From the IMG/VR virus record IMGVR_UViG_3300044259_000172: a DNA stretch of 64,000 nucleotides. The stretch is one strand, 5' to 3'. A program made the position numbers and the translations under genes. This document shows, one piece after another, positions 1-64,000 of this stretch. Position 1 is the first letter of the stretch, and each line of letters begins with the position of its first letter. The notes below the pieces were generated by a model. It had not been told where the DNA came from and did no database searches. It saw nothing but the letters and a program-made list of their open reading frames with translations. This DNA comes from a virus. Lineage: Duplodnaviria; Heunggongvirae; Uroviricota; Caudoviricetes.

Positions 1-99
1 TCATTTATTGAATAATTTGTATAAGATCTTTCAATAGTCTTTATTTCATGGTGACCATTGACGGAAAGAATGATAGAAACAACAGCAAGAATGTTCATA

Positions 100-408
100 T
101 TATAAACTCCTAATGAAAAACTCATATTCAAGATCGGAAATAAGTTTAGGATCAGAAATTAATTCCCACCCTTCTCCTCTAAAAATTCCTTTATCCCCTT
201 CTCCATTAATCATTAAAAATTGATTCTGATAACTCACTGCTTCAATACAGCAATAGATACCTGAATGGAATTTTGATACATCTTTATAGAAGTTTCGTGG
301 GAAAGGAATATCAATAAATTTTCCTAAATCATCATCACTTTCCATTTGAAACTTCCTCAATGACCCAATTACATCCATCAGGAATTGTAATTCGACGATC
401 ATGAACAA
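100..408 (-). CDS. hypothetical protein; true start probably at an internal Met near 345-378
   Basis: ORF in minus-strand gene series; N-terminal extension overlaps upstream ORF 335..655, so a shorter start is likely. Confidence 0.35.
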   Translation of the reverse strand: MFMIVELQFLMDVIGSLRKFQMESDDDLGKFIDIPFPRNFYKDVSKFHSGIYCCIEAVSYQNQFLMINGEGDKGIFRGEGWELISDPKLISDLEYEFFIRSL

Positions 409-655
409 AGAAATTATAAAGACCTCCTCTTATAATTGCAATATTGGTTGCAACCATAATATTGAATTTGGAAGCTTCTTCGATAGCAAAAGTAAAACAA
501 GGTTCACCATTATCGTTTGGAATGGTAACATATGCCTTTGTCTTATTTGCCAATTTAAGAATTACAAAATAGTTCTTACCCACTTTAATTTCCTTTTCAA
601 TTAGAACGAGGGATCTGAATTCCGCGAGAAACACATTCCCGGAGAACTTCACCAA
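335..655 (-). CDS. hypothetical protein (106 aa)
   Basis: ORF track; co-directional tight packing with neighbours. Confidence 0.4.
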   Translation of the reverse strand: MVKFSGNVFLAEFRSLVLIEKEIKVGKNYFVILKLANKTKAYVTIPNDNGEPCFTFAIEEASKFNIMVATNIAIIRGGLYNFFVHDRRITIPDGCNWVIEEVSNGK

Positions 656-826
656 GAATCAAAAGCTTATCTGCCAAAAGTTGACGGCAACCAAGTTTTT
701 CCATGAGATTAACAATTGCGTCATCATCACCAATAAAACGCCTTGAATAGGGTTTTTCTAGATTATCAGATGAGATGATCACATCAATTAATTGCTGATC
801 GGACATAAACTTTGCAAAATGTTTCA
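597..826 (-). CDS. hypothetical protein; ATG at 826 preceded by GGAG RBS (ORF-track start 839 is a TTG extension)
   Basis: minus-sense ttGGAGattaaaATG; upstream GTTTACA promoter-like motif at 874-884. Confidence 0.45.
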
Positions 827-884
827 TTTTAATCTCCAATTTCTATAAAAGAAGACTATCATGTTTAACATTGAATGTAAACAG

Positions 885-910
885 AAAAAGAGGGATTTTA
901 TCCCTCTTTT
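885..910 (-). terminator. rho-independent terminator (aagaggga-tttta-tccctctt) overlapping stop codon of 910..2226, followed by TTTTT on minus strand
   Basis: read directly. Confidence 0.6.
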
Positions 911-2226
911 CAAACCTTTATTGTATCTCTATCAAGAGTCATAGAATCTTTAACTATTTCTACAACAATCCAAAATTTATCCTTTTGGAACATTCTTCTC
1001 AATGAGGTTATCAAATAATTTCCAGAATAAGCAAGATCGGGGGTTACAGTTCTTCCTATGTCAATATTTTCAACGTTAGGCATATCGAACTTTAATATCA
1101 TTCCCACCTTCATTTCCAATTCTCCAGGAAGAATTCCTTCTATAACAAAATTATCTAATTGGAACATTTGAGAAAGTCTAGGTGAATACCAATCTTGTAC
1201 CTGATTTCCTCCTGGAACTTCATTTGTAAAAAGTCCTTGATGTTTTACAAAAACTCTGGTATCCATTGTCATGTCATATAGATTATTGAGTTGATTTGAA
1301 GAAGAAAGAGGATATGAATCTCCCAATTTTCCTTTTAGATGTTTTGATTTATAAAAATCTTCAAAATAGTTATATTCAAAATCTTCTGATCCTTTATGAA
1401 TTATGTCAATCAATTTAATTCTATTTTTATACATCCCAAAGGACATATTCTCTAAAACATCTGAAGATTTTTTGATGCTCATCTTTTCAAATCTCATCGT
1501 ATCTTTTTCTTGACGTTGAGAATATGCATGTTTATAATCTTCTACTTTTCTCATAGGATCATACGAAACCTCAGCAAATGGCTTATTTTTAGTTTCATCA
1601 ATCAAATTTTCAAGAGCCAAGAAATTAAATCTATCTTTGTCTTCAAAGAAAAGAAAATTTCCTCCTACATATTCTTCATCTTGAGCTCTTGAGGCTATCC
1701 ATGAACAAGCGTTCAAAGGATTCCAATTAGGTATAACAAAGCATTGCTTCAATTTTGTAGTTGAGGCTAATAATTCCTTCGAAGATTTTAAGTAATTTTC
1801 TTTGATATCCTTAATAGCATCCTGATAAAATACTGAATCATATGCTTTTGAAACTTTAGTGAATGCATTTAAATACATTTCAGCAGAACAAAAATTCAAA
1901 GTATATTTTAAAACACCAAAATTGATTTGTTCTCTATCAGAGATTTTGTAAATCATGAATGTTCCCTTTAAGGTACTATATCCATCAAATACTTCAATTT
2001 CTAAAGTTTCCTCTCCTATTATAGGAATATTTTTGATCATATTTTTCGTGTCAACTATGACCAATGAACCAGTCATTGTAGGAGATAAAAGATCCTCAAA
2101 AATATTAAGTTCAACAGCATTAGGAATGACATCAATATTGTTGATTTTTAATTTTCTATATTCATAATATCCTGGATACTGAGCAATATTTTTCGAATAT
2201 TCTTTTGAATTAAAAATTACACTCAT
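910..2226 (-). CDS. putative virion structural protein (baseplate/tail module, 438 aa)
   Basis: large ORF in block adjacent to tail fiber genes; terminator hairpin overlaps stop; product assignment is contextual only. Confidence 0.5.
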   Translation of the reverse strand: MSVIFNSKEYSKNIAQYPGYYEYRKLKINNIDVIPNAVELNIFEDLLSPTMTGSLVIVDTKNMIKNIPIIGEETLEIEVFDGYSTLKGTFMIYKISDREQINFGVLKYTLNFCSAEMYLNAFTKVSKAYDSVFYQDAIKDIKENYLKSSKELLASTTKLKQCFVIPNWNPLNACSWIASRAQDEEYVGGNFLFFEDKDRFNFLALENLIDETKNKPFAEVSYDPMRKVEDYKHAYSQRQEKDTMRFEKMSIKKSSDVLENMSFGMYKNRIKLIDIIHKGSEDFEYNYFEDFYKSKHLKGKLGDSYPLSSSNQLNNLYDMTMDTRVFVKHQGLFTNEVPGGNQVQDWYSPRLSQMFQLDNFVIEGILPGELEMKVGMILKFDMPNVENIDIGRTVTPDLAYSGNYLITSLRRMFQKDKFWIVVEIVKDSMTLDRDTIKV

Positions 2227-2774
2227 CTTAAAAGACTCTTCGCAAGATCAGTTATTTCAGGAAGATATCTCTTATCCAATATTTTGATATTTTTCTTTTT
2301 ATCATTTTCAATAACAAGAGAATCATATGTCGAAATAGGTTTTCCTAATCCATATACAATATTATTTTTAATTGCTCCAAGCCCATCCCCATTAAAATAA
2401 TAGCTTTGGGTATTTCCATCTTGATCTATAAATGATGCAGGAAATTTTTCTGAAACTATTATTCCAGATGAGTCTTCATATCTTTCAATAGTTTTAGGAG
2501 TGTCTCCATATTTCCAATCCATAAATTTTGACATGACTTTGTCAGATTTAGGCCAATCTTTTAAAGTCATTTTATTTGTGATAAGAATAACCCAATGATA
2601 GTATGGAACATTATAAAATTTATTTGAAACGGAATCAGGTCTTTCACCATCTTGGACATAATATTCATCATACATATATTTTGGATCATCAAGATCAATA
2701 GAAGTCAATGCTTTTGAAAGATCTGTGATGTATTGATCATCATATAAAATCGTATTAAAAAATGAAAAAAACAA
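2223..2774 (-). CDS. hypothetical protein, structural-module context (183 aa)
   Basis: ORF with 4-bp start/stop overlap to downstream gene (operon packing). Confidence 0.5.
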   Translation of the reverse strand: MFFSFFNTILYDDQYITDLSKALTSIDLDDPKYMYDEYYVQDGERPDSVSNKFYNVPYYHWVILITNKMTLKDWPKSDKVMSKFMDWKYGDTPKTIERYEDSSGIIVSEKFPASFIDQDGNTQSYYFNGDGLGAIKNNIVYGLGKPISTYDSLVIENDKKKNIKILDKRYLPEITDLAKSLLR

Positions 2775-2779
2775 TTTGA

Positions 2780-3658
2780 TTAACTTCCATACGTAAATAA
2801 GTCTGCAATAATACCTGATCTTGATTTTCTGATATCTTCTTTCGTAAGAGGATACAATTCCAGAAAGGTCAAATCTAAATTAGTAAATGCCATATTTTGA
2901 TCTTTAAGAATTTTAGGACCATATGGAGCATAATCAACATTCATATTAGTCAAAACTAATGTTTGTAATTTAGGAATTCTAGTTCCTACAAATTGTAATT
3001 CAAAAGAATCAGGAATAAAATATGATGAAAGATCTCCTCCTGACAATTCAGGATGAGATGATAATTCTAGATAATAAATTAGATTTTCTAAGGTTTTCGA
3101 TTCGGTAGAATTTCTAGGGGCAAATTCCCAAGAAAATGTAAATGTTCTAAACGACACCCCATTATAGTAAATTTCTTTGAATGGATTAGAAACTGCTCCA
3201 ACATTTTTTTGCATAAGTTTTCTTAAACCTAAGGTAGGAGCAATATCAATCAATTTATTCTTTGCAGCATCTCCAAAACTTCTACCGGCATCCGCTACTG
3301 AAGAAATATCTCCATTATTAACTCTTGCTATAGCTTGTTCAAGGAATCCTGTTTCTTGTTGAGACCAATCATTTGACCAAGAAAACGGAATATTTCTAGG
3401 AAGAGGTAAAGCAATCGAGGATGTAAGTCTACTAACAGCAGAAAATTTATTGCCTCCTGATGTATCTTCAACTGGAACGGTAGTTCCAGCAGAAGTTATA
3501 GTTGAAGATTTTGTATCATTATGCCTAGTGTTTTTAACAGTTATCTGAGTATAAGTTATATTATCAGGAACTTTTGTCCCTGATATTGTAGATGAGTTTG
3601 AATTATTTTCATCATCAGATGTTATTGTCGAACTAAGATCAAATACTTGAAGTGCCAT
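2780..3658 (-). CDS. putative virion structural protein (292 aa; S/T-rich N-terminus)
   Basis: ORF; context next to tail genes; product assignment contextual only. Confidence 0.5.
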   Translation of the reverse strand: MALQVFDLSSTITSDDENNSNSSTISGTKVPDNITYTQITVKNTRHNDTKSSTITSAGTTVPVEDTSGGNKFSAVSRLTSSIALPLPRNIPFSWSNDWSQQETGFLEQAIARVNNGDISSVADAGRSFGDAAKNKLIDIAPTLGLRKLMQKNVGAVSNPFKEIYYNGVSFRTFTFSWEFAPRNSTESKTLENLIYYLELSSHPELSGGDLSSYFIPDSFELQFVGTRIPKLQTLVLTNMNVDYAPYGPKILKDQNMAFTNLDLTFLELYPLTKEDIRKSRSGIIADLFTYGS

Positions 3659-3679
3659 TTACTATTTATAAGATTTATT

Positions 3680-3997
3680 TTAAATACCCTTTGAATTTAT
3701 AAGGTATTCATATTTTCCAATAATAGAAACTAGTTGATTTCTATATTTGAAAATCCTATCATTCAAGACCCATCTTTCATAAATTTCTTGTTCATAATCT
3801 TTTCCTTTTCTATTCAAAAGAAATGAGTCTTTTAAGAAGAGAGGAAAGTCATACTTATTGACTCCGCATCCAGTGATCATCTTTTTTCTGGAATTGATTT
3901 CTTCTTCAATCATAAGTGAATTAAAAAAATTAAAAGATTCCTTAAGAAAGGACAGAGCTAATTCCCTATTTCCTTTAATGATTTCAATTTTTTCCAT
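3680..3997 (-). CDS. hypothetical protein (105 aa)
   Basis: ORF track; overlaps upstream gene by 14 bp, typical operon packing. Confidence 0.45.
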   Translation of the reverse strand: MEKIEIIKGNRELALSFLKESFNFFNSLMIEEEINSRKKMITGCGVNKYDFPLFLKDSFLLNRKGKDYEQEIYERWVLNDRIFKYRNQLVSIIGKYEYLINSKGI

Positions 3998-4346
3998 CTA
4001 ACTTATCCTCAAAATGATCAGAAATAGCTCCAGATAAACCTAGATAAGGATATTGGAAACATTTTACTTCAATTGTATTATTCTTTTCAGAAAATCCATC
4101 GAAAATTTCCTTAAGTTGAAGACATGTTTCAATTCCTTTATAGGAAAGGACATCTGAAGACTTTACACCATCAATATTATAATTGATAAGAGCAATTACT
4201 TCGGGATGATAATTTTCAATTCTTTTTAGCTTTTCTAAGTAAAGAAGATAATAAAGTCCATTCCACAGAATGGCTAAAGTGACAATAACTATGATAAATC
4301 GATAGAATTTTTTGTTGCCTTCATTCATTTTAATTTTTAATCCCAT
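3984..4346 (-). CDS. hypothetical membrane protein (N-terminal TM helix FYRFIIVIVTLAILWNGLYYLLY)
   Basis: ORF; hydrophobic segment. Confidence 0.45.
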   Translation of the reverse strand: MGLKIKMNEGNKKFYRFIIVIVTLAILWNGLYYLLYLEKLKRIENYHPEVIALINYNIDGVKSSDVLSYKGIETCLQLKEIFDGFSEKNNTIEVKCFQYPYLGLSGAISDHFEDKLDGKN

Positions 4347-4387
4347 TTTGGTATTGATTGAAGATATCTAGTTTAGATAGGAAATAA

Positions 4388-4496
4388 TAAGAAACAAGCT
4401 TTAGCTTGATCGTGAAACGATAATCTAAAACAATTTAGATTGTTTTGTTTCATCACTTTCAGTGATCCTCAAGCTAAAGCTTGCGGTTTCTTTTAA
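4388..4496. repeat. composite palindromic element in divergent intergenic region: outer inverted repeat AAGAAACAAGCTTTAGCTTG ... CAAGCTAAAGCTTGcggTTTCTT enclosing palindromes ATCGTGAAACGAT, ATCTAAAACAATTTAGAT and ATCACTTTCAGTGAT
   Basis: read directly; first ~35 bp recur at 63560. Confidence 0.6.
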
Positions 4497-4724
4497 TATA
4501 GATTTTAAGATTTCCTTTAAAATATTATACACCGGTCCTAGAATGTTGTACACAAAATAATGACAATTATTTCATAATTTCATTCAATTTGTCTCTCAAT
4601 GTATCAATAATATCTTTCGATTCACCTTTTATAATTGCATCAAGTTTTTCATATCGAACTCTTTGACTTTGCTAAAATTATTATACAAAATAAATCTCCT
4701 AAAGTAAACACTAATAAATAAAGA

Positions 4725-5168
4725 ATGAGTGGAAGACGGACATATCAAGGACAATATTATCCAATAAATGAATCGAAATATATTGGAGATCCTACAAAAA
4801 TAGTTTATAGATCATCATGGGAACTTCTCTTTTCAAAGTTTTTGGATTTTAATTCAAATGTAAAATTTTGGTCTTCAGAAGAAATTGTAATTCCTTATTA
4901 TTTTCCTTTAGACGGAAAAATGCATAGATATTTTCCAGATTATTGGGTAGAATTTCATAATGGGAAAAAGGTCATTATTGAGATAAAGCCTTATAATGAA
5001 ACTATAGAACCTGTCCTTAAAAAGGGAGGAAACAAAAGAGTTTTTGCGGATAGAATGGCAACATATTTAAAAAATAAAGCAAAATGGGAAGCTGCGAAAG
5101 AATTCTGTAAAGACCGAGGATGGGAATTTCATGTTTTTGATGAGCATTATTTAAAAAGATTGAAATAA
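4725..5168 (+). CDS. hypothetical protein with PD-(D/E)xK-like motif (FPDYW...VIIEIKP)
   Basis: plus-strand ORF after strand switch; D...E-x-K spacing consistent with restriction-endonuclease-like fold (weak). Confidence 0.45.
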   Translation: MSGRRTYQGQYYPINESKYIGDPTKIVYRSSWELLFSKFLDFNSNVKFWSSEEIVIPYYFPLDGKMHRYFPDYWVEFHNGKKVIIEIKPYNETIEPVLKKGGNKRVFADRMATYLKNKAKWEAAKEFCKDRGWEFHVFDEHYLKRLK

Positions 5169-5195
5169 ATATCAAATAAGAATAAGGAATAGAAA

Positions 5196-8100
5196 TTGGC
5201 TTTGGATATTAAAAAGGTCTCAATTGGAGAAATATTTCCATTTGAAAATAAAGATGAAGGATTTTCAGGAGATTCTGTTAGAGAAGCATTTGACAAATAT
5301 AATCAAAATTTTGATGCAATAAGTTCTCAAATTGGTGGAGGTTCAGGAACTGGTACAAATATTTCTGATTCCTATATTGATGCAAATACGGATTATACAC
5401 AATTCTTTAATGGAGAATCTCTTCTAGATTGGTCAGTTTCTAATGGAACTTTGACCATTGATAATTCTACATCAGAAGCTATCTGGACAGCAAATTCAAA
5501 TTCATATATTTACAGAAAATCAACAGCAATTAATGGGAAAAGATTCACTCATTTTGTTATAGAAATTGTAAGGGTTTCAGGAGGAGCGGTTCCTAATCAA
5601 AGAGTAACTACATTTTCTCCTAATCACGATTTTAATTTTTCTGTAAATTATGCTCAACCTATTGGAAATCCAGTTTCAATTCTGGTAGGTGACACAACTA
5701 TTTTAGTCTTTCCTCTTTCTGATATTCAAGATTGGACTGCAGGAACTACAACAGGTTTAGCTTGTAAATTATCAAATTCAGCAGGATCATATAGAATTAA
5801 ATCTATTAGATTAGTAGGACCTGATTCTTCATTCGTTCAACAAGCTTCTATAGCAGCCGGCAATGCTGCTACTCAGGCAGAATTAGCACAGACTTTAGCT
5901 GAAGCATCTGCTCAACTTTCAGATATTAGAGCTACTGCTGCTAATGATGCTAAAAATTTAGCTGAACAATTTAAAGATCAATCCAATGATTTTGCAAATC
6001 AAGCCCAAGGTTTTGCAATTGATGCCTCAACATATTCTGAAAAATCAAATTTTTCAGAATTAATGTCTACAGCAGCATCAAGATTTGCTCTTTATCAGCA
6101 AATAAATCCTAATGCCAATTGGGATTTTTCTGATGGAGGAATTCATGGATGGACAGGAGTTAATGCGACTTTAACAAATTCAGGATCAACTCTTAAAGTA
6201 ACTCATACTGATCTTGATGGGCAGATTTTTTCCCCTGTTTCTCTTTCATCTTCTGGGGTGATTTATACAAAAGTTGTAATCAAAGTTCATGTGGAAACCG
6301 GAGTTGTTCCGGATTTTACCCAATGTAGATTATTTTATACAACCACATCAAGACAAGCATTTAATGCTGATTATTACATTTCTCCTATAGGGTTTGAAAA
6401 ATTAACTCTTAATGAGAATAATAATGTATATTTAATGTTTGATGCTGACACACCAGGAAGCCCTCAAAGTGATTGGGAAACGTCAACAATAAGGCAATTG
6501 AGATTTGATTTAGCGAATCAAAATCCATTAGTCTATGATATTGATTACATTTATCTTCTTGGAACAGATTCTGCATTTCCTTATAAACAAGCTCAAGCTG
6601 CTGCAACATCAGCCCAAAATGCTGGAACGTCTGAAACTGCTGCTCAGCAATTTGCTCAAGCTTCTCAGACATTTGCTACAGCGGCTCAAACTTCAGAATC
6701 AAATGCTTTGACTTCAGCAAATCAAGCTTCTGTATCTGAAACAAATGCTCAAGGAGCAGCTACAACTGCCACAACTGCTTCATTGGCAGCAGCTCAGTCT
6801 GAATCAAATGCCTCAAATTCATCAGGACAGGCACAATCATATGCAACCCAAGCAGCCTCTTCTGCTTCTTCTGCGGAAGGTTCTTCAGTTGCAGCTTCAC
6901 AATCAGCAACAGTTGCAGCTAGAGTTTCTCAAGGAATTCCGGTTTCTCTAAATCCTGTATTCAATAATTGGCCAACATCAGGACTTCCATACGGTGGGCA
7001 ACTTCTTCCTGGAACTAATTTAGTCAATATTGTCAAAAATACTGCCAATGCAATTTATTCGCCATATGCTTTGCAATTTAATATTCCTTCATCTTCAGAT
7101 TTTGGAGTAGAATTTAATAGTTCATCGACCCAGACTTCTGTTCAATTAGTTGATGTAGAATATTATGTAGCAGAAATTGATATGGCTTTGGTAGCAGGTG
7201 ATGGGGCAGCAACTGGAATTGAAATTGCTAAAATATTTTCTGACACTACTTCTGTTGTGACTACTATTCCATTTTCAAGTTTCACTAAATTCTCTTCAAA
7301 TCGCTATCAATATTCAGGATTAGTTCCGCTATCAACCCCTACTGGCAAAACTATTTCTACGATTAGAATTAGAATTTATGGAAATAATGCAACAATAGGA
7401 ACAGGAATAGCAAAAACTATAATTTGGCATAAAGTAAATATTAGAAGTGCTTCTTCATCAGAAATAGTTGCTAATAAAGTAAATGGAGAAGTTTATGCTT
7501 TAGTTCAACAAGAAGCTGATGCTAGAATTGCTGCGGATGGAAGTATCTCATCTAAGTATACTGTAAAAATTGATAATAATGGTTATATCTCTGGATATGG
7601 ACTGATTGCGACAGAAAATAATGGTGTTCCAACTTCAGAAATGAGTTTTCTAGTTGATAAGTTCAAGGTTGTTTCTCCTGGAGCAGGTGGAACAGCTGGA
7701 ACTCCTACTCAAATGTTCTCAGTGGGTTCTGTGAATGGAATTACTTCGATGGTTCTTAATGGAAACCTAATAGCTGATGGAGCTATTTCTTCTAGATCTC
7801 TTTTAGTTGGAATAGGCGGAAATTTAATTGATAATGCAGATTTCTCAGCAAGTCTGAATTATTATTCAATGTATCAACAAGGAACATCTCATACCCTTAC
7901 TCTCGACAATTCATCAGTGTATTCAATTCCTCAAGGATCTTTAAGACTTTATGGAAACACCGCTTCTACGACTGATTTTGCAAATTGCCTTATGATGGAT
8001 TCTTCTGGAAATTTTAAGTCATATTCGATTACTCCAGGAAAAAGATATGAATTTTCTGTTTATCTTTTTGGTTTGAGATGTAAAGGTGGCCCACGTATCC

Positions 8101-8633
8101 AATGGTTTGATTCTACAGGAACTTTGATTTCAGAGGCTACTTCGAATGATTATACTTTTGGATCTCCAGCCTCTCCTGCTAGATTAATTTCGGCTTATCA
8201 AAGAGTTGGAATTTTTGCCACAGCACCTGCAAATGCCACATCTGCAAAGATTTTTATCCAAAAAGGACCAACATTATCAGGAACGGATTCATATCTTTGG
8301 ATTGCAAGACCTCTATTTTCCGAAGCTTTGGCAAATCAGACAGAATTTTCAACATGGCAACCTGGAGGAGCAACATCTATTCAAGGTGGATCCATTGTCA
8401 CAGGATCAATTGCTGCTGATAGATTAAATGTAACTAATTTGTCTGCAATTTCAGCAAATTTGGGATCGATCACTGCTGGATCTATTAATGTAAATAATAA
8501 ATTCATAATGGGAACAGATGGATCTATCGTAATAAGATCATCGACAACTGGACAAAGATTAGAAATAACCTCATCACTCATTAGAGTTTTTGATGGAAAC
8601 AATGTAGAACGAGTAAGATTAGGGATTTGGTAA
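5196..8633 (+). CDS. tail fiber protein (1145 aa)
   Basis: very large ORF; long A/S/T/Q-rich low-complexity tract (aa ~450-590) and repetitive Gly/Ser/Thr/Asn-rich C-terminal region typical of phage fibers. Confidence 0.7.
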   Translation: MALDIKKVSIGEIFPFENKDEGFSGDSVREAFDKYNQNFDAISSQIGGGSGTGTNISDSYIDANTDYTQFFNGESLLDWSVSNGTLTIDNSTSEAIWTANSNSYIYRKSTAINGKRFTHFVIEIVRVSGGAVPNQRVTTFSPNHDFNFSVNYAQPIGNPVSILVGDTTILVFPLSDIQDWTAGTTTGLACKLSNSAGSYRIKSIRLVGPDSSFVQQASIAAGNAATQAELAQTLAEASAQLSDIRATAANDAKNLAEQFKDQSNDFANQAQGFAIDASTYSEKSNFSELMSTAASRFALYQQINPNANWDFSDGGIHGWTGVNATLTNSGSTLKVTHTDLDGQIFSPVSLSSSGVIYTKVVIKVHVETGVVPDFTQCRLFYTTTSRQAFNADYYISPIGFEKLTLNENNNVYLMFDADTPGSPQSDWETSTIRQLRFDLANQNPLVYDIDYIYLLGTDSAFPYKQAQAAATSAQNAGTSETAAQQFAQASQTFATAAQTSESNALTSANQASVSETNAQGAATTATTASLAAAQSESNASNSSGQAQSYATQAASSASSAEGSSVAASQSATVAARVSQGIPVSLNPVFNNWPTSGLPYGGQLLPGTNLVNIVKNTANAIYSPYALQFNIPSSSDFGVEFNSSSTQTSVQLVDVEYYVAEIDMALVAGDGAATGIEIAKIFSDTTSVVTTIPFSSFTKFSSNRYQYSGLVPLSTPTGKTISTIRIRIYGNNATIGTGIAKTIIWHKVNIRSASSSEIVANKVNGEVYALVQQEADARIAADGSISSKYTVKIDNNGYISGYGLIATENNGVPTSEMSFLVDKFKVVSPGAGGTAGTPTQMFSVGSVNGITSMVLNGNLIADGAISSRSLLVGIGGNLIDNADFSASLNYYSMYQQGTSHTLTLDNSSVYSIPQGSLRLYGNTASTTDFANCLMMDSSGNFKSYSITPGKRYEFSVYLFGLRCKGGPRIQWFDSTGTLISEATSNDYTFGSPASPARLISAYQRVGIFATAPANATSAKIFIQKGPTLSGTDSYLWIARPLFSEALANQTEFSTWQPGGATSIQGGSIVTGSIAADRLNVTNLSAISANLGSITAGSINVNNKFIMGTDGSIVIRSSTTGQRLEITSSLIRVFDGNNVERVRLGIW

Positions 8634-8636
8634 AAT

Positions 8637-8930
8637 ATGGCTCAAGGATTACAAATTAGGGATGGATCAGGAAATATCACATTCGATTTTACTGATAGAA
8701 CTACACTTATTTTGGGAGAATTATATAAACCTTCAGGAAGTGGAATGGTAGAAGTTTATGATGATAGACTTTATTTAGGAAATTCTTTCTATATTATATT
8801 TAATGCAAATTCTATTACATTTGATTTAATTCATATATCTGGAAATAGAGTTTGGGTTGATATTTATGATCCTTCAGGAGCGGGTCCATTTACAAATTTT
8901 TCCTGTAATATAATGTATGGAATTTATTAA
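8637..8930 (+). CDS. tail-fiber-associated small protein (97 aa)
   Basis: immediately downstream of fiber gene; N-terminus MAQGLQIRDGSGNITF paralogous to next gene. Confidence 0.5.
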   Translation: MAQGLQIRDGSGNITFDFTDRTTLILGELYKPSGSGMVEVYDDRLYLGNSFYIIFNANSITFDLIHISGNRVWVDIYDPSGAGPFTNFSCNIMYGIY

Positions 8931-9526
8931 TGACAGCTGGAATACAAATTATAAATAATTCCGGTCAATATCAAGTTATTCAAGATGGATTAAATTATTG
9001 TTTTAAATATAAAACTTCATTCATAGCAACTCCGACTACTACCTCTGGTAGCGATTTTAGAAATGCTAATGATGTAACAATAAGAATCTCTGGAAGCCAG
9101 AGATCAATTTTATCATATAAAACTAATGGAGTTTATATAGTAGGAAATTTTGATCCAACTTCTTATTCAGGAGGATCTATGAATTTAAATATTTCTTATA
9201 TAAATCTAACAGGAGGAAACCAAACTGTAGAAATTTTCATATTTGATAGAATTTTTGATAGAACAAATTTCGGAATGGAAATTTATGATTCTTCTGGAAA
9301 TGTGACAATGACTACCGCTTCTAGACCTTTAAGAATTGCAGGATATGCAAAACCGGGGTATTCGTTCATTGTAAATAATTTCGGAAGTTATCTTTATGAT
9401 ACTATGAACCCATTCTTTTTAAGAAATGGAGGTTCCGATGTTGAATTATCAAAACAATGGGTTTTTGATAATGTCCAGAGATTTGCTCCTACTCTTTATC
9501 TTTTTGTAGATAATGATGGAATATAA
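8930..9526 (+). CDS. tail-fiber-associated protein (198 aa), paralogous N-terminus
   Basis: start overlaps previous stop (ATGA); N-terminus MTAGIQIINNSGQYQ and internal MEIYDSSGNVTM repeat of same motif; bidirectional terminator follows. Confidence 0.5.
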   Translation: MTAGIQIINNSGQYQVIQDGLNYCFKYKTSFIATPTTTSGSDFRNANDVTIRISGSQRSILSYKTNGVYIVGNFDPTSYSGGSMNLNISYINLTGGNQTVEIFIFDRIFDRTNFGMEIYDSSGNVTMTTASRPLRIAGYAKPGYSFIVNNFGSYLYDTMNPFFLRNGGSDVELSKQWVFDNVQRFAPTLYLFVDNDGI

Positions 9527-9553
9527 AAAGGGAGGATTTTAATCCTCCCTTTT
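9527..9553. terminator. bidirectional rho-independent terminator hairpin (ggaggatt-tt-aatcctcc) flanked by T/A runs
   Basis: perfect 8-bp stem between convergent genes 8930..9526(+) and 9571..9831(-). Confidence 0.6.
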
Positions 9554-9570
9554 GACTTATTTAAAATTTA

Positions 9571-9831
9571 TTAGTGGAAAGACCCTGTACCACCAGACTG
9601 GACGGTAATAGTTTCGAAAGTTTTACCACCTCCGATACCAACATATGGAACATCACACTTAGTATCGAACTTTCCAATAGGACTCAGACGCTGACAATCC
9701 TTGACTGTTCGATATGGATGACCTGCAATTTGATATTCAGACGACTTCATAGAAGTAGTATATGTTCCAACAGTAGAACAACCTGATACCAAAACAATTA
9801 CAGCTACACTTGCAATAAGACTCTTGATCAT
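9571..9831 (-). CDS. small lipoprotein (86 aa; signal peptide plus lipobox LVSGC)
   Basis: N-terminus MIKSLIASVAVIVLVSGCST; convergent with tail fiber genes. Confidence 0.6.
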   Translation of the reverse strand: MIKSLIASVAVIVLVSGCSTVGTYTTSMKSSEYQIAGHPYRTVKDCQRLSPIGKFDTKCDVPYVGIGGGKTFETITVQSGGTGSFH

Positions 9832-9870
9832 TTTATATTCCTTTTTATCAGAGATTATTCTCTATGGATT

Positions 9871-9901
9871 ATTTATAGATCAATTCATAGAGAATGTAAA
9901 T
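9871..9901 (-). promoter_or_regulatory. T4-early-like sigma70 promoter (minus-sense TTTACA-17-TATAAA)
   Basis: read directly: tgtctaTTTACAttctctatgaattgatcTATAAAT about 40 bp upstream of ATG 9831. Confidence 0.5.
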
Positions 9902-9915
9902 AGACAAAATGAAAA

Positions 9916-11058
9916 TTATTCCATTCTTTTTCCAAAATGGAATTTCTTGATCACCCCAAATCTCAAAGCATCCGCAGACGTATATCCCTGAAATTTTACA
10001 GTGGCTTCTGTATTAATAATTTCATCTCTAGATTCAAAAATCTTTTTCAAGAAATCTTTTGTTCCTTTAATTCCAGATTTTGAAATAGTTCCTTTAGGGG
10101 TTCTAACTTTTGCAGATTTCGCAATTCCTTCCCAATTTCCTTTTCCTTCATTGATTTCCAAAATTTTCATTTCAGCATCAATAAAGGTTTTATGCTTTAG
10201 AAGATTATCAGATCTTCCGAAGGTATAAGGAGCAAAAGGATTTCTGAACATCATTCCTTCATAACCGGCTTCAAGATATCTCTCATGAATAATCTCTGGA
10301 TCTTCAATATCGATAGAGATAGTTTCTGATTTTACCAATCTTACGGTCTTCATTGGAATATTGTATTTAGTAAATACCTCAATGAGATATGATTCTCTTT
10401 CATCGAAAGACATATCTGGATGATCATGAACAATTACGTCATAAATATGGAACTGAACTTTTTCGCGAATTTCTTCAAGTGTAGGCTCAGGAATAGAACT
10501 AATTTTCTGCTTTTTAATAAAAGAAGAAAGTTGCTCAAAATCATCCTTAAATTCATGATTGTAGAGTTCCCCATCAAGAGTGATGTTTTCTTTTTCCGTA
10601 AGATCTCTGATTTCTTCAATAATATGGTCCGCTGTATAGAAGGGTTTACCTGCCCTGGATAAAGCTGAATTATGGTCAATAACTGATCTAATTCCGTCAA
10701 GCTTAGGTTGAGTTTTCCAGAAGAACATTTTTCGTTTAATAAATTTAGCTTTATCAAACTTATTAGCCAATTGGGGTTCTTGAAAATTACGTCTTCCAGC
10801 TGATTCTGGAGTTTCTGAGTATTTTTGCTCAAGTTTTTGTCGATATATGGATTTAATTTCCCGATCGGCTTGCTCTTCAGCAGTAGTGGAATTCGACTTA
10901 CCTTCGTTCTTGGCATAAGATGTTTTCCAATCAGATTGTACAATTGCCCCACCTAGGACACCTGAGTTTGCCCGAGTCTTGAAACCTTCACGTTCCATCC
11001 ACCAAACTCTTGTATTCCCATTCGAATCAATATTATAAAGCTTCTTATAAACTTCCAA
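9916..11058 (-). CDS. gp30: ATP-dependent DNA ligase (T4 gp30-type)
   Basis: KxDGxR motif (KLDGIR) and adenylation-domain pattern. Confidence 0.85.
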   Translation of the reverse strand: MEVYKKLYNIDSNGNTRVWWMEREGFKTRANSGVLGGAIVQSDWKTSYAKNEGKSNSTTAEEQADREIKSIYRQKLEQKYSETPESAGRRNFQEPQLANKFDKAKFIKRKMFFWKTQPKLDGIRSVIDHNSALSRAGKPFYTADHIIEEIRDLTEKENITLDGELYNHEFKDDFEQLSSFIKKQKISSIPEPTLEEIREKVQFHIYDVIVHDHPDMSFDERESYLIEVFTKYNIPMKTVRLVKSETISIDIEDPEIIHERYLEAGYEGMMFRNPFAPYTFGRSDNLLKHKTFIDAEMKILEINEGKGNWEGIAKSAKVRTPKGTISKSGIKGTKDFLKKIFESRDEIINTEATVKFQGYTSADALRFGVIKKFHFGKRME

Positions 11059-11083
11059 TTAATTTTATCCTTTTATTTCTATT

Positions 11084-11269
11084 TTAATTTTTTATATTGA
11101 ATTCTTCATTATAAAATTTTACAAGTTCAGATAAACATTGTAAAGCGGAAATATTATCAATTTGATTTGATGATCCACCATCTTCACTGAATTTAATAAT
11201 TTCATCCAAATCCCAACCATAATCAGAGAGAATTTTGTTCATCATTTCATAAAAATTTTCATTCATCAT
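11084..11269 (-). CDS. hypothetical acidic protein (61 aa)
   Basis: ORF; promoter-like motif TTTACA-17-TATAAG just upstream (11276-11304). Confidence 0.4.
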   Translation of the reverse strand: MMNENFYEMMNKILSDYGWDLDEIIKFSEDGGSSNQIDNISALQCLSELVKFYNEEFNIKN

Positions 11270-11275
11270 TATTTC

Positions 11276-11304
11276 CTTATATCATATCAATTTTAGAATG
11301 TAAA
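11276..11304 (-). promoter_or_regulatory. T4-early-like promoter (TTTACA-17-TATAAG)
   Basis: minus-sense aatTTACAttctaaaattgatatgaTATAAGgaaataATG. Confidence 0.45.
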
Positions 11305-11759
11305 TTACCATATTTTAAATTTGCTCTTAATTTTGTCAAAATTGAACAAAATTCTCTTTCGGTTAGAACTGTTTCAGATTCTTTTGAACTTCCTATGGAA
11401 TGAGTTAAAACTGAATCTTCTGAAGCTAATAGTGCTTTCTTGAACCCAGGATTGTCGCTGAGTGCAACATAAGCTCCGATCAATAGTTCTCTATATGCAG
11501 GAGAAGAACGTTTCATAGGAACCCCTTTCCACCAAAGAGTCTGAATCTTTTTCCAGGCTTTGTTTCTCTTTTTGCCTTTAAATTTTGCGGCTTTCCCTAC
11601 AAGTTTACAAACTTCAATTTGAATATGTTCTTTGTCATATTTGAGCGATTGTAAAAATCCTTCCATAGAAGCACATTCTACCCCATCAAACACAAAGGAG
11701 TGTGGGGCAAAATTTGACAAAGCATTTGAAGGATAAGAATTACCTGAACCTATATTCAT
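11277..11759 (-). CDS. NADAR/YbiA-family protein (DUF1768; ADP-ribose-processing N-glycosidase family)
   Basis: motifs LSNFAPHSFVFDGVECASMEGFLQSLKY and ALLASEDSVLTHS align to YbiA FSNFA...DG...SEHYFQAQKF ... ALLLAT...LVEH. Confidence 0.65.
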   Translation of the reverse strand: MNIGSGNSYPSNALSNFAPHSFVFDGVECASMEGFLQSLKYDKEHIQIEVCKLVGKAAKFKGKKRNKAWKKIQTLWWKGVPMKRSSPAYRELLIGAYVALSDNPGFKKALLASEDSVLTHSIGSSKESETVLTEREFCSILTKLRANLKYGNLHSKIDMI

Positions 11760-11768
11760 TTGAGGGAA

Positions 11769-12257
11769 TTATCTCCGCTTAAGATTTTCGATCAATTCAG
11801 AAGTAGTCTGATCCCAATCTTTAAATAGAATTCCAATACCACCAGCTTCTCTCCATGGATTGATATTTTTAATGAAATCGTCAATCAAAATATCAAAAGG
11901 ATTTTGCATAAAATTTTTCTTACACTTCCCACTATTCATAGGAAGAACAAGATAATCCTTTTCAGAAAATTCTCTACGAATTGCCTTAATTTTTTGCTTT
12001 GCGATATAATCATAATTTTGGATTGGACAAGCGGTCAAGAAGATTGGTTCAAACCCAGAATTTTCAATAAATTGAATTCCTTCAATGGCACCTTTAATCA
12101 AAGGAAGATCATAGAAAAATTCATTCTCATGAGAATGAATATAATTCCAAAGTTCAGAATCTGTCACTTTTGTAGGATGAGATCCAAAACATTCTTCGAA
12201 ATGTTTATCGAAATCAAACATTACTCCATCAAGATCTACAAAAATTCTTTTCGCCAT
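11769..12257 (-). CDS. HAD-superfamily 5'(3')-deoxyribonucleotidase
   Basis: N-terminal VDLDGVMFDF (DxDGV) motif and size typical of NT5C-like deoxynucleotidases. Confidence 0.65.
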   Translation of the reverse strand: MAKRIFVDLDGVMFDFDKHFEECFGSHPTKVTDSELWNYIHSHENEFFYDLPLIKGAIEGIQFIENSGFEPIFLTACPIQNYDYIAKQKIKAIRREFSEKDYLVLPMNSGKCKKNFMQNPFDILIDDFIKNINPWREAGGIGILFKDWDQTTSELIENLKRR

Positions 12258-12700
12258 TATTCAATATATCCTTTGATCTTTTCTATAAATTTTTGAGCCT
12301 GATCAGAACTAACTGAAAATTCTTCTTTAATAATATTCATTATTTCAGAAATATTGTCATTGTATTTTCCTTCAATCCTGATAGATTTAGATGACTTAAC
12401 TGTAACGATCAAATCCCCATCATCATTTCCAATTTCTACAGAAATATCATCTTGATCAAAAATATCATCATCAATAATTCTAATAAGAGTTTGCCATCCA
12501 TCCACGGAATCGAAAAATACTTTTATCCTAAGACAATCATTAATTCTAAATGTCTCATTTGTATAAAATTCATCTTCAAACAAATATGCTGATGATGAAT
12601 TTTTAACTTCCTTCAGGCGTGTTTCAATAATATCATCAGATCTTGTGCGAATATTTAAAACATATGTTGTCATTTTTCTTCTTTCTAATTTATAAACCAT
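12257..12700 (-). CDS. hypothetical protein (147 aa)
   Basis: ORF track, operon packing. Confidence 0.45.
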   Translation of the reverse strand: MVYKLERRKMTTYVLNIRTRSDDIIETRLKEVKNSSSAYLFEDEFYTNETFRINDCLRIKVFFDSVDGWQTLIRIIDDDIFDQDDISVEIGNDDGDLIVTVKSSKSIRIEGKYNDNISEIMNIIKEEFSVSSDQAQKFIEKIKGYIE

Positions 12701-12957
12701 TCGAAAAAACTAATAAATTGTTCATCAATCTTTTCGAATAAAGTAAGTTCAATAAAATCAAAATATGAACTATTTCCTTTTAAACAAAATCCTTCTAAAG
12801 TAAATACCCCATTTTCAAGAAATTCAATTTCAAAACTAAATCTCATTGAGGAAAAATGGACAACAAAAGAATTTTCACTTTCCTGTATTTTATGAAATGG
12901 AATTAAGAATGGAAATAATCTTAGTATTTCATTTAATTCCTGATTTTTTTGATTCAT
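12685..12957 (-). CDS. hypothetical protein (90 aa)
   Basis: ORF track. Confidence 0.4.
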   Translation of the reverse strand: MNQKNQELNEILRLFPFLIPFHKIQESENSFVVHFSSMRFSFEIEFLENGVFTLEGFCLKGNSSYFDFIELTLFEKIDEQFISFFEWFIN

Positions 12958-13195
12958 TATTTGAATTGATGATTGAGGTTACATTAATTTTTAGAGAACA
13001 ATTGCAACAATAAATTGAGGCAATTGTATCAGGATCTTGGATTGACGTTTCATTATAAATTACATCGGCATGAGTAAATTCAAGCCCTGCTGAACATCTA
13101 GAACATTCCACAAAATAGTTAGTAGGAGGAGATATAATTTTCATTTTAATTAAAATCCTTTTTATTTTTAGAATACTTTGATGCAATTGGATCAC
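12929..13195 (-). CDS. hypothetical protein with CxxC...CCxC zinc-ribbon-like cysteines
   Basis: ECSRCSAGLEF ... CCNCSLK. Confidence 0.4.
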   Translation of the reverse strand: MIQLHQSILKIKRILIKMKIISPPTNYFVECSRCSAGLEFTHADVIYNETSIQDPDTIASIYCCNCSLKINVTSIINSNNESKKSGIK

Positions 13196-13355
13196 CTACA
13201 GTATTGAGATCAAATTCTGGCCATTCTTTTGCCAAAACTTCCCATTCTCCATGTGTCCAACATCTAAGAAAGGTAGAAGCTTCAACTCCTTGAGAAATGG
13301 CAAATTCAATCGCAGAATTAAAAGCTGTCCGCATCGATTCAATATTTTTATTCAT
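13146..13355 (-). CDS. hypothetical protein (69 aa)
   Basis: ORF track. Confidence 0.4.
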   Translation of the reverse strand: MNKNIESMRTAFNSAIEFAISQGVEASTFLRCWTHGEWEVLAKEWPEFDLNTVGDPIASKYSKNKKDFN

Positions 13356-13369
13356 TGAAACCTCTTATT

Positions 13370-13573
13370 TTAAGAAATTGAAGAAGAGATCTGGATAACT
13401 TTTTCAGGAGGATTTTTAAAAACCAACATCGATTCAACATAAAGATTATATTGAATACCTGCTTCTGACATATGTTTCATATATCCATGAATATCTCCAA
13501 TGGCAATAGCTAGCTCTGCCAAAGAGCAATAATACATATATTTTTCCCAAAGAGTTTCTGATTCTTTATTCAT
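13370..13573 (-). CDS. hypothetical protein (67 aa)
   Basis: ORF track. Confidence 0.4.
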   Translation of the reverse strand: MNKESETLWEKYMYYCSLAELAIAIGDIHGYMKHMSEAGIQYNLYVESMLVFKNPPEKVIQISSSIS

Positions 13574-13881
13574 CCTACAATAATCTCCTTGATAATTTCC
13601 TTGAAATATTTAGAAACTTTTTTAGGATTTGTTTCAGAAAAAATTACTTCACGAAATCCATCAACTGTAAAAATTTTAATAGTAATAATAGAGAGCGTAA
13701 TATCCCAAAGCTCTTCTGCCAATTTTTTAGAAAATGAATTCAATTCCTTAATTTCAAATTCATCAATATCCCTAATAGATGTTTCTCCATCTTCATATTT
13801 TTCAATAATAACAAGACGAAGATAATTTGGATCATCCATTACTTTTTCAAAAAGAATTTCGATATTAACCTTAGTGACCAT
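13570..13881 (-). CDS. hypothetical protein (103 aa)
   Basis: ORF track; 4-bp overlap with downstream gene. Confidence 0.45.
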   Translation of the reverse strand: MVTKVNIEILFEKVMDDPNYLRLVIIEKYEDGETSIRDIDEFEIKELNSFSKKLAEELWDITLSIITIKIFTVDGFREVIFSETNPKKVSKYFKEIIKEIIVG

Positions 13882-14032
13882 GGCGATAATCTTTCCTTTT
13901 ATAAGACCCTTTCCCCTTTTTAGGGGAAATGATTTTATTTTTGAAAATCTTCATATTAAGAGCTTTAGCATGAAGATTATGATTTTGTTTATGTTTTACT
14001 TTTAACACAATCTTCATTTGATGTACACCCTT

Positions 14033-14392
14033 TTATTTGAATCTATCTAAAATAATATTCTTCGTATTTGATTTACCCGTTTTAATAAAAACTTCATATT
14101 TTTCGTCAATAAATTTTTGAAGTTTTTTCCAATATTTTCCTTTGAAGAAAATAAAATTTCTATCAGGTCTAATTTCAATAGATTCATATCCACTCAGGTC
14201 ATAGCAATAAAATGAAGAAATTTTAAACTTTTTCATTATAGCCCAATTAGTAAAAATTGAAATCTTTGAATTTTTAATTTCTGCTTGTAAACAATTTCGA
14301 TATTCACAGAAATCTTTATATGAACAAGTTATTTTAAAATCCGAAATTATATTTTCATAAATCTTTTTATCTATGATAACCGATCTTGACAT
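14033..14392 (-). CDS. hypothetical protein (119 aa)
   Basis: ORF track. Confidence 0.45.
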   Translation of the reverse strand: MSRSVIIDKKIYENIISDFKITCSYKDFCEYRNCLQAEIKNSKISIFTNWAIMKKFKISSFYCYDLSGYESIEIRPDRNFIFFKGKYWKKLQKFIDEKYEVFIKTGKSNTKNIILDRFK

Positions 14393-14398
14393 AAAATA

Positions 14399-14788
14399 TC
14401 ATTCCTTCTTCAAATTTTCTACGATGAATTTGTCGATGATTTCAGGGGATTCTTTTACTTTAAGAATATTTGAAATATTTTTCTTCAATTCCTTTTCAAT
14501 TCTCATAAAATTGAAAGATTTGAAACCTCGATAAAATGGAATAATCTTAAAAGAAATTCTTTCCATTTTATCATAAATTTTAATTTCTTTCAATTTATTC
14601 TTTTTCCAACAATAATATAATCTTAGAAAGAATCGATTTGTATCGGGCAAATCGATTGAAATATCATTACTTCTTGAATGTACATCGTAATCTCTCAATT
14701 TATCCATATAAGAAATAATGGTCGAAGTTAGATCATTAGAAGGAAAGGGAATATCCCTATTTGGATATCTTGAAATCTTAAAAGTCAT
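14399..14788 (-). CDS. hypothetical protein (start revised to ATG at 14788; ORF-track 14950 start overlaps neighbour by 172 bp)
   Basis: internal Met gives 11-nt overlap with upstream stop, consistent with packing. Confidence 0.4.
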   Translation of the reverse strand: MTFKISRYPNRDIPFPSNDLTSTIISYMDKLRDYDVHSRSNDISIDLPDTNRFFLRLYYCWKKNKLKEIKIYDKMERISFKIIPFYRGFKSFNFMRIEKELKKNISNILKVKESPEIIDKFIVENLKKE

Positions 14789-15026
14789 TATTGCTAAATT
14801 CCTTATAAAGTTTCTGAATGGCCTGATCCTTTGTAGTGGCTCGGCCTCGCTTACTATTTTTAAAATGTCTATATCGAGTTTCATATCCCCATTTATTTTT
14901 GGAAATTTGCCAAATTTTTCCAATATCATCAGGATTTTTATAACTTCCATATCTCAAAAATTTATAAGGATAATAAATGAGAGTTTCAAACTTGCGATCG
15001 AATTTCACTCTGAATGTATTATTCAT
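14778..15026 (-). CDS. hypothetical basic protein (start revised to ATG at 15026, MNNTFRVKF)
   Basis: 8-bp overlap with stop of 15019..15492. Confidence 0.4.
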   Translation of the reverse strand: MNNTFRVKFDRKFETLIYYPYKFLRYGSYKNPDDIGKIWQISKNKWGYETRYRHFKNSKRGRATTKDQAIQKLYKEFSNNDF

Positions 15027-15492
15027 ATTCAATTTCCTCTGAATCAAAATCCCCATCTGCATCATCAAATGAGTCATCTTCATTAATGAAAGTATTACAG
15101 ATTATAGCTCCATCCCAATTTCCATCTTTAATATAAACTGGAACTTTAGAATAAACTTCAAATGAAGATCCTTCGATACCAAAATCAAACATTTCAACCA
15201 ATTCAAAAGGAATAATTGAAAGAGTCCCAGAATCGACATCTACATTTTTATATTTTCCGTCAATAGAAATTGATAGATATGAACCATCTCCAAAAGCCGT
15301 ACTTGAATAGATTAAAGGATATTCTTTTCCGGAGAAAGCTAAAACAATTTTTCCTGATGTCTCAAGGGCTGAACATAAAATATCCCAATTATCGCCAGAG
15401 AAAATATAACAAGGATCTACAAATATATACTTTCCTGGTTCAATAAAAAATTCATTACCATTATCATTACTTACGATTACAATTTCCGACAT
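15019..15492 (-). CDS. hypothetical acidic protein (157 aa)
   Basis: ORF; promoter-like motif upstream. Confidence 0.45.
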   Translation of the reverse strand: MSEIVIVSNDNGNEFFIEPGKYIFVDPCYIFSGDNWDILCSALETSGKIVLAFSGKEYPLIYSSTAFGDGSYLSISIDGKYKNVDVDSGTLSIIPFELVEMFDFGIEGSSFEVYSKVPVYIKDGNWDGAIICNTFINEDDSFDDADGDFDSEEIEYE

Positions 15493-15518
15493 TTCAATTC
15501 TCCACTATTCTAGAATAT

Positions 15519-15547
15519 TTTATACATTAAAATTATTAGAATGTAAA
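15519..15547 (-). promoter_or_regulatory. T4-early-like promoter (ATTTACA-17-TATAAA)
   Basis: minus-sense gaATTTACAttctaataattttaatgTATAAAatattctagaatagtggagaattgaaATG. Confidence 0.45.
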
Positions 15548-15886
15548 TTCATATTCAGAACAAAAATGTTTTCCCTTTGAACCAATATGTTGATTTAATT
15601 CATCTATAAATTGTTTCATAAACTTTTTGGCTTGAGCATCTGAATTGAATTCAAATTTGTCCCAATCCCGATCATACCAAATATAAACTCGAGCAAGATA
15701 ATACCCATATTCACGCTTTGGCTTCAATGTAGGCTTTCCGAGAAGTTTCCTGAAAAAATTTCTAATAGGATATTTCAGAATTCCTTTTCCTCGGCTTCCA
15801 GGTTTCCAATTAATAGATCGAATTTTGGAAATATTTACAAACTCATTTGAATTTGCAATTCTACAAAAAGGATTATAATCAGTCAT
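15536..15886 (-). CDS. hypothetical protein (116 aa)
   Basis: ORF track; start overlaps stop of small upstream ORF (ATGACTGA). Confidence 0.45.
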   Translation of the reverse strand: MTDYNPFCRIANSNEFVNISKIRSINWKPGSRGKGILKYPIRNFFRKLLGKPTLKPKREYGYYLARVYIWYDRDWDKFEFNSDAQAKKFMKQFIDELNQHIGSKGKHFCSEYEFTF

Positions 15887-16040
15887 CTTCTACTTCACCT
15901 AACAATTCTCTGGCAAAATCGATACCTTCCCAATTATCAACTCCTGCATTTTCAAGAGCATCCAACCAATCAAGTTGTTCCTTGATATCATCCCACTCTT
16001 CTTTTGTTAGAGTTCTTGATTTATCTTCATGTATAATCAT
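15883..16040 (-). CDS. small hypothetical protein (52 aa, MIIHEDKSRTLTKEEWDDIKEQLDWLDALENAGVDNWEGIDFARELLGEVEDD), missed by ORF track
   Basis: hand translation; stop overlaps next start in ATGA fashion. Confidence 0.45.
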
Positions 16041-16068
16041 TTCAAAATCCTCTTAATTGATAAAATAT

Positions 16069-16100
16069 TAGGGGTGATTCAATTTAAAGAATCACCCCTA
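16069..16100 (-). terminator. rho-independent terminator (12-bp stem taggggtgattc/gaatcaccccta)
   Basis: perfect inverted repeat directly after stop of RNA ligase gene, followed by T-rich run on minus strand. Confidence 0.6.
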
Positions 16101-16106
16101 AATGAG

Positions 16107-17162
16107 TTATATGCTCAATTCCAAAACTTCAGTCTGAATTCTCTTTTGAAAATAAGAGACTGCAATATTGTTTACATATTTTGCAATAGTTTTCCAATCC
16201 TTGCCATTATCTTCCATTTCAGCCAAACATTCTTTTTGGACATCTCCTGCTACCCATTTCAAGAAGCTAGAAACTTCCTTCATGGTAAGAGGAATAGTTC
16301 CATTTTCAGAAACTACATCATATCCTTGGGACAACCTGGCATCAGTAACAAGACTCTGAGCAAATTCAGCATTTTCGGACATCTTTTCAGTATTCACATT
16401 AACTGCCTTGGCAGATTTTGTCGTACGATGAGCTTCACACTTTGCCTTAAAAATATAATGCTCTGAATAGGAAAGTCGATCATAAAATACCAGACCTTCG
16501 CCAGGACCTTCAATACCAAATTTATCCTTGATATAAGGATCAACATCTCCAATTTCTTCAATCAAAGGATTAACTAGATTGAGGAAATCTTCAACATTCT
16601 TTATATTGAACAAATCAATATCGAAATCATTTTCAAAGAACCATGGAAGAATGTGAATTCGATTCTTTGAACGTTCATCGATATATTTGAACAATTCTTC
16701 CAAATTGTCACTGATTTCATTTGGTTCAATAATATAAGATCGCGTATAAGAATCTGGATACAAACTATCCTCAATAGAGAAGATAAAGAAAGACTTTTGC
16801 TCAATCATTGAACACCCAGCATTCTTTTGAATTCCAGGACCTGCCCATTCTCCATGAACAACATGACCTTCGAGGAAATGTTTTGCGTATGGGTTCAACA
16901 TTTCCCATGCAGGCTTAATTACAACTTCTACCCATTGAGCAAATCCAAAATTATCAGATTCGACACTCAAAAGTCGAGTTCGTCCCTGGGCAACAGGCCC
17001 ATTAGATGTAAAGAGAATTCCAGCATTAGTTCCATGCAATTTGATTTTTGCATTATAACTCACATTATGAGTATGAGTCTCAGGCTTAAAGATATCAAAA
17101 TGCTTCTTTACGGAACGATACATGTTCGTAAAATTGTCGATGTCCATCCATTTTTTATGCAT
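16107..17162 (-). CDS. rnl2: RNA ligase, T4 Rnl2 family
   Basis: motif I KLHGTN (KxHGxN) and HGEWAGPGIQKN matching T4 Rnl2 FGEFAGPGIQKN. Confidence 0.8.
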   Translation of the reverse strand: MHKKWMDIDNFTNMYRSVKKHFDIFKPETHTHNVSYNAKIKLHGTNAGILFTSNGPVAQGRTRLLSVESDNFGFAQWVEVVIKPAWEMLNPYAKHFLEGHVVHGEWAGPGIQKNAGCSMIEQKSFFIFSIEDSLYPDSYTRSYIIEPNEISDNLEELFKYIDERSKNRIHILPWFFENDFDIDLFNIKNVEDFLNLVNPLIEEIGDVDPYIKDKFGIEGPGEGLVFYDRLSYSEHYIFKAKCEAHRTTKSAKAVNVNTEKMSENAEFAQSLVTDARLSQGYDVVSENGTIPLTMKEVSSFLKWVAGDVQKECLAEMEDNGKDWKTIAKYVNNIAVSYFQKRIQTEVLELSI

Positions 17163-17184
17163 AAATTTTTCCTATATGTTAGAG

Positions 17185-17370
17185 TTAAATCAGCTTCTTA
17201 ATTTCAAAATTGAGATTTTCATTCAGACGAGACTTCTGATCTGAAGCTTCAAGAGCTTCATCAAAATATCCTTTATTCACCAAAAATTCACGAGAATCAT
17301 CAAGTTGAATGATGATGTCCTTTACTTTAAGAATTTCTTCCTGAAAAACAATTTCTGTATTTGCGAACAT
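17185..17370 (-). CDS. hypothetical protein (61 aa)
   Basis: ORF track. Confidence 0.4.
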   Translation of the reverse strand: MFANTEIVFQEEILKVKDIIIQLDDSREFLVNKGYFDEALEASDQKSRLNENLNFEIKKLI

Positions 17371-17423
17371 TTTAGAGACTTTCTATTTTCTCGTTGTTGA
17401 TGTATTTTTTATAAACTAGAATA

Positions 17424-18566
17424 TCAATGATGTACATACGTAGGATTTAAAAATTCAAAATAATTCTTTATATCCTCATAATTTAATTCATAATCAAATT
17501 TACACCACAATTGTTCCATTGCTTTAATCACTTCCCCTAATTCCTTTGAAGGTTTCAGATTGAAATCTTCCATAACCCTCTCAGCCTTCACAGGAGACGG
17601 ATTTTTAGGAAGATGAAAGTAACCAAACATCCTAAAATCGATAGTCCTGGCAATGTCATACATGATAGGACCATATTTAAATAAGATATAATTTGGATGC
17701 TCAGTTGTAGTTTCCAAAATATCAATCAATTCCAAAGTTTTATTTTCTACTTTAGACAATTTGAGATTTCGAATTTGATTCTTCGAAAGCCCCATAGAAT
17801 AAAGAGTCAGAACTGGATGATCTGGAAAATGAATCATTTTTTCATAATTCAACTCTTTCCCAAAAATTTCTTTAGAAACTCCTGTATAATTCATATGATG
17901 AAAAATCAATTTGTTTAATTTATTCAATTTCATCGAATTCATTTTCCAAATTTCTGAATGGATTCTTTCTTTGGAAATCATAGACAAAGATTTTGAATGT
18001 TTTGAAATGATATCCAAAACATCTTGGTCGATTTTAAAATCTTGATATTTCACACAAAATCTGAAAAATCTAAGAATGCGAAGATAATCTTCCTGGATAC
18101 GGTCTTCTGGATTTCCAATAAAGACTACCTTTTTATTCTGAAGATCTTGAATTCCTCCAAAATAATCATAGATATTTCCTTCAGAATCCATAGAAAGAGC
18201 ATTAAATGTAAAATCTCTACGAGAAGCATCAACCTCCCAATCTTCAACAAATCTCACTTCTGCGTGGCGGCCATCTGTTTCAACATCCGCTCGAAGAGTA
18301 GTGATTTCAAATGATTCATCATTAAAGGTAACAGTAACTGTTCCATGTTGAAGCCCTGTAGGAGCAAAGGACAATCCCACTGCTTCCGCAATATCCTTAA
18401 TATTGTCAGGAAAGGCTGTCGTGGCAATATCAATATCATTTACAATTGTTCCGGAAATTGCATCCCTTACACAACCTCCTACCAATCTGGCTTGATAACC
18501 AAAATGATTAATCAATTTTAAAATTGAGATCGCATTTTTGAAATTTTCAGGAATTTCGATTTTCAT
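17424..18566 (-). CDS. cca: tRNA nucleotidyltransferase (CCA-adding enzyme / poly(A) polymerase head-domain family); start revised to ATG 18566
   Basis: LVGGCVRDAISG...DIDIATTA motif (GGxVRD...DxD); RBS AGGA before ATG 18566; a hairpin lies inside the ORF-track N-terminal extension. Confidence 0.75.
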   Translation of the reverse strand: MKIEIPENFKNAISILKLINHFGYQARLVGGCVRDAISGTIVNDIDIATTAFPDNIKDIAEAVGLSFAPTGLQHGTVTVTFNDESFEITTLRADVETDGRHAEVRFVEDWEVDASRRDFTFNALSMDSEGNIYDYFGGIQDLQNKKVVFIGNPEDRIQEDYLRILRFFRFCVKYQDFKIDQDVLDIISKHSKSLSMISKERIHSEIWKMNSMKLNKLNKLIFHHMNYTGVSKEIFGKELNYEKMIHFPDHPVLTLYSMGLSKNQIRNLKLSKVENKTLELIDILETTTEHPNYILFKYGPIMYDIARTIDFRMFGYFHLPKNPSPVKAERVMEDFNLKPSKELGEVIKAMEQLWCKFDYELNYEDIKNYFEFLNPTYVHH

Positions 18567-18634
18567 GGGATATTTTCCTATTTTAGAAATGATTATGGGT
18601 TCAGTATATACTGAACCCATTTCTCTGTACATAT

Positions 18635-18853
18635 TTAAATCAAAAAATTTATGAAAGCTAATGATGTAATATATGATTGGATAATACACATTATAAAGAT
18701 TAATACGTAAATTACTTGCACTATTAGATTTTTTTCATCTAATTCAATTTGTTTCGAAACGTATTTTGACACAACATTTGCAATAGCACAGGAATAACAA
18801 ATTATATAGACGACTAAAAGGATACTTATTATATAATGAGCCGCTGTGATCAT
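18635..18853 (-). CDS. possible small hydrophobic membrane protein (72 aa)
   Basis: ORF track; two hydrophobic stretches; could be artefact. Confidence 0.3.
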   Translation of the reverse strand: MITAAHYIISILLVVYIICYSCAIANVVSKYVSKQIELDEKNLIVQVIYVLIFIMCIIQSYITSLAFINFLI

Positions 18854-18871
18854 AATTTAGTTTCCAATCTA

Positions 18872-19384
18872 TTAATAGACGTTGATCAGAGGAGTTTCGT
18901 AAGACTTGAAAAAATTCCGGATTGTAATATCCTCAATCTTTTCGAGAGTGATATATTGACCATCAAACTCTGTCATTTCATAACGAGAATTACGTTCGAA
19001 TTTAACTTCAGAATTTTTCTTCGGAATTGGAAGAAAAACTGTTCCCTTTGAATCTCGTCCAATTTTCTGATCCTTAACAGAAGTATCCAAAATGATCTTT
19101 CCATCAATTGTTTCATATTTCAAAAACTTGATTTCATCAAAATATGGGTGAGCAGCAATATTTGCATGAATGAAGAAGGATTTTTTAGAAGATTGATCCT
19201 CTTTGTTTGCGGGATCCATCAATTCGAAAAACTGATGAAGCTTTTTCATATTCGAGGCATTATGATCCATCTTAATGAATTCATCTTCACCTTGAATTGT
19301 GATAGAACCACCATCAAAAATCTTTACTTCATAACCATGAGACTCATAAACCCGAAGTTTGCCATTTTCGCGAACCAAATTCAT
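18872..19384 (-). CDS. hypothetical protein (170 aa)
   Basis: ORF; good promoter upstream. Confidence 0.5.
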   Translation of the reverse strand: MNLVRENGKLRVYESHGYEVKIFDGGSITIQGEDEFIKMDHNASNMKKLHQFFELMDPANKEDQSSKKSFFIHANIAAHPYFDEIKFLKYETIDGKIILDTSVKDQKIGRDSKGTVFLPIPKKNSEVKFERNSRYEMTEFDGQYITLEKIEDITIRNFFKSYETPLINVY

Positions 19385-19430
19385 TTTATATTCTCCTAAT
19401 TTAGAGATGTTTGATTTGTTTTGATAAATT

Positions 19431-19460
19431 CAATATAATCAAATCTACGAGAATGTAAAC
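19431..19460 (-). promoter_or_regulatory. T4-early-like promoter (GTTTACA-17-TATATT)
   Basis: minus-sense gatGTTTACAttctcgtagatttgatTATATTgaatttatc ... aggagaatataaaATG. Confidence 0.5.
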
Positions 19461-19467
19461 ATCAAAA

Positions 19468-19929
19468 TTAGATTATTTCCCAATTTCCTGTAGATTCATT
19501 TTTAGAAATTTTCTGAGTATAAATGTCGCTAAAACAAAATTGTTCGAAAATTTTTGGGTATTGAGAATCGAATGGATTTGTTTTTATATTTTCAATTTCG
19601 ATTTCAATTTGCTTTTTGGAATGTAAAAGATTTTTCAATTGAGTTTTTCTAGATGAAATATTAACTCCAATTAAATTCAATTGGTCTTTATCCATTTGGG
19701 ATAAGATATTAATAATATCCTCAGTCTGAGAAATTTCTTTAGAAGTAGAATTTAATCTTTCAATTAAATTCGCAATAGTATTATCAATGAATTTTTGATT
19801 TTCTTGATTTACGAATGCTTCAACTTCTTCAATAGAAGCATTCGTAAAAACTGTGGAATAATCATTATCAATGTCCCAACAAGGATATCTTAAAGATTCA
19901 TTCCAGTATTCTTTCCAAATTTGATACAT
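19468..19929 (-). CDS. hypothetical protein (153 aa)
   Basis: ORF track. Confidence 0.5.
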   Translation of the reverse strand: MYQIWKEYWNESLRYPCWDIDNDYSTVFTNASIEEVEAFVNQENQKFIDNTIANLIERLNSTSKEISQTEDIINILSQMDKDQLNLIGVNISSRKTQLKNLLHSKKQIEIEIENIKTNPFDSQYPKIFEQFCFSDIYTQKISKNESTGNWEII

Positions 19930-19931
19930 TA

Positions 19932-20330
19932 TTAAAATGTCTCAAATTTTACAGGAGGTAATTCAATTGAGGCCGTCCCAATAGCTCCAAAAATCTGGAA
20001 TTTCTTTGTAGGAGACTTTGAAAGATTTTCCTTAAGAAAAGTATCCATTTCATCCTTGTGCATAACTTTCAAAAATTTTCCATCAAGAAAAATTGCTACA
20101 CTATCCTTAAAACTTGGCTGAGGCCCTGCTGATTCTACTACCACGAAGTTTTCTCCTTTAACTTTTACCTTAAACCCTACTGAATAAAATCTAGACGGAT
20201 TTGAGACGACCTTCAAATCCAAAATTCTTCCGTCCAAAGAAACATTCTCAATCTCAAGAATTGTATCTCTATTGATTGAACTATAAGAACTGAAATTCTT
20301 TTGGAGTTTTACCCTATCACCAACATACAT
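19932..20330 (-). CDS. hypothetical protein (132 aa)
   Basis: ORF track. Confidence 0.5.
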   Translation of the reverse strand: MYVGDRVKLQKNFSSYSSINRDTILEIENVSLDGRILDLKVVSNPSRFYSVGFKVKVKGENFVVVESAGPQPSFKDSVAIFLDGKFLKVMHKDEMDTFLKENLSKSPTKKFQIFGAIGTASIELPPVKFETF

Positions 20331-20334
20331 TTTT

Positions 20335-20592
20335 CTAAACCTTTATCTTTTCATATATTTCTATGAGTTCATTTTTGCCAATTCTATCTGAAATTTCACT
20401 ATATTCAAGATAAGAAGCAATTTGAATTTTAATATCTCTCAAAAGATTATTTGCTTCAATTAATTGATCTTCTAAATCTCTAGCCTGAACTGACTTTCCA
20501 TCCCTATTAATATACAGATAATTATTTCGAAATTTTAATTTTTCAATTTCATTTTTATAATATTCTATATCATTAGGATTCAAATTTGACAT
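20335..20592 (-). CDS. hypothetical coiled-coil protein (85 aa)
   Basis: ORF track. Confidence 0.45.
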   Translation of the reverse strand: MSNLNPNDIEYYKNEIEKLKFRNNYLYINRDGKSVQARDLEDQLIEANNLLRDIKIQIASYLEYSEISDRIGKNELIEIYEKIKV

Positions 20593-20620
20593 TTAAAAAT
20601 CTTTCAAAAATGGAGCCTTA

Positions 20621-20926
20621 TTAGGCTCCTTGCTTTTGACCTCGATTATTCGAGAAATTGTAACCTTCTCGACCATTGGATACAAAAAATCCATTTGCCC
20701 AACGAGCATTTGAATTATACTGTAGATGATCGACAAACTTCATAAAGTCGATCCAATCCAATTGGTTGTCATCTTCATCATAGATGACAAGCTTATTATC
20801 CTGAATAAACTTCTTCCATGTTTCCACCTCATAAATCTTTCCATGGGTATAGAATACAAAGCGATAATTCTTTGCATAAAAACCGATGTAGATCTTTGTT
20901 TCATTGAAGTTAACGTGAAAACGCAT
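20621..20926 (-). CDS. hypothetical protein (101 aa)
   Basis: ORF track. Confidence 0.45.
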   Translation of the reverse strand: MRFHVNFNETKIYIGFYAKNYRFVFYTHGKIYEVETWKKFIQDNKLVIYDEDDNQLDWIDFMKFVDHLQYNSNARWANGFFVSNGREGYNFSNNRGQKQGA

Positions 20927-20974
20927 ATTTTTAATCCTTATATTTATGTGAAAAACTATTTTAGGGGGTAAATT

Positions 20975-21250
20975 TTACTTAGAAAGCTTACGATTTTCTG
21001 CGGTATTAATAGCCCGCTTATAAGCATCCTTGATTGTTTCTTTTTCTTCAATTTCTGATTCAGGTTTAGCTCGGTCCTTGATAATCTGGCGAATAATTCC
21101 AGTATCATATCCCTTATTCTTAATTTCCTGATAAACTTCCTTGATATCATCAGAAAAGGTCTTCATCTCTTCAGTAAGAGATTCAATCCTTTGTACAAAT
21201 CCAAAAAGATCTGAATCATCAATAGAGGTTACTGTAACATTAGAGTTCAT
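20975..21250 (-). CDS. gapR: GapR-like DUF2312/UPF0335 nucleoid-associated DNA-binding protein
   Basis: LFGFVQRIESLTEEMKTFSDDIKEVYQEIKNKGYDTGIIRQIIKDRAK closely matches DUF2312 consensus (IERIERLeEEkk..sdDIKeVYaEAKgnGfD.k.lR.ii..RK). Confidence 0.65.
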   Translation of the reverse strand: MNSNVTVTSIDDSDLFGFVQRIESLTEEMKTFSDDIKEVYQEIKNKGYDTGIIRQIIKDRAKPESEIEEKETIKDAYKRAINTAENRKLSK

Positions 21251-21767
21251 GTACTTTATTTTCCTTTTTTACAAGATTTGAAATGTATCCAGAAACTTCT
21301 GGAATTTGGTTATACATTTTTTGGATTACATCGAATGGAATAGGAGGACCCATTCCGGCTTTAAATCTTTCCTCTACCCTACGATTAAGTTCATCAATAG
21401 GAGTATTAAAGAAAGTTTTGACAAAAATATCCAAATTTTTATTTTGGAGAAATTTATCAATTTGAGATTTCAAAATCTTAAGATTAAGATTTGTATCAGA
21501 AATGACCAAAATATGGTCATAATCATTTTTAATGAAATCATCAATGGCTTCGTCACAAATTTTTGTGACGACTTTTTCTTTATCAAACTTATAAAATCCT
21601 GCATTATATTGATTGTTTGTCAAAAGATTTCGAACATCATCTCGGTTCACATTAATAAGAAGTGAACCTTTTGAGCAAAGTTTATTGACCCAGGTCGTCT
21701 TACCAGAAGCAGGAGGGCCAATAGTAAAAATAATGCTCTTTTTCATTTTCTTAACCTTTTTAATCAT
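21240..21767 (-). CDS. pnk: polynucleotide 5'-kinase, T4 Pnk kinase domain only (no phosphatase domain)
   Basis: SIIFTIGPPASGKTTW...INVNRDDVR...VISDTNLN aligns with T4 Pnk ILTIGCPGSGKSTW...NINRDDYR...VIISDTNLN; 175 aa only. Confidence 0.75.
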   Translation of the reverse strand: MIKKVKKMKKSIIFTIGPPASGKTTWVNKLCSKGSLLINVNRDDVRNLLTNNQYNAGFYKFDKEKVVTKICDEAIDDFIKNDYDHILVISDTNLNLKILKSQIDKFLQNKNLDIFVKTFFNTPIDELNRRVEERFKAGMGPPIPFDVIQKMYNQIPEVSGYISNLVKKENKVHEL

Positions 21768-22020
21768 TATCTACCATATGATTGAACACCATAATTGCTG
21801 CCTTCAAATTAGGAGCGGTCGAAATAGTAATAATAGGTTCGAATGAACCAGGAGATTTCTTATAATCAAAATGTTTGATAAAATATTCAATTTTAGAAGT
21901 TTGAAAAATTGCCTTCGAATAAAGACGAATTGCATTATGCTTATTTGTCACTGATTCTGCAATATTTGTAATTTCAACCTTATCAGCAAAGTCATCGAAA
22001 TAAATCTTAGACATTTTCAA
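21760..22020 (-). CDS. hypothetical protein (86 aa)
   Basis: ORF track. Confidence 0.45.
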   Translation of the reverse strand: MKMSKIYFDDFADKVEITNIAESVTNKHNAIRLYSKAIFQTSKIEYFIKHFDYKKSPGSFEPIITISTAPNLKAAIMVFNHMVDND

Positions 22021-22051
22021 ATTTCCTTCAGTTAGGTTGTTTATTAAATAT

Positions 22052-22081
22052 TTTATATCCTATTCTGAAGGAAATGTAAAC
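22052..22081 (-). promoter_or_regulatory. T4-early-like promoter (GTTTACA-17-TATAAA)
   Basis: minus-sense aatGTTTACAtttccttcagaataggaTATAAAatatt. Confidence 0.5.
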
Positions 22082-22082
22082 A

Positions 22083-23123
22083 TTAATTTTTCAAAAATTC
22101 TTTCATTTTGAGATCTGCTGATAATCCTGAAGAAACAAAGGAATATCTATTATCGATTAAATTTTTAAAATATTCTGGAGAATTTCCTCTAATTTCATTC
22201 AAATCTTTTCCAAATTCTTTAGAATTCTTCGGCCAAAAGAAAACTCTATACCCCATAGAAATTCCTTTTTTCATAGATTTCATAACGTCAGAATTTCTAT
22301 TTTCATTATCAAAAACAAGAATAAATTTTTCTTTGGGAAGTTTCGTTTTTTCAGAAACGGAATAAAGAGCCGCATCCAAATTTGCTAAATTATTGTCAAA
22401 CATTTTAGCATCAAAAATACCTTCAGTGACCCAAATATCTTTATTGATATCTACCTCATGAAGTCCATAAACTTTTGCAAATCTACGATCAATCATAATA
22501 GTCAAATATCTAAAATCTCCTTCAAGAAATCTTAATTGAACCCCATAAACATGTTTCTCAATTGTCATCAAAGGAAAAACAATAGCAGCTTTATCCTTAA
22601 AGAGTTCAAGCTTCTTTGTCTCAGGTCTAAATTTTTCTATGATTTCTAAAGTGTTTTTGGTAAAATAGATATCATCCATTTTTTCAATGAATCTTCCTTT
22701 AAGATAATTCATTGAGGTAGAAGAAAGTGAAACAGGAAACACTTGACCAAGTCCTAAAAGATTAGGAAGATCATTTTCAATTTCTGGTTCAACTATTGGA
22801 TCAACCAGAGATTCAAATTCATCAGTTCTAATTTTTCCTTTAAATCTTTTGATTCTGTATTCTTTAGCCAAAGAATTATCTTGATCTTCTAAAAATTTCA
22901 GAAGATTAATTTTTGGCATATTACAATTGAAACAACCAATGATAAGACTATTACCATTAGGAGAAGGAAATGCTGAACCACGAGCTGCAAATTGATTTTT
23001 TCTAGAGTCACCACAATATGGACATCTAAATCCAAAATGATTTTTTCCTCTATCTTTAAACATTTTAAGCTGAGGAGATAATCTTCGCAAAAAGAATACA
23101 TCCTCAGCAATTGTATGAGTCAA
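22083..23123 (-). CDS. gp61: DNA primase (T4 gp61-type: zinc ribbon plus TOPRIM); TTG start
   Basis: CPYCGDSRKN...CFNC zinc finger; TOPRIM WVTEGIFDA; ORF begins with TTG preceded by AAGGA. Confidence 0.8.
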   Translation of the reverse strand: MTHTIAEDVFFLRRLSPQLKMFKDRGKNHFGFRCPYCGDSRKNQFAARGSAFPSPNGNSLIIGCFNCNMPKINLLKFLEDQDNSLAKEYRIKRFKGKIRTDEFESLVDPIVEPEIENDLPNLLGLGQVFPVSLSSTSMNYLKGRFIEKMDDIYFTKNTLEIIEKFRPETKKLELFKDKAAIVFPLMTIEKHVYGVQLRFLEGDFRYLTIMIDRRFAKVYGLHEVDINKDIWVTEGIFDAKMFDNNLANLDAALYSVSEKTKLPKEKFILVFDNENRNSDVMKSMKKGISMGYRVFFWPKNSKEFGKDLNEIRGNSPEYFKNLIDNRYSFVSSGLSADLKMKEFLKN

Positions 23124-23133
23124 TTATTCTTAT

Positions 23134-23320
23134 CCTTTCTTAAAGAGAAAGAAATTCTGCAAGTTCAAATGTGTACATAAAACCGAAAAATGCTAATGAA
23201 TTTTCAATTTCTTCTTCAGTCAATTCTTTGATATCCAAAATAGGTTTATTGTCCTTTAAAAGGGCTCCGGTTTTAGAATTATAAGTTACTCTGTCGAAGA
23301 TAAGAACTAAAGACATTGTA
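23134..23320 (-). CDS. small hypothetical protein (58 aa, MSLVLIFDRVTYNSKTGALLKDNKPILDIKELTEEEIENSLAFFGFMYTFELAEFLSL)
   Basis: hand translation; GAGGA RBS upstream; below ORF-track size cutoff. Confidence 0.4.
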
Positions 23321-23392
23321 TCACATTCCTCTATTGAATTTCTTTGTTAATTAGATACTAACAAATTTCAAAAGACTTGTAAACAACTAAAT

Positions 23393-23731
23393 TTAAAGCA
23401 TTGCATAAAGTTCTTTATAATATGGGCTCAAATTTTTATCATAAGAATTTGTAGCCAAACCTTCTTCAATTAGCAATTTAATATATCTCAGAATTTGAGA
23501 TTCTTCCTTAAAAAGATATTCAGCTTCTGCAAGAAGATCATATCCCTGATTTGCAAAAACTGCACCAGCAGATAGAATTAAGAAATCTTCATCTCGAATT
23601 GAGATGAATTTATAAACCTTCTCATAACCTTTTGAATTTTCTAAGGCGTATTCCCTTTTGAATTTTTCCCAAGAATCATGATGTTGGGAAAGATATTGTT
23701 CCAATGAAGTTACATTTGAAATCTTTGTCAT
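23393..23731 (-). CDS. hypothetical protein (start revised to ATG 23731, 1 nt after upstream stop)
   Basis: TGAaATG junction. Confidence 0.45.
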   Translation of the reverse strand: MTKISNVTSLEQYLSQHHDSWEKFKREYALENSKGYEKVYKFISIRDEDFLILSAGAVFANQGYDLLAEAEYLFKEESQILRYIKLLIEEGLATNSYDKNLSPYYKELYAML

Positions 23732-23732
23732 T

Positions 23733-24080
23733 TCACTTACCCAATTCTTCAAGAGCAATTTCAAGCTCTGTCTTTGTTTCCAATTTTGCTTGTTCTTCTT
23801 TGACATTCATTTTATTCAAAATGTCAAAAATGATAGTGTCAAAATTATCATGAATATAATCAATAAGAAGAGAATTAAGAACCTTCGAGCTGTGTCGATA
23901 ATTTTCACTACCTTGATGATATTGTCCCGAAATGACCAATTTAACTGAAGCATGAACAGGAGAAAGTTTAAGAACTTCTCCATTATAGCCTGAGTTTCCA
24001 ATATGAGAAACCCATTCTCGAATTTCATCATATTCAGATTTCAATTTATGATAAGATTCGTATTTTGGACCAATATTCAT
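23733..24080 (-). CDS. hypothetical protein (115 aa)
   Basis: ORF track. Confidence 0.5.
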   Translation of the reverse strand: MNIGPKYESYHKLKSEYDEIREWVSHIGNSGYNGEVLKLSPVHASVKLVISGQYHQGSENYRHSSKVLNSLLIDYIHDNFDTIIFDILNKMNVKEEQAKLETKTELEIALEELGK

Positions 24081-24263
24081 TTTCTAATCCTTTAAACCTG
24101 AGACATATGAGCAATTTTTGAGAGTCGAACTTCTTCAAAAGCCAAAGAGCCTCCGATGGCTCCAATAATAGCAATCACAAAAAGGAAACCGATAGCAAAA
24201 GCTTTCACTGACATTTTAAATTCTCCATTTGATTTTGTAATTATAGATTACATAAAGAATTCA

Positions 24264-24929
24264 TTAATGTACATAACCAAAAATGCCTTTTTTCAAGAAA
24301 GTTTTAATTTCTGCCAATGTCAAATATTTCATAGCATCTTTGACGGAAATGTAAAAATCTGGATTAAATGCATTACTATTACCTGGATCAGATGAAACGA
24401 TATCTCTATAAATTCTAAGAACCTTTTTTCTCATTTCTGATTTAGGTTTAGTATATAGATCCATAGGACACCTCATGTAAATCAAAGTGTCTAGATTGAT
24501 CTCAGGGTGCTCATAATAAAGATTGCTATTGGTTATTTCATAGAATTCTATAATCCTTCTACGAAGCCCTAGATTTCCTTCCGCTGGATCAAAGATAATC
24601 CCATCAATCATAGTGCAAACATGTTCTTCGAAGAAGATTAAAAATGTTCCTTTTTCATACTTCTTTTGGACCTTTTTAAGTGTATCCTCATTATAAAAGA
24701 GAGGAATTCTTTGATAATCCAAATTTAATTTGCTGAGGCATTTGAAAATATCAGTATCAAACATACCAATAGATTCATCAAATCCATACTTTTTTGCAAG
24801 ATTATAAATTTCAGTTTCTGTTTTATCTGGACACAAATTCCAAAATGCTACCAAAGAACATTTATTTTTTAGATTATGGAGTACATCAAAAAATTGAAAT
24901 TCTACTTTTCTCATTTGATTAGAAGACAT
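24264..24929 (-). CDS. hypothetical protein (221 aa)
   Basis: ORF track; promoter-like GTTTACA motif upstream at 24988-24994 (weak -10). Confidence 0.5.
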   Translation of the reverse strand: MSSNQMRKVEFQFFDVLHNLKNKCSLVAFWNLCPDKTETEIYNLAKKYGFDESIGMFDTDIFKCLSKLNLDYQRIPLFYNEDTLKKVQKKYEKGTFLIFFEEHVCTMIDGIIFDPAEGNLGLRRRIIEFYEITNSNLYYEHPEINLDTLIYMRCPMDLYTKPKSEMRKKVLRIYRDIVSSDPGNSNAFNPDFYISVKDAMKYLTLAEIKTFLKKGIFGYVH

Positions 24930-24984
24930 ATCTTACATTTCATCCAAATTTGATAATGAAATATTCTCTATCACAAAATTACGT

Positions 24985-25557
24985 TTATGTAAACAGTTTA
25001 TAGATTGCAATTTCATCAATTTTATCAATAAATCTTGAACCAATTCCTGTCCATTTTCCCGAAGGCATTAGAGGTTTCTCATCCATCAAATGAAATCTAT
25101 TCTGAATAGGAATCCATGTTAACCAATTTTTAGAAATGATATCAAAGAGATAAAGATCTCCATAAGGATTTCGATCCAAAAACATTTGACATGCCCAAGC
25201 CGTTCCACCTTTCACAAAACCAGTTTCTGAGTCCAAAGGAGCAACTGCATAAACAGAATTTGAATCTTTAATTTGATAAAAATTTCTTCGAAGAAGATTA
25301 TTTGTATGAATGCTAGAAGAAGGAAATTTTCTCTTGATTTTCTTATTTGCTCTTTTTACAAAAGGATCAGCTAATGTTAAAAGTTCATCACTCAATATAT
25401 TAAAGAAAAGTCTATTTGAATATTTTTCTTCAAAATGATAATGAATTACTTTATGATTTACAGATTGTGCAATTGCTCCAAATGCAAGATCAGCACCTTG
25501 GGCTCCACCAGAAAAACAAATATTTTCACCTTTATTTCCATCAGCATAGATATTCAT
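24985..25557 (-). CDS. SLOG/DprA-LOG-like Rossmann-fold protein (SGGAQGAD motif)
   Basis: N-terminal ICFSGGAQGADLAFGAIA resembles the TGGAxGxD nucleotide-binding signature of the SLOG superfamily; weak. Confidence 0.4.
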   Translation of the reverse strand: MNIYADGNKGENICFSGGAQGADLAFGAIAQSVNHKVIHYHFEEKYSNRLFFNILSDELLTLADPFVKRANKKIKRKFPSSSIHTNNLLRRNFYQIKDSNSVYAVAPLDSETGFVKGGTAWACQMFLDRNPYGDLYLFDIISKNWLTWIPIQNRFHLMDEKPLMPSGKWTGIGSRFIDKIDEIAIYKLFT

Positions 25558-25626
25558 TAGAATGATTTCCGTTTTAAATTAGTATTAAAATTCAATATGT
25601 TAAAAATGTAAATTTCATTAAAATGC

Positions 25627-25658
25627 AAAAGGTGGATAATTATACACTATCCACCTTA
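25627..25658 (-). terminator. rho-independent terminator-like hairpin (aaggtggata / tatccacctt) followed by TTTTGCATTTT on minus strand
   Basis: 10-bp perfect stem read directly. Confidence 0.5.
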
Positions 25659-25889
25659 ATTGCATTCTAAACGCATATTCCGGAAAAATTTAAAATCTCA
25701 TACAAAGTCACAAAGTCATAAAGTGACAAAGAACAAAGTCATTAATAATCTAAACCCGCTTTACAAAGTCACAAACAGGAAGTGAGTTTAAAACTCCTTC
25801 ATTTTGAACGGAACAAAGATTAATATTTTGCCAATGTTTTCCTAAAATGGAAAACGTGATATTTGATTTTAAATTAATTCCGGAACAAA
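25659..25889. repeat. iteron-like repeat region: at least 5 copies of ACAAAGTCA(C/T), several short palindromes (TTCCGGAA x2, ttttcc-taaaat-ggaaaa, gaagtgagttt/aaactccttc); no ORF
   Basis: read directly from 25690-25790; bracketed by two terminator hairpins. Confidence 0.5.
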
Positions 25890-25912
25890 GACCTTAAATA
25901 ATATTTAAGGTC
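25890..25912 (-). terminator. rho-independent terminator (11-bp perfect palindrome gaccttaaata-a-tatttaaggtc) overlapping stop codon of 25894..26559
   Basis: read directly. Confidence 0.6.
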
Positions 25913-26559
25913 TTAAGAACATCAACTATCTCTTTACTCAGATGAATAGTAGTAGTATAGTTGAGTTCATTGCGTTTTTCTTCCAAAGCTCTAATTTCCT
26001 TTTCAAGATTTCGAATAGAATCATCGTTCTTTTCTTTTGCATCAGAAGGAAAGGCGAAAAAATTTCCTGATCGATATGGAATATTTTGAACAGAAACATC
26101 CAATGGAGCAAGAGACTTCTGTTCAGCAATAGCAGAATTTTGCCTAATAATCTTCAATGCATCAGATTCAGAGAATGTCCTAATCTGATTCAAAATTTGA
26201 ATAGGTCGAATTCCAAGCTTAATTTGTTCAATTCCGGTGATAATCTCATTAAGTCCAGATCGATCATTTGCCGTAGCAATAGTTACTCGCAAACGAGAAT
26301 TAATAGAATTCAGAGTTCCAAAGATATTGAAAAGATTCTGAGTCTTTTCAATAATTTCTTCTCTCTTCATCTTAAGAGTCTCGGCCGTATCAGTTTCATC
26401 AATAATGAAAGCTTTATTAGCCGATTCTGCAATTTTCATTTCATAAATCTTCAAGTGTTCCTTGACAAGGTTACGAATCTTATTTGCCTTAGAAAGGGAA
26501 ATCAATTCACCTTCTTTTTCTTCAACTGCTGTCTGAATTTCACTGTTCTTCTTTGCCAT
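25894..26559 (-). CDS. hypothetical coiled-coil protein (221 aa)
   Basis: ORF track. Confidence 0.5.
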   Translation of the reverse strand: MAKKNSEIQTAVEEKEGELISLSKANKIRNLVKEHLKIYEMKIAESANKAFIIDETDTAETLKMKREEIIEKTQNLFNIFGTLNSINSRLRVTIATANDRSGLNEIITGIEQIKLGIRPIQILNQIRTFSESDALKIIRQNSAIAEQKSLAPLDVSVQNIPYRSGNFFAFPSDAKEKNDDSIRNLEKEIRALEEKRNELNYTTTIHLSKEIVDVLKTLNII

Positions 26560-26570
26560 ATCATTTATCC

Positions 26571-27005
26571 TTAAAAAATAGTTTCTAAAACTCTTCGTGT
26601 TTCTTGATCTATATTATCTAATCCAAATTCTAATGCATATGAAGCCATCGATTTAATGACTGCATTTTTACAATTTTCAATCATAGATTCTAGCCCACAT
26701 CCTCCTGATACAGAGGTATTTGTATGAAAATCTTGTCCATTAATTTTATATTTTATAAGAATTTTAATATCATTTTCAAAGCCAGAATATTCTTTAAATG
26801 CAAAAACCTTTGCGTCAAAAATATTATTTTTCAAAGGAAATGAACCTAAAAATCTCTGTTCAATTTTATCCTGCATCTCCTGCAAAATCTTAATAGATTC
26901 ATCAGTAGGAGCTCTGATTTCAGTAATATGACGGTCTACGTATTTTGTGGTATTCGTATGAAATGAATTAAAATGAATAGATTTATTCAACATAAAATTT
27001 TTCAA
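26571..27005 (-). CDS. hypothetical protein (144 aa)
   Basis: ORF track. Confidence 0.5.
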   Translation of the reverse strand: MKNFMLNKSIHFNSFHTNTTKYVDRHITEIRAPTDESIKILQEMQDKIEQRFLGSFPLKNNIFDAKVFAFKEYSGFENDIKILIKYKINGQDFHTNTSVSGGCGLESMIENCKNAVIKSMASYALEFGLDNIDQETRRVLETIF

Positions 27006-27219
27006 TTTCCTTATTTTTAAAATTCTTCCAATAATTACGAGCAGCTCTTGAGGAATGTCTCTTCATAAATTTATGTCCTTCCGCCCCATAATAGCCATGA
27101 TCATCATCATGTGTATTATAACCTTTTGGATGAGAACTATCCGGTCCACAACGACTATCTTTTGGACTATCATCACGACCTTTATTAAGGCCATTATCAT
27201 ACCGGGTTGTTCTAGACAT
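26983..27219 (-). CDS. hypothetical basic His/Asp/Gly-rich protein (78 aa)
   Basis: ORF track. Confidence 0.4.
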   Translation of the reverse strand: MSRTTRYDNGLNKGRDDSPKDSRCGPDSSHPKGYNTHDDDHGYYGAEGHKFMKRHSSRAARNYWKNFKNKEIEKFYVE

Positions 27220-27512
27220 TGCTTCCTCGCAATTATGTTATCTTACATAAATTATACGAAAATGGTGAGTAAAATATTCATCTACCGTATTATAGTGTTT
27301 ATCCTCTACCGTTCTCCATTTCCATTCAATCCAATCAAATGAAGTATTAAATCTAATCATAATTATTCTTTCTTATCATATTATGAAAATATTAGAAACA
27401 AAAATTATTCCAACTTAACACCTATATTTCATAGTTTCGTCTCGAGCATCCACTATGATCATTCAAGCTAAATAATTCCACGTATGGGTTTCTAATATTT
27501 TCCTAATAAGAT

Positions 27513-27607
27513 TTGGCTGAAGAGGATGGGCTTGAACCATCAATCGAGGTTAACAGCAACGACTTGTCTCTTGTATCGTATCTAGAATAATACAATTACA
27601 CTCTTCA
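27513..27607 (-). ncRNA. tRNA-like element (94 nt) with a ~20-nt insertion; perfect 7-bp acceptor stem (tgaagag/ctcttca), discriminator G, encoded CCA and canonical T-arm (gatgg-TTCAAGC-ccatc); possible tRNA pseudogene or atypical tRNA
   Basis: minus-sense TGAAGAGtgtaattgtattattctagatacgatacaagagacaagtcgttgctgttaacctcgattGATGGTTCAAGCCCATCCTCTTCAgCCA; D and anticodon arms not resolvable. Confidence 0.3.
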
Positions 27608-27613
27608 AATATT

Positions 27614-27689
27614 GGTGTGCCCTGTCAGGCTTGAACTGACGACCCTCTGCTTAAAAGGCAGATGCTCTAACCAACTGAGCTAAGGGCAC
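27614..27689 (-). tRNA. tRNA-Lys (anticodon UUU), CCA encoded
   Basis: minus-sense GTGCCCTtaGCTCAGTTGGTTAGAGCatCTGCCTTTTAAGCAGAgggtcGTCAGTTCAAGCCTGACAGGGCACaCCA: 7-bp acceptor, D-arm, anticodon loop CUUUUAA, T-arm all canonical. Confidence 0.8.
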
Positions 27690-27698
27690 AAATTTAAA

Positions 27699-27938
27699 TT
27701 AAACTTCAAAATCATACATAGTTAATGAACCGTTTTGAAACTTATTCTTTAACCGAAGAATTTCTTCTCTCATAATCTTATAACAAGTTTCTATGCCGGC
27801 ATTTTTTCCTTCTGCGTAACCAAGATTTTCAGAAGAAACCAATGTTTTGAATTCTTTATGCAATTTTCTTCTTTTTTCAGCTCGGTCGGCAGAATCTAAA
27901 AGAATATTTTCCAAATTTTCAAGAGCCAGATTTTTCAT
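27699..27938 (-). CDS. hypothetical protein (79 aa)
   Basis: ORF; promoter upstream. Confidence 0.45.
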   Translation of the reverse strand: MKNLALENLENILLDSADRAEKRRKLHKEFKTLVSSENLGYAEGKNAGIETCYKIMREEILRLKNKFQNGSLTMYDFEV

Positions 27939-27971
27939 CGATCGAATTCCTCTTAAATTTGATTATGATTT

Positions 27972-28001
27972 AATATAGTCTATTTAAGAGGAATTGTAAA
28001 C
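27972..28001 (-). promoter_or_regulatory. T4-early-like promoter (GTTTACA-17-TATATT)
   Basis: minus-sense gttGTTTACAattcctcttaaatagacTATATTaaatc. Confidence 0.5.
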
Positions 28002-28009
28002 AACAGAAT

Positions 28010-28192
28010 TCAATCTTTTTCATTATTTTCTGGAAAATGAATATCAAATGGAGAAAATTCTAATTCCATACTTTTCATCTTAGAACTCACTTTATCAGCA
28101 AATTCTTGTAATTTTGGCAAATCGGATTTCTTTGATTTGCCAAAAAGATTCATCATATGAATTCTATCTCTATAAGATAAATTATCAGACAT
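28010..28192 (-). CDS. hypothetical protein (start revised to ATG 28192, 8-bp overlap with upstream stop)
   Basis: ORF-track start 28258 overlaps HD-domain gene by 74 bp. Confidence 0.4.
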   Translation of the reverse strand: MSDNLSYRDRIHMMNLFGKSKKSDLPKLQEFADKVSSKMKSMELEFSPFDIHFPENNEKD

Positions 28193-28844
28193 TTTTAAAT
28201 CTCTCCTGGTAATATCGATTGATATTCTTAATTGCCTTTTCAGACAATTCTTTTCCATTCTTAAAAGACTTAAATGGAACTAATTCAGGACGATTAACTA
28301 ATTGACCGATAAACTTTTTTCGAACTTTGTCAATAGCTTCCTGAGAAAATTGAGTCTTCCATTCTTTTTCAATGTTTTCATTTGTACGAAGAAACTTTTC
28401 ATAAGGATCTGCGAATGATAACAAATCAAGATCTAACAAAACTTGGCATGCAAATTTTTGATCTTCATTTTCCATTTTTTCCATAATAGGATTTTCAACA
28501 AGAAAATGATATTGAGTTGCTAAAATGAGATTAGACACGAAAAATGAATCAGAGGTAAGAGCCCAAATATAATCTTCTCCATGTTTATGAAGTTCATAAA
28601 ATTGAGCAGATTTTTCTTCATTTGTTCTGTGCATATTAGGCATCACATCATAAATAATATCATGATATAAAATTGCCTCGATCAAGAGCTTTTGCTCTTT
28701 CATAAAGATATCTTTTACAAAATTTCCCGAATGTAAATTAGATTTGAAATCAGACAACATCCTTAGAATGTGATCTTTGTTATGATAAAACCTATGAGGT
28801 TCTTCATATCTTTGAAAAATTTCGGTAATATTAATTTGTGTCAT
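28185..28844 (-). CDS. HD-domain metal-dependent phosphohydrolase-like protein
   Basis: YHNKDHILRM ... LYHDIIYD (H...HD motifs of HD superfamily). Confidence 0.5.
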   Translation of the reverse strand: MTQINITEIFQRYEEPHRFYHNKDHILRMLSDFKSNLHSGNFVKDIFMKEQKLLIEAILYHDIIYDVMPNMHRTNEEKSAQFYELHKHGEDYIWALTSDSFFVSNLILATQYHFLVENPIMEKMENEDQKFACQVLLDLDLLSFADPYEKFLRTNENIEKEWKTQFSQEAIDKVRKKFIGQLVNRPELVPFKSFKNGKELSEKAIKNINRYYQERFKNV

Positions 28845-29145
28845 TTTCTTCCTTTTCCAAAAATTTAAATTGAGAATAATCTCTATACATTCTAGTTTCA
28901 GTATCAGAATTTAGAAAATATTTCCCATTCTTGGAATAAACCATACAAAGAAATAGAATATTATAAGAAGAACTCATATCTTTATGGATATCAATTGATT
29001 CAATTTTAGCTTGATATCCCGAATATTTTCCCTTTGTAATTTCTACAATTTTGTGGAGATATTTCTTATTAAGCTCATTCTGTCTATTTGACAAATAAAC
29101 CTGAAGCTTTTTCCTATAATCTAAAAATTCTTCAATTTCATTCAA
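28831..29145 (-). CDS. hypothetical protein (104 aa)
   Basis: ORF track. Confidence 0.45.
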   Translation of the reverse strand: MNEIEEFLDYRKKLQVYLSNRQNELNKKYLHKIVEITKGKYSGYQAKIESIDIHKDMSSSYNILFLCMVYSKNGKYFLNSDTETRMYRDYSQFKFLEKEENDTN

Positions 29146-29524
29146 AATCTTTATTCCTTTTCATCAACAAATATTGACTAAGATATTTTTCAATATTTTC
29201 TTTTCCTACAGGATTCTGAGAATGAACATAAAATTTAAAATCATCTGCCAAGATATTAAAATCAATATCAACATCTACCAAAGATTTTGCAATAGATAAT
29301 CCATTTTCAGAATCTTGTCCTAAATCATGATCAAAAGAAATATAAGAAATCTTTTCAAAATCTCCTATAAGATCGAAATATGATTTCCATAGTGTCTTGA
29401 TTATTGGATTTTGAGACTTAATAAATGTATTGAACAAATAAAGGGCATCAGAAGAATTTCTAATTATAACATCAAATTTATCATTTTCAGATGGATCACG
29501 TTCATCATCAATAAAAATTTTCAT
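29138..29524 (-). CDS. hypothetical protein (128 aa)
   Basis: ORF track. Confidence 0.45.
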   Translation of the reverse strand: MKIFIDDERDPSENDKFDVIIRNSSDALYLFNTFIKSQNPIIKTLWKSYFDLIGDFEKISYISFDHDLGQDSENGLSIAKSLVDVDIDFNILADDFKFYVHSQNPVGKENIEKYLSQYLLMKRNKDFE

Positions 29525-29760
29525 TACACAAATTCTCCTTTACAAATTTTCAAGATTTCTCTAGAAGAAACTACATTAACTCTAGAATCTTCAAGGATTT
29601 CCTTGAGTCTTCTTTTAGGAATATCATAATGATTATATACAGATTTATGAAACCAACATTTCTTGATTTCTAAATCTTTAGCCATTTCATGTAGATTTTC
29701 TTCCGAATATGGAATACAAACCAAATGTCTTGAAACATCAGCAAAATATCTCATACCCAT
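29524..29760 (-). CDS. DUF4031-like protein
   Basis: HLVCIPYSEENLHEMAKDLEIKKCWFHKSVYNHYDIPKRRLKEI matches the CHL..D...ELH.FA..LG....WF......HYD...KR pattern of DUF4031. Confidence 0.5.
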   Translation of the reverse strand: MGMRYFADVSRHLVCIPYSEENLHEMAKDLEIKKCWFHKSVYNHYDIPKRRLKEILEDSRVNVVSSREILKICKGEFV

Positions 29761-29936
29761 TCTCCAATCTCTACAAGAGTATCAGAATTATGTTGAAAAT
29801 TTACTTTTGTTCTAGGGAGTTTTTTCCCATCAGAAAGAGTAATAGATTTTGTATTCTCAGAAACCACTTCTAAATGGGTTTCATTGAGCATCCAAACTTT
29901 TTTACCTAAGAGTGAACTTCCGTGAATCTTTTTCAT
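29751..29936 (-). CDS. hypothetical protein (61 aa)
   Basis: ORF track. Confidence 0.4.
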   Translation of the reverse strand: MKKIHGSSLLGKKVWMLNETHLEVVSENTKSITLSDGKKLPRTKVNFQHNSDTLVEIGEWV

Positions 29937-29975
29937 ATAATTTTTATATCAAAATAATTCGCGGAAGTAAATAGA

Positions 29976-30129
29976 TTAAATCTTAATTTTGTAAATTATT
30001 TCATAATATGGAGAGTTTTCAAAATTATAACGATTGACTGCAATAATTACGGCCCCAGAATCTTCAAGTTCTTCTAGATAGCTCAACATATCCTTCAATT
30101 TCAATTGACCAATTCGATCATATTTCATA
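29976..30129 (-). CDS. small hypothetical protein (50 aa, MKYDRIGQLKLKDMLSYLEELEDSGAVIIAVNRYNFENSPYYEIIYKIKI)
   Basis: hand translation; fills gap between neighbouring genes. Confidence 0.35.
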
Positions 30130-30140
30130 GATTTAAATCC

Positions 30141-30662
30141 TTAAAGGTATGAGAAATCTGATGTCAATTCTTTTGCATCGGGACCAAATGCAAACATTCC
30201 TGTTGTAACATCATAAGCCTTGAAAATCAAGGATCCATCCTTTAGATGGTATTCAGGATCAATGACTTCTTTTGCGATACAAGCCAATTGATCAGAAAGA
30301 GCTATCGCTTCTTTAATCTTTGCATAAGATGCCTTTTTGACATAAACTGTACCGAAACCTTGAGGAGTTTCTTTTTTCCACTTGAGATATTCGGAAGAAA
30401 GAAATTGATTAATCCCCGAAGAAATGAATTTTTCAAATGTTTCATGAAAAACAGAAGTTGCGTGTGAAGCCTGGGCAGCTGCCCTGCCTTTAGTCATAGA
30501 CAAAGGCAAATCGTCTCGAACAACAATGTATAGACGACTCAATTTTTCATCTGAAGATACCAACATTTCATTTAATTGAAACTTTTCAGATGATTTTTGG
30601 GGAGGAATTCCTCCCCAAAAACTTTTTTCGATAAATGTATTTGCTTTCATATTCATATTCAT
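30141..30662 (-). CDS. peptidyl-tRNA hydrolase PTH2-family protein
   Basis: YIVVRDDLPLSMTKGRAAAQASHATS matches the PTH2 core (vvRtDL.M.kGKiaAQcsHAa). Confidence 0.55.
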   Translation of the reverse strand: MNMNMKANTFIEKSFWGGIPPQKSSEKFQLNEMLVSSDEKLSRLYIVVRDDLPLSMTKGRAAAQASHATSVFHETFEKFISSGINQFLSSEYLKWKKETPQGFGTVYVKKASYAKIKEAIALSDQLACIAKEVIDPEYHLKDGSLIFKAYDVTTGMFAFGPDAKELTSDFSYL

Positions 30663-30880
30663 TCAGAATCTTCTTCCACTAGGATAATTTCTTCATTGAG
30701 CGCTCCTGCAATTTTTGCAAAAGCAATTCGATAGGCTGCAACTTCATAAAAATCTTCTGCTTCTTCTGTAAGAAAGCGAGCAACCTCTTTTCCATTTACA
30801 ATGAAAAAGGTTTTATAATTTGCTGTAGAGATAATCTTAAACATTTTATATTTCCCTTTTATTTTAAAAATCCATATCAC
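30659..30880 (-). CDS. hypothetical protein (73 aa)
   Basis: ORF track. Confidence 0.45.
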   Translation of the reverse strand: MIWIFKIKGKYKMFKIISTANYKTFFIVNGKEVARFLTEEAEDFYEVAAYRIAFAKIAGALNEEIILVEEDSE

Positions 30881-30904
30881 TGAATTTTAAGATATAGATT
30901 TTTA

Positions 30905-31165
30905 AAATGTCGGTGAGAGGAACACCTCCCTAACGCTGCCGACCCAACATCATTGTTTTATATCTAGTTGTATATCTTATCTAGCTGTATATGTCTTAAA
31001 ATTTCAAGAACTTAGAGCATGATAAAATCTCCTTTTGATAGAGTTTGTTCATGTATATTAAATTTTATTCGTCGTATATCATCTATGTAAAATAATTAGA
31101 AAAAGAAATTAGAGCATGATAAAATCTCCTTTTAATTTATTTAAGCTTTTACTCTCTATCAGAGC
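30905..31165 (-). ncRNA. candidate non-coding or leader RNA: from T4-early-like promoter (~31166-31200) to GC-rich terminator hairpin (30908-30946); contains two copies of a 25-nt SD+AUG-CUC-UAA minigene
   Basis: promoter-like GTTTACA-18-TATATT on minus strand; hairpin gucgg...ggagg-uguu-ccucuc-a-ccgac followed by UUUU; no ORF longer than 2 codons behind the SD. Confidence 0.3.
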
Positions 31166-31217
31166 TTGTTTACATTTTGAATATACGCTATTCAACACAA
31201 AATGTAAACAACAAAAT

Positions 31218-31487
31218 TCACTTTTTTGAAATTTTTTTCAGATTGAATTTTGAAGGAATTCCAATCACTTGATTTGGATAATTGTTGGCTTTCAAAAATG
31301 TCTTTAATTTAATCAAAATTTGTTCAGGATTTTTTTCTGTATCTGGATATTCTAAAACTAAAATGGTATCAGGATTAAGATCTAAAAATAATATCTTAAA
31401 CGGATGAGGTTCATTCTCAGGTGCAATCGTTTCCCTTTTAATAGGGGTATTGATGAATTTAAAAAATGCTCCTATAAATTCTTTCAT
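31218..31487 (-). CDS. hypothetical protein (89 aa)
   Basis: ORF track. Confidence 0.45.
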   Translation of the reverse strand: MKEFIGAFFKFINTPIKRETIAPENEPHPFKILFLDLNPDTILVLEYPDTEKNPEQILIKLKTFLKANNYPNQVIGIPSKFNLKKISKK

Positions 31488-31552
31488 GATATAATCTCCA
31501 AATACAAAGAAGGGCCAATGGCCCTTCTAATTTATATGAAGCTATATATTAT

Positions 31553-32443
31553 TTACTTCTTTAGAGAATCATTTTCTTTCAAAAGATCATCAGAATTTAG
31601 AAGCATTCCATTGCTTGTTCCTTGAACTTTTGGCATCTTACCATCCCAACGTTCAATTGCCTTATATTTTACAAGCTCAGGGGTAATAGATTCTGACAAA
31701 ATCTTATTTGCCTTTGCTTGGGCTTCTGCTTCAAGAAGAACAGATTCAGCTCGACCTCGCGCATCTTCAATTGCCTTTTGAGCATCAGCCTTTGCAGATT
31801 CTACTTCTTGAGTCTTTTGCAAAGTTTTCTGGGATGCATTGATCTTTGCATTAATCATATTAACAACTTCATCAGGAAGTCTAAATGCTCCTGTCCAATA
31901 AAGTCGTTCTACCTTGATGCCAATAGGATCAAATTGAGACCTAACTCGAGCTTCTACATTCTTAATGAGTTGTTCCTTGCCAGGACCATAAATTTCATCT
32001 ACTCTCATTTTAGAAGCTTCAGAAACGAGAGCATCCCGAACTGCATTTCGAATTACAATCTGATTGAGTTCTTCCGTTCCCTTACGATATCGCTGGAAGA
32101 TATTGGAAATCTTTGAAGGATCAAAAGAATATGCAATACCAATATCAGAATTTACCTTCAGTCCATCTCGGTCTTGGAACGTAATAGACTCATCTTCTGG
32201 ACTCGAAGAATCCTTGATATTATCCCAGGTATAATTTTGGGTGAATGTAGGAAATAGGAACAAATCTTCATTCCACCCGATAAAATATCGACCTGGACCT
32301 AGAATTTGATTATCAACCCCCTTAGAATCTCCTAGCAAATATACTTTTACCCCAACTTGACCAGCTGGAACCTTTGAGCAAGAAGCCATAGATAGGCAAC
32401 CAAGAAGCAGAGCTCCAATAGTAATAATTTTCTTAATACTCAT
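31553..32443 (-). CDS. SPFH/band-7 (prohibitin/HflKC-like) domain lipoprotein
   Basis: signal peptide and lipobox MSIKKIITIGALLLGCLSMASC; band-7 core with C-terminal EAQAKA-type coiled coil. Confidence 0.75.
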   Translation of the reverse strand: MSIKKIITIGALLLGCLSMASCSKVPAGQVGVKVYLLGDSKGVDNQILGPGRYFIGWNEDLFLFPTFTQNYTWDNIKDSSSPEDESITFQDRDGLKVNSDIGIAYSFDPSKISNIFQRYRKGTEELNQIVIRNAVRDALVSEASKMRVDEIYGPGKEQLIKNVEARVRSQFDPIGIKVERLYWTGAFRLPDEVVNMINAKINASQKTLQKTQEVESAKADAQKAIEDARGRAESVLLEAEAQAKANKILSESITPELVKYKAIERWDGKMPKVQGTSNGMLLNSDDLLKENDSLKK

Positions 32444-32449
32444 TTTTTA

Positions 32450-32740
32450 TTAATCCTTTTTGTTAAACATAATTTTTGCGGTTGAATTGATAGCTTTAAT
32501 TACCAATGTAAAACATACTGCAAAAGTTGCGAAAAATCCAGCAAATCCTAATAGGACAGAAATATCAGAAGATTGCGAAATTGCAAAAGGGCCAATTACC
32601 CCAAAATATGAAATTGCAATAATTACAGCCAACATCATATAACCAAGAGGTTTCCAATAGGTTATTAAAGGATTTTCAATTTCTTTGAATTCTTCAATTT
32701 TTTCGAGATTTTCGAATGCTTGTTTTTCATCGTCATTCAT
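32450..32740 (-). CDS. two-TM membrane protein (possible SPFH partner)
   Basis: hydrophobic helices LGYMMLAVIIAISYFGVIGPFAI and LLGFAGFFATFAVCFTLVI; 6-bp gap to SPFH gene. Confidence 0.5.
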   Translation of the reverse strand: MNDDEKQAFENLEKIEEFKEIENPLITYWKPLGYMMLAVIIAISYFGVIGPFAISQSSDISVLLGFAGFFATFAVCFTLVIKAINSTAKIMFNKKD

Positions 32741-32741
32741 G

Positions 32742-33005
32742 TTATTTTCTTTCGCTTTCTTCTTTCAGAATTGAAATTTCAGATTTCAATTCTGAAATTT
32801 CTTTTTCATATTTTGCTAAATTATGATTATATGACTTTTCATACATTTGCAAATTTTCTGAATTGTGCATTAATCTTCTAACTTCTGCAATAGACTGTTC
32901 ATTTCCGAGAAGATTAAAACCATTCCAAGAAATACCAGACAAAACCCCTTCTTTTGGAATGTATAATATCTTCTTAATTTCTTCCCAAATATCAGATCTA
33001 TTCAT
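32742..33005 (-). CDS. hypothetical coiled-coil protein (87 aa)
   Basis: ORF track. Confidence 0.45.
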   Translation of the reverse strand: MNRSDIWEEIKKILYIPKEGVLSGISWNGFNLLGNEQSIAEVRRLMHNSENLQMYEKSYNHNLAKYEKEISELKSEISILKEESERK

Positions 33006-33010
33006 ATATT

Positions 33011-33226
33011 TTATTCTCTATAGATCTTATAATAAGTAAAAATTTCGTCAATATCCTTAATAGATTTAGTCATCTTTGATTGATGAGAATACAGAGAATC
33101 TACCCAATTTCCTTCATGAGGATTAAACCCTTCAAGAGCAGCCTCAGAAACGATACTTCTTGATTTTAATAGGGCAATTTCAATTTTTTTAAGAATTTCT
33201 ACATCAATTTCAATCATATTAGACAT
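33011..33226 (-). CDS. hypothetical protein (71 aa)
   Basis: ORF track. Confidence 0.4.
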   Translation of the reverse strand: MSNMIEIDVEILKKIEIALLKSRSIVSEAALEGFNPHEGNWVDSLYSHQSKMTKSIKDIDEIFTYYKIYRE

Positions 33227-33641
33227 ATGGAACCCCAGGTCTAGAAATCAAAGATTCTCTCCAATGCATATTTCCAACTTTTAAAGAAGAAAAATGAGAA
33301 GCCTCTATCCACTTATCATTACCAATTACCCAATAATCATTTTCAATCTTAGGTTTTAAAGTAACGAGCAAATTGCTTCCCGTCTTTCTTCTCATCATAA
33401 ATTTGAAATCTGAATGGACATGATCCCAATTGATATAATCAGGAACTTTAAGAATCTCATAATCATATCTAAAGAAATCCCAACCTAAGTGTTCTGTGTG
33501 TCGGGACATTTTATCAAATGTCCCAAAACTTTTCGGATACTCTTTTGGAAAATATTTAATAGTTTCTCCACGCATATAGGCCTGGATAATATCCAAAATA
33601 TATTCTTCTTGAGGAAAATCAATCAATTTATTTTTCTCCAT
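33219..33641 (-). CDS. hypothetical protein (140 aa)
   Basis: ORF track. Confidence 0.5.
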   Translation of the reverse strand: MEKNKLIDFPQEEYILDIIQAYMRGETIKYFPKEYPKSFGTFDKMSRHTEHLGWDFFRYDYEILKVPDYINWDHVHSDFKFMMRRKTGSNLLVTLKPKIENDYWVIGNDKWIEASHFSSLKVGNMHWRESLISRPGVPYV

Positions 33642-33891
33642 TCCAAGGTTTATAGGTCACTACAACAAATTCTGTATAATCTAAAGGATCATAACGATCA
33701 TAAGTCAAACAATCAGTATGAATATATTCCGAGGAAATGATCACATCATTTAAATCCGCATCGGGCCATTTTTCTTTAATATCTTCCAATAGTTCAAAAA
33801 CTGAAGGTTCATTACTTTTGTAGATAGTATTTTCAGTATCATCAGGCCAAAAAGATTTTATTTGCCCATTATTTCTATAAGAATATCCCAC
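33628..33891 (-). CDS. hypothetical protein (87 aa)
   Basis: ORF track. Confidence 0.45.
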   Translation of the reverse strand: MGYSYRNNGQIKSFWPDDTENTIYKSNEPSVFELLEDIKEKWPDADLNDVIISSEYIHTDCLTYDRYDPLDYTEFVVVTYKPWNGEK

Positions 33892-33905
33892 CTTAAAAAT
33901 TCTTT

Positions 33906-34187
33906 CTAAATATAATTAGCCTTGACATTATGTCCTTCAAACCTTGAAACTAAAATGACTTCAACTCCTTGAAGTTCGGGATGATTTCGGAGAAAACGCT
34001 TGAATGCTTTTACAGATCTAATTGGCCAAAAATGATTTGATCCACCTTTAGGTAAAGGATCATGAACACTAACAAATTTCCTTTTGTCATTACACCACCA
34101 CAATGAAGCAAATGTAGTAACTGAACGATAACGCTTCATTAAACGTTCTCCAACAGGAGCTTCAAATTCAAGAACCCAATTAGCCAT
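33906..34187 (-). CDS. hypothetical protein (93 aa)
   Basis: ORF track. Confidence 0.45.
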   Translation of the reverse strand: MANWVLEFEAPVGERLMKRYRSVTTFASLWWCNDKRKFVSVHDPLPKGGSNHFWPIRSVKAFKRFLRNHPELQGVEVILVSRFEGHNVKANYI

Positions 34188-34374
34188 CCTTGTAATTTCT
34201 CCATTTATCCACGGCTGAACAAGTCGTATCTCCAGGAGTAATTAATAGAATTCGTCCATTAAATTCAAATTCAACATCGCATTGATATTTTCGAGTCAAT
34301 GCGAGAGAATTATCCAAACAATCATGAATAAAAGCTGTAGATCCAACATCAAGAATGATTTTAGAAATTTTCAT
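34180..34374 (-). CDS. hypothetical protein (64 aa)
   Basis: ORF track. Confidence 0.4.
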   Translation of the reverse strand: MKISKIILDVGSTAFIHDCLDNSLALTRKYQCDVEFEFNGRILLITPGDTTCSAVDKWRNYKDG

Positions 34375-34610
34375 TTTGAAAGCCTTTCAAATTCTTGTTT
34401 AATACGATTTTCTCGTTTGATAAGATCAGTAATAGATTCAATCCATTGATCAAGAGAAAGTTGATTGAGACTATAAACATAGATAGAAGATGTATACCAA
34501 AGTTCTACTTCAGGCCCACATACATAAAAATATCCTTCTCCCTTGACGAGTTCATATTGACCAAAACCAAGTTCTTTGAGCTTTTTATTTACTGTACGAA
34601 GTTGGATCAT
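34371..34610 (-). CDS. hypothetical protein (start revised to ATG 34610, MIQLRTV..., with GGAG RBS)
   Basis: ORF-track start is non-ATG; ctGGAGcaaattaaaATG. Confidence 0.45.
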   Translation of the reverse strand: MIQLRTVNKKLKELGFGQYELVKGEGYFYVCGPEVELWYTSSIYVYSLNQLSLDQWIESITDLIKRENRIKQEFERLSK

Positions 34611-34635
34611 TTTAATTTGCTCCAGTTGATATTTA

Positions 34636-34665
34636 GATACTATCACAAATAGAGTAAATGTAAAC
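34636..34665 (-). promoter_or_regulatory. T4-early-like promoter (GTTTACA-17-TAGTAT)
   Basis: minus-sense ttattGTTTACAtttactctatttgtgaTAGTATctaaat. Confidence 0.4.
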
Positions 34666-34670
34666 AATAA

Positions 34671-35057
34671 TTATTCTTTTATAGTCCAAAGAATTTGCTT
34701 AATTTCGAAAAATGGATCTCCATTACATTTAACCATATCAACTTTCCATACAGAAATACAATCAACGCTTAAATCAAGAAGATCTATTTCAATATGTTTG
34801 ATTTCAAAATGTTTTTCTTTTTCATCATGAATTTTAGAAATTTGGCGTAGATTGTCAGGAAATCGTTTATATTTTTTACCAGTTTTGAATTCAATCATAT
34901 TGACCATAGGTTCATTAGGCAAAATTGCCATAATATGATCAATAGTTTTTCGTTGTAAAGGTTTTACACCTTTTGAAGTTTCAAGTCCGAAATCCCCATC
35001 AAAAATATAATCAATTTCATCATTTTCTTGTTTGATGAGCAAATTAATTTTGGACAT
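34671..35057 (-). CDS. hypothetical protein (128 aa)
   Basis: ORF track. Confidence 0.5.
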   Translation of the reverse strand: MSKINLLIKQENDEIDYIFDGDFGLETSKGVKPLQRKTIDHIMAILPNEPMVNMIEFKTGKKYKRFPDNLRQISKIHDEKEKHFEIKHIEIDLLDLSVDCISVWKVDMVKCNGDPFFEIKQILWTIKE

Positions 35058-35104
35058 TTTAATTTTCCAATTTATTTTTATAAAATCAATTTATTAAAAA
35101 TAGT

Positions 35105-35258
35105 TTATTCTTCATTATAGAAGCGAGAAGTAGCAGCTGCTGCACAAAGCTTATCAATATCTCGAGCCAATTGCCCTTTCAATTTTCCACTCATAATGAG
35201 TAATTGAAGAGAATCAATAATATCTCTGATCGGGCGATCTTTTGTTTCTTTTGTCATT
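35105..35258 (-). CDS. small hypothetical protein (50 aa, MTKETKDRPIRDIIDSLQLLIMSGKLKGQLARDIDKLCAAAATSRFYNEE)
   Basis: hand translation of gap region. Confidence 0.35.
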
Positions 35259-35269
35259 TTAATTTTTCC

Positions 35270-35464
35270 TTATAAATCAAAATCTTCGGGATGAATAAAT
35301 GCTTGTCTATATCCATCAGGATGCTTAATAAGTTTTATTCTAGCACCCTTTAGTTTCTTTTCAACAACTCTTTCATTATGATAATCTTCAGTGACATCGC
35401 AAAAATTTATCCATTTAATGCCTTGAAACGTTCTATAACAAAGAGTTTGATCTTTATAAGGCAT
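35270..35464 (-). CDS. hypothetical protein (64 aa)
   Basis: ORF track. Confidence 0.4.
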   Translation of the reverse strand: MPYKDQTLCYRTFQGIKWINFCDVTEDYHNERVVEKKLKGARIKLIKHPDGYRQAFIHPEDFDL

Positions 35465-35480
35465 TATATTTCACCTCAAT

Positions 35481-35738
35481 TTATTTGTTAAAAACATTAG
35501 AAGAATAAAATGGGTTTACGCTATTTCTACGACGAATGAAACCTTCTTTAGCTGCATTAAAGGACTTATAATTATCGGAATTATCGGAATTATTAGAATA
35601 CCACATTTCTCGTCCATCTTCATCCGTACCTTCTTGTGTGAGATATGTGACCATAAATTCATTTGGATTATATTCCATCATTTCAAGACGAGAATCTTTG
35701 GAAAATCTATGGGTAAAATGAACTTTAATCTTTGCCAT
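35481..35738 (-). CDS. hypothetical protein (85 aa)
   Basis: ORF; promoter upstream. Confidence 0.45.
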   Translation of the reverse strand: MAKIKVHFTHRFSKDSRLEMMEYNPNEFMVTYLTQEGTDEDGREMWYSNNSDNSDNYKSFNAAKEGFIRRRNSVNPFYSSNVFNK

Positions 35739-35776
35739 TTTGTTATCCTATCTTTGATGATTTCTATTTGTTAAAA

Positions 35777-35806
35777 TTAATCTATCACAGTAGGAGAGAA
35801 TGTAAA
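35777..35806 (-). promoter_or_regulatory. T4-early-like promoter (GTTTACA-17-TAGATT)
   Basis: minus-sense atatGTTTACAttctctcctactgtgaTAGATTaatttt. Confidence 0.4.
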
Positions 35807-35810
35807 CATA

Positions 35811-36239
35811 TTATTTTGAAAAATTTATGAATTCTGATAAAGTTTTTCTCTTTAAAGGCTTTTTTAAAAGAGGAACTTGAGGATAAGCTACTGCTCCTCC
35901 GCCTGAGGTATTCACTGGGGCATCTTCTTCTATTTCAGCAATAAGAATATCAACCATTTCATCCGTCATTTCCTCTTCTTTAAGAAGAGCTAGAGCTGAT
36001 GACATTCTTATAAATGGGTTCAAAGAACCTGGAACTTTTGAAACAACTCTTTTTAGATTATAAGCAACTCGATCAAATGGGCCATAATATTTCTTTTGAT
36101 CTGGAGTTAAATTAGAGACAATCATGTTACCATTTTCATCTACAATACCAGCTTTAAATGCTGGAGTATATTCCCATTTTTGGGCAATTATTTTAATAAG
36201 TCTGTACGTAAAATAGGAATCTACAAAATTGCGAATCAT
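35811..36239 (-). CDS. hypothetical protein (142 aa)
   Basis: ORF track. Confidence 0.45.
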   Translation of the reverse strand: MIRNFVDSYFTYRLIKIIAQKWEYTPAFKAGIVDENGNMIVSNLTPDQKKYYGPFDRVAYNLKRVVSKVPGSLNPFIRMSSALALLKEEEMTDEMVDILIAEIEEDAPVNTSGGGAVAYPQVPLLKKPLKRKTLSEFINFSK

Positions 36240-36580
36240 TTTTGAATTTCTTTCTTGAGTTCTAATAGAAGATTTCTATCTATATTTACCATATCCAAAG
36301 ATCTATCTAATAGAACTAAAAATGTATTGATAATAAACCAATCCTCTTCCTTTGTGGATGCTTTTATAAGTCTTATGACATAAAGAGGATGGAATACATT
36401 AAATAAAATAATGAGATGATTTATTATCAATCTAAAATTGGGAGGCTTTTTCCCGTTTTTTAATTTTGAAATCAATTTCTTTAAATGGGTTATTCTGACC
36501 AGATCTTCTTCCAAATCATCTACATGGAATTCATTGTTCAGAAACATTTTTGCTGAAGAATACACTTCTTGTTTTGTCAT
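36236..36580 (-). CDS. hypothetical protein (about 103-114 aa; start probably the internal Met at 36547)
   Basis: ORF track. Confidence 0.4.
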   Translation of the reverse strand: MTKQEVYSSAKMFLNNEFHVDDLEEDLVRITHLKKLISKLKNGKKPPNFRLIINHLIILFNVFHPLYVIRLIKASTKEEDWFIINTFLVLLDRSLDMVNIDRNLLLELKKEIQK

Positions 36581-37112
36581 GCGGAGGTCTTACGTGTCCT
36601 TGTAAAGCTACTGAGACCTTGCGATAAACCTCTAATGCCTGATTAGGAGAAAATCTAGAAGAAAAATTCTTCAAAAATGATTGATAATCTCCAATTTTAC
36701 AAAAGTCTCGCATTTCAGTAGCACTGATATTATATTTATCGCGCATAGCAAAATTCAAAACTCCTAATTTGGATTTATAATCCTTTTGATATTTCTTAAA
36801 CAGTGAAGAAAATTCCTCACATCTATCACCACCTACAATAAAATTGATTTCATCATATTCATCAGAATTAAAAGAATCAATAATTCCAAAAATTCCGGTT
36901 TTTCCAAGATTTGAAAGATAATCTCCAAACCCCATCTGATAAATGATATCATATTTTTCATCAAATGAAAGAGGATCGGTTTTGTTATTTTTAGTAAAAG
37001 TAGGGCAAATGAAAAATTCACCCTCTAAATGTTTTCCAAAGTTAAATAATTTCTCATGACCGATATGAGGAGGGTTAAATCTCCCATATGCTATATTTGC
37101 TATCATTTTCAT
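36531..37112 (-). CDS. HxGH nucleotidyltransferase, NMN adenylyltransferase (NadM)-like
   Basis: GRFNPPHIGH (G.F.P.H.GH) near N-terminus and ISATEMR (ISGT.IR-like) near C-terminus. Confidence 0.5.
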   Translation of the reverse strand: MKMIANIAYGRFNPPHIGHEKLFNFGKHLEGEFFICPTFTKNNKTDPLSFDEKYDIIYQMGFGDYLSNLGKTGIFGIIDSFNSDEYDEINFIVGGDRCEEFSSLFKKYQKDYKSKLGVLNFAMRDKYNISATEMRDFCKIGDYQSFLKNFSSRFSPNQALEVYRKVSVALQGHVRPPHDKTRSVFFSKNVSEQ

Positions 37113-37909
37113 TGTGATTTAAATTCTTCATATTTTGTATAAAAGATATTTGGAATTTGGACATTCTTTCGTTCCAATCCTTTGATGGTTTCTTCCAAAA
37201 CGAATGCACAAGATTTTAAAGAAAATCTCTTATCCATATTCTTCAAAATATCAATAGAATCCATCCTATATCCATTTTCTTGAGAATATCTTTCTGGAAT
37301 AATAGAATCTCTAAAATTTTTAAATGAATGACCTAGAATAAAAGGTTCATCTAAGATTTTTACAGGATTTACCAAATATTTTCCAGTAGCTTCGGACTTA
37401 TATGTATAGGTAGATTTAATCAGTCCTTCAAATAGAGTATAACGGACCCTTTGAAAAGTATTAACCTTTGTTCGATCCATAGAAAGAATTACAGGATTAT
37501 GGACAATATTTACAAGATGAAATAATAGTTCATTTCTATAAAGTGCTTTAAATGGATCATTCGAAGAAACAGTGGTAGCTTCCTTAACCCAATCATCATA
37601 AATATTCTTTTGTGAAATGATATTAATATCAACTTGGACATCCTGGAAACACAAGAAAATTGTATTTCCATGCGTTTCGATTTTATATCCAGACTTTACA
37701 AATAGACCTAGTAGTTGAGAGATTTCATGGTCACTATAAAGAGCTACATCAATATCTCCAAATTTAGCATTAGGATTTGCCGAATTTGATGATCCTATAA
37801 ATTTAAAATCACTGCCTCTAAATCCTAGATTAAGAATAAATTGATTCACTTTCTTCTTGTCATCTTGATTTGCATCTCGAGTTAAGCCCTTAAAAATCTT
37901 ACCACCCAT
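37109..37909 (-). CDS. putative Pol-beta-superfamily nucleotidyltransferase-fold protein
   Basis: IGSSNSANPNAKFGDIDVALYSDHE fits the GS-x(9-13)-DxD nucleotidyltransferase signature. Confidence 0.45.
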   Translation of the reverse strand: MGGKIFKGLTRDANQDDKKKVNQFILNLGFRGSDFKFIGSSNSANPNAKFGDIDVALYSDHEISQLLGLFVKSGYKIETHGNTIFLCFQDVQVDINIISQKNIYDDWVKEATTVSSNDPFKALYRNELLFHLVNIVHNPVILSMDRTKVNTFQRVRYTLFEGLIKSTYTYKSEATGKYLVNPVKILDEPFILGHSFKNFRDSIIPERYSQENGYRMDSIDILKNMDKRFSLKSCAFVLEETIKGLERKNVQIPNIFYTKYEEFKSQ

Positions 37910-37910
37910 A

Positions 37911-38702
37911 TTAATTCACTTCTCCAAAAATTTTGTCATTAAGAGGAAAATCATCCTTATTAAGATCTAAACATAATTTTACTAGTTTATCATCTATTTT
38001 CATTATAATTCCTTCATAGATTTCGCCATTCCTTGGTTTAATAGATTTAAAATATTCCACAAGTTTATTCTTGATTTTGTATCTAAGTTCCCTATATTGC
38101 TTTTTGAAGGAAAAGATGTCAGGGTGAGAATCAGCCAATTCCTTTATTTCTTGCCCTAAATTTTTATCAAATTCTACCACAATTCCACCAGGAAGCTTAA
38201 AATTAACCCCTTCTACTTCAGGCCATTTTCCATACATAGAAAATTTAACATCATGAAGAATAAAAGTGTCGGCTACAAATGTATCATGAGGAAATCTAAT
38301 AGTAAAGGATCGATATTCATCAATAACCTTTGAATATTTCAATGGAAAATATTCAAAAGAAATATCTTGCCCCTTCTCAGGATATTGATTTGCAATATTA
38401 ACCCTAATAAACCTTTGAAAAGATTCAGAATCAATTAGAGTTTGTCCAATCAATCCAATATCTTTGGAGAAATCTGTTTCTTTTGCCCAGTAAACATATT
38501 GGTAATAGGAATAGCATTCAGGAGAATTTGCTGTCTGAAAATACATATCCCCTTCACTATCAATTCCAAATGAGAAGAAAATTCCATCTTCCTTTTTTGT
38601 TTCAAAGATCAAATTACCCATATGATTATGGATATAATCCCACATAGAAATTTGATCTCTAAAAGAGCAATTATAGATATGAGGAATAGATTTCCGTTTC
38701 AT
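37911..38702 (-). CDS. hypothetical protein (263 aa)
   Basis: ORF track; in same tightly packed operon as the ThyA-like gene. Confidence 0.5.
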   Translation of the reverse strand: MKRKSIPHIYNCSFRDQISMWDYIHNHMGNLIFETKKEDGIFFSFGIDSEGDMYFQTANSPECYSYYQYVYWAKETDFSKDIGLIGQTLIDSESFQRFIRVNIANQYPEKGQDISFEYFPLKYSKVIDEYRSFTIRFPHDTFVADTFILHDVKFSMYGKWPEVEGVNFKLPGGIVVEFDKNLGQEIKELADSHPDIFSFKKQYRELRYKIKNKLVEYFKSIKPRNGEIYEGIIMKIDDKLVKLCLDLNKDDFPLNDKIFGEVN

Positions 38703-39706
38703 TATTTAAGACTCCAATAATTGGTTTGAACTCTCTCACCTTTAAAAGAGAACGATCTTGTCAATTTAAAATTTTTCAATAATGAATGATCCACTGAATC
38801 TGTATTCAGAATAGATGGGCAGTGATCATTCACATTTACAAATAATATTTTGTCAAACTTATCACACTTTTTATAATAAGTAAATTCAAATAATGCTAAT
38901 TTTTCTAAAAAAATGAAATAATCAAAATGTCCATTCTGATCAATTAAAGACATATTAATCCAATCAATCTCTCCTTCATCAAGATTAATCATAGTCTTTG
39001 AAAAGACAAATTTAAGAAAATCTATAAGATCACTCCATCTATTTTCAAAGACTTCAACAAAATAAAAATTGTTTATATTAATTCCAGTAAGATTAAAAAT
39101 TTCTTTAAATTCTTTTCCTGTTCTATTTTTTATCCATTCAATGCAATCTTTCTTTATAGAAGATAAAGGAATATGACTAGATTGAGAAGCCATTTTAGCC
39201 CCATTAGCCTTCACTTCAATATCTTCTCCATTTGATAATTGCATATCTCCAGAATTTTTAGCCTTTTTCGACCCCTCAGTTAGAAGAATAAACCCGTATT
39301 CACCTTTTCCTACAGAATTCTTTGAAAATGAAGTAGGAACATAATTTAATAATTTGGTAAGATTATAATTTGTTAATTTTGGATTAATAATATCATTCAA
39401 AGAAATTTGAGTTTTATAAGAAAGATTCAAATAATCTTGATCAAGAATTTTACCGCCGGTAATATCTTTAACCAATGATAAGATTTCTGTTGATGATTTT
39501 CCAGTATCTGGATCAAATAAAACTTCATTCATAAAATAACTAAAATCAGGGGAATTAAAGGAAATTCCCCTGGTTTCAAAGAGTTCTTTAGAAGCCATTT
39601 CTATTTTATCGGAAGTCATAATATAATAGGACTTATAAAGATATTGATAATCATTACACTGATCGATCCTCTTGGACAATTCAGTTTTTAGATCAGAAAT
39701 TTCCAC
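38702..39706 (-). CDS. hypothetical protein (334 aa)
   Basis: ORF track; 1-bp overlaps with neighbours. Confidence 0.5.
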   Translation of the reverse strand: MEISDLKTELSKRIDQCNDYQYLYKSYYIMTSDKIEMASKELFETRGISFNSPDFSYFMNEVLFDPDTGKSSTEILSLVKDITGGKILDQDYLNLSYKTQISLNDIINPKLTNYNLTKLLNYVPTSFSKNSVGKGEYGFILLTEGSKKAKNSGDMQLSNGEDIEVKANGAKMASQSSHIPLSSIKKDCIEWIKNRTGKEFKEIFNLTGININNFYFVEVFENRWSDLIDFLKFVFSKTMINLDEGEIDWINMSLIDQNGHFDYFIFLEKLALFEFTYYKKCDKFDKILFVNVNDHCPSILNTDSVDHSLLKNFKLTRSFSFKGERVQTNYWSLK

Positions 39707-39708
39707 AT

Positions 39709-40503
39709 TTATGCCTTAAATTTATCTGCTGCATATTTTAGATGTTCGATGAAATAATCATATGAAGTAAGTTTGGAATGAACAGTCATATCAATAAAAT
39801 CAATGATCTCACCATCTACAAAATTATGATTTGCATTATCCAATTTAGCCCACTGAATTGCATCTTCCCAATGCTTTTCATAAATATGAGCAGAACCTTG
39901 ATTGATTGTCAAAATTCCGAGATTAACATCAATTCCTCTTTGAAGCAAAAGGATTTGAACAACTTTTGACATCATTGTGAATGTGAATGAATCATACCCA
40001 AATCCCCAAATCATATCCTGAGAACGCATATTGACAACAGTACATAGCTTATTGTTTCTAATAAAGAATTGCATAGAGGTTGTACAAGGAACATCCTTGG
40101 ATCCTCTCGGATTTTCTCTCCAAATATTAAGAAATGCTTGACGAGAATCATTGTCAGCAATCAAAGAATCTACAACATAAGAAACTTGATCAATGAATTT
40201 TGGACCATAAGCTCCATTCAAAAATACTCCATTATCGGAATAATTTACATAAGATTTCATATATTGAGTAATATCAGATACTTTATTAGATCCTGAACAA
40301 ATCCACCACGCTTCACCAAAAGCAAAGGAATAATTAAGCTTTCTATCCTTTAGTGTGATAATTGGATCAAGCATATCAAATTTAATTTGGTATCCTACAA
40401 ATTCTTTGATGAGTTGACCTCTAGGTGAGACTTCATCCCCAAATGAAATAATATCATTAATACAATTTTGCCATTTTAAATTAATATCAAACAATTTAAT
40501 CAA
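39709..40503 (-). CDS. gp42: ThyA-fold pyrimidine hydroxymethylase, most consistent with deoxycytidylate (dCMP) hydroxymethylase (T4 gp42-like)
   Basis: VPCTTSMQFFIRNNKLCTVVNMRSQDMIWGFGYDSFTF aligns to ThyA [38 protein letters not shown] with catalytic Cys conserved and the pyrimidine-recognising Asn replaced by Asp (GYDSF), as in dCMP hydroxymethylases. Confidence 0.55.
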   Translation of the reverse strand: MIKLFDINLKWQNCINDIISFGDEVSPRGQLIKEFVGYQIKFDMLDPIITLKDRKLNYSFAFGEAWWICSGSNKVSDITQYMKSYVNYSDNGVFLNGAYGPKFIDQVSYVVDSLIADNDSRQAFLNIWRENPRGSKDVPCTTSMQFFIRNNKLCTVVNMRSQDMIWGFGYDSFTFTMMSKVVQILLLQRGIDVNLGILTINQGSAHIYEKHWEDAIQWAKLDNANHNFVDGEIIDFIDMTVHSKLTSYDYFIEHLKYAADKFKA

Positions 40504-41000
40504 ACCTTTTCTTTATCAATAACAAATGAATAATAGAATGCTAAATAAGCAGCGCAATCAATAAGACTATCAGCTTTTCCTTCAAAATTTGGAGAAGATT
40601 TAGAATTAAAAAGAGATTCAATTCTTTGGATCTTTGTCATAATCATATGAATATATGAAAAATCTTCAAATGGAAAATAATTAATTCTTGGATCATCAAG
40701 TCTAAATGTTTCATCATTAGCCTTGTTAGAATTATAATCTAAAGTCTTTTTTCTTAAAATAGAAAAAGTATCTTCGGAAATATTTTTATCCGTCAAAAAA
40801 TTATAATAATCTTTTACTACTCCAAAGATATAAATGAGTTCTTCTTTTGGAATTCCTGAATGATCAATTTTTTGAGTAGAAACCCAATCATCAATAAAGT
40901 AAACTAATTCATTAACATAGGTACATTCTTCTGCATATTGAGGACCTGAAAATGGAAAATTACCTTCATAATCCTCAAATAGTCTAATACTTTCAATCAT
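40500..41000 (-). CDS. hypothetical protein (166 aa)
   Basis: ORF track. Confidence 0.5.
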   Translation of the reverse strand: MIESIRLFEDYEGNFPFSGPQYAEECTYVNELVYFIDDWVSTQKIDHSGIPKEELIYIFGVVKDYYNFLTDKNISEDTFSILRKKTLDYNSNKANDETFRLDDPRINYFPFEDFSYIHMIMTKIQRIESLFNSKSSPNFEGKADSLIDCAAYLAFYYSFVIDKEKV

Positions 41001-41042
41001 AAATAACCTTTAATTTTCTAAGTATAGTTGAATATACATCAT

Positions 41043-41261
41043 TTATTCTGGAAAATACACCGGAATAAAAATGTAATTTTCAGAATTTACTTCAAAATCT
41101 CTAGACTTAGAAGATTGCTTAAGAGCAGCTCTAGCTTTTCCCTCCGTAGCATAAATTTTAGAAGTGAGAGAAGAATATCCTCCTCCAGTCTTTACTCGAG
41201 TTCCATCCTTTTTAGCGATAACAACACCTAGAAGTTTAGCCATTTTTAACATTCTCCACAA
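41043..41261 (-). CDS. small protein, paralog A of a duplicated pair (72 aa)
   Basis: GGYSSLTSKIYATEGKARAALKQSSKSRDFEV...IPVYF, similar to 41745..41948. Confidence 0.45.
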   Translation of the reverse strand: MWRMLKMAKLLGVVIAKKDGTRVKTGGGYSSLTSKIYATEGKARAALKQSSKSRDFEVNSENYIFIPVYFPE

Positions 41262-41745
41262 TTTGATCCCAATGAATAGGATAATAATTAGTCATTTCCA
41301 ATGAAATATTCATATGGTTGTCTGAAATTTCTTTTCTCATTCTATGGACATGTCCATGAACATTTAATTTAACTCTATCTGTATTCACCAAAACTGGTCG
41401 ATGAGTGAATAAAATTTCTCTTTGAGGTTGCCAGGATTCCATAATCTTTTCGAAATATTTTAAATATTCCTTCATTGGAAATTTGTCATGATTACCAAGA
41501 ATAAGACGCTTATGGCCATTAAGCCTAGGCATAATCCTATGGAAAGATTCAATATCAAATGAAATATCACCCAAACAATACCATTTATCGGTTGGCTTGA
41601 CGAATTCATTATGCCTTTCAATGATAGTTTCATCCATATCTTTAATCGAATCAAACCCTGGCCTAACTTGATCACCTTCATAATTAATGAATTTGAGAAT
41701 ATTAGAATGTCCGAAATGGTGATCTGAACTAAACCAAACATTCAT
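41236..41745 (-). CDS. calcineurin-like metallophosphoesterase
   Basis: DHHFGH, LGDISFD, GNHD, GHVH motifs. Confidence 0.65.
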   Translation of the reverse strand: MNVWFSSDHHFGHSNILKFINYEGDQVRPGFDSIKDMDETIIERHNEFVKPTDKWYCLGDISFDIESFHRIMPRLNGHKRLILGNHDKFPMKEYLKYFEKIMESWQPQREILFTHRPVLVNTDRVKLNVHGHVHRMRKEISDNHMNISLEMTNYYPIHWDQIVENVKNG

Positions 41746-41948
41746 TATAGATATACCGGGACGATTTCAATTTCACCAGCCTCCCACTGTCTAAACTTAC
41801 TAGAACCAGCCATAGCTGTTCTAGCTGAATTTTCAGAAGCATAAGTCTTTCCAATTTCTGAATATCCTCCATTTTGAGTTTTTACGATATCTCTTGTATT
41901 CTTATAAAGAGCAATCCATGCGATAGGTAGATCAACTTCTTGAACCAT
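41745..41948 (-). CDS. small protein, paralog B of duplicated pair (67 aa)
   Basis: GGYSEIGKTYASENSARTAMAGSSKFRQWEA...VPVYL. Confidence 0.45.
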   Translation of the reverse strand: MVQEVDLPIAWIALYKNTRDIVKTQNGGYSEIGKTYASENSARTAMAGSSKFRQWEAGEIEIVPVYL

Positions 41949-41959
41949 TATTTTCTCCT

Positions 41960-42382
41960 TTAAATTTTTAAAACAACTTCTTGGATAAGCATTTTACAAA
42001 GACCATCAATTGGATAATCCTCATTTTCGTCTGTTCCATTCCATAGAAAAATCTTTTCTCCAACATCAGTCTTTTGAGGAATAAGTGATTCCCTAAGAGT
42101 AATACCTGAAAGAAGGAATACATGAAGAGTATAAGATGGATATCGAATAGTTGCTATAGGAAACCAATCAGACTCGGATGTCGTATAACCGAGTTCTTCC
42201 TTAAATTCTCGAGCATTAGCTTCATATGCCCCTTCATTTTCTTCAACTTTTCCACCTACAAAAATTGACTTTCCAGACATAGGTCCATGATCCTTTTGAA
42301 CAAAGACAAATTTTCCAGACTTAGTCATTGCAATAGAAAGAGTATAGGCTGGGCGAAATGCGAATGGAATATCTTCTGTCAT
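41960..42382 (-). CDS. NUDIX hydrolase
   Basis: Nudix box GGKVEENEGAYEANAREFKEELG. Confidence 0.7.
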   Translation of the reverse strand: MTEDIPFAFRPAYTLSIAMTKSGKFVFVQKDHGPMSGKSIFVGGKVEENEGAYEANAREFKEELGYTTSESDWFPIATIRYPSYTLHVFLLSGITLRESLIPQKTDVGEKIFLWNGTDENEDYPIDGLCKMLIQEVVLKI

Positions 42383-42567
42383 TCTGAAATCTTTTCTTCA
42401 GAATTAAATGGATTGATTACAAAATCATGATTATCTACATCATAATCAGTAAATACATTTCCCATAGTATCTGTGTCCAAAAATACGATCAATTCTTGAA
42501 CAACTTTCCTTTGAAGACCACGATTGAAAATTGTAATTCTTACTTGCTTACCTTTATATTCGTTCAT
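42379..42567 (-). CDS. hypothetical protein (62 aa)
   Basis: ORF track. Confidence 0.4.
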   Translation of the reverse strand: MNEYKGKQVRITIFNRGLQRKVVQELIVFLDTDTMGNVFTDYDVDNHDFVINPFNSEEKISE

Positions 42568-42578
42568 ATATTTTTCCT

Positions 42579-42770
42579 TTAATCTAAATCTACAGTTGGA
42601 TTAATACCAACTCTATTAAAATCCCATTTATTATAAGCTAAATACGTTCTGCCTAAAGTATCCTCATATAAATTTACTGTTTTCCCATTCACAATATCAA
42701 TAAATCTATTATCTTCTATAAGTTTCATAGGAAAACCAAAGGTTAAAAACTTTAACATAGATGTTCTCAT
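42579..42770 (-). CDS. hypothetical protein (63 aa)
   Basis: ORF track. Confidence 0.4.
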   Translation of the reverse strand: MRTSMLKFLTFGFPMKLIEDNRFIDIVNGKTVNLYEDTLGRTYLAYNKWDFNRVGINPTVDLD

Positions 42771-43246
42771 AACTCAAACACTGTCAATTCTATATTGGGG
42801 TATTTTTTTAGGTTTTCTTTGATGATTTCTTCTATCTTTGACCAATCACCTCCGCCGAGTCCTGCTCCAATTTTAGGAATTGCAATTAGAACTGGTCGAT
42901 CCAAAAGCTCATAATATGAGAAGAATTTATCAAAACATGAATTGATAGCATCGTATGAAATTCTCATTCCAGGACCATATGTTTCTTGGGTGAAGAGATT
43001 CCAGACATCAGTTCCCGAATAATTACAAGCTAATTGATTAGTTCCTACTAAATCATTTGAATATCTCGATAAGCACAATTTTCTATAAGCAGTGAAAGAT
43101 AAAGGGAACTTTGCTTTAAATTGTTTTGCAAATCCAGCACTCATAACTCCTAAACAATTCACTCCATGAGCAATAGCATCATATTCAGAAATAAATTCAA
43201 AAAGATTTCCCCTTTTATAATTAATCTTGGATTGGGACAAGTTCAT
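42767..43246 (-). CDS. macro-domain protein (ADP-ribose binding/hydrolase family)
   Basis: YKRGNLFEFISEYDAIAHGVNCLGVMSAGFAKQF and PKIGAGLGGGDW match macro-domain GDI..DAIVNAAN..GGGV and P..G.G..G motifs. Confidence 0.65.
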   Translation of the reverse strand: MNLSQSKINYKRGNLFEFISEYDAIAHGVNCLGVMSAGFAKQFKAKFPLSFTAYRKLCLSRYSNDLVGTNQLACNYSGTDVWNLFTQETYGPGMRISYDAINSCFDKFFSYYELLDRPVLIAIPKIGAGLGGGDWSKIEEIIKENLKKYPNIELTVFEL

Positions 43247-43529
43247 ATGCCTTTACAATTTTTTCAATTTGACGAACCTCAAAAATTTCTCGTTCTTTGA
43301 AATATTCGAATTCATATGGACCTTCATATTGAGATTCTGTTGAGCCTACAGCATATTCAGTTTCGTAAAATTTTCCTGTAGATTTATCTCTAAAAATTTG
43401 ATTATGAATCGTTGACCATCTAGTCTGATCTATAATTTTGTTTTCAATAGTTTCAAAATTTTCATCATCATCAAATGCAATATCAATTAATTGCTGCTTT
43501 GTAAACTTTTTCGAAATATATTTTCTCAT
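43221..43529 (-). CDS. hypothetical protein (102 aa)
   Basis: ORF track. Confidence 0.45.
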   Translation of the reverse strand: MRKYISKKFTKQQLIDIAFDDDENFETIENKIIDQTRWSTIHNQIFRDKSTGKFYETEYAVGSTESQYEGPYEFEYFKEREIFEVRQIEKIVKAYELVPIQD

Positions 43530-44014
43530 AGTTTAAATCCTCTATGTTCTACTAAATCATTAAAATATTCAAGTTCTACAGGAACCATTTCAACATTACA
43601 CAATTCGAACATTTTCTTTACAGGTTCAGAATTCCATCTAGATTCAAATTCAGGATTTTCAATGTAAACAAATTTTTTAATTCCGGCCTGAATTGTATGC
43701 TTACAACAATCGATACAAGAGAAATGAGTAGAATAAATTGTACAATCTACAACTGACCTTCCAGATCTTCCAGCAGAAAGGATTGCATTAATTTCCGCAT
43801 GTTCAGTATACAAAAGTTTCACTTCTCTAGCATTATACCAAGCTAACAAATCCGGCATCTTTCTAGGAAATCCATTATACCCCGATGAAATAATTTCTTG
43901 ATCCTTTGTTATTACTGCCCCAACTTTAGTAGAAGGATCTTTTGATAATTTTGATGTCAAAAGGGCAGTTTGAAGAAAAAATATATCCCAACGAGTATCA
44001 ATTTTACTTGTCAT
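43526..44014 (-). CDS. cd: dCMP deaminase (T4 cd-like)
   Basis: HAEINAI and SCIDCCKHTIQAGI (H-A-E and PCxxC zinc-binding motifs). Confidence 0.8.
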   Translation of the reverse strand: MTSKIDTRWDIFFLQTALLTSKLSKDPSTKVGAVITKDQEIISSGYNGFPRKMPDLLAWYNAREVKLLYTEHAEINAILSAGRSGRSVVDCTIYSTHFSCIDCCKHTIQAGIKKFVYIENPEFESRWNSEPVKKMFELCNVEMVPVELEYFNDLVEHRGFKL

Positions 44015-44168
44015 TATTTGTTATAATCTCCGTTTGTTTGATATTTTTAGGAGTTAGGAAATGAATAATTTCATTTCCTTTTAAATGCCCTATAGAAAAT
44101 CCAAGAATTACCCCACCTATATAAATTGCAGCAATCGTATTGATAAAACAAAACTTTGAAATTTTCAT
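44004..44168 (-). CDS. small membrane protein (54 aa, MKISKFCFINTIAAIYIGGVILGFSIGHLKGNE...), missed by ORF track
   Basis: hand translation; ATGA overlaps with both neighbours. Confidence 0.4.
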   Translation of the reverse strand: MKISKFCFINTIAAIYIGGVILGFSIGHLKGNEIIHFLTPKNIKQTEIITNNDK

Positions 44169-44983
44169 ATAAATCTCCTAGTAATTGGAATTTCTACTTC
44201 TTCAACATCCGGATTTCCACATTTTTCTTTCAGAAAATACAAAATTCTATTCTTTTCTTCCTCATCTTTAGGTTTGAAGAACCATCTTTTAGATTTTCCA
44301 TCCCAATAAAATCCATTTGATTTTACAATATCTTTATAATTAAATCCTACATTGGCATAAAGAACAATTTCAGGAGTATAAGCCTTTTCTAAAAGGGATT
44401 GAAATGCAGTTTTACCATCTTTGAGTGGAAATGAAAGAGCGTGCAATGTAGCTCTACAATCATTTTCAGCTCTATGATGTTCAAACCAAAATCCTAGACG
44501 AAACGCAATATAATCTAAAACTTTTGAAGAAATATTCAAAGAACCCCAATCAGGATCATTAGCTGAACATCCCCAAACAATTTTCTTTAGAGAAGGAAAT
44601 CTTTTTTCCATCTTTGATCTATCAAATTTAGCATTATGAGCAATTGCGACATCAGCTTTATTAAATAGGGAAGTAACTGAATGATCTTCAAAATGTTTGC
44701 CTTCAAGCATTTCATCATTCATCCCAGTCAAAGATTTAATCTTCTCAGATAAAGGCTTTGAAGGTTGCTCAAACCCTACATAAGGCTTATAAACTTTTGT
44801 GATTTTAAAATCATCTGTAAATGCAAATGGCAAAATACAAATTTCTGTAATTTCCGAATCATCTTCAAGCCCTGTTGTTTCTGTATCAACAACAATCCCC
44901 AAATTTGTTCCTTCTGCATCAGTTGAATAAATGTTCTGACGATCGAAGAACTTAATGATTTTGTCTTTATTTTCTAATGTCAT
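44165..44983 (-). CDS. DnaQ-like DEDDh 3'-5' exonuclease
   Basis: Exo I VVDTETTGL and Exo II IAHNAKFD motifs. Confidence 0.7.
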   Translation of the reverse strand: MTLENKDKIIKFFDRQNIYSTDAEGTNLGIVVDTETTGLEDDSEITEICILPFAFTDDFKITKVYKPYVGFEQPSKPLSEKIKSLTGMNDEMLEGKHFEDHSVTSLFNKADVAIAHNAKFDRSKMEKRFPSLKKIVWGCSANDPDWGSLNISSKVLDYIAFRLGFWFEHHRAENDCRATLHALSFPLKDGKTAFQSLLEKAYTPEIVLYANVGFNYKDIVKSNGFYWDGKSKRWFFKPKDEEEKNRILYFLKEKCGNPDVEEVEIPITRRFI

Positions 44984-45687
44984 TTAACCTGTATAAACCT
45001 ATGATTGCCAAATTTGGCCTTAGTGTCGATAATGCAACATGTCAAGGCTCCGCCAAAAACTGCTCCTGTATCGATATTAATTTGAGATGAAAGGACTGAT
45101 GGTTTATTATCAAGAGGAGTGTGACCATGTACCACAAAATACCCTCCTTCAAATTCTCCATCATAAGCATTTGATCGCCTGGACCAAATCAAAGTTTGCT
45201 CAGATTGTTCTTCAAGAGTAAGAGAAGGATCGAGACCTGCATGAACAAAAACTACATGATCAACTTGATAATAAAGTTTTGTATTCAAATAAAATTCTTC
45301 ATGTTCTTTAGAGAACAAATCTTGAAATTTGAGAGTATCCTTTGTATAGCCATAGGATTCAAGACACTGCCATCCTCCATTATATACCCAATTTTCCTGT
45401 GCAGACCTATTTCCCCGGAAAGCTTCAATCAAAAAATCCTCATGATTGCCTCGAAGAGTAGTCACTTTATTAATAGGACTATCATGATCTAGAATATTTT
45501 TCTGTAAATCAATGATATAATCTACTACACCTTTAGAATCAGGGCCTCGATCAATATAATCTCCCAGAAAAATAATTTCAGCCCCATCTTCAGGGTTCTT
45601 AATATCAGCATCTTCGAAAATCAATGGAATAATTTTCTCGAGAAGATCAAGGCGACCATGAATGTCGCCAATTGAATAAGTTAACAT
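44980..45687 (-). CDS. Ser/Thr protein phosphatase-type metallophosphatase (lambda PPase/ApaH-like)
   Basis: GDIHG, GDYIDRGP, GNHE motifs. Confidence 0.7.
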   Translation of the reverse strand: MLTYSIGDIHGRLDLLEKIIPLIFEDADIKNPEDGAEIIFLGDYIDRGPDSKGVVDYIIDLQKNILDHDSPINKVTTLRGNHEDFLIEAFRGNRSAQENWVYNGGWQCLESYGYTKDTLKFQDLFSKEHEEFYLNTKLYYQVDHVVFVHAGLDPSLTLEEQSEQTLIWSRRSNAYDGEFEGGYFVVHGHTPLDNKPSVLSSQINIDTGAVFGGALTCCIIDTKAKFGNHRFIQVK

Positions 45688-45735
45688 ATTTGTAATCCTC
45701 TATTTAATTTAGATTGATCTTAACACATAAATTGA

Positions 45736-46653
45736 TTAATGTACAATCCTTTGTTCAAGTTCTTTTCTAAATTGTACGACCCCCGATCCCAAATTTCCTC
45801 CTAAATTATCAACTTCATTATCTAGAAGACTTCTAACTTGGTGTTCAACTGGAGAAGCATGCATCGGTTTTGAAACAATTAATCTATCAAATAGCTTGAG
45901 ATCATCCTGAATAGTAGGTCTATTTCCATCATGAGTTAAATATGAAACTCTTGCACATCTAGCCGCAGAAATTCTTTTTACCATTTCAATCAAATGATAA
46001 CTATTTCTTTTCACAATTTCTAAATTATTAGAATTATTTGAATTTTCAGCTTCCCAAATACCAGTTGCCACTAGATGATCTGTTACCGCATAATAATCAT
46101 ATTCTCTAATAAAAGGTAAATGCCATTCATCGGCATATAGTTGTCTAGGTTCACTAGAAATGACGATATCATTCATTTTATATGCTAATTCTTGAAATTC
46201 AGGTTGAGCATCTGGATGGGCTCTAAGTTCAAAGAAATTATCCATATCAGTTGCTGTCATAATTACAGTAATATGAGACCAAGGTTCAATTACTCTATTG
46301 ACAATTTGCTTATGAACCCCAGTCCAATAAAGCAGATATGCTAGTCCAATTGCAGTATATCCTGAAAGTTTCCAAACTGATTGAGCCAAGAATTTCTTGA
46401 AAGGCGACAATTCAACCTTTGCTTGCATCCCAGATTGATTTGCTCCCCAATGAACAGGAGAAGCCATATCATTCATAATATTTGACACAATTTTCTTAAA
46501 TGGAATAGCTCTTGAAGAAGCAGCATTTCTAGAAAATACTCGATGAGTCATGAATTCAGAATGAATAAATCGAGGATATTTCAGTTCCCATGTAGTTATT
46601 CTCTTTCCTGTAGTAGTAACAGAATCAAGCAAAAGTTTAGCAGAAATAGTCAT
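45736..46653 (-). CDS. thyX: flavin-dependent thymidylate synthase ThyX
   Basis: MTHRVFSRNAASSRAIP fits ThyX RHRx7-8S signature (RHRIASYNELSGRY). Confidence 0.6.
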   Translation of the reverse strand: MTISAKLLLDSVTTTGKRITTWELKYPRFIHSEFMTHRVFSRNAASSRAIPFKKIVSNIMNDMASPVHWGANQSGMQAKVELSPFKKFLAQSVWKLSGYTAIGLAYLLYWTGVHKQIVNRVIEPWSHITVIMTATDMDNFFELRAHPDAQPEFQELAYKMNDIVISSEPRQLYADEWHLPFIREYDYYAVTDHLVATGIWEAENSNNSNNLEIVKRNSYHLIEMVKRISAARCARVSYLTHDGNRPTIQDDLKLFDRLIVSKPMHASPVEHQVRSLLDNEVDNLGGNLGSGVVQFRKELEQRIVH

Positions 46654-46655
46654 AT

Positions 46656-47039
46656 TTAAATTGTTACCTTATCTAAAAGTTGAATAATTATGTCAGAAAG
46701 ATCATCTACTCCTAAAGCTTCGGAATATGAAATTCCAGTTTTAGATAAAATATTCTGTAAATGTTCTTTTAAAAGATCTTCCAAAATTTCATTCTGATAA
46801 TTATCAGATTCCGAAATAACAGCAGAAGAGAAATAATTAGGTTTTGAAAGTCTACCTCCAGTTACATGATAATAAACCTTTGGAACTTCATTCATAATAA
46901 AATAAAAATCAGTTAACTCTTTCCAAATTTCATCAGGAATTTTCAAGTTTGGATAGAGTTCTTTCCAGAACTCTTCCGACGAAAGTTTTAGAGTTTCCTC
47001 ATGATTATCCTTTAAGGAGTTTTGAATTTCGTTTTTCAT
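46656..47039 (-). CDS. hypothetical protein (127 aa)
   Basis: ORF track. Confidence 0.5.
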   Translation of the reverse strand: MKNEIQNSLKDNHEETLKLSSEEFWKELYPNLKIPDEIWKELTDFYFIMNEVPKVYYHVTGGRLSKPNYFSSAVISESDNYQNEILEDLLKEHLQNILSKTGISYSEALGVDDLSDIIIQLLDKVTI

Positions 47040-47190
47040 CTAAGGTTTTTTCTAAAATTTGCAGTGTTTGATTATCATGATCCTTAGATCCATCAATCAA
47101 ATAACCCTTTTGTTTTTCAGTTTTATAAGCCATTGACATTTTTAATTCTTTGATTTTCTCTTGGAGAGAAATTACGGTTTCACAAGTCAT
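47005..47190 (-). CDS. hypothetical protein (61 aa)
   Basis: ORF track. Confidence 0.4.
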   Translation of the reverse strand: MTCETVISLQEKIKELKMSMAYKTEKQKGYLIDGSKDHDNQTLQILEKTLDEKRNSKLLKG

Positions 47191-47192
47191 TT

Positions 47193-47645
47193 TTAATCCT
47201 TAAATTCAAATGGAGTAGTTTCCAAAATTTTACGATGTCTAGGCTCAGGAGCTACCCATCCTTCAGGTTTAATAACATCCAACCCATTTGTATTCGGTCT
47301 AGAAGCCTTTGAACCTCTCACTTTTTCCATATTTGCAGATTGAACTGCATCCCAGTGGGCATCCCCATTTACCTTCATGAGATCAAGAGTTCCTACAGCA
47401 AAATAAATCAAATCGATCAAAGCATCAATAAGACCTACAGTATCTCGCTCTTCAATTGCAATAAGACCTTCATCCAATTCTTCTCGAATCATAACATCCA
47501 AACGTTGGCGAAGATTATGGACTGTAGGTTCCCAGTCTTTATTGAATTCAAATTTTTCATGAAATGCTTGAAGATCAGAAAAAAGTTTTGTTTTCATTGT
47601 ATTAATGTATTGATTATTTTGAGCATAATTTGTGGTAATATTCAT
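47193..47645 (-). CDS. MazG-like all-alpha NTP pyrophosphohydrolase (possible dCTPase/dUTPase analogue of T4 gp56)
   Basis: IREELDEGLIAIEERDTVGLIDALIDLIYFAVG matches the MazG/HisE EE.GE...A......EL.DvL motif. Confidence 0.55.
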   Translation of the reverse strand: MNITTNYAQNNQYINTMKTKLFSDLQAFHEKFEFNKDWEPTVHNLRQRLDVMIREELDEGLIAIEERDTVGLIDALIDLIYFAVGTLDLMKVNGDAHWDAVQSANMEKVRGSKASRPNTNGLDVIKPEGWVAPEPRHRKILETTPFEFKD

Positions 47646-48508
47646 AAAAATTCTTTCATATTGTATGATTTAGTAAAGTCTCCATAGAGAACATAAATGG
47701 AACTTTTAGTATTAATTCGCTTGACGTCATTTAAATTTAAAGATCTTACTCCGTCAAAAGATCTTATTTCTGATGAACCTTTATAAATTTCATCATCATT
47801 ACTAGTTTTATAATTACAGATTATACTACAAATATTCTTCCTTTTAAACAGAAATGTACAGTAATCATCTATAAATTTTAAATCTTCATGGTTAAATACT
47901 CCACCTTTTACAGAATAATCATCATAAGAAGCTGTAATATAAGGAGGATCAAAGAAATATAAATCTACTGAAGTTGAAGATTGTTCAAGAAATACTTTAT
48001 AATCTAATTCTTTAATATTTTGAAATCTAGAAGAAATAAATTTTATTGATTTCAATCTTGCATCAAATTGAGCAGATTTCGTAAAGAAATGCCAAGTTGA
48101 AGTATATTTTCCATATTTGTTAAGTCTATAAAGACCAAAGTGGGCACAATTTTGAAGATACCAAAATAGAACCGCTCTATTTAAAGTATTGATTTCGGTC
48201 TCATTGAATTCATCTCTCTTTTGATAAAAGAAATCATGACTATTCATATTTTTATCTGTTAATATAATTCTTGATAAATCTTCAAATTCTTGAGAATTAC
48301 ACCATCTATAAAGATTGATGATATCGAAATTCAGATCATTGCCAAAACAAGAACCTTCTTTTCCAAAAAATCCTGAAATTAATCCTGTCCCCATAAATGG
48401 TTCTACTATAGAAATTTTAGAAGATCCGAGGATTTCCCGGATCTTCTTTTTCTCCTTCAATTTAGAACCAGCCCATTTAAATGGGCTTAGTTTAAGTTGG
48501 TCATTCAT
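47642..48508 (-). CDS. dam: DNA N6-adenine methyltransferase (Dam); start revised to ATG 48508
   Basis: FKWAGSK near N-terminus and DPPY catalytic motif; ORF-track extension overlaps helicase gene. Confidence 0.8.
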   Translation of the reverse strand: MNDQLKLSPFKWAGSKLKEKKKIREILGSSKISIVEPFMGTGLISGFFGKEGSCFGNDLNFDIINLYRWCNSQEFEDLSRIILTDKNMNSHDFFYQKRDEFNETEINTLNRAVLFWYLQNCAHFGLYRLNKYGKYTSTWHFFTKSAQFDARLKSIKFISSRFQNIKELDYKVFLEQSSTSVDLYFFDPPYITASYDDYSVKGGVFNHEDLKFIDDYCTFLFKRKNICSIICNYKTSNDDEIYKGSSEIRSFDGVRSLNLNDVKRINTKSSIYVLYGDFTKSYNMKEFL

Positions 48509-49919
48509 TAAATTTAAATCCTCCTGATTTCGTCTTATCAAAAATAGGAGAATCATTTATTTGAGATTTCGGAGTAGCTTTTTTATTTCCTTCGTAAAGT
48601 TTATCTTCAGGATTTAAATCTGTTCCTTCAATGATATTATCATCTACCTCAAAAACTGTCATTCTTGCCTTATCTACTCCTAGCATAATTCTTCGATATT
48701 TTGATTTATCATCATATCTAGATTTCAATTGTTTAATCATAATCAAACCCTTGGATTCATATTCTTCTGTATTAATGATCCCCCAAATAAGGTCGGCAGT
48801 CATAGGAACACCATGAGATTCGGAAGTATTTTCAAGAGACAAGTCGGAGGCATCTTGTCCTGAACGATTTGTCTGCATACCTGTCCAGATTACTAGATCA
48901 TTTTCCTGAGATAATCCTCTCAATTCTTCTGCAATTGCTTTATTGTAAGAATATAGATTTGATGGATCCTTCACTCTAACAGAAGCGCAGATAGAAAGAT
49001 AATCTACAATTACAATTTTAGGTTTAAATCCCTTTTTAATCTGAAGATCTTTTAAAAGAGCTCTAAAATGATTTGCATTTGCTGAAGTCATAGGATATTC
49101 TTTGATGAATAACCTTCCTTCAGTATGAGATTTAATATCGGATATCTTTTGAAGATAATGAGGCTTTAGAATTGATCTAACTTCAGAAATTTTAAGATGA
49201 GTTAGATTTGCATCAATTCTTTCACGAATTTTAAATTCGGACATTTCCAAAGTGATATAAAGAACATCATATCCTTGATGAAGATATGAAGCTGCAAAAT
49301 CACATAAAAATCCGGTTTTAAATGTATTTGTTCCACCCATAAAAATATTCAAGGATTTTGTTGGAACTCCACCTTGAGTAATTTTATTGAAAATAGGAAG
49401 TTTAAATGGAATTAGATGTTCTTTTGAATTATAAGCATCATGGGCCTTTTCAGCATCTTCAAAATAATCATGACCTACTGTATTATCAAATGAAATTGCA
49501 AGAGCATCTTTAACGAGATCAGGAATTGCATCTCGAGGAGTATTTTTATCTCCGCCATCATAAATTTGAATGGCGGAAGAAATTGCTAAATAAAGAGCTC
49601 TATCTTGGCAAAATTTTTCTGCCAAAGATTTAATCCATTCATCTTTCATCTTATAACGATTCATAAGATGAGTTTCATTTAGATTTTTGAACTCTTCGAT
49701 ATCATGATCATTAAGATCATTTCTTTTTCTTACTTCAATATTCAATTCTTCAGGTGAAGGAATTGACCCATAGTTATTAGCATAACTCTGAATCTCTTCA
49801 TAAACAGCCTTTTCAACTTTTTCTTCAAAGTATTCAGGCTTTATATAAGGAAGTACTTCTCTTGAAAAATTATCATTATGAATTAATGCATTAAGAATTG
49901 CCTGAGATTTTGATGTCAC
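48501..49919 (-). CDS. gp41: replicative DNA helicase (T4 gp41, DnaB family)
   Basis: Walker A GGTNTFKTGF, DnaB-like H3/H4 motifs, size 472 aa, position next to uvsX. Confidence 0.85.
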   Translation of the reverse strand: MTSKSQAILNALIHNDNFSREVLPYIKPEYFEEKVEKAVYEEIQSYANNYGSIPSPEELNIEVRKRNDLNDHDIEEFKNLNETHLMNRYKMKDEWIKSLAEKFCQDRALYLAISSAIQIYDGGDKNTPRDAIPDLVKDALAISFDNTVGHDYFEDAEKAHDAYNSKEHLIPFKLPIFNKITQGGVPTKSLNIFMGGTNTFKTGFLCDFAASYLHQGYDVLYITLEMSEFKIRERIDANLTHLKISEVRSILKPHYLQKISDIKSHTEGRLFIKEYPMTSANANHFRALLKDLQIKKGFKPKIVIVDYLSICASVRVKDPSNLYSYNKAIAEELRGLSQENDLVIWTGMQTNRSGQDASDLSLENTSESHGVPMTADLIWGIINTEEYESKGLIMIKQLKSRYDDKSKYRRIMLGVDKARMTVFEVDDNIIEGTDLNPEDKLYEGNKKATPKSQINDSPIFDKTKSGGFKFNE

Positions 49920-49930
49920 TGTAAAATAAA

Positions 49931-50263
49931 TTATTTCTTTTGTAGAAGTTTTTCACATTCAAGTTTGAATATAAATGATATTACATTAAAAAGAATAGAA
50001 AGTAAATCTCTATTTTCTCTAGAAATATTCTTTGGATTTTCTATAATATCAAAAGCAAAAGATAAATTATTCGACATTTCATCAAAATAAGCACTCCCAA
50101 ATTTAATTACGGTTCCTTGAAAAGGAGGAAAAGATGAATTAAATTTAAATAGACCTCTACTATTTTCTTTATCAATAATAACATCTATTGGATAAAGAGA
50201 TTCTACATGTTCTTTGATGATTTCATCAAGATCTTCATTTATCAAAGAATTGTTTTTATTCAT
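49931..50263 (-). CDS. hypothetical protein (110 aa)
   Basis: ORF track. Confidence 0.45.
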   Translation of the reverse strand: MNKNNSLINEDLDEIIKEHVESLYPIDVIIDKENSRGLFKFNSSFPPFQGTVIKFGSAYFDEMSNNLSFAFDIIENPKNISRENRDLLSILFNVISFIFKLECEKLLQKK

Positions 50264-50312
50264 AATTTATTAACCTTTCATTATCAAAGGAAGTCTGAGA
50301 TTTAACTCAGAC

Positions 50313-51449
50313 TTATTCTACTTCATCATCAGATTCTTCAGATATAGAAGTAAGCAACTCATCATCAGATATAATATCAGATTCAGGAAGTTTATACTTT
50401 TCAATTAACTTTTCTCGGAAATTTGAATTTGCAAATAATTCATCGAACCAAGAATTTGTAATTTCCCTTTTAAACCATGACTTCGAATCTTCAATTATTT
50501 CGCCAGTAGTTTTATCAAACATAAGCCTCTTATATCTACCATTCGAAGGTTTTTCAATAACCCCAAGTTCAAGACCAATATCCAAAAGACCAGTATATTT
50601 ATTGATCCCGCCTTTAAAATTAACAGTAATAGGAATAATTGATCCCTCTTTTACATATCTAGATTTTTCAATTTTAATTTTGAATGTAAATCCAGAAAGA
50701 GCATCTTTCTTTGTATTTTCATCCTTTTCCGTTTCTTTAGATTTGGAAATAAAGAAAATATTTGTTGCTGAATAAGTTCCACCTGTTCCACCACCCATAA
50801 TAGTTTTTGGGAACATTCCGATTTCAGAATAAACGTGATTGATAGCAATACAAGGAATATCTTGAAGAGTGAAGTAAGGGGTTACCATGCGGAACAATCC
50901 TTTTAGGGCCTTCGCTCTAGACATATCAGCTACTGATTTTTCGTCAATAGCATCCTGAAGTTCTTTCTTAGAAGCCAAATTACCAATAGAGTCAATTAGA
51001 ATGCATACCTTTTCTTTAGGAAGCTTCTTTTTGATATTTTCTATATTTTGTTCTTTGATAGCTTCAAGCTTATTTACGATATCAAATTTAAATTCTTCGA
51101 CATTCGCAATGGGAACATGGATTACTCTAGACATATCAATTCCAGCTCCTCTCCAATAGGACAGGGTAGTACCAAATTCAGAATCGTAAAATATGCAATA
51201 TCCATCTGGATGTTTTTTCAAATAAGCCGAAACTGCAATCAATCCAAAAATAGTTTTGAAGTGTTTTGATGGAGCAGCAAAGAAATGAAGACCTGATCCC
51301 ATTCCACCAAATGGATCTCCTGAAAATGCAACATTAATACCAAGAACTGATATCTCAGTAAGTTCTTTTTCATTAAAAAGAACACTTTCATCAAGAGGAG
51401 CTGAAGCAGTATTTTGTTTAACTAGTTTTTTAAAAAATTCTTTAGACAA
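50313..51449 (-). CDS. uvsX: UvsX RecA-like recombinase
   Basis: extended identity to T4 UvsX: CIFYDSEFG, DSIGNLASKKE...MSRAKALKGLFRMVTPYF, IPCIAINHVY. Confidence 0.9.
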   Translation of the reverse strand: MSKEFFKKLVKQNTASAPLDESVLFNEKELTEISVLGINVAFSGDPFGGMGSGLHFFAAPSKHFKTIFGLIAVSAYLKKHPDGYCIFYDSEFGTTLSYWRGAGIDMSRVIHVPIANVEEFKFDIVNKLEAIKEQNIENIKKKLPKEKVCILIDSIGNLASKKELQDAIDEKSVADMSRAKALKGLFRMVTPYFTLQDIPCIAINHVYSEIGMFPKTIMGGGTGGTYSATNIFFISKSKETEKDENTKKDALSGFTFKIKIEKSRYVKEGSIIPITVNFKGGINKYTGLLDIGLELGVIEKPSNGRYKRLMFDKTTGEIIEDSKSWFKREITNSWFDELFANSNFREKLIEKYKLPESDIISDDELLTSISEESDDEVE

Positions 51450-51475
51450 TTTATTCTTTCAATTTACAATAAAAG

Positions 51476-51682
51476 TTATGATGATTTTAAACTAATCAGT
51501 GGAATAGAATCTACAGTCCATTCCACTGATTCTTCCATTGATAACCAATCGTGATTATCAACATATTCTTGAATTTCCATATCAGAAGGAAGATCATCAA
51601 AGGCAACGCTTAACACATCATTATCTTGGGTAATAAATTCAATCAACCAAATCATATTATACTTTACCTTTATATTGTACAT
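51476..51682 (-). CDS. hypothetical protein (68 aa)
   Basis: ORF track. Confidence 0.4.
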   Translation of the reverse strand: MYNIKVKYNMIWLIEFITQDNDVLSVAFDDLPSDMEIQEYVDNHDWLSMEESVEWTVDSIPLISLKSS

Positions 51683-51690
51683 TGGAAATT

Positions 51691-51834
51691 TTAGATTGTA
51701 TCTCGAGCTACACTCTTAATATCACATCTAATAATTCCAATGTCACTCAATTCTCTGTCAGAAAGAGATCTTAATTCCTTGACAGTTCTATTATACTTTT
51801 TACTCTGTCTAATAAAATCTAATATATTTTTCAT
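51691..51834 (-). CDS. DUF1127-family small protein (47 aa, MKNILDFIRQSKKYNRTVKELRSLSDRELSDIGIIRCDIKSVARDTI), missed by ORF track
   Basis: hand translation; RTVxELxxLSDRELxDIGIxRxDI is the DUF1127 signature; GGAG RBS 8 nt upstream. Confidence 0.55.
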   Translation of the reverse strand: MKNILDFIRQSKKYNRTVKELRSLSDRELSDIGIIRCDIKSVARDTI

Positions 51835-51891
51835 AATATAAACTCCTTTTATTTCAATCATGAGTTTATATTATATCATGAAAATAAGACT

Positions 51892-51918
51892 AGAGCTATG
51901 TTGAAATGGTATAGCTCT
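51892..51918 (-). terminator. rho-independent terminator (8-bp stem agagctat/atagctct) followed by TTATTTT
   Basis: abuts stop codon of small ORF 51919..52064. Confidence 0.5.
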
Positions 51919-52064
51919 TATACCACATCAATCATTTTACGAAGACTATAAATTTTTCGATCCAATCTCATAATTTCCTGAATATTTCCGGTAAAATATT
52001 CATGAAATGCCTTATCAAGGTAAGACATATAAAGATCTACATACAATTCAAGTTTAAATTTCAT
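51919..52064 (-). CDS. small hypothetical protein (48 aa, MKFKLELYVDLYMSYLDKAFHEYFTGNIQEIMRLDRKIYSLRKMIDVV)
   Basis: hand translation; AGGA RBS; terminator directly after stop. Confidence 0.35.
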
Positions 52065-52069
52065 GTGAT

Positions 52070-52645
52070 TTAATCCTTAATTAGTGTTTCGTATGGAAAT
52101 GGTAGACGCTGAGGTTGCCACAATGGATGATTAGGATAATATTCGTAAGGGACGTTTGATTCTTCTTTAGTAATTTTCTTAAGAATTTCGTTCCAAATCT
52201 TATCATTGGAATTTTTAGATTGTTTAAATTCTTCAGGAGGTTCTTCAGGACCTTCATCATAATCAGAAACTTTTCCATATTCATCTGAAGGAGGTTCTGC
52301 CTTTTCTACCTTTGGTTTATCAATAATATGAAGAGACATCCAAGATTCAATAGGAAGATTTTCTAGCCATTTTTCTAGAGTAGGAATAAATCCTAGATCT
52401 TCAATTACATGTTGTTCGGCAATATCTCGTACTGAGACTTGATCTCCAAAAGAATTTGTAATAGTATAACCAAAAACTTGTTCTACCACAAAAATACCGA
52501 ATGTAGAATGAAAAACTGCTCGGTGGCGAGGATCAGCTAGACCGATTTTTGATTGATCCATAAATTGATGAATTTCGATATAGTCATCAACTTCACCACC
52601 AAATTTTTTTACTGAATTTACTGCATGCACATAAGGTTTTGACAT
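52070..52645 (-). CDS. hypothetical protein (191 aa; acidic P/E-rich C-terminal half)
   Basis: ORF; good promoter and RBS (AAGGA) upstream. Confidence 0.5.
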   Translation of the reverse strand: MSKPYVHAVNSVKKFGGEVDDYIEIHQFMDQSKIGLADPRHRAVFHSTFGIFVVEQVFGYTITNSFGDQVSVRDIAEQHVIEDLGFIPTLEKWLENLPIESWMSLHIIDKPKVEKAEPPSDEYGKVSDYDEGPEEPPEEFKQSKNSNDKIWNEILKKITKEESNVPYEYYPNHPLWQPQRLPFPYETLIKD

Positions 52646-52670
52646 ATTTTTCCTTTTTAAATTATAATTG

Positions 52671-52699
52671 ATAATACATTAAAATTTATTGGTTGTACA
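52671..52699 (-). promoter_or_regulatory. sigma70-like promoter with TGTACA -35 (TGTACA-17-TATTAT); -35 sits in one arm of the hairpin that terminates the polymerase gene
   Basis: minus-sense TGTACAaccaataaattttaatgTATTATcaattataatttaaaaaggaaaaatATG. Confidence 0.45.
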
Positions 52700-52713
52700 T
52701 ATAAATTACAACC
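52691..52713 (-). terminator. hairpin (ggttgta-catataaat-tacaacc) overlapping stop codon of DNA polymerase gene
   Basis: 7-bp inverted repeat read directly; followed by A/T-rich tract. Confidence 0.45.
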
Positions 52714-55213
52714 ATGGATTTTCTTCTACATTACTTTCGGGTTTGATTCCGCAAATAGCAGCTACTTTATCCATAGGATTTTTAAAAGAATCTGCCCAAA
52801 TAAGATCATAATTCATGTCTTTTCTTAAGATTTCTTCTAATTCCAAAGGAATTTCATTTTTCCATCCAATGCAATTAGACATCGCAATATTTGGAGTTTT
52901 CAGTTTCATTAATTTAATTTTATCTCCTTCTACAATGTCTGAATATTTCTCTGTTAATTTAAGGTCTTTTATCATTTTATTATAAGCAATAGCACCTTTA
53001 GAATTGAATGGTGTTCCTTTGATAGGTCTTCCGTTTCCATCCAAATATTGAGAAATACCATTAACAGAAGAATTTGTAGCAATTTCATTAGGAGAAAATT
53101 TATAAAATAAAGATTCGAAAGAATTAATCTTTGAATAATAACCATCTCTTCCTTCAAAAAGAAGAGTTTTGAATACTTCAGTCATTTCATTTCTTAAAAC
53201 TTCAGGAGTAGAAGATTTGATAGCTTCCATTCCTGTAATTTTAATTTCTTCTCCTCTATCATAGAGGGCTCCTTCTTTATTCCGGATAGACATAATATAT
53301 CTTTTCTTGGCTACAAAAATAGCAGAGTCAGAGACTGCTTCTCTTTTCATATCAAGAGCACCTCTATCGATACAATTTAAATATTCAGCAAAATTTGCAA
53401 TTGATTTTGCAATTAATTTGTTAATATTTTCATCAGAAAATTTAGTGACAAATTCTAAAGCCTTTTCATTATCATAAATTTTTCCGAATTTCTTTTCTAC
53501 AATATCTCCAAGATCTACATAGATCGAATCTGTGTCAGAAGCAATAATTCTATCCTTTTTATCTCCCATCAATTTTTGAAGAGAAGCATTTACATCTCTA
53601 ATTACCCAACCGATCATAGATTGTCCACCCAAAGTGATTGCTTCTGCAATATCAATATCATAAAATCTAAAGAAACGAGCTCCTGTTACTCCATAAATAG
53701 AATTCAAAAGAACCTTCATAGCATTTTGATAAGTATCATATTCTTCGGAAAGTTCTTTATTATGATCTTTATCAGCTTGAACCTTCAAAGCCTTATATTT
53801 AGCTCTTTCTTTAAAAAGATATCTGATAACATCAGGCATAAATCCATCTTTATTTCTGATAAAGACTTGTCCATTTCCTGCGACAGTCCAATCATTTTCT
53901 AAGATTTCATCATTAACAAATGTCTTTCCTATAATAGAAGCAGGAGAAATTGGAAACTTCTTTTTAACCTTTGTTTCCGGAGAAATATTCATAGCTCTGA
54001 TAAGAGAAGGATATTCAGAAGTTACATCGAAAGAAACTACCCATCTATATTTTCCCGGAATTGTTTCTTTTACAGCAGCTCCTTCAAATTGAGCCATAGG
54101 AGGAGCTTCATATTTCCATTCAAAATACTTTCCTCTTTCCTTTAGAAAAGTATAAAACATCATGTCAATAATTCTCATATTCGTAAGAATATCTTCAAAA
54201 TTCGTATAAGAAATATAAGAAATTACCTGAGTGAGATAAATTAGCTTAAGTTTAGCTTCAAGTTGGACCAAAAGCCTAACGTCTTGAATATTATAAAGAA
54301 GAGCATCACTAAAATACTTTCTATAAAGCAGATGCCCCGGAATACCAGAATGATGCTTTAATTTTTCAGATTTTAATTCTACTTTAGCAATATAATCCAG
54401 AGTATATTGTTCTCTAGGTTTCTTGATAAACTTTTTATAAACTTCCTTATAATCAAGGATAGTAATACCTTTAAGAAGGATTTCTAGGGCAGGATTTCCA
54501 TAATCATCTTCCCCATCTCTAGTCTGAATGATTCCATAAGGAGAAAGTTTTTTAAATAAATCTTCATCTAAAAGTTTAAATGCTCTCTGATGAATATAGA
54601 CGATGTCGAAAAATTTAAAATTCCATCCGGTCATGATATCAGGATAATCCGAAGAATGAAATCTAATATATTTAGTCAAAAGTTCTTTTTCATCTTTACA
54701 TTTTACATAACCAACTTCATCTTCTTGTTCATCAAATTTATGAACAGGCTTATTATGCACATAAAAGCACGTATAAGATTTAGATCTAGTTGAAAATGTT
54801 GTGATAATGTTAATTTCTTCTCTTGCCCCGATAGGATCAATTTTACCGTGCTCAACGGTAGTTTCGATGTCTACATAATGAGTATGGACTAAAGAATAAT
54901 CTACCTTTTGATTTTTGAAATTTTCATAAATATAAGAATTGGCTACTTTTGAATAACCATAAACCGGAAAATTAGAAGAATCGTATTGTTCTATTAAGGC
55001 TTTTAATTCATATGGATTTTCATTTGAAGAAATCTTCACAAGAGGTTTACCAAAAATATCTTGAGCGTCAGGTTTTACCTGACTATCCCTAGATGTCATT
55101 TTAATAAAAATGTCCGGAGTATAATTCTTCACAATAGAATAAGAAACTCTATTATTTGAATCAATATATTTTACATGGATTTTGTTCTTGAAAGAAAAAT
55201 AATTTAAATACAA
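52706..55213 (-). CDS. gp43: family B DNA polymerase (T4 gp43)
   Basis: 835 aa; exonuclease and polymerase motifs including IIASDTDSIYV (DTDS) and K-x3-NSxYG-like SIYGVTG. Confidence 0.9.
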   Translation of the reverse strand: MYLNYFSFKNKIHVKYIDSNNRVSYSIVKNYTPDIFIKMTSRDSQVKPDAQDIFGKPLVKISSNENPYELKALIEQYDSSNFPVYGYSKVANSYIYENFKNQKVDYSLVHTHYVDIETTVEHGKIDPIGAREEINIITTFSTRSKSYTCFYVHNKPVHKFDEQEDEVGYVKCKDEKELLTKYIRFHSSDYPDIMTGWNFKFFDIVYIHQRAFKLLDEDLFKKLSPYGIIQTRDGEDDYGNPALEILLKGITILDYKEVYKKFIKKPREQYTLDYIAKVELKSEKLKHHSGIPGHLLYRKYFSDALLYNIQDVRLLVQLEAKLKLIYLTQVISYISYTNFEDILTNMRIIDMMFYTFLKERGKYFEWKYEAPPMAQFEGAAVKETIPGKYRWVVSFDVTSEYPSLIRAMNISPETKVKKKFPISPASIIGKTFVNDEILENDWTVAGNGQVFIRNKDGFMPDVIRYLFKERAKYKALKVQADKDHNKELSEEYDTYQNAMKVLLNSIYGVTGARFFRFYDIDIAEAITLGGQSMIGWVIRDVNASLQKLMGDKKDRIIASDTDSIYVDLGDIVEKKFGKIYDNEKALEFVTKFSDENINKLIAKSIANFAEYLNCIDRGALDMKREAVSDSAIFVAKKRYIMSIRNKEGALYDRGEEIKITGMEAIKSSTPEVLRNEMTEVFKTLLFEGRDGYYSKINSFESLFYKFSPNEIATNSSVNGISQYLDGNGRPIKGTPFNSKGAIAYNKMIKDLKLTEKYSDIVEGDKIKLMKLKTPNIAMSNCIGWKNEIPLELEEILRKDMNYDLIWADSFKNPMDKVAAICGIKPESNVEENPWL

Positions 55214-55247
55214 TTGATCTTGATTTCCTTTATTTTATAAATAGTTT

Positions 55248-56150
55248 ATGATCAATAAAATTTTTGAAGTGGAACATAATCCACATTATATCAATCGTTA
55301 CTTGAAGTTTATTAATTCTATCAAAGAATTAGGTGAAAGAACACATTTAATTACAGAAAAACATCATATATTACCAAGTAAATTATGGCCAGAATTTAAA
55401 AATCTTAGACAAAATAAATGGAATATGGTTAAACTTACTTATAGAGAACATTTTATCGCTCATCTTATTTTATTTAAGTGTTTTTGTGGAAATAGAAAAA
55501 TTAAAATGCTTCAAGCTCTAAATTTTATGATGAAGCATTCCAAAAAATCAAGTGTTTATCAAATCAAAAGAACTGAGTGGTTTCTCAAATTCGGTAAAGG
55601 AGAAAATCATCCTAATTTTGGAAATACTCATTCTCCTGAAACTCGGAATAAAATATCTGAATTTAGAAAAAATTTTACAGGTTGGAAACATTCCAAGGAA
55701 ACAAAATCTAAAATATCAAATACTAAAACTGGTAAACTTCGCTCAGAAGAAACTAAAAAGAAAATATCGGAATCACATATAGGTAAAATACTTTCAAGTG
55801 AAACAAAAGAAAAAATATCGAAAACTACAACAGGGAAAATTGTTTCTGAAGAAACAAAAGCCAAAATGTCAGAATCTCGAAAAGGAGAAAAACATCCTCT
55901 TTTCGGAAAAACTCATTCTGATGAAACCAGAAAGAAAATGTCAGAATCCCATAAAGGAGAAACCTCGCCAATGCGCGGAAAAACTCATTCTGATGAAACC
56001 AGAAAGAAAATGTCAGAAGCCCATAAAGGAGAAAAACATCCAATGTTTGGAAAGCCTCGATCTGAGGAAACAAAGGCCAAAATATCAGAATCCAAAAAAG
56101 GAAAGCTTCGCGGGCCTTATAAAAAGAAAAATCCGCGAATCCTGATTTAA
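55248..56150 (+). CDS. free-standing HNH homing endonuclease with about 8 tandem NUMOD3 DNA-binding repeats
   Basis: N-terminal HNH_3-like EKHHILPSKLW...NMVKLTYREHFIAH; repeats GKTHSDETRKKMSESHKGE...; only plus-strand gene in the replication module. Confidence 0.75.
   Translation: MINKIFEVEHNPHYINRYLKFINSIKELGERTHLITEKHHILPSKLWPEFKNLRQNKWNMVKLTYREHFIAHLILFKCFCGNRKIKMLQALNFMMKHSKKSSVYQIKRTEWFLKFGKGENHPNFGNTHSPETRNKISEFRKNFTGWKHSKETKSKISNTKTGKLRSEETKKKISESHIGKILSSETKEKISKTTTGKIVSEETKAKMSESRKGEKHPLFGKTHSDETRKKMSESHKGETSPMRGKTHSDETRKKMSEAHKGEKHPMFGKPRSEETKAKISESKKGKLRGPYKKKNPRILI
55860..56050 (+). repeat. near-perfect ~60-bp tandem nucleotide repeat inside the endonuclease gene (NUMOD3 units)
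   Basis: ggaaaaactcattctgatgaaaccagaaagaaaatgtcagaa(t/g)cccataaaggagaaa occurs twice. Confidence 0.7.
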
Positions 56151-56231
56151 TAAACCGCTGACTATAAACAAAATTATAACTAGGACCCTTAGGTTGTTCG
56201 CCAGGATGTTTCTTAAATGATCGTTAATGTT

Positions 56232-56639
56232 TTATTTTCTCTTCTTTGAATTTACAGGAATTTCAAATTCTTTGATAATTTCTTTTTTTTGATCTTCAGA
56301 AAGAAATTTAATCATTTCCAAAGATTTATCAAGAGATAATTTATGATATTTTTGAAGAGTATTTAATACTTCTTGATCATTTTTACCTGAAAGCTTTTTA
56401 GGCCATTTTGACCATCTCTTTCTTTTTGAAACTAAAGTATGAAGAAAATGATATTGGCATGATGGAGGAATAGAAGGCCTCATATTCATTTCATCAGCCA
56501 ATAAAATTGTATCCATATGGAGTGATAAACCTCTATTTACCATAAAGGCATTATATTCATTTGGATCCAATTCTCCAGTCAGAATTTGATTATCAGAAGA
56601 TTCAGAAACAGAATTTATGAAATCAAAAGGAGTGCTCAT
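56232..56639 (-). CDS. gp62: clamp loader small subunit (T4 gp62)
   Basis: FMVNRGLS and RKRWSKWPKK align to T4 gp62 FMVENALS / GKRYGKWAKL; 4-bp overlap with gp44 gene. Confidence 0.7.
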   Translation of the reverse strand: MSTPFDFINSVSESSDNQILTGELDPNEYNAFMVNRGLSLHMDTILLADEMNMRPSIPPSCQYHFLHTLVSKRKRWSKWPKKLSGKNDQEVLNTLQKYHKLSLDKSLEMIKFLSEDQKKEIIKEFEIPVNSKKRK

Positions 56640-57592
56640 TGAAATTCCGCTTCTGACATAATCTTAGTTAAAGTAGCTACCAATTTCAATTCCTTATCAA
56701 CTGCTGAAGCCATAGTAGTTTGAGCTTCATCTAGAAAAATGACAGCCTGAGGAAAAGTACTCATGACAAAATATTTATGCCCATTGTGATACAAATCAAG
56801 AATAATTTCCATTGCATCATCTACATTTTCTCCTACCCACTTTCGCATCTTATTCCACTCTTTATCCTTAAGATACTTGATAAGTTCAGTAGAATCAGAT
56901 TTTTTAATATAATCCAAAATTCCAGAATCGATAGACCCTACAGCAGAATAATGCTGAATTGCATTAATAATGCGCCGCATATCAGGAAAATACTTCACAA
57001 CAAGAGTTTTAAGGACTTCTGTGTCATATTCATTAATTCCTTCAGATTTTAGAATGAAAATTAGACGACGAATAAAATCCATAGCCAAAGGTTTCATTTC
57101 ATTCTTAGGAATTTTAAGGTCAATAACATGACACCTAGAAATCAAAGCATCGAGCAATCTACCTGGAAAATTGCATGTTAGAATAAATCCACAATTATCA
57201 GAATTTGCTTCAATAACAGATCTGAGAGCCAATTGAGCATCTCCTGTTAGATTATCAGCCTCGTCATAAATGACCATTTTTCGCTTATTACCACCATCCC
57301 AAGAAACGGATGTAGCAAATTTACCTACCTTATTTTTTACTGTATCAATTCCTCGATCTTCTCCAGATCCTTGAAGGAACAAATAATCAATTCCCAATTC
57401 ATTACAAATAGCCTTAGCAAGGGTAGTTTTACCTACTCCGGCATTTCCGGCTAAAATCAAATCAGGAATATTTCCTTTATCACGAAATGCAATAAATTGC
57501 TCTTTAATTTTAATTGGAAGAATTGCATCTTCTACAGTCTGGGGCCTGTATTTTTGGGTCCAAACAAATTCATCTACTTTAGTTTTCATCAT
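56636..57592 (-). CDS. gp44: clamp loader large subunit (T4 gp44, AAA+)
   Basis: Walker A GNAGVGKTT, Walker B VIYDEAD, SRC-like motif; T4 gene order. Confidence 0.85.
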   Translation of the reverse strand: MMKTKVDEFVWTQKYRPQTVEDAILPIKIKEQFIAFRDKGNIPDLILAGNAGVGKTTLAKAICNELGIDYLFLQGSGEDRGIDTVKNKVGKFATSVSWDGGNKRKMVIYDEADNLTGDAQLALRSVIEANSDNCGFILTCNFPGRLLDALISRCHVIDLKIPKNEMKPLAMDFIRRLIFILKSEGINEYDTEVLKTLVVKYFPDMRRIINAIQHYSAVGSIDSGILDYIKKSDSTELIKYLKDKEWNKMRKWVGENVDDAMEIILDLYHNGHKYFVMSTFPQAVIFLDEAQTTMASAVDKELKLVATLTKIMSEAEFQ

Positions 57593-57654
57593 ACTAAATA
57601 TCCTTAAATTTTAACTCTATAGAGGCAAAAGGAACCTAAAAGGTTCCTTTATTT

Positions 57655-58350
57655 TTAACTTTCAAATCTTGAGAACTTTTGAATTGAAATCCAGTAGTCG
57701 ATACGTTCATTGAAAAAGTGAATAATCTTAGCCTGATCATTGAAGAAAATTCCAACTTCATAATTATCAACAAGCATAACTAGATCTGAAGCTGCAACAA
57801 CAATATTAAAATCTTGATCTGTTTCTACATCTACATCAATTGTATAAAGATTCGCTGAAGGATCAAAATCCTTTGTTTCTTTATGAAGTTCTCCTGCAAT
57901 GACACTCAACTTTCCTCCCTTTGAATAGAATGCAATATATTCAAATCCATTCGCAGAGATGGCAGAAAGAAGTCTAGACAAAAGCTCATTTGACAGAGAA
58001 AATTGATAATTATAATCTAGGGCAGGTGGAATCTTGTCTGCCCAAGTCATAGTATTCTTATTGGAATAAGCAATCTTTTGCTTTCCATACTTATCTGAAA
58101 TAGTAAGAGAAGTATCTCCTAATTCAAGATCTGGACCACCTTCAGCCTTAAAGATTGAATAAATTGAAAGAAATTCTTGCAAAGAATAAAGAGAAATTTC
58201 TTTATTAAAGGTTTCATCTGCTCTATATCGAGCACCAATAGTTTTGCCTTCATTTCTAGTTCGAATTTCATTTCCAGGCTGAATTACAATATTCGGCTCA
58301 ATAACGGAAAAATTCTTTAGTACCTTTAGTGTCTTATCAGATAGTTTCAT
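57655..58350 (-). CDS. gp45: sliding clamp (T4 gp45)
   Basis: 231 aa; N-terminus MKLSDKTLKVLKNF matches T4 gp45 MKLSKDTTALLKNF; position. Confidence 0.8.
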   Translation of the reverse strand: MKLSDKTLKVLKNFSVIEPNIVIQPGNEIRTRNEGKTIGARYRADETFNKEISLYSLQEFLSIYSIFKAEGGPDLELGDTSLTISDKYGKQKIAYSNKNTMTWADKIPPALDYNYQFSLSNELLSRLLSAISANGFEYIAFYSKGGKLSVIAGELHKETKDFDPSANLYTIDVDVETDQDFNIVVAASDLVMLVDNYEVGIFFNDQAKIIHFFNERIDYWISIQKFSRFES

Positions 58351-58374
58351 TTTTACCTCTTTTAATATTTTGTG

Positions 58375-58403
58375 ATTTTAACATACATAATTCAATATGT
58401 ACA
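58375..58403 (-). promoter_or_regulatory. sigma70-like promoter with TGTACA -35 (TGTACA-17-TAAAAT) upstream of the gp45 gene
   Basis: minus-sense gTGTACAtattgaattatgtatgtTAAAATcacaaaatattaaaagaggtaaaaATG. Confidence 0.45.
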
Positions 58404-58407
58404 CAGA

Positions 58408-60111
58408 TTAAAGTTCTTTTAAGACTGAAAAATTTGAAACTTTTTCCGCTATAAGAGTCCTTGAAAATTTGTCTTGCATTCTAGCATTATGACTAATAAT
58501 GAAAACATTCATATTAGATTCCTTTAAAAGTTTTGTAAGGAAGTCTACCCCTTCTGCATCCATAGATGAATCGAAAATTTCATCCATACATAAGATATTC
58601 GCAGAAATAGAATTTTTGATTTTTGCAATTTCTATGAAAGCAAAAAGAATGGCAAGATTAATTCTTGATTTTTCTCCTTCAGAAAATGAAGAATATGAAA
58701 ATTTATCTCTAAATCTAGATTTAATTGTTTCATCAAAATTTTCATCTAAATAGAATGAAATATAAAAATCCATCATAGACAAATACTTATTGATTAGATT
58801 ATTAAGCATAGGAAGATAAGTCGATATAATTTTAGATTTTATACCAGAATCTGACGAAAGTTTCAAACAAATATCATAATATTTGAGTTTTGAGATACCT
58901 TTCTTATACTTTTCAATTGATTCGTTTAAAGTATTTACTAAATTATCAAGTTTTTCTTGGTATTCTTTATATGATACATCTTCAGTATTTTCCAAAGATA
59001 AAATTTTATCTTTAATCTTTATCATATAATTATTCTGACTTTGTAATTCGGAGAAAGCCTTTGATCTCTTCTCTTTCATTGAAATAGAAAATTCTAATTC
59101 ATTTTGATATTCATTAGTTCTTTCCTCTAATTCCGCTTCAAGAATAGAAATTTCTTCCTTCATTCTAACGGTTTCAGAATCAATTTCTTCGCACGAATGA
59201 GCCTTAAATTCTGAATCAATTGATTGACTACATGTAGGACAAATATCATTTGATTTAAAAAAATTTAATTCTTTTAGAGATTTATTTAAATCATTCTTTG
59301 ATTCTCGTATTTTTGATTTAATGTTTTCGATATAGGATTTTTTATTAGATAAGATTTCGTCAGATACGACTTTTGCTGAGAAGATTCCATCAATTTCTTT
59401 AATATTTTTGCTGAAACTTCTGAGTTTATCTTCGATTGATTCGAGTTCATTCTTAAATTCCTTGATTTGATTTTCTTTATTATTCTCTATATGAGAGATA
59501 AATTCTTCATTTTCGGAAATAGATCTCTTAAGTTGAGAAACCTCTGAATTAAGTTCTGTCAATTGAGATTTATGTTGGCCTATAGTTTCTTTTATAGTAT
59601 CCGCCATAATGGAAAATACAGATAAGTCTAAAAGTTCTTCTGTAATTTCTCTTCTTGCGAATGTAGGCAATTCCATAAAGGGTTGATATTTCGCAGAACC
59701 TAGAATTTCAATCTGGGTAAATGATCTATATGATTGTTTTAAGATTTGGGTTTCTAGAATTTTTTGATAATCTCTGTTTTTATTATCTTGATTTAATAAT
59801 TCTCCATTAAAATAGACCTCAAAAATAGTAGGTTTGATCCCACGTCTAACTTTATAATGTCCATTATTCGCCGTGAATTCAAGTTCGACCAGACAATCCT
59901 TTTCATTCATTGAATTGATCAATTGGTCCTTTTTAATTTTTCTAAAAGCCTTGCCATACAAAGCAAATGTAATGGCATCAAGGAAGGTAGATTTACCTTC
60001 CCCATTTTTACCTATAATAAGAGTAGATTCACTTCTAGAAAGATCTAATTCCGTAAATACATTTCCATATGAAATGAAATTTTTAAATCTTAAAGTTTTA
60101 AATGTTAGCAT
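58408..60111 (-). CDS. gp46: recombination endonuclease subunit gp46 (SbcC/Rad50-like ATPase)
   Basis: N-terminal Walker A GKNGEGKST, coiled coil, C-terminal signature/D-loop region. Confidence 0.85.
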   Translation of the reverse strand: MLTFKTLRFKNFISYGNVFTELDLSRSESTLIIGKNGEGKSTFLDAITFALYGKAFRKIKKDQLINSMNEKDCLVELEFTANNGHYKVRRGIKPTIFEVYFNGELLNQDNKNRDYQKILETQILKQSYRSFTQIEILGSAKYQPFMELPTFARREITEELLDLSVFSIMADTIKETIGQHKSQLTELNSEVSQLKRSISENEEFISHIENNKENQIKEFKNELESIEDKLRSFSKNIKEIDGIFSAKVVSDEILSNKKSYIENIKSKIRESKNDLNKSLKELNFFKSNDICPTCSQSIDSEFKAHSCEEIDSETVRMKEEISILEAELEERTNEYQNELEFSISMKEKRSKAFSELQSQNNYMIKIKDKILSLENTEDVSYKEYQEKLDNLVNTLNESIEKYKKGISKLKYYDICLKLSSDSGIKSKIISTYLPMLNNLINKYLSMMDFYISFYLDENFDETIKSRFRDKFSYSSFSEGEKSRINLAILFAFIEIAKIKNSISANILCMDEIFDSSMDAEGVDFLTKLLKESNMNVFIISHNARMQDKFSRTLIAEKVSNFSVLKEL

Positions 60112-61205
60112 TATTCAGAAAAACTTCCTTTATTTATGGCTTCCGTATAAAATTTAGACATCAATGATTTTATGATATCTTTATTGATATTTTTTTCCAT
60201 ATTCATGTCATCAATCATATCATGAATAATATGAATCGTAGATTTTGATTCAACGATTTCATCTGAAATCGTATCAGAAAACATATTTTGTATGTCTTCA
60301 ATAATCTTTATATCATAAGTCTTTATATCATTGTTCAAAATATTAATGAATTTGTCAAAAATAAATCTATCAATATCACCTGTGACGATTACCTTAATAA
60401 ATTTGTTTGTTAATCTTTCTAATTGAGTCGATAACCATTTTAGAGATTCAACTCCGGAGATTAAATTGTTTTCATAAAAAATCTTTACATACAAATCATC
60501 TCTTTTATTAGGAATAAAAGTCAAAGAAGCATTAGATGTATCAAAAATATGAAATCCCTTTTTCTGCCCATAATCTGACCAATTGAATTGGTATTGAGTT
60601 CCAAGATTATGAATATTTGCTCCAATTTGAGATTTTGTATGAATGTGACCATTTAATACAAAATCATATTTGAAAAATGTATCAAGAGAAAATCCATGTT
60701 CTAGAAAAATTCCAGGAACATTTTGGGACCCCATTATATCAGTATGTGTTATGATAGTTTTTGCTAAATTTGATTCGATCGCCTCTAGACATTCTTCTTC
60801 ATTCTCAGCACAAATCCAAGGAATAAACTGAATAGGATAATTATCAAAATTTACTATAGTAGGTTTATCATAAAACTTAATATTTTCATATTTATGAATA
60901 ACAGGGCTGATACAATTAGGATGTATTACATTTTTATAATACACATCATGATTTCCGGGTATGATGTGTATATTTTTGTTAGAAAATGGTTCTAAAAAAG
61001 AACCATGAATTAAATTTAAAGTTTTAATATTGATAGATTTTCTATCATCAAAAACATCTCCTGCTACTATAATATCAGTGATATTCTCTTCTTCTATTTT
61101 AGGGGAAAAATCATTTTCCAAAAATGATTTTAATTCATTCTCAAAAATAGAATTTCCATTTCTTACTCCAAAATGGAGATCATTCAGAATCGCCAAACGT
61201 GTCAA
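60111..61205 (-). CDS. gp47: recombination endonuclease subunit gp47 (SbcD/Mre11-like)
   Basis: IPGNHDVYYKNVIHPN...KFYDKPTIVNFD...FIPWICAENEEE aligns to T4 gp47. Confidence 0.85.
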   Translation of the reverse strand: MTRLAILNDLHFGVRNGNSIFENELKSFLENDFSPKIEEENITDIIVAGDVFDDRKSINIKTLNLIHGSFLEPFSNKNIHIIPGNHDVYYKNVIHPNCISPVIHKYENIKFYDKPTIVNFDNYPIQFIPWICAENEEECLEAIESNLAKTIITHTDIMGSQNVPGIFLEHGFSLDTFFKYDFVLNGHIHTKSQIGANIHNLGTQYQFNWSDYGQKKGFHIFDTSNASLTFIPNKRDDLYVKIFYENNLISGVESLKWLSTQLERLTNKFIKVIVTGDIDRFIFDKFINILNNDIKTYDIKIIEDIQNMFSDTISDEIVESKSTIHIIHDMIDDMNMEKNINKDIIKSLMSKFYTEAINKGSFSE

Positions 61206-61716
61206 TATTATTCTTTTCTATATGTTCTCTTAAGTTATCATCAAATTTCTTGTCTTCAAAAGCATCGCTTTCGATTTTATCTAAGACTAGATTTGAATAT
61301 CCTTCGCCATTATTTTCAGCCATAATATGGTCAAAATAATTTTCTTCTTGAGCTCTCGTTTTTGCTTTATTATTTTTTGTTTCTTTTTTAATAAAATTCA
61401 AAAAGGCATTATTTACTATAAAAGTAATATACGCAAACGGATTTTTATATTTGATAGGATCAAAATTATGAATGTATTTTATCACAGTTAGACATGCATA
61501 TCCTATCATATCTTCATGAATATGACGAAGATGTCTAAATTTATAATACCTAGTAAAATTTGTTGAAATCATATATATGGCGGTTCCCATATATTCTGTT
61601 GCAGGAGGAGGATCTCCAATTGACCCTCCTTCTTTCCATTTTAAAATTGCAGGATACCAATTCTCAAGCATATCCTTATAAAGTGCTTTGTTATCTACAT
61701 AATTCTTATTTGCCAT
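61180..61716 (-). CDS. gp55: late-transcription sigma factor gp55
   Basis: HNFDPIKYKNPFAYITFIVNNAFLNFIKKE matches T4 gp55 [30 protein letters not shown]. Confidence 0.8.
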   Translation of the reverse strand: MANKNYVDNKALYKDMLENWYPAILKWKEGGSIGDPPPATEYMGTAIYMISTNFTRYYKFRHLRHIHEDMIGYACLTVIKYIHNFDPIKYKNPFAYITFIVNNAFLNFIKKETKNNKAKTRAQEENYFDHIMAENNGEGYSNLVLDKIESDAFEDKKFDDNLREHIEKNNIDTFGDSE

Positions 61717-61752
61717 TAAGAATAATATATAACAAAATACTCTAAAAGTACA

Positions 61753-62208
61753 CTATTTTATGTTTGTAATAGGTGAAGATGATACTGAAACAGGAATTTC
61801 AAACGGGCCTATTTGCTCATCAGTCATTCTTCCGGCACATTCATATTTAAGGGCAATAAGGACTGAACTAGCCTTTGATTCTTCTTGATTGAAATTCCAA
61901 TCCCACTTTCCAAAATCTATTTTATAAATGAATGATTTTGGCTTGTTTTCTATTGAACTTTTTAAGGTAATAGGAACTTCATATACTACTTTATTCTTTA
62001 CAATATAACCTATTGCTGCTCCTTTTACAGGTTTACAAGATCTAATTTTATAACCTTCAATTTCAGCTGAAACTTTACTTTCCTCTATACTCCAATTAGA
62101 AGCTTGAGCAAATACAATCACAGGTAAAGAATATTGATATATTAGGAGTGAGATAATTCCTATAATCACCCCTAATAATAGTTGAATAATTTTTGTAATT
62201 TTTGTCAT
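61753..62208 (-). CDS. membrane protein with N-terminal signal-anchor (possible lysis accessory/spanin-like)
   Basis: MTKITKIIQLLLGVIIGIISLLIYQY; upstream of endolysin. Confidence 0.45.
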   Translation of the reverse strand: MTKITKIIQLLLGVIIGIISLLIYQYSLPVIVFAQASNWSIEESKVSAEIEGYKIRSCKPVKGAAIGYIVKNKVVYEVPITLKSSIENKPKSFIYKIDFGKWDWNFNQEESKASSVLIALKYECAGRMTDEQIGPFEIPVSVSSSPITNIK

Positions 62209-62211
62209 TTA

Positions 62212-62478
62212 TTAAATCCCTAATAATCCTTTTAATATTCCTACTCCCCAAGTTTGTAAAGCGTAATAAGCTCCAACACAAGAAGCAAACCCAACCAAAA
62301 GATTCTTAGCAAGAGTTCCAATTTTTCCAAATGCGATAAATGATTGATATACACTTATCATATTTTTGACTACTCTTATTTCTTCATTAGAAAGAACTAA
62401 TATATCATCCTTTTCCAATAAATTTTTAATATGTTCGATAATGATTTTTTCATCATCATTTAAATTATCTTCTACCAT
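62212..62478 (-). CDS. small membrane protein (C-terminal TM region), holin candidate
   Basis: hydrophobic C-terminus LLVGFASCVGAYYALQTWGVGILKGLLGI; immediately upstream of endolysin. Confidence 0.45.
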   Translation of the reverse strand: MVEDNLNDDEKIIIEHIKNLLEKDDILVLSNEEIRVVKNMISVYQSFIAFGKIGTLAKNLLVGFASCVGAYYALQTWGVGILKGLLGI

Positions 62479-62492
62479 TTTACAAATTTTCC

Positions 62493-63341
62493 TTAAGATT
62501 GAAGATACTTAGATGAGACAAATCCTATTGAATCTCCAGTTTTAATTTGTGTCCATGTAGAATCTACATCTCTAATCTTTGAAACCTTTGTTCCTTTAGA
62601 TAGTGTTTTGATGATAGAACTATTAGTGGATGGGTCAAATCTTAAATTTAAATTTGCAGTTGTAGTCAATACATTTTCCTCATTAGAATAATCATTCTGA
62701 GAAGCTTTTGTTCCATTTACATTTGAATAGAAATCATCTGGAAGACAAGGACCTGGATCACATTTTCTTAATGGAGCAATCATATCATGTCCAACTACTT
62801 CTTTAATTGGATATGCTTCTTTGAGAGCTTTAACTATTCCATAGAGAGCTTCCATTTGGGCCTTTGAAAACTCTACCCAATATTTTTTTGGACCACCATT
62901 TTTATGAGCAACAAAATTAATCTTATCATCCCTATCATTCCATTTTACTGTAGAAGAACCTGGATATTTGTAATAAGAAATTCCATCTTTTTCATATGCA
63001 AAATCAACAAATCCAGGATTTGTGACTTCTATACCAATTGAATATGAGTTTAGACCTTCAATTCCATTCCAACTAGATTTTCCTGCATGCCAAAGAATTT
63101 CTGAAAAATCTGAAATTTGAACCACCTCACCTTCTTTAGAAACAACTAGTTGGCAAGATGATTGGACATTTTGATCAGAAGATAATGTTCTAATATCAGA
63201 TTCAAATGTAATTCCTGCCGTATAGTGGATCACAATATAAGAAATTGGAAATTTTCTTTTACCGGAGGTTTTTGTTGTATTAAAGTGTTTAACCTGGTTT
63301 CCATCCCTGAAAAGAAGATTATTTTTTACTGTAAATGCCAT
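62493..63341 (-). CDS. endolysin: N-acetylmuramoyl-L-alanine amidase (Amidase_2/PGRP) with C-terminal SH3b-like binding domain
   Basis: IVIHYTAG, LWHAGKSSWNG, NSYSIGIEV, VGHDMIAPLRKCDPGP amidase_2 motifs; C-terminal ~70 aa SH3-like. Confidence 0.8.
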   Translation of the reverse strand: MAFTVKNNLLFRDGNQVKHFNTTKTSGKRKFPISYIVIHYTAGITFESDIRTLSSDQNVQSSCQLVVSKEGEVVQISDFSEILWHAGKSSWNGIEGLNSYSIGIEVTNPGFVDFAYEKDGISYYKYPGSSTVKWNDRDDKINFVAHKNGGPKKYWVEFSKAQMEALYGIVKALKEAYPIKEVVGHDMIAPLRKCDPGPCLPDDFYSNVNGTKASQNDYSNEENVLTTTANLNLRFDPSTNSSIIKTLSKGTKVSKIRDVDSTWTQIKTGDSIGFVSSKYLQS

Positions 63342-63556
63342 TTTATTATTATTTACTCCTGTAGGACTTTGTAATATTATTTATCTTTTGTGGCGAGATA
63401 AAGTATATGATATTAACAATTGTTAATTTTACAAAAATAACATACTACTGGATTAAATTTCATAATTTATTAAATTTCGTGCATTATTTTGTGTACAACA
63501 TTCTAGGACCGGTGTATAATATTTTAAAGGAAATCTTAAAATCTATATTAAAAGAA

Positions 63557-63625
63557 ACAAGCTTTAGCTTGTATCGTGAAACGATTAATCTAGATTATAT
63601 CTAGATAATAAAACTAATCATCATT
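63557..63625. repeat. second copy of the three-palindrome element (CAAGCTTTAGCTTG, ATCGTGAAACGAT, AATCTAGAT-tat-ATCTAGAT)
   Basis: about 35 bp near-identical to 4388-4425. Confidence 0.6.
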
Positions 63626-63648
63626 TCATGATGATGCTAAAGCAATCT

Positions 63649-63990
63649 TTAAGATTTAATTTTAGCTAGACCTTTAAATTTAGGTAAAGGCTTTAATTCG
63701 GAAAATGTCTTCTTAGATTTATTAACAAAAATGTCATCCAAAGATATTTTTTGTGTACAAATATCTCTGAGTATGATATTTATAGCAATAGAGTCAATAA
63801 TATCACAGGATGTTCCTTCAATTTTACATCCTAACTTCTCATGAAGGTAATAACCATATTTTGAATGAAAACTATCAGCCATTAATTCCTTATTAGCTGT
63901 TCCTTTACCAGAAAATAACTTCTTGATGGAAGTAGGAGGTAATTGGATCATTTCCTTTTTGGATAAACTCCATATCATATATTTGATCAT
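63649..63990 (-). CDS. hypothetical protein (113 aa); weak resemblance to RuvC/A22-like resolvases
   Basis: ORF track; assignment speculative. Confidence 0.3.
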   Translation of the reverse strand: MIKYMIWSLSKKEMIQLPPTSIKKLFSGKGTANKELMADSFHSKYGYYLHEKLGCKIEGTSCDIIDSIAINIILRDICTQKISLDDIFVNKSKKTFSELKPLPKFKGLAKIKS

Positions 63991-64000
63991 TTGAGTATTT

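Follow-up and report, generated by a model that had tools for sequence, protein, structure and literature searches.

Early and late gene expression in T4-like phages is thought to be controlled mostly by promoters and simple terminators. To this view the PeSL cassettes have added a module that regulates expression and, in addition, drives recombination. PeSLs are the promoter-early stem-loop cassettes of T4-type phages; both their promoter activity and their terminator activity have been demonstrated experimentally, and they recombine with one another (Arbiol et al. 2010 PMC2839356; Comeau et al. 2014 PMC4122927). The locus described here, a nested palindrome between two divergent genes of a Caudoviricetes virus (IMG/VR record IMGVR_UViG_3300044259_000172), was analysed within a window of 64,000 nt, i.e., the whole stretch of DNA under study.

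The window has a G+C content of about 30%, and its GC skew tracks gene orientation only. Several of its genes are of T4 type, including baseplate gp48- and gp53-like genes and gp4 as identified with PHROGs, and genes for a DNA ligase, a clamp loader, a gp46/47-like protein and a sigma-related protein as identified with Pfam on the called genes. The identity of the B-family polymerase to those of isolated phages is about 35% at best. The palindrome occupies a 378-bp intergenic region (4347-4724), flanked by a minus-strand ORF (3984..4346) on the left and by gp4 (4725..5168, plus strand), encoding the head-completion protein (PHROGs head closure, E 6.5e-53), on the right. The original prediction had given this region the same length; all sequences quoted there were located in the window, and the start of the element is displaced by a single base (4389, instead of 4388).

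The nested palindrome at 4389-4492 is genuine and well past chance level. Its outer inverted repeat of 15-22 bp, with 15-nt arms that are 100% complementary, encloses three small perfect palindromes, and CAAGCTTTAGCTTG is itself a 6+2+6 palindrome, as had been described. The sequence TTTCTT is found 3' of CGG at 4487-4492, as part of GTTTCTT at 4486-4492. The whole-window search for the CAAGCTTTAGCTTG core that had been proposed is positive: with up to two mismatches allowed there are six matches in all on the two strands, at three sites, versus 0.36 expected, the third site being 63558-63571 in a second copy of the element. Folding of both strands gives equally clear results. For 4380-4505 the RNA folding energies are -40.7 kcal/mol (z -7.87) on the plus strand and -39.1 kcal/mol (z -6.86) on the minus strand, and DNA parameters give -28.4 kcal/mol (z -7.80); in each of these three folds 0 of 200 shuffles were as low. 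In a GC-corrected 120-nt sliding scan of all 64 kb, the element ranks first on the plus strand and third on the minus strand.

Each outer arm consists of a small hairpin and a T-run, which is terminator-like and points outward. On the plus strand the hairpin at 4470-4483 is followed by CGGTTTCTTT. On the minus strand the hairpin at 4408-4395 is followed by TTTCTTATTA, which in RNA corresponds to the 5-bp hairpin CAAGC-UAAA-GCUUG and then UUUCUUAUUAUUU. The local stem comprises 5 bp in either case, so that the strength of both is uncertain. The element as a whole is flanked by an A-tract on the left and a T-tract on the right, in the style of bidirectional terminators. The earlier statement that this density of symmetry is not explained by a terminator is, in view of these arms, too strong; the reading as a regulatory, non-coding site beyond a simple gene-end terminator holds, and the kind of element is kept in relatives. 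No Rfam family is detected at the element at gathering or permissive thresholds (best match about 17 bits, versus thresholds of 39-80), the sole model passing its threshold in the window being a tRNA at 27616-27689. ARAGORN likewise finds no tRNA or tmRNA at the element, and Rfam gives no match over the cassettes of the relatives described below.

The dyad symmetry of the element thus stands, but it is not a lone dyad: it forms the putatively transcribed half of a duplicated early-promoter cassette (Table 1). Both the second copy and the continuation of the right arm into a longer exact repeat had escaped the original prediction. The repeat comprises 76 nt that are exact plus the 14-nt arm, inverted and 59 kb apart, with matches at 90 of 93 aligned positions, and is by far the largest long-range repeat of the window; the count of two copies covers the 64-kb window and about 6 kb to its left, in a source contig of 154 kb. 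Copy 1 lies upstream of gp4 and copy 2 upstream of an Amidase_2/SH3 endolysin gene (62493..63341). The other neighbour of copy 2 is a minus-strand ORF (63649..63990) with a weak match to a RuvC-like resolvase family (PHROGs E 2.7e-07), and the copy 2 array overlaps the stop codon of this ORF. The minus-strand arm of copy 2 at 63572-63557 is terminator-like and points to the amidase. Where an independent Logan assembly (SRR35908198) covers the window, identity is 100%, and three Logan contigs terminate 26-30 nt into the repeat, which is how a genuine repeat with two copies should behave in a k=31 graph.

Table 1. Positions of the cassette, hairpin and promoter features in the window; promoters are consensus matches and pairings are predicted.
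Feature	Position	Strand	Sequence or remark
GGAAAT (plus strand), AUUUCC in the minus-strand transcript	4380..4385	-	predicted closing partner of GGAAAU 4515-4510
Left outer arm, copy 1	4389..4408		AAGAAAC + CAAGCTTTAGCTTG
Inner hairpin 1, ATCGTGAAACGAT	4409..4421		ATCG-TGAAA-CGAT; identical to 63573-63585
Inner hairpin 2, AATCTAAAACAATTTAGATT	4422..4441		AATCTAAA-ACAA-TTTAGATT
Inner hairpin 3, ATCACTTTCAGTGAT	4452..4466		ATCAC-TTTCA-GTGAT
Right outer arm	4470..4494	+	CAAGCTAAAGCTTG (4470-4483), CGG, T-run; terminator-like toward gp4
76-nt cassette, copy 1	4487..4562	-	exact inverted copy of 63557-63482
Promoter, copy 1	-35 4552-4547, -10 4529-4524	-	spacer 17 nt; inferred start near 4517
Late-promoter-like box before gp4	4713-4720		AATAAATA
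Late-promoter-like box before endolysin	63385-63378	-	GATAAATA
Cassette, copy 2	63482..63557	+	promoter-bearing; exact inverted repeat of copy 1
Promoter, copy 2	-35 63492-63497, -10 63515-63520	+	inferred start near 63527
Hairpin array, copy 2	63558..63657	+	CAAGCTTTAGCTTG 63558-63571, hairpin 1 63573-63585, hairpin 2 63587-63606, hairpin 3 63617-63635
Degenerate far arm, copy 2	63636-63643		GCTAAAGC
TTTAAGATTT, copy 2	63648-63657		pairs with leader AAATCTTAAA at 63531-63540

In the copy 2 array, hairpin 2 keeps the base of its stem while the top differs and yet remains complementary, and hairpin 3 (ATCATCA-TTTCA-TGATGAT) has the loop of its copy 1 equivalent on another complementary stem. 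The array folds with a z of -4.2 on each strand. The hairpin interiors of the two copies align on the same strand (score 17.5 versus -0.4 +/- 3.4 for shuffles) and the cassettes on opposite strands; therefore, the interior is flipped relative to the cassette and its promoter. In addition, remnants of the cassette are observed on the far side of both arrays (GGAAAT...AAGAAAC in copy 1, GCTAAAGC...TTTAAGATTT in copy 2). The GGAAAT of copy 1 is possibly what remains of an inverted cassette copy, and the remnants together fit either a larger ancestral palindrome that has decayed or template switching between the arms. The locus was also compared with site-specific invertible segments of the hix/gix type, in which inverted recombination sites enclose a segment long enough to loop and a recombinase gene is present: each arm is a 6+2+6 palindrome whose centre is asymmetric, and the interior is flipped between copies, but this interior is only 59 bp long, and the independent assembly shows a single orientation. 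For the 59-kb segment flanked by the inverted repeats, the orientation given is the one in the source assembly. A miniature inverted-repeat transposable element was considered and rejected: there is no target-site duplication at the arms, copy 2 is without one arm, and the only two copies occupy loci that are orthologous in relatives.

The cassette contains a T4-type early promoter, TGTACA-17-TATAAT, which points into the hairpins and is the best such site in the window; here as elsewhere in this analysis, promoters and terminators are consensus matches in DNA of 70% A+T. The AT-rich sequence ATTATTTTG lies 5' of this promoter, and a leader of 33 nt with about 5 G/C follows it. In a scan for T4-like early promoters a score of 12/12 is reached at both cassette copies and at 52639 (plus strand, outside the cassette), and nowhere else. 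An early-type class with the same TTG-T(T/G)TACA context at the -35 is found in minus-strand intergenic regions at 28000, 31208, 19459, 11144, 58403, 52699 and 18631. These other early-type promoters have an apparent SD and ATG within about 15-40 nt, whereas 120-170 nt of non-coding hairpins lie downstream of the cassette promoters. The site at 18631 (minus strand) is a PeSL-style promoter in its own right, with a 22-nt perfect palindrome over its -10.

The predicted transcripts of both copies form closed multi-hairpin folds, with -43.8 kcal/mol and a z of -6.43 for copy 1 (4518->4347) and a z of -4.2 for copy 2. The AU-rich leader of either transcript is paired with sequence on the far side of the array, so that a closing stem surrounds the hairpins. 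The copy 1 RNA would end at the C-UAAA-G hairpin of the left arm and its U-tract. Termination in copy 2 is doubtful, because its far arm is degenerate and its U-run short. Several other products and signals were sought in the cassette. A small protein was rejected, since copy 1 lacks a start codon in the frame that is open in both copies. As a seed for a trans-acting small RNA, the leader forms a best duplex of -20.8 kcal/mol with any start region in the window, a value equalled by 30% of shuffled leaders, and this reading thus gains no support. By inspection, a MotA-type middle promoter built on AGCTTTA was dismissed for its unsuitable spacing to every -10. A late promoter within the cassette was dismissed as well: TATAAATA is absent there, and late-like boxes lie closer to the genes. 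In the window as a whole, perfect TATAAATA occurs 5 times versus 11.7 expected from shuffles, i.e., more rarely, and one of these occurrences is directly upstream of the gp48-like gene.

IMG/VR contains no close relative of this phage, the best gp4 identity there being 54%. Among about 80 IMG/VR gp4 loci (~50% identity), three have a promoter-like match pointing away from gp4, which in none of them is then followed by a hairpin array, and the combination of promoter and array is limited to a small clade. An exact scan of IMG/VR with a 20-mer from the cassette gave 0 matches, and an 18-mer from the arm gave only chance matches in coding regions of unrelated phages. A single metagenome match and a single match in a GTDB genome were discarded, both being the same Pelagibacter radical-SAM coding sequence. 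The 31 IMG/VR matches to TAWAAT-N10-AAATCTTWAAATC, none with a -35 or hairpins, were likewise put down to chance.

Closer relatives were obtained through the protein database. The most informative is a 153-kb ENA contig, of which gp4 is 68% and the amidase 54% identical to the window's. The gp4-upstream locus of this relative (L093) and its amidase-upstream locus (L103) have blocks of 24 nt, 82 nt (99% identical) and 19-22 nt in common, the sequence of which is unrelated to the window cassette. The best promoter-like sites at these loci, TTTACA-17-TATAAT and TTTACA-17-TAAAAT, are directed outward, opposite to the genes; between the two loci the -35 and -10 hexamers are kept and the spacer has diverged. 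Downstream, the RNA is predicted to fold into an outer stem, with one G.U pair, around two triloop hairpins, and perfect TATAAATA late promoters sit between cassette and gene. The motif AAATCTT(A/T)AAATC, about 10 nt after the -10, is common to the window and this relative. In the promoter direction the 153-kb relative has no terminator beyond the hairpins, so that its transcript may represent a 5' leader, as opposed to a discrete small RNA.

At the amidase-upstream locus of another related phage (L104; amidase 60% identical), GTGTACAAC...TACAAT directs away from the amidase into nested hairpins, as judged by reading. Nested hairpins entered by a predicted early-type promoter are thus common to L104, the 153-kb relative and the window. 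The intergenic region upstream of the closest gp4 (L098; gp4 77% identical) is short, and in it the arm palindrome is kept with a swapped closing pair (GAAGCTAAAGCTTC) and followed by a T-run, 3' of an early-type promoter; this promoter-palindrome unit points to gp4. In a third lineage, the sequences 5' of the gp4 operon (L095) and of the amidase (L106), which were pieced together from two different samples within one study series, have blocks of 76 and 34 nt in common that are 100% identical. The loci of this lineage yielded no outward promoter. At L108, upstream of the amidase in a fourth related phage, the core of the lineage-3 block is kept, and CTTGAAGCT-TC-AGCTTCAAG is present. The De Bruijn (Logan) contigs of the related lineages also break inside their cassettes. 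On this sequence comparison, a genome-specific cassette is common to the upstream regions of gp4 and the endolysin in the window phage and the 153-kb relative, and it appears to be so in lineage 3 as well. The comparison with relatives that had been proposed for the element is therefore positive, with the retained property being the arrangement and not the sequence.

What is shown directly is the repeat, together with the structures, the matches to promoter consensus sequences and the arrangement conserved in relatives; that the element is transcribed, that transcription ends there and that the RNA might act in trans are inferred. The explanation that we prefer, if tentatively and at somewhat less than even probability, is a PeSL-like module of early promoter and stem-loops that may produce a short structured RNA and provide insulation in two directions. 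The host-sigma70-type early promoter in the 76-nt repeat would fire into the palindrome, on the minus strand from about 4517 and on the plus strand from about 63527. The product would be a non-coding RNA of about 125-140 nt, in which pairing of the leader closes a stem around two to three short perfect hairpins, and in copy 1 this RNA would stop at CAAGC-UAAA-GCUUG and the U-tract. Polymerases arriving from the opposite side would, owing to the near-dyad symmetry, also meet a hairpin and a U-tract. Because the element is nearly dyad-symmetric and terminator-like both ways, it could act as a two-way insulator between the early-promoter side and the late genes gp4 and endolysin, with their own late-promoter-like boxes. 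Gene conversion or selection would keep the two copies identical.

We argue for single-strand folding, most simply of RNA, over a duplex recognition site, because the hairpins are nested and branched, because their stems vary in length while the loops are kept, and because the stem changes between the copies are complementary. The G.U pair in the outer stem of the 153-kb relative points in the same direction, as does L103, where ATGATC-TAAA-GATCAT is found at the position of the C-TAAA-G hairpin: the loop is retained and the stem, i.e., the half-sites of a putative duplex site, is changed. A site in duplex DNA with the core AAGCT-NN-AGCTT, serving as an operator or cruciform for a phage protein or as a hotspot for a structure-specific nuclease or recombination, is accordingly improbable, although AGCTWWAGCT occurs 3 times in the window versus 0.26 expected and kindred palindromes are found in L098 (GAAGCT-AA-AGCTTC), L108 and lineage 3 (GAGCT-TC-AGCTC). 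The abutment of copy 2 to the ORF with the weak RuvC-like match would also suit such a site. However, the inner palindromes vary in stem length around conserved loops, the nested and branched layout is unlike the product of cruciform extrusion, and no candidate binding protein has been identified. The present analyses give no specific support for the cruciform, the protein-binding site or the origin that had been suggested.

Several observations weigh against the preferred explanation, among them the doubtful termination in copy 2, the lack of a terminator beyond the hairpins of the 153-kb relative, the lineage-3 loci without an outward promoter, and a weaker gene-directed promoter-like site that overlaps the window cassette. 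The flipped interiors imply that the two RNAs are complementary in their bodies, which speaks against an RNA function tied to sequence and is what a role in structure only, or at the level of DNA, would lead one to expect. In addition, GAA or UUC loops are not found on a consistent strand across lineages.

The two cassettes could instead be transcription-primed replication origins. In T4, oriF(uvsY) and oriG(34) combine a promoter with a DNA unwinding element, and the hairpins of the present element could hold the open state or help in priming or loading. The likeness lies in a promoter that directs into an AT-rich, structure-prone stretch, present in more than one copy per genome: a strong promoter precedes the 33-nt leader, two copies are found in the window, the fold with DNA parameters is very stable, and short GAA/TTC-looped palindromes recur in relatives. 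The T4 origins differ in that they use MotA-dependent middle promoters and are without nested palindromes. Since the genome is about 70% A+T overall, an AT-rich leader is undistinctive, and nothing specific to origins is observed; GC skew does not depart from gene orientation, iterons and an adjacent initiator gene are absent, and the strand with the GAA loops is not consistently the displaced strand. The probability of an origin is accordingly low.

The identity of the cassettes beside diverged flanks could also be that of a functionless repeat, a palindromic scar of recombination or replication slippage that is homogenised through frequent gene conversion, the phage being highly recombinogenic. 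The flipped interior is as expected of template switching within inverted repeats, and cassette remnants lie on the far side of each array. Such a scar is nevertheless very improbable: the same two loci hold a common cassette in the window, the 153-kb relative and, in the comparison pieced together across two samples, lineage 3, despite full turnover of the sequence, the hairpins remain complementary through substitutions, and the promoter hexamers are kept where the spacer has diverged.

Concerted evolution of this kind usually marks elements that match a shared partner, which may be a protein, an RNA polymerase or each other. The structurally distinct module described here, with a promoter that points into a nested array and an identical pair per genome, is fixed at the same head-completion and lysis loci in the window, the 153-kb relative and, to judge from contigs of two samples, lineage 3, with its sequence wholly replaced. 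It is possible, although on balance doubtful, that the two loci of this clade encode paired, early-promoter-driven, closed multi-hairpin non-coding RNAs, or transcription-primed origins, which evolve in concert within genomes and turn over fully between lineages beside gp4 and the endolysin, and which form a class outside Rfam that is unlike the PeSLs in architecture and placement. If the RNA or the origin reading is true, the cassettes offer a testable way into the early regulation or the replication of phages that are abundant and uncultured. Inverted repeats of 90 bp predict, moreover, recombination-driven inversion of the 59-kb segment, and they explain why short-read assemblies of these phages break at the cassettes.

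Compared with known systems, the element resembles a bidirectional intrinsic terminator in having a dyad hairpin between an A-tract and a T-tract and terminator-like matches both ways. It differs in that copy 1 lies between divergent and not convergent genes, and in its AT-rich branched stem with a 59-nt interior and a promoter firing into it. The lambda nutL/nutR and HK022 putL/putR elements provide another parallel, being two promoter-proximal hairpin RNA elements per genome that are mutually similar and lineage-specific. By analogy, the cassettes might be elements for processive antitermination or RNA stability, one per early operon, the lineage-specific sequence of which is matched to a phage factor or RNA polymerase. 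Both copies are indeed located directly 3' of an early-type promoter, alike within the genome and unlike between lineages, and co-directional genes follow copy 1 and L093. In contrast, the promoters of copy 2 and L103 face convergent genes and leave nothing to antiterminate, no consistent downstream operon is present, and the interiors are flipped, giving complementary RNAs. Conserved loops like boxA/boxB are not seen, no partner protein has been identified, and Rfam gives no match. The chance that this analogy extends to function is slim.

The PeSLs themselves are the closest described system. It is unlikely, though conceivable, that the cassettes are classical PeSLs working in the reverse sense, with the array terminating transcription that runs gene-ward, a co-directional cassette promoter restarting the downstream gene, and the strong outward promoter being either incidental or half of a bidirectional one. 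The published PeSL layout has the order stem-loop, T-run, AT-rich stretch, -35, -10 and gene; at both window copies, L098 and L103 the C-TAAA-G hairpin and the T-rich sequence after it point to the late gene, and the copy 2 array is positioned exactly at the 3' end of a co-directional upstream ORF. Weaker gene-directed promoter-like sites exist, i.e., TTTAAA-17-TAGAAT, which overlaps the window cassette, and TTGATT-18-TATTAT in the 153-kb relative. These gene-directed sites score only 9/12, however, and none is found at L104 (by reading) or at L103 (by scan), whereas 10-12/12 is reached by the outward sites of four loci, each of which has a spacer of 17 nt, and their hexamers are the ones conserved in the relative. 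Furthermore, the cassettes end 143-165 nt from the start codons of gp4 and the endolysin, a distance that includes the late-promoter-like box, without an adjacent SD, and both genes have late-promoter-like boxes of their own.

Like a PeSL, the present element is an intergenic module of about 100 bp that is repeated in a T4-like genome, lineage-specific and long enough to recombine, and in it a strong sigma70-like early promoter, preceded by AT-rich sequence, is coupled to a potentially terminating stem-loop, on the basis here of consensus matches and predicted folds. Of the recombination or mini-circle formation mediated by PeSLs there are at most indirect signs, in the identical copies and in the breaks of short-k assemblies inside the cassette. 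In contrast to the single G/C-run hairpin at or before the promoter of a PeSL, a 100-nt nested array, with three hairpins in a long stem, is located here downstream of the start site. The promoter is without an abutting SD and ATG, that of copy 2 faces the 3' end of a convergent ORF, and the two copies in 64 kb lie beside the core genes gp4 and endolysin and not beside ORFans in hyperplastic regions; in addition, the same two loci bear a cassette in several lineages. Three defining traits of PeSLs, a promoter, a stem-loop and repetition, are thus present as consensus matches and folds, and two, a gene-abutting promoter and an ORFan or hyperplastic location, are absent, because of which the element is a variant related to the PeSLs and not a member of them.

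In lineage 3 and in a fourth related phage, the CACTCTTGACGGAGAGCTTCAGCTCGGAGGCAGAGTG-ATG motif is identical at three loci, two upstream of the lineage-3 gp4 operon and amidase gene (L095, position 6919, and L106, position 2744) and one upstream of the amidase gene of the fourth phage (L108, position 3807); the three contigs come from two related phages. Within an outer stem, CACTCT/AGAGTG, the motif holds the hairpin GAGC-TTCA-GCTC as well as GGAGG, which is located 7 nt 5' of the ATG. The short ORF downstream of it shows no conservation, and the arrangement resembles a hairpin for the control of translation. Upstream of the lineage-3 cassette, several GTTTACA boxes are arranged palindromically (TGTTTACAATTGTAAACA, TTCACAATTGTAAAC; L106 2570-2640), which could represent an operator or back-to-back -35 boxes.

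Homing-endonuclease-like genes directly precede gp4 in two relatives; the gp4 upstream region appears to be an insertion hotspot. Across the window, TATAAATA, the late-promoter box of T4, is rarer than expected (5 occurrences versus 11.7), and the tRNA-Lys is the sole Rfam/ARAGORN match. The 28-bp palindrome ranks among the most structured spots of the window, and the end of an independently assembled Logan contig (L090) falls within the 72-nt tandem repeats.

Features of the window and of two related loci
Feature	Position	Strand	Context
One TATAAATA box	3663-3670	minus	immediately 5' of gp48-like gene
Promoter TGTACA-17-TATACT	18631-18590	minus	ORF immediately downstream
25-nt inverted repeat	27375-27399 / 27488-27512		near tRNA-Lys
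tRNA-Lys, anticodon TTT	27613-27689	minus	Rfam/ARAGORN
Perfect 28-bp palindrome TTTTTGGGGAGGAATTCCTCCCCAAAAA	30594-30621		within first codons of minus-strand ORF 30141..30662
Early-type tandem promoter 2, TTTACA-18-TAAAAT	31091	minus	
Early-type tandem promoter 1, TTTACA-17-TATATT	31208	minus	
Three 72-nt tandem repeats, 75-81% identical	55833-56102		inside plus-strand ORF 55248..56150
Homing-endonuclease-like genes (SegE GIY-YIG, HNH)	L098 520-1017; L101 460-999		immediately 5' of gp4

Behind each of the two tandem early-type promoters lies a copy of one 34-nt repeat. The repeat includes AAGGAG together with a mini-ORF of two codons (ATG CTC TAA), and a GGTCGG...CCGAC hairpin with a T-run lies downstream. 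This minus-strand stretch (31260-30840) is possibly a further small unit of the leader or non-coding type. At the TGTACA-17-TATACT promoter, a 22-nt perfect palindrome, GGGTTCAGTATATACTGAACCC, covers the -10 element; this layout, with a palindrome on the -10 upstream of an ORF, is the classical arrangement of PeSL, the promoter-early stem-loop module of T4-type phages.

Follow-up and report, generated by a model that had tools for sequence, protein, structure and literature searches.

The window analyzed here, a stretch of 64,000 nucleotides of phage DNA, carries a gene whose product is very probably a single-domain, phage-type NADAR protein, orthologous to gp30.3/AdfN of phage T4, that would erase guanine-ADP-ribose and so act against DarTG1-type toxins. 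This AdfN-type (gp30.3 family) gene occupies exactly 11277..11759 on the minus strand, as seen in the ORF list and in the sequence; it starts with an ATG, and its stop codon lies within the end coordinate. The product, a predicted guanine-ADP-ribose DNA glycohydrolase, consists of 160 amino acids. An earlier sequence-only reading had placed a NADAR-type gene at these positions, and the full-length match to PF08010, the NADAR fold of the model and the presence of E33 and K40 bear this out.

In the Pfam search, the protein matched PF08010 (Phage_30_3, 'Bacteriophage protein GP30.3') over its full length with 189.6 bits (E 2.9e-56, gathering cutoff 36), residues 9-145 of the ORF corresponding to profile positions 2-137 of 138. 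A match to phrog_652 was obtained in the PHROG search, and T4 gp30.3 is 43-44% identical (E 1e-34). A large protein collection contains 4047 homologues, one of which (P0001, JGI, on a 154-kb contig) is identical, and tblastn located homologues in 1508 phage records, mostly of T4-like phages of Escherichia, Klebsiella, Aeromonas, Acinetobacter and Vibrio. Judged by these sequence comparisons, a chance match is excluded for the family assignment. The 160 residues comprise one Pfam domain, with neither an N-terminal extension nor a fused domain, and form one compact model. Among the matches listed, the homologues are called 'hypothetical protein' in nearly all phage records, including those of Agrobacterium phage Atu_ph04, Vibrio phage D490 and Klebsiella phage LilPanda, and the OLIVR5 copy is called 'homing endonuclease'. 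Public annotation lags behind the AdfN assignment.

According to earlier bioinformatic work, as it is cited in PMC11543638, gp30.3 proteins constitute the phage branch of the NADAR superfamily. A profile search against NADAR/DUF1768 was the check named by the sequence-only reading, and its outcome is divided. Directly, the window ORF did not match PF08719 (NADAR, formerly DUF1768) in Pfam even at E<=10; it matched no NCBIfam model, and phmmer with the single protein returned no match among PDB sequences. Indirectly, the connection was recovered through relatives, as 21 of the 62 homologues (59-70% identical to the window protein) match PF08719, the best with E 1.3e-5. When the 62-sequence family profile was compared with the PDB, the sole match was E. 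coli YbiA (2b3w), a weak one (E 0.39) whose alignment spans the 'SNFA ... E-x6-K' segment. Alignment of the family profile to E. coli YbiA with hhalign gave a probability of 89% (E 2.2e-6) over residues 12-119. The sequence identity of the window protein to E. coli YbiA and the P. nicotianae NADAR (PnNADAR) is 18-20%. The AlphaFold2 model calculated from the alignment (mean pLDDT 91, pTM 0.88) displays the helical core flanked by small sheets that characterizes the NADAR fold, and in a Foldseek search of the PDB the top three places go to the solved NADAR structures, three in number (2b3w, 8bau and 8bat). Membership in the NADAR superfamily thus follows from transitive sequence evidence together with the fold, in place of a direct PF08719 match, and we regard the family membership of the window protein as practically certain.

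The active site can be read against characterized NADARs. In PnNADAR, E43 and E125 hold the distal ribose while K50 holds the phosphates and the adenine of ADP-ribose, and the DarG1-type NADAR of E. coli C7 requires E88, K95 and D171 (PMC11543638). Glu33 of the window protein (codon GAA, 11661..11663, minus strand) is equivalent to E36 of T4 AdfN, E43 of PnNADAR and E88 of E. coli C7 DarG1, and aligns with T4 E36 and with the glutamate of the YbiA segment 'SEHYFQAQK'. Lys40 (codon AAA, 11640..11642, minus strand) aligns with K43 of T4 AdfN and is equivalent to K50 of PnNADAR and K95 of C7. Both residues are invariant across the 62 homologues, and their E-x6-K spacing is common to the window protein ('MEGFLQSLK'), YbiA, PnNADAR and the C7 NADAR. 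The third active-site position is occupied by His120 (codon at 11400..11402, minus strand), which is invariant in the 62 sequences and located in the last strand of the model (residues 119-120); a global hhalign alignment pairs T119-H120 with V124-E125 of YbiA. At this position, Glu is typical of the YbiA family, Asp of the DarT1-associated (BC4488) family and His of the phage gp30.3 NADARs (PMC11543638, PMC11125620, PMC12945103). The conserved catalytic Glu/Asp anticipated by the sequence-only reading was therefore recovered in part: E33 is invariant, as is K40, but the third position holds the histidine that is the signature of the phage family and is active in T4. Since this His is what defines phage NADARs, and the T4 enzyme functions with it, the lack of an acidic residue at position 120 marks the family and is no defect. 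The C-terminal α-helix (residues 134-150; 11310..11360, minus strand) is intact in the model, with a block pLDDT of 92-93, and aligns to the final 15 residues of T4 gp30.3. Hence, the window protein has all residues and elements that T4 AdfN is known to require.

Compared to the known members of the superfamily, the window protein most resembles T4 gp30.3/AdfN in architecture. Both belong to the same Pfam family over their full length, consist of a single core domain of ~150-160 amino acids lacking an N-terminal extension, share the E-x6-K motif, the histidine in the last strand and the intact C-terminal helix, and are carried by T4-like phages. The two proteins differ in that the window copy belongs to a much more conserved majority branch, the T4 copy being the divergent one, and in that the window protein ends in a 10-residue C-terminal tail of low model confidence. 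No equivalent of the internal T4 ORF 30.3' was seen in the window gene. DarG1 proteins (BC4488 family; E. coli C7, and Geobacter lovleyi, 8BAT) possess the Asp, an N-terminal extension and a DarT1 neighbor. In contrast, the window gene encodes the His, no N-terminal extension, and is an orphan within a phage genome, with no ART gene beside it as judged from ORFs, Pfam and PHROG. The window protein is not a DarG1, although it is predicted from its sequence to work like one. E. coli YbiA (2B3W) and the P. nicotianae NADAR (8BAU) carry Glu at the third catalytic position where the window protein has His, and the housekeeping N-glycosidase role of YbiA is unlike the role proposed here. Functional parallels outside the T4 type are AdfN(Bas32) and AdfN(Bas60) of T5-like and Vequintavirinae phages, which are likewise phage-borne anti-DarTG1 NADARs. 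They are set apart from the PF08010 type by their published description as members of other NADAR clades that were independently acquired and are active without phage context (PMC11825919).

The functional assignment derives from T4. In vitro, T4 gp30.3 removes ADP-ribose from guanosine in DNA, not from thymidine (PMC11125620). The name AdfN (anti-DarT factor NADAR) was introduced by Johannesman et al. (Nat Commun 2025, PMC11825919). AdfN is both required and enough for DarTG1 resistance of T-even phages, and its E36A and K43A variants are inactive (PMC11257639/PMC11825919). Under DarTG1, transposon insertions in 30.3 disappear, making the gene conditionally essential (bioRxiv 10.1101/2025.11.20.689424). 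In phage RB69, a frameshift deprives the protein of its C-terminal helix and leaves AdfN inactive (PMC11825919). This allele demonstrates that inactive copies can persist, and another phage NADAR protein, mentioned in the AdfN paper, acts independently of enzymatic activity, so that one may picture the window protein as an inactive remnant or as neutralizing a toxin by binding without catalysis. We consider such a state highly improbable: all catalytic positions are invariant, the C-terminal helix is preserved, strong constraint acts on the family, whose aligned homologues share 59-73% identity, and E36 and K43 are required in T4 AdfN. Given that the T4 orthologue acts as a guanine-ADP-ribose eraser in counter-defense (PMC11125620, PMC11825919; bioRxiv 10.1101/2025.11.20.689424), that portion of the sequence-only reading is well founded. 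Its wider statement, that modifications of the 'DarT type' are reversed, applies to DarT1 (guanine) and fails for thymidine-ADP-ribose and for DarTG2, the latter not being countered by T4 AdfN (PMC11825919). By orthology to the T4 protein, it is probable that the window protein shares the removal of guanine-ADP-ribose and the activity against DarTG1. The transfer bridges an identity of only 43-44% to the tested T4 enzyme and assumes a host that carries DarTG1.

We postulate the following course of events. The phage would infect a host equipped with a DarTG1-type or other guanine-directed DNA ADP-ribosyltransferase, and the toxin would move ADP-ribose from NAD+ onto guanine of the replicating phage DNA, blocking replication. 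The phage NADAR would then bind the ADP-ribosyl-guanine, with Lys40 positioned on the diphosphate and adenine and with Glu33 and His120 around the distal ribose. Hydrolysis of the N-glycosidic bond between ribose and guanine would release ADP-ribose, restore guanine and allow replication to proceed. Its target being the lesion and not the toxin, the enzyme should be effective against every toxin that makes this adduct.

The same chemistry leaves room for an active NADAR hydrolase whose physiological substrate is something other than DarT1-modified phage DNA. It might act instead on guanine-ADP-ribosylated RNA, on adducts made by other ARTs (pierisin/ScARP-like, YarT-like or secreted toxins), or on by-products of ARTs that the phage itself encodes. 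All NADAR families remove guanine-ADP-ribose from RNA in vitro, and several other guanine-directed ARTs are described (PMC12945103, PMC11125620). Furthermore, in uninfected cells T4 gp30.3 gives no rescue from DarT1 toxicity (PMC11125620), and stand-alone genes of the gp30.3 type occur in bacterial chromosomes with no DarT neighbor. One PF08010 gene, ~65% identical, stands alone on a large Burkholderia ubonensis chromosome contig (LPHD01000049.1; L007 8001-8456), where its neighbors are a HipA-type (HipA_C) kinase, an HTH gene and numerous ORFs whose function is unknown; another, also ~65% identical, stands alone on a large contig of a Xanthobacteraceae MAG (L009 8001-8465). No DarT was found next to either gene. 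These chromosomal copies imply that the role of the family is not exclusively phage counter-defense. For the window gene, a different substrate is nevertheless unlikely, as T4 genetics link the orthologue directly to DarTG1 resistance and DNA de-ADP-ribosylation, and no phage ART was identified among the scanned ORFs of the window.

T4 AdfN attains its full function only in T-even infection, for which a phage factor is suspected (PMC11825919). T4 AdfN may thus need a phage cofactor, and the window protein might share this need. A different view is suggested by the conservation of the gene. Rhizobium phage RL38J1 carries a NADAR 63% identical to that of the window, its DNA polymerase being only 34% identical. 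More broadly, homologues in Rhizobium, Agrobacterium, Klebsiella and Vibrio phages are 60-66% identical to the window protein, those of Rhizobium and Agrobacterium phages reaching 63-66%, and the 61 aligned metagenomic homologues are 59-70% identical, with up to 73% by BLASTP. The NADAR is far better conserved than the core genes. This could be explained by frequent horizontal transfer, or by strong constraint on an enzyme whose target lesion does not vary. On account of the 63% identity to the RL38J1 homologue against 34% for the polymerase, and of the ~65% identity to the chromosomal stand-alone genes, we tentatively raise the somewhat doubtful idea that the window AdfN is a cofactor-independent form, a freely exchanged eraser that operates independently of host and phage, covers a wider range of guanine-directed ADP-ribosylating toxins and protects phages as well as bacteria.

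The immediate neighbors of the gene are those given by the sequence-only reading. Downstream lies an ATP-dependent DNA ligase (gp30-like; 9916..11058, minus strand; PF01068 E 4e-17, phrog_114 E 8e-70) and upstream an NT5C-type 5'-3' deoxyribonucleotidase (11769..12257, minus strand; PF06941 E 9.3e-8, phrog_2643 E 1e-40). An acidic ORF of 61 amino acids (11084-11269, minus strand), which has no Pfam or PHROG match, is situated between the ligase and NADAR genes and takes the position of T4 30.1/30.2. The stop codon of the nucleotidase is 9 nt upstream of the NADAR start, and a GGAG is found 13 nt upstream of the NADAR ATG, so the two genes are probably co-transcribed. The short distance from the ligase recalls T4, in which the gene order is 30, 30.1, 30.2, 30.3; this shared proximity is gene order and no evidence of a functional unit. 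The neighborhood is not conserved elsewhere. The gp30.3 gene adjoins a helicase in Agrobacterium phage Atu_ph04 and SbcCD in Vibrio phage D490, lies within the tRNA cluster in a Klebsiella Jiaodavirus, and had neither ligase nor NT5C within 3 kb at any of seven IMG/VR loci with 55-68% identical gp30.3 homologues. A conserved functional linkage to ligase and nucleotidase was rejected because the other phage loci and the seven IMG/VR loci lack it. The adjacency therefore carries no functional weight, contrary to its earlier use as a hint of function, and the two neighbors are context outside the proposed mechanism.

These loci also bear on whether the protein could be a YbiA-like N-glycosidase of small molecules or nucleotides that salvages or detoxifies nucleotides in cooperation with the deoxyribonucleotidase next to it. 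For E. coli YbiA, the annotation is N-glycosidase and an action on riboflavin intermediates is described (PMC11543638), and the window gene does follow an NT5C-type gene closely. Such a role is very improbable, since the protein has the phage-type His and not the YbiA-type Glu, no nucleotidase/ligase neighborhood was present at any other gp30.3 locus examined, and the T4 family member acts on DNA. An eraser of guanine-ADP-ribose in DNA remains our preferred reading of the gene.

The NADAR gene is embedded in a long same-strand run of replication and nucleotide-metabolism genes. The window has a G+C content of 30.5%, with baseplate and tail genes at its left end and a long minus-strand block from 9.5 kb onward. 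This block includes genes for RNA ligase, CCA-adding enzyme, primase, dCMP deaminase, ThyX-like and ThyA-like proteins and Dam methylase, as well as a gp41-like helicase, UvsX, a family-B DNA polymerase, clamp loader, clamp, gp46/47 and a gp55-like sigma factor. By this gene content the phage is T4-like, and it lacks a close sequenced relative: a megablast search of 9000-14000 against phage genomes gave no match. The DNA polymerase (52706-55213) is at most ~36% identical to any phage record, and the ligase (9916-11058) at most ~39%. A promoter scan of the window yielded 41 sites, compared with 40.3 expected from shuffled sequence. With no excess over chance, the scan lends no support to any expression timing; early expression of the NADAR gene is plausible by analogy.

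Several further features of the window were observed. Strong terminator-like hairpins occur at 9526-9553 (12 pairs), on the boundary between the plus-strand tail genes and the minus-strand block, and at 16068-16101 (13 pairs, minus strand), just downstream of the RNA ligase gene; within 9000-16500, nine terminator-like sites were counted, compared with 2.6 expected from shuffled sequence. At 16107-18689 (minus strand), the RNA ligase (phrog_548) adjoins the tRNA nucleotidyltransferase/CCA-adding enzyme (phrog_2244), and the two may form a tRNA repair pair directed against host anticodon nucleases. A lone plus-strand ORF of 300 amino acids (55248-56150) with six NUMOD3 repeats (E 9e-56) is located between the DNA polymerase and clamp-loader genes and probably represents the insertion of a homing endonuclease into the replication module.

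A possible pyrimidine hypermodification cluster extends over 36531-46653 on the minus strand. Its ThyA-like gene (39709-40503) scores well under the equivalog cutoffs for thymidylate synthase, and the best phage matches of this gene are annotated 'pyrimidine hmase' or 'deoxyuridylate hydroxymethyltransferase'. The flanking minus-strand genes comprise a cytidylyltransferase-like gene (36531-37112), three ORFs without a family (37109-39706), a hydrolase-like ORF (40500-41000), a phosphoesterase (41236-41745) and a NUDIX gene (41960-42382), with a dCMP deaminase (43526-44014) and a weak ThyX-like gene (45736-46653), both on the minus strand, nearby. These gene assignments suggest that thymine may be replaced by a 5-hydroxymethyl-dU derivative in this phage. 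The pyrimidine-hydroxymethylase-like genes would have gained relevance for the NADAR had AdfN been tuned to hydroxymethyl-cytosine DNA, an idea put forward in a 2024 preprint. This idea was rejected, as unmodified T4 still depends on AdfN in the published version; DNA modification does not explain the T-even dependence, given that T4-GT7 still depends on AdfN (PMC11825919).

A second candidate eraser is encoded at 42767..43246 on the minus strand. This orphan macrodomain is DarG2-like and orthologous to T4 Tk.4/AdfM, and is predicted to erase thymidine-ADP-ribose. It scored 22.2 bits against Pfam Macro (cutoff 22) and matched the NCBIfam model antitoxin_DarG with E 6.4e-21, a match covering the macrodomain part only (profile positions 1-147 of 338). 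Its best PDB matches are 5m3i (E 9.6e-13), which we take to be the DarG macrodomain of M. tuberculosis, and 5m31 (E 3.6e-11), with SCO6735 (5e3b) next in rank; the entry 5m3e, with the same sequence as 5m31, is the DarG2 macrodomain of T. aquaticus. With 32% identity (E 2e-17) to T4 Tk.4/AdfM, the ORF sustains the proposal of the sequence-only reading that both eraser classes are carried. T4 Tk.4 was named AdfM in the HIDEN-SEQ preprint, where it is required against DarTG2 (bioRxiv 10.1101/2025.11.20.689424), and a further example is the AdfM of a Chimallivirus (PMC13309987). In the window ORF, the equivalent of DarG N22 is kept, while that of K80 is Gln. A dead enzyme due to this Gln was considered and rejected, as the functional T4 AdfM shares the 'NL(F/Y)TQ' motif. 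SCO6735, a thymidine-ADP-ribose hydrolase (PMC9411070), also aligns Gln at the DarG K80 position. Homologues of both erasers are therewith encoded in the window, as they are in T4. The AdfM-like macrodomain is in keeping with pressure on the phage from DNA ADP-ribosylating defenses. The pairing of NADAR and macrodomain is not special to the window phage, because T4 has both and both are described.

Since T4 gp30.3/AdfN has already been published as a glycohydrolase that counters DarTG1, our interpretation of the window gene is supported by existing work and is not in itself new. New is the copy of the AdfN family in a divergent T4-like phage with 30% GC; the kind of gene was already known, and the conservation of the NADAR family relative to core replication genes is a mildly new angle only. 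In terms of annotation, a 'hypothetical protein' becomes an AdfN-type NADAR, and the gene at 42767 becomes an AdfM-type macrodomain. The anti-DarTG1 and anti-DarTG2 eraser pair recently recognized in T4 also occurs in a lineage with replication proteins that share only ~35% identity with their counterparts in any sequenced phage, which supports DNA ADP-ribosylation as an old and widespread pressure on T4-like phages.

What the first reader, a model, noticed from the sequence alone, without database searches (positions are those of the whole stretch)
16107..21767. Dispersed tRNA-repair toolkit: Rnl2-type RNA ligase, CCA-adding enzyme and a Pnk kinase domain lacking the 3'-phosphatase half
T4 uses Pnk (kinase plus HAD phosphatase) and Rnl1 to heal tRNA-Lys cut by the PrrC anticodon nuclease. 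This phage has an Rnl2-family ligase, a full CCA-adding enzyme and a 175-aa Pnk containing only the kinase domain. A 2',3'-cyclic phosphate or 3'-phosphate end must still be healed. The window offers two separate calcineurin-like metallophosphoesterases (41236..41745, 44980..45687) and an HD-domain protein. The design is reminiscent of bacterial Pnkp/Hen1 systems, where a metallophosphoesterase supplies the phosphatase. The phage-encoded tRNA-Lys(UUU) at 27614..27689 is exactly the classic anticodon-nuclease target.
Basis: partly seen in the sequence, partly recalled or inferred. Interest (0 to 1): 0.7.

Follow-up and report, generated by a model that had tools for sequence, protein, structure and literature searches.

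The report
Phage tRNA-repair kit, split Pnk
This uncultivated T4-like phage does carry an RNA ligase, a CCA-adding enzyme and a kinase-only Pnk, but the "missing" 3'-phosphatase is a separate gene just outside the window, so this is an ordinary phage RNA-repair kit with its Pnk split into two genes.

Summary
The three genes are real. The ligase at 16107..17162(-) is an Rnl2-family RNA ligase, aligning end to end with T4 Rnl2 (hhalign 99.5%, E 5e-23). The gene at 17424..18632(-) is a class II CCA-adding enzyme. The gene at 21240..21767(-) is a 175-aa protein that matches only the T4 Pnk kinase domain, with the catalytic residues kept.

A Logan contig, 100% identical to window 1..4515, continues past the left edge. 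About 1.25 kb outside the window it encodes a 153-aa standalone phosphatase of the Pnk type (PF25109, E 3e-34). It aligns with T4 Pnk residues 158-301, carries DxDGT, and keeps all ten active-site residues checked. The kinase and this phosphatase are each on record on a contig of 154,347 bp.

The two metallophosphoesterases are therefore not needed. They sit among nucleotide-metabolism genes and do not travel with repair genes elsewhere. Split Pnk is common: it occurs in many viral contigs and in the cultured Rhodobacter phage RcXuper. In one syntenic relative, the HD hydrolase, phosphatase, CCA enzyme and Rnl2 ligase form a single 9-kb cluster. The toolkit matches what has been described for jumbo phages.

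Verdict: a new member of a known kind, of modest interest.

The parts
21240..21767 (-). Pnk 5'-kinase domain as a standalone 175-aa protein, the kinase half of a split T4-type Pnkp. Its partner, the 153-aa HAD 3'-phosphatase, lies OUTSIDE the window at locus L003:5769-6230, which is 1253-1714 bases beyond window position 1 on the - strand. An HD hydrolase at L003:4666-5268 lies 150-752 bases beyond position 1.
   Evidence: Kinase: it aligns with T4 Pnk 2-148 (E 4e-13) and Pnkp1 13-146, and matches phrog_505 positions 2-145 of 295. From the alignment, K23/T24 correspond to Lys15/Ser16, D43 to Asp35, R46 to Arg38, SDTNLN to 84-89, and R134 to Arg126; the roles of Asp35, Lys15 and Arg126 are given in PMC3592404. 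The closest homologs (37-39% identity; 160-194 aa) are also kinase-only, and two of them were seen in the same primase-kinase-GapR order. Out-of-window HAD: L003 is 100% identical to window 4515..1 over 4,515 bp. PF25109 E 3e-34 over profile positions 2-143 of 143. It aligns with T4 Pnk 158-301 at E 1.6e-15. D9/D11/T13/R20/S66/R68/D107/K111/D129/D130 correspond to T4 D165/D167/T169/R176/S211/R213/D254/K258/D277/D278. The identical protein is on record on a 154,347-bp contig, as is the kinase.
17424..18632 (-). Class II CCA-adding enzyme (tRNA nucleotidyltransferase), 402 aa; the ORF extends to a GTG at 18689
   Evidence: PF01743 E 1.5e-30 and PF12627. PDB: human TRNT1 E 1e-56, bacterial CCA-adding enzymes 1e-37 and 1e-32, against poly(A) polymerases 1e-20 and A-adding enzymes 1e-14 to 1e-17. 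The best NCBIfam match is NF009814, CCA tRNA nucleotidyltransferase, E 3e-63, below its equivalog cut-off. Motifs GGCVRD...DIDI, RRDFTFNAL and EDYLRILR are visible in the translation.
16107..17162 (-). Rnl2-family ATP-dependent RNA ligase, 351 aa
   Evidence: Profile-profile alignment of an 8-sequence family against a 34-sequence T4 Rnl2 family: probability 99.5%, E 5e-23, residues 1-341 against 1-332 of 334, including the C-terminal domain. Motif I is KLHGTN (K41), III is GEWAG, IIIa is FFIFSI, IV is EGLVF and V is FKAKCE. T4 Rnl2 is the only significant PDB hit. TIGR02307 matches at E 2e-9.
18872..19384 (-). Conserved 170-aa protein of unknown function directly upstream of the CCA gene
   Evidence: 37% identical to the 173-aa gene that occupies the same position, between HAD and CCA, in relative L005. 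phrog_18621 E 4e-7, no Pfam hit. Its membership in the pathway is inferred from synteny only.
27613..27689 (-). tRNA-Lys(UUU), 77 nt, with an encoded CCA end
   Evidence: ARAGORN. Its anticodon loop CUUUUAA is identical to that of E. coli lysT. It is the only tRNA in the window and in the flanks I could read.
29138..29524 (-). cREC_REC (cyclic-phosphate-processing Receiver domain) protein, 128 aa; a predicted accessory 2',3'-cyclic phosphate processing enzyme
   Evidence: PF20274 E 7e-19, above the cut-off. Iyer et al. 2021 predicted this family to process 2',3'-cyclic ends and found it linked to RNA ligase genes (PMC7824862). The function is predicted, not shown.
30141..30662 (-). PTH2-type peptidyl-tRNA hydrolase, 173 aa (ribosome rescue arm of the toolkit)
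   Evidence: PF01981 E 9e-8, above the cut-off. PTH2 is listed as part of the phage RNA-repair and ribosome-rescue repertoire in PMC7824862.
13871..14017 (-). ArfA-like alternative ribosome-rescue factor, 48 aa
   Evidence: PF03889 E 2e-7, above the cut-off; also in the precomputed list.

Best explanation
The phage encodes an RNA (most likely tRNA) end-healing and sealing pathway homologous to the T4 Pnkp and RNA ligase system. Its bifunctional Pnkp is unbundled into two genes: a 175-aa 5'-kinase (21240..21767) and a 153-aa DxDGT HAD 3'-phosphatase, about 1.25 kb outside the window and 22.5 kb from the kinase gene. The proposed mechanism follows; every step is inferred from homology. [quoted passage not shown] The HAD protein removes the cyclic or 3' phosphate. 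The kinase phosphorylates the 5'-OH. The Rnl2-family ligase (16107..17162) seals the nick. The CCA-adding enzyme (17424..18632) rebuilds damaged tRNA 3' ends. PTH2, ArfA, the cREC protein and the phage's own tRNA-Lys form the wider translation-rescue set. The metallophosphoesterases are not required for this pathway.
For: Shown by tools: the kinase domain has its catalytic residues intact. The standalone HAD_PNKP keeps all ten T4 active-site residues checked. It is on the same genome. Rnl2 membership holds end to end. The nucleotidyltransferase is closest to true CCA-adding enzymes. Linkage evidence: in the syntenic relative L005, HD, HAD, one unmatched ORF, two conserved ORFs, CCA and Rnl2 lie within one 9-kb cluster, and their homologs are the genes dispersed in this phage. 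In L007 the order is kinase, HD-HAD, Rnl1. Among 68 viral loci with a standalone HAD_PNKP, 19 have a separate ~130-200-aa kinase gene within 10 kb, 21 have an Rnl1-type ligase and 7 have a CCA-like enzyme. Cultured phage RcXuper has a 165-aa kinase next to Rnl1, a 213-aa HAD gene 3 kb away, and an Rnl2-like ligase 36% identical to ours. The short kinase form is stable: 68 of the best 150 representatives are 130-199 aa, and two of the three closest are syntenic. From the literature: the T4 HAD domain alone heals RNA>p to RNA-OH, and the tetramer uses kinase-kinase and phosphatase-phosphatase interfaces (PMC3592404). In Pnkp1 the two modules barely touch (PMC4411300). Both T4 domains have been solved as separate polypeptides (1LY1, 5UJ0). 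The same toolkit is described for jumbo phages (PMC7824862).
Against: No activity has been measured. T4 uses Rnl1, not Rnl2, for tRNA-Lys repair, and the natural substrate of Rnl2 is unknown (PMC3400036). In this phage the genes are spread over about 23 kb and are not one operon. The contig link for the HAD gene rests on a 4.5-kb identical overlap plus matching contig lengths, not on reading the 154-kb contig itself. About 83 kb of the genome was not seen. The host and any cognate nuclease are unknown. The sample of viral loci was selected with standalone HAD queries, so the proportions are biased.
Confidence: 0.72

Rival explanations
1. One reading: the kinase-only Pnk works with one of the calcineurin-like metallophosphoesterases (44980..45687 or 41236..41745) as the 2',3'-phosphoesterase, in the manner of bacterial Pnkp/Hen1.
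For: The 235-aa protein belongs to the lambda-phosphatase/ApaH/PrpE/CthPnkp-phosphatase group: 1G5B E 2e-10, CthPnkp phosphatase 4J6O E 4e-9, and the TIGR04075 bacter_Pnkp phosphatase segment E 7e-16. It also matches phrog_8238 at positions 177-387 of 737. That PHROG is annotated as RNA ligase, and L007's kinase matches its positions 2-139. Lambda phosphatase itself has 2',3'-cyclic phosphodiesterase activity (PMC2190708 abstract). Iyer et al. note calcineurin-like phosphatases in this role in a few jumbo phages.
Against: A canonical HAD_PNKP with an intact active site is present, so nothing is missing. The 235-aa protein scores equally well against PrpE, ApaH and PrpA/B, and far better against NinI-like phosphatases (phrog_246, E 5e-55). 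It overlaps an RNase_T-like exonuclease gene and sits among ThyX, dCMP deaminase, NUDIX and ThyA. Homologs of the 235-aa protein appear in 0 of 160 viral loci built around HAD_PNKP or Rnl2-like genes, and homologs of the 169-aa protein in 4 of 160. No Hen1 was found in the parts of the genome I could read. The 169-aa protein resembles only an uncharacterised Aquifex protein.
Confidence: 0.06
2. The kinase and phosphatase are not partners in tRNA repair. They would instead act separately, for example on DNA ends during replication or recombination (as eukaryotic PNKP does) or on other RNA substrates, and the ligase and CCA enzyme would have unrelated roles.
For: T4 Pnkp acts on DNA ends in vitro (PMC3592404). 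The kinase gene lies between a primase-like gene and a GapR-like DNA-binding gene, in conserved synteny. A DNA ligase is encoded at 9916..11058. The two halves are 22.5 kb apart. 42 of 68 standalone HAD loci show no kinase or ligase within 10 kb.
Against: The HAD, kinase, RNA ligase and CCA genes cluster repeatedly in relatives and in many viral contigs, including directly adjacent KIN|HAD gene pairs next to Rnl1 (L016, L017) and the L005 cluster. The window also holds other translation-rescue genes.
Confidence: 0.14
3. The 175-aa gene is a decaying remnant of a once-fused Pnk and is not functional.
For: In the word-indexed search, the nearest hits apart from the identical protein itself were all ~291-307-aa two-domain proteins.
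Against: The exhaustive search finds closer kinase-only relatives of 160-194 aa at 37-39% identity, two of them seen in conserved synteny. All catalytic residues are kept. The ORF ends cleanly at the domain boundary, and there is no phosphatase-like sequence downstream in any frame.
Confidence: 0.03
4. On the tRNA-Lys(UUU): it is there for codon supply in an AT-rich phage, not as a nuclease-resistant replacement for a cleaved host tRNA.
For: AAA is the third most used codon (63.5 per 1000; 69% of Lys codons) across 39 phage genes at 30.5% GC. The 7-nt anticodon loop is identical to that of the E. coli PrrC substrate tRNA-Lys, so it carries no loop mutation of the kind proposed for nuclease evasion in PMC10264068 (title and abstract).
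Against: A phage copy can replenish a depleted pool even without being resistant. The stem differs from the E. coli one. The modification state is unknown. The tRNA lies 1.5 kb from the cREC/DUF4031/PTH2 genes.
Confidence: 0.55

Closest known systems
Bacteriophage T4 Pnkp (pseT) with RNA ligases Rnl1 and Rnl2
   Same: The kinase is homologous to T4 Pnkp residues 2-148 and the phosphatase to residues 158-301, both with conserved catalytic residues. The ligase is homologous to T4 Rnl2 over its whole length. The phage is a distant T4-like myovirus (DNA polymerase 35% identical; gp46/47, UvsX, clamp loader).
   Different: The two Pnkp domains are separate genes 22.5 kb apart, not one 301-aa polypeptide. 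No Rnl1 was seen in the parts of the genome I could read. A CCA-adding enzyme, PTH2, ArfA and cREC are added.
Phage RNA-repair and ribosome-rescue toolkit described for jumbo phages (Iyer, Anantharaman, Krishnan, Burroughs, Aravind 2021, PMC7824862)
   Same: The parts list is the same: phage tRNAs, Rnl1/Rnl2 ligases, polynucleotide kinase, HAD phosphatase of the 'PKN-HAD' family, cRec, CCA-adding enzyme, PTH2 and an HD alarmone phosphodiesterase.
   Different: This genome is about 154 kb, so it is not a jumbo phage. That paper says PKN-HAD is 'usually fused' to the kinase; here, and in many viral contigs, it stands alone.
Rhodobacter phage RcXuper (OP186293) and metagenomic relatives L005 and L007
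   Same: They have the same split: RcXuper has a 165-aa kinase, a 213-aa HAD and a 333-aa Rnl2-like ligase 36% identical to ours. L005 shares backbone synteny and has HD-HAD, CCA and Rnl2 (43% identical) in one cluster.
   Different: RcXuper and L007 also have, or have instead, an Rnl1-type ligase next to the kinase or HAD gene. In the present phage the HD-HAD block is about 16 kb away from the CCA-Rnl2 block. No publication on RcXuper was found.
Bacterial Pnkp1-Rnl-Hen1 (Capnocytophaga gingivalis, PDB 4XRP) and Pnkp/Hen1 (Clostridium thermocellum)
   Same: Pnkp1 matches both our kinase (E 1.4e-8) and our HAD (E 4.7e-13). In that system the ligase is also a separate protein, and the kinase and phosphatase modules barely touch (PMC4411300).
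   Different: No Hen1 methyltransferase was found, and the ligase is of Rnl2 type.
Naturally unbundled eukaryotic healing enzymes (Mucorales stand-alone RNA 5'-OH kinase; amphioxus BfRNL plus kinase/CPD)
   Same: These are precedents in which the healing and sealing modules of a normally fused enzyme work as separate polypeptides (PMC11571804; PMC3400036).
   Different: They belong to a different lineage and use a different 3'-healing chemistry (2H cyclic phosphodiesterase, leaving a 2'-phosphate).

Membership tests
T4-type polynucleotide kinase-phosphatase (Pnkp) | N-terminal P-loop 5'-kinase domain with Lys15/Ser16, the Asp35 general base, Arg38 and Arg126 | tested here: met
   K23/T24, D43, R46 and R134 in the alignment to 1LY1/1LTQ, E 4e-13; roles of the residues from PMC3592404.
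T4-type polynucleotide kinase-phosphatase (Pnkp) | DxDxT acylphosphatase (HAD) 3'-phosphatase domain with Asp165, Asp167, Ser211, Lys258 and Asp278 | tested here: met
   Met, but on a separate 153-aa protein encoded outside the window (L003:5769-6230): PF25109 E 3e-34, T4 158-301 E 1.6e-15, all ten checked residues conserved.
T4-type polynucleotide kinase-phosphatase (Pnkp) | Both domains on one ~300-aa polypeptide | tested here: not met
   The kinase ORF ends at 175 aa and a GapR gene follows it. There is no HAD_PNKP in the window. The HAD ORF starts at the domain boundary (MKFKAVIFDLDGT), 22.5 kb away.
T4-type polynucleotide kinase-phosphatase (Pnkp) | 5'-kinase and 3'/2',3'-cyclic phosphatase activity on RNA ends | not testable with these tools
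   This needs enzyme assays.
Rnl2 family of RNA ligases | N-terminal nucleotidyltransferase domain with motifs I (KxHGxN), III, IIIa, IV and V | tested here: met
   KLHGTN, GEWAG, FFIFSI, EGLVF and FKAK align with the T4 Rnl2 motifs and are invariant in the 3-sequence family alignment.
Rnl2 family of RNA ligases | Rnl2-specific C-terminal domain following motif V | tested here: met
   The profile-profile alignment runs through to T4 Rnl2 residue 332 of 334 (probability 99.5%, E 5e-23). This is profile evidence only, with no structure.
Rnl2 family of RNA ligases | Score above the curated NCBIfam equivalog cut-off (TIGR02307) | tested here: not met
   37 bits against a cut-off of 197, N-terminal part only. 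It is a distant member.
Class II CCA-adding enzymes | Pol-beta head domain with motifs A-D and greater similarity to CCA-adding enzymes than to poly(A) polymerases or A-adding enzymes | tested here: met
   PF01743 E 1.5e-30. TRNT1 1e-56 against PAP 1e-20 and A-adding enzymes 1e-14. NF009814 E 3e-63, but below its cut-off (214 against 290 bits).
Class II CCA-adding enzymes | Addition of the complete CCA, as opposed to CC only or A only | not testable with these tools
   Specificity cannot be read reliably from the sequence here.
Bacterial Pnkp/Hen1 RNA repair system | Binuclear metallophosphoesterase as the 2',3'-phosphatase, fused or genetically linked to the kinase and ligase | tested here: not met
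   The MPE genes lie 20-24 kb from the kinase, among nucleotide-metabolism genes. They do not co-occur with kinase, HAD or ligase genes in 160 viral loci. Family assignment of the 235-aa protein is ambiguous: PrpE, Pnkp, PrpA and ApaH all score similarly and all fall below their cut-offs.
Bacterial Pnkp/Hen1 RNA repair system | Hen1 2'-O-methyltransferase partner | tested here: not met
   No such domain appears in the Pfam lists for the window and its flanks; the only methyltransferase is a D12-class DNA methylase. The remaining ~83 kb of the genome was not examined.
RelA/SpoT-type small alarmone hydrolases (for the HD neighbour of the HAD gene) | HD-domain hydrolase with the H..PY..H..V and HDxxED signature, related to Rel/SpoT/Mesh1 hydrolase domains | tested here: inconclusive
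   The signature is present. The top 11 PDB profile hits are all RSH hydrolases, but with modest E-values (3e-5 to 0.1). Pfam HD is below its cut-off. The AlphaFold model was too poor to use (pLDDT 47).

The most novel reading that the evidence does not exclude
The HD hydrolase of RelA/SpoT type and the standalone Pnk-type 3'-phosphatase are adjacent in three related phage genomes, with overlapping gene ends in two of them. In relative L005 the pair lies 1.3 kb from the CCA-adding enzyme. They could form a dedicated tRNA 3'-end repair unit aimed at toxSAS-type defences (CapRel or FaRel2-like enzymes that pyrophosphorylate the tRNA CCA end). The HD enzyme would remove the pyrophosphate, the HAD enzyme would clear any remaining 3'/2'-phosphate, and the CCA enzyme would rebuild damaged ends. 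In this reading the phosphatase half of Pnk was separated from the kinase because it serves a second, kinase-independent pathway.
Probability: 0.1. Interest if true: 0.65.

Novelty: new member of a known kind. Interest (0 to 1): 0.3.

Why it matters
The result corrects a window-edge artefact. The apparent absence of the phosphatase came from the 64-kb window boundary, not from the biology. It also documents that T4-type Pnkp is often encoded as two separate genes in uncultivated phages and in at least one cultured phage, where both halves are annotated simply as 'polynucleotide kinase'. Annotation pipelines and surveys of phage counter-defence should take this into account. The L005 cluster (HD, HAD, CCA, Rnl2) links an Rnl2-family ligase to healing enzymes and a tRNA 3'-end enzyme by gene neighbourhood. 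That is a small comparative hint about the still unknown natural role of Rnl2.

Tried and rejected
- Megablast of 16000..22000 against phage genomes found nothing, so there is no close cultured relative.
- Two exact-pattern scans of metagenome contigs, one from the HAD gene and one from the kinase gene inside the window, both found nothing. The collection lacks this contig, so the scans could neither confirm nor deny the linkage.
- The look-up of encoding contigs returned only Logan contigs, never the 154-kb JGI contig. Linkage therefore rests on the 4,515-bp identical overlap and on matching longest-contig lengths.
- The AlphaFold2 model of the HD protein, built from a 2-sequence alignment, gave pLDDT 47, so I ran no fold search.
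- The first hhalign of a 3-sequence ligase profile against a single T4 Rnl2 sequence aligned only the N-terminal half. Deeper profiles resolved this.
- My 'RNL2' HMM hits in L020 and L026 are really ligases with an N-terminal extra domain and a KxDG motif (Rnl5-like layout), not Rnl2.
- 72 of 80 viral loci found with the ligase query hold short or only partly matching ORFs (149-344 aa, most about 180 aa) that match only the nucleotidyltransferase core. I left them out of the family profile.
- The kinase of L007 is not detectably similar to ours by BLASTP. It is recognised only by HMM and PHROG.
- BLAST of the phage tRNA against E. coli hit tRNA-Arg, not tRNA-Lys. I read lysT directly instead.
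- Streptomyces phage Persimmon, the top cultured hit for the HAD query, has an ordinary fused 301-aa Pnk.
- The search for further HD-HAD pairs found only the contig I already knew about.
- The NT5C-like HAD at 11769..12257 was considered as an alternative phosphatase. It was rejected because it is a 5'(3')-deoxyribonucleotidase type (phrog_2643 E 1e-40).
They are now described under the kinase part and in the text.

Full report
**Setting.** The window has 30.5% G+C and almost all of its genes are on the minus strand. It comes from an uncultivated, distant T4-like myovirus. Its DNA polymerase is about 35% identical to those of cyanophage and Rhizobium T4-like phages. UvsX, a gp41-like helicase, gp46/gp47, the clamp loader and the clamp are all present. 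Megablast finds no close relative among 50,697 phage records.

**The observation.**
- *Ligase, 16107..17162(-).* It matches PF09414 and, over its full length, phrog_548. T4 Rnl2 is its only significant PDB relative. I built an 8-sequence family from this phage, relative L005, Rhodobacter phage RcXuper and five viral contigs. I compared it with a 34-sequence T4 Rnl2 family. The alignment ran from residue 1 to 341 against 1 to 332 of 334 (probability 99.5%, E 5e-23), with motifs I, III, IIIa, IV and V in register and the C-terminal domain covered. It is a distant but real Rnl2-family member, well below the NCBIfam equivalog cut-off.
- *Nucleotidyltransferase, 17424..18632(-).* It is much closer to true CCA-adding enzymes (TRNT1 E 1e-56; bacterial enzymes 1e-37 and 1e-32) than to poly(A) polymerases (1e-20) or A-adding enzymes.
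- *Kinase, 21240..21767(-).* It aligns with T4 Pnk residues 2-148 (E 4e-13) and with the kinase half of Pnkp1, and with nothing else at E below 0.1. The P-loop lysine, the Asp35 general base, Arg38, the SDTNLN segment and Arg126 all have counterparts. The ORF stops at the domain boundary and a GapR-like gene follows it.
- *Inside the window.* tblastn with 19 two-domain Pnk proteins, and an HMM scan, found no Pnk phosphatase domain in any frame.

I looked up contigs that carry window proteins. A Logan contig (L003, 11,092 bp) is identical to window 4515..1 over 4,515 bp with no mismatch, and it continues 6.5 kb past the left edge of the window. About 1.25 kb beyond window position 1, on the same strand as the other genes, lies a 153-aa ORF (L003:5769-6230) that begins MKFKAVIFDLDGTL.
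- It matches PF25109 (HAD_PNKP) over the whole profile (E 3e-34).
- It aligns end to end with T4 Pnk residues 158-301 and with the crystallised T4 phosphatase domain 5UJ0.
- It keeps the counterparts of Asp165, Asp167, Thr169, Arg176, Ser211, Arg213, Asp254, Lys258, Asp277 and Asp278.
- The identical protein is on record on a JGI contig of 154,347 bp. The kinase and the neighbouring HD protein have the same longest-contig length.

In T4 this domain alone converts 2',3'-cyclic phosphate ends to 3'-OH (PMC3592404), so no other phosphoesterase is required.

**Is a split Pnk odd?** It is not.
- An exhaustive HMMER search with the kinase gave 1,063 hits at E up to 1e-3. Of the best 150 representatives, 68 are 130-199 aa and 69 are 260-345 aa. 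The three closest (37-39% identity) are all short, and the two I could look up sit in the same primase-like, kinase, GapR order as here.
- The closest relatives of the HAD protein are nearly all 145-175-aa standalone proteins, several of them on contigs of 150-163 kb.
- I retrieved 80 viral contigs with a profile of standalone HADs, which makes it a biased sample. Of these, 68 have a standalone HAD ORF, 7 the classical kinase-HAD fusion and 5 a longer form. Among the 68, 19 have a separate kinase gene within 10 kb, 21 an Rnl1-type ligase and 7 a CCA-like enzyme. The sample includes directly adjacent but separate KIN|HAD genes next to Rnl1.
- The cultured Rhodobacter phage RcXuper has a 165-aa kinase next to an Rnl1-type ligase, a 213-aa HAD gene 3 kb away and an Rnl2-like ligase 36% identical to ours. 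Both short genes are annotated 'polynucleotide kinase'.
- Separate function is plausible from published structures. The T4 tetramer is held by kinase-kinase and phosphatase-phosphatase interfaces. In Pnkp1 the two modules barely touch. Both T4 domains have been solved as separate polypeptides.

**Are the dispersed genes functionally linked?** The best evidence comes from relative L005, a 153-kb ENA contig. It shares the backbone gene order of the window, with homologs of 40500..41000 through 31553..32443 in the same order. In L005, five genes whose homologs are dispersed here lie in one stretch of about 9 kb, with an unmatched 93-aa ORF after the phosphatase and about 4 kb of small ORFs before the ligase. 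In order, they are the HD hydrolase, the HAD phosphatase, a homolog of the 118-aa gene that lies downstream of our HAD, a homolog of our 170-aa gene at 18872..19384, the CCA enzyme and the Rnl2 ligase (43% identical to ours). In the present phage about 16 kb separates the HD-HAD block from the CCA-Rnl2 block. That stretch includes a plus-strand island with a TnsA-like endonuclease. A second relative, L007, has the order kinase, HD-HAD, Rnl1.

The window also encodes a cREC_REC protein (E 7e-19), PTH2, an ArfA-like peptide and the tRNA-Lys. This parts list is essentially the phage RNA-repair and ribosome-rescue toolkit that Iyer et al. described for jumbo phages. They note that the PKN-HAD phosphatase is 'usually fused' to the kinase (PMC7824862).

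**The metallophosphoesterases.**
- The 235-aa protein belongs to the lambda-phosphatase/ApaH/PrpE/CthPnkp-phosphatase group. On sequence alone, a 2',3'-phosphoesterase activity cannot be excluded.
- It scores far better against NinI-like phosphatases (phrog_246, E 5e-55). It overlaps an RNase_T-like exonuclease gene and sits among ThyX, dCMP deaminase, NUDIX and ThyA. Homologs never appear beside HAD, kinase or ligase genes in the 160 viral loci I examined.
- The 169-aa protein resembles only an uncharacterised Aquifex protein.
- A third Metallophos protein, at 60111..61205, is the gp47/Mre11 partner of gp46/Rad50.
- No Hen1 was found.

**The tRNA-Lys.** It is 77 nt long with an encoded CCA end. 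Its 7-nt anticodon loop, CUUUUAA, is identical to that of E. coli lysT, the PrrC substrate. AAA is the third commonest codon in 39 phage genes (63.5 per 1000), so codon supply is a sufficient explanation. Pool replenishment after nuclease attack is not excluded.

**Mechanism and confidence.**
- *Shown:* domain identities, conserved catalytic residues, presence on the same genome, and recurrent gene linkage.
- *Inferred:* the HAD protein heals 3' ends, the kinase heals 5' ends, Rnl2 seals, CCA rebuilds 3' termini, and the target is tRNA damaged by host defence nucleases.
- I put 0.72 on this pathway reading, 0.06 on the metallophosphoesterase model, about 0.14 on unrelated or DNA-directed roles, and 0.03 on a decaying remnant.

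**A lead noticed on the way.** The HD protein next to the HAD gene (L003:4666-5268) carries the HEGQ..PYWLHP.RV and HDVIEDT signatures. In a profile search its top 11 PDB matches are all RelA/SpoT-type hydrolase domains: the (p)ppApp hydrolase 7SMG at E 3e-5, Rel, and Mesh1. Such hydrolases can remove the pyrophosphate that toxSAS defence enzymes place on the tRNA CCA end, and the authors themselves compare that activity with the T4 Pnk 3'-phosphatase (bioRxiv 10.1101/2021.04.30.441581). The HD-HAD pairing is limited to three related genomes. Nine more distant HD homologs in viral contigs have no repair genes nearby. I rate a dedicated tRNA 3'-end repair unit at about 0.1.

**Verdict.** The genes are as described, and the 'missing phosphatase' is an artefact of the window edge. 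This is a new member of a known kind of phage RNA-repair toolkit, notable only for its unbundled Pnkp. Interest 0.3.

Noticed in passing
L003:4666-5268 and L003:5769-6230 (about 150-1714 bases beyond window position 1); L005:9397-10510; L007:9435-10459: A RelA/SpoT-hydrolase-like HD protein sits immediately upstream of the standalone Pnk-type HAD phosphatase in three related phage genomes. The gene ends overlap in two of them; here the two genes are separated by two small ORFs. This may be a tRNA 3'-end de-(pyro)phosphorylation pair.
   Followed up: partly
window 29138-29754 and 30141-30662 (- strand): A cREC_REC protein (E 7e-19), DUF4031 (E 1e-8) and a PTH2 peptidyl-tRNA hydrolase lie 1.5-3 kb from the tRNA-Lys gene.
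   Followed up: partly
window 13871-14017 (- strand): A 48-aa ORF matches ArfA, the alternative ribosome-rescue factor (PF03889, E 2e-7, above the cut-off). I did not check how common ArfA is in phages.
   Followed up: no
window 20975-21250 (- strand); L009:1645-1911; L010:2589-2858: A GapR-like DNA-binding gene directly follows the kinase gene in this phage and in two metagenomic relatives, giving the order primase-like, kinase, GapR. From my own knowledge, GapR is typical of alphaproteobacteria. The closest tRNA and ligase matches are to Agrobacterium, Sulfitobacter and Rhodobacter phages, so an alphaproteobacterial host with low G+C is plausible.
   Followed up: partly
window 4725-9526 (+ strand): This is the only sizeable plus-strand block in the window. 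It holds a TnsA-like endonuclease (PF08722, E 4e-22), a 1145-aa protein and two smaller ORFs. It lies within the ~16 kb that separates the CCA-Rnl2 block from the HD-HAD block, which are contiguous in relative L005, so it may be an insertion. L007 also has a TnsA-like gene, next to baseplate genes.
   Followed up: no
window 55248-56150 (+ strand): A 300-aa protein with six NUMOD3 motifs (E 9e-56), probably a homing endonuclease, lies on the opposite strand directly beside the DNA polymerase gene.
   Followed up: no
window 11769-12257 (- strand): A second HAD-superfamily protein is of the NT5C 5'(3')-deoxyribonucleotidase type (phrog_2643, E 1e-40), not the Pnk type. It could be mistaken for the missing phosphatase.
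   Followed up: yes
window 39709-40503 and 45736-46653 (- strand): Both a ThyA-type thymidylate synthase (PF00303) and a ThyX-like protein (a weak Thy1 hit) appear to be encoded in the same phage.
   Followed up: no
L020:5816-10462 and L021; L026 and L027: Some viral contigs hold very compact repair clusters: an Rnl5-like ligase (N-terminal extra domain, KxDG motif), Rnl1, a 162-aa kinase, a 271-aa CCA-like nucleotidyltransferase and a 155-aa HAD, all as separate genes within 5 kb.
   Followed up: partly
L047:3771-4763; also L050, L051, L059, L067, L090: In these phage proteins the Pnk-type HAD domain comes first and a kinase-like or unidentified domain second. From my own knowledge, this is the order seen in mammalian PNKP. 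Each lies directly upstream of an Rnl1-type ligase.
   Followed up: no
L096-L172 (72 of 80 loci): Many viral contigs, most of them 20-60 kb, encode short or partly matching ORFs (149-344 aa, most about 180 aa) that match only the nucleotidyltransferase core (motif I to IIIa region) of the Rnl2-like ligase, usually with no kinase or phosphatase gene nearby.
   Followed up: no
window 15879-16040 (- strand): A 53-aa ORF immediately downstream of the ligase gene carries a precomputed hit to PF25708 (Phage_T7_Gp5_9).
   Followed up: no
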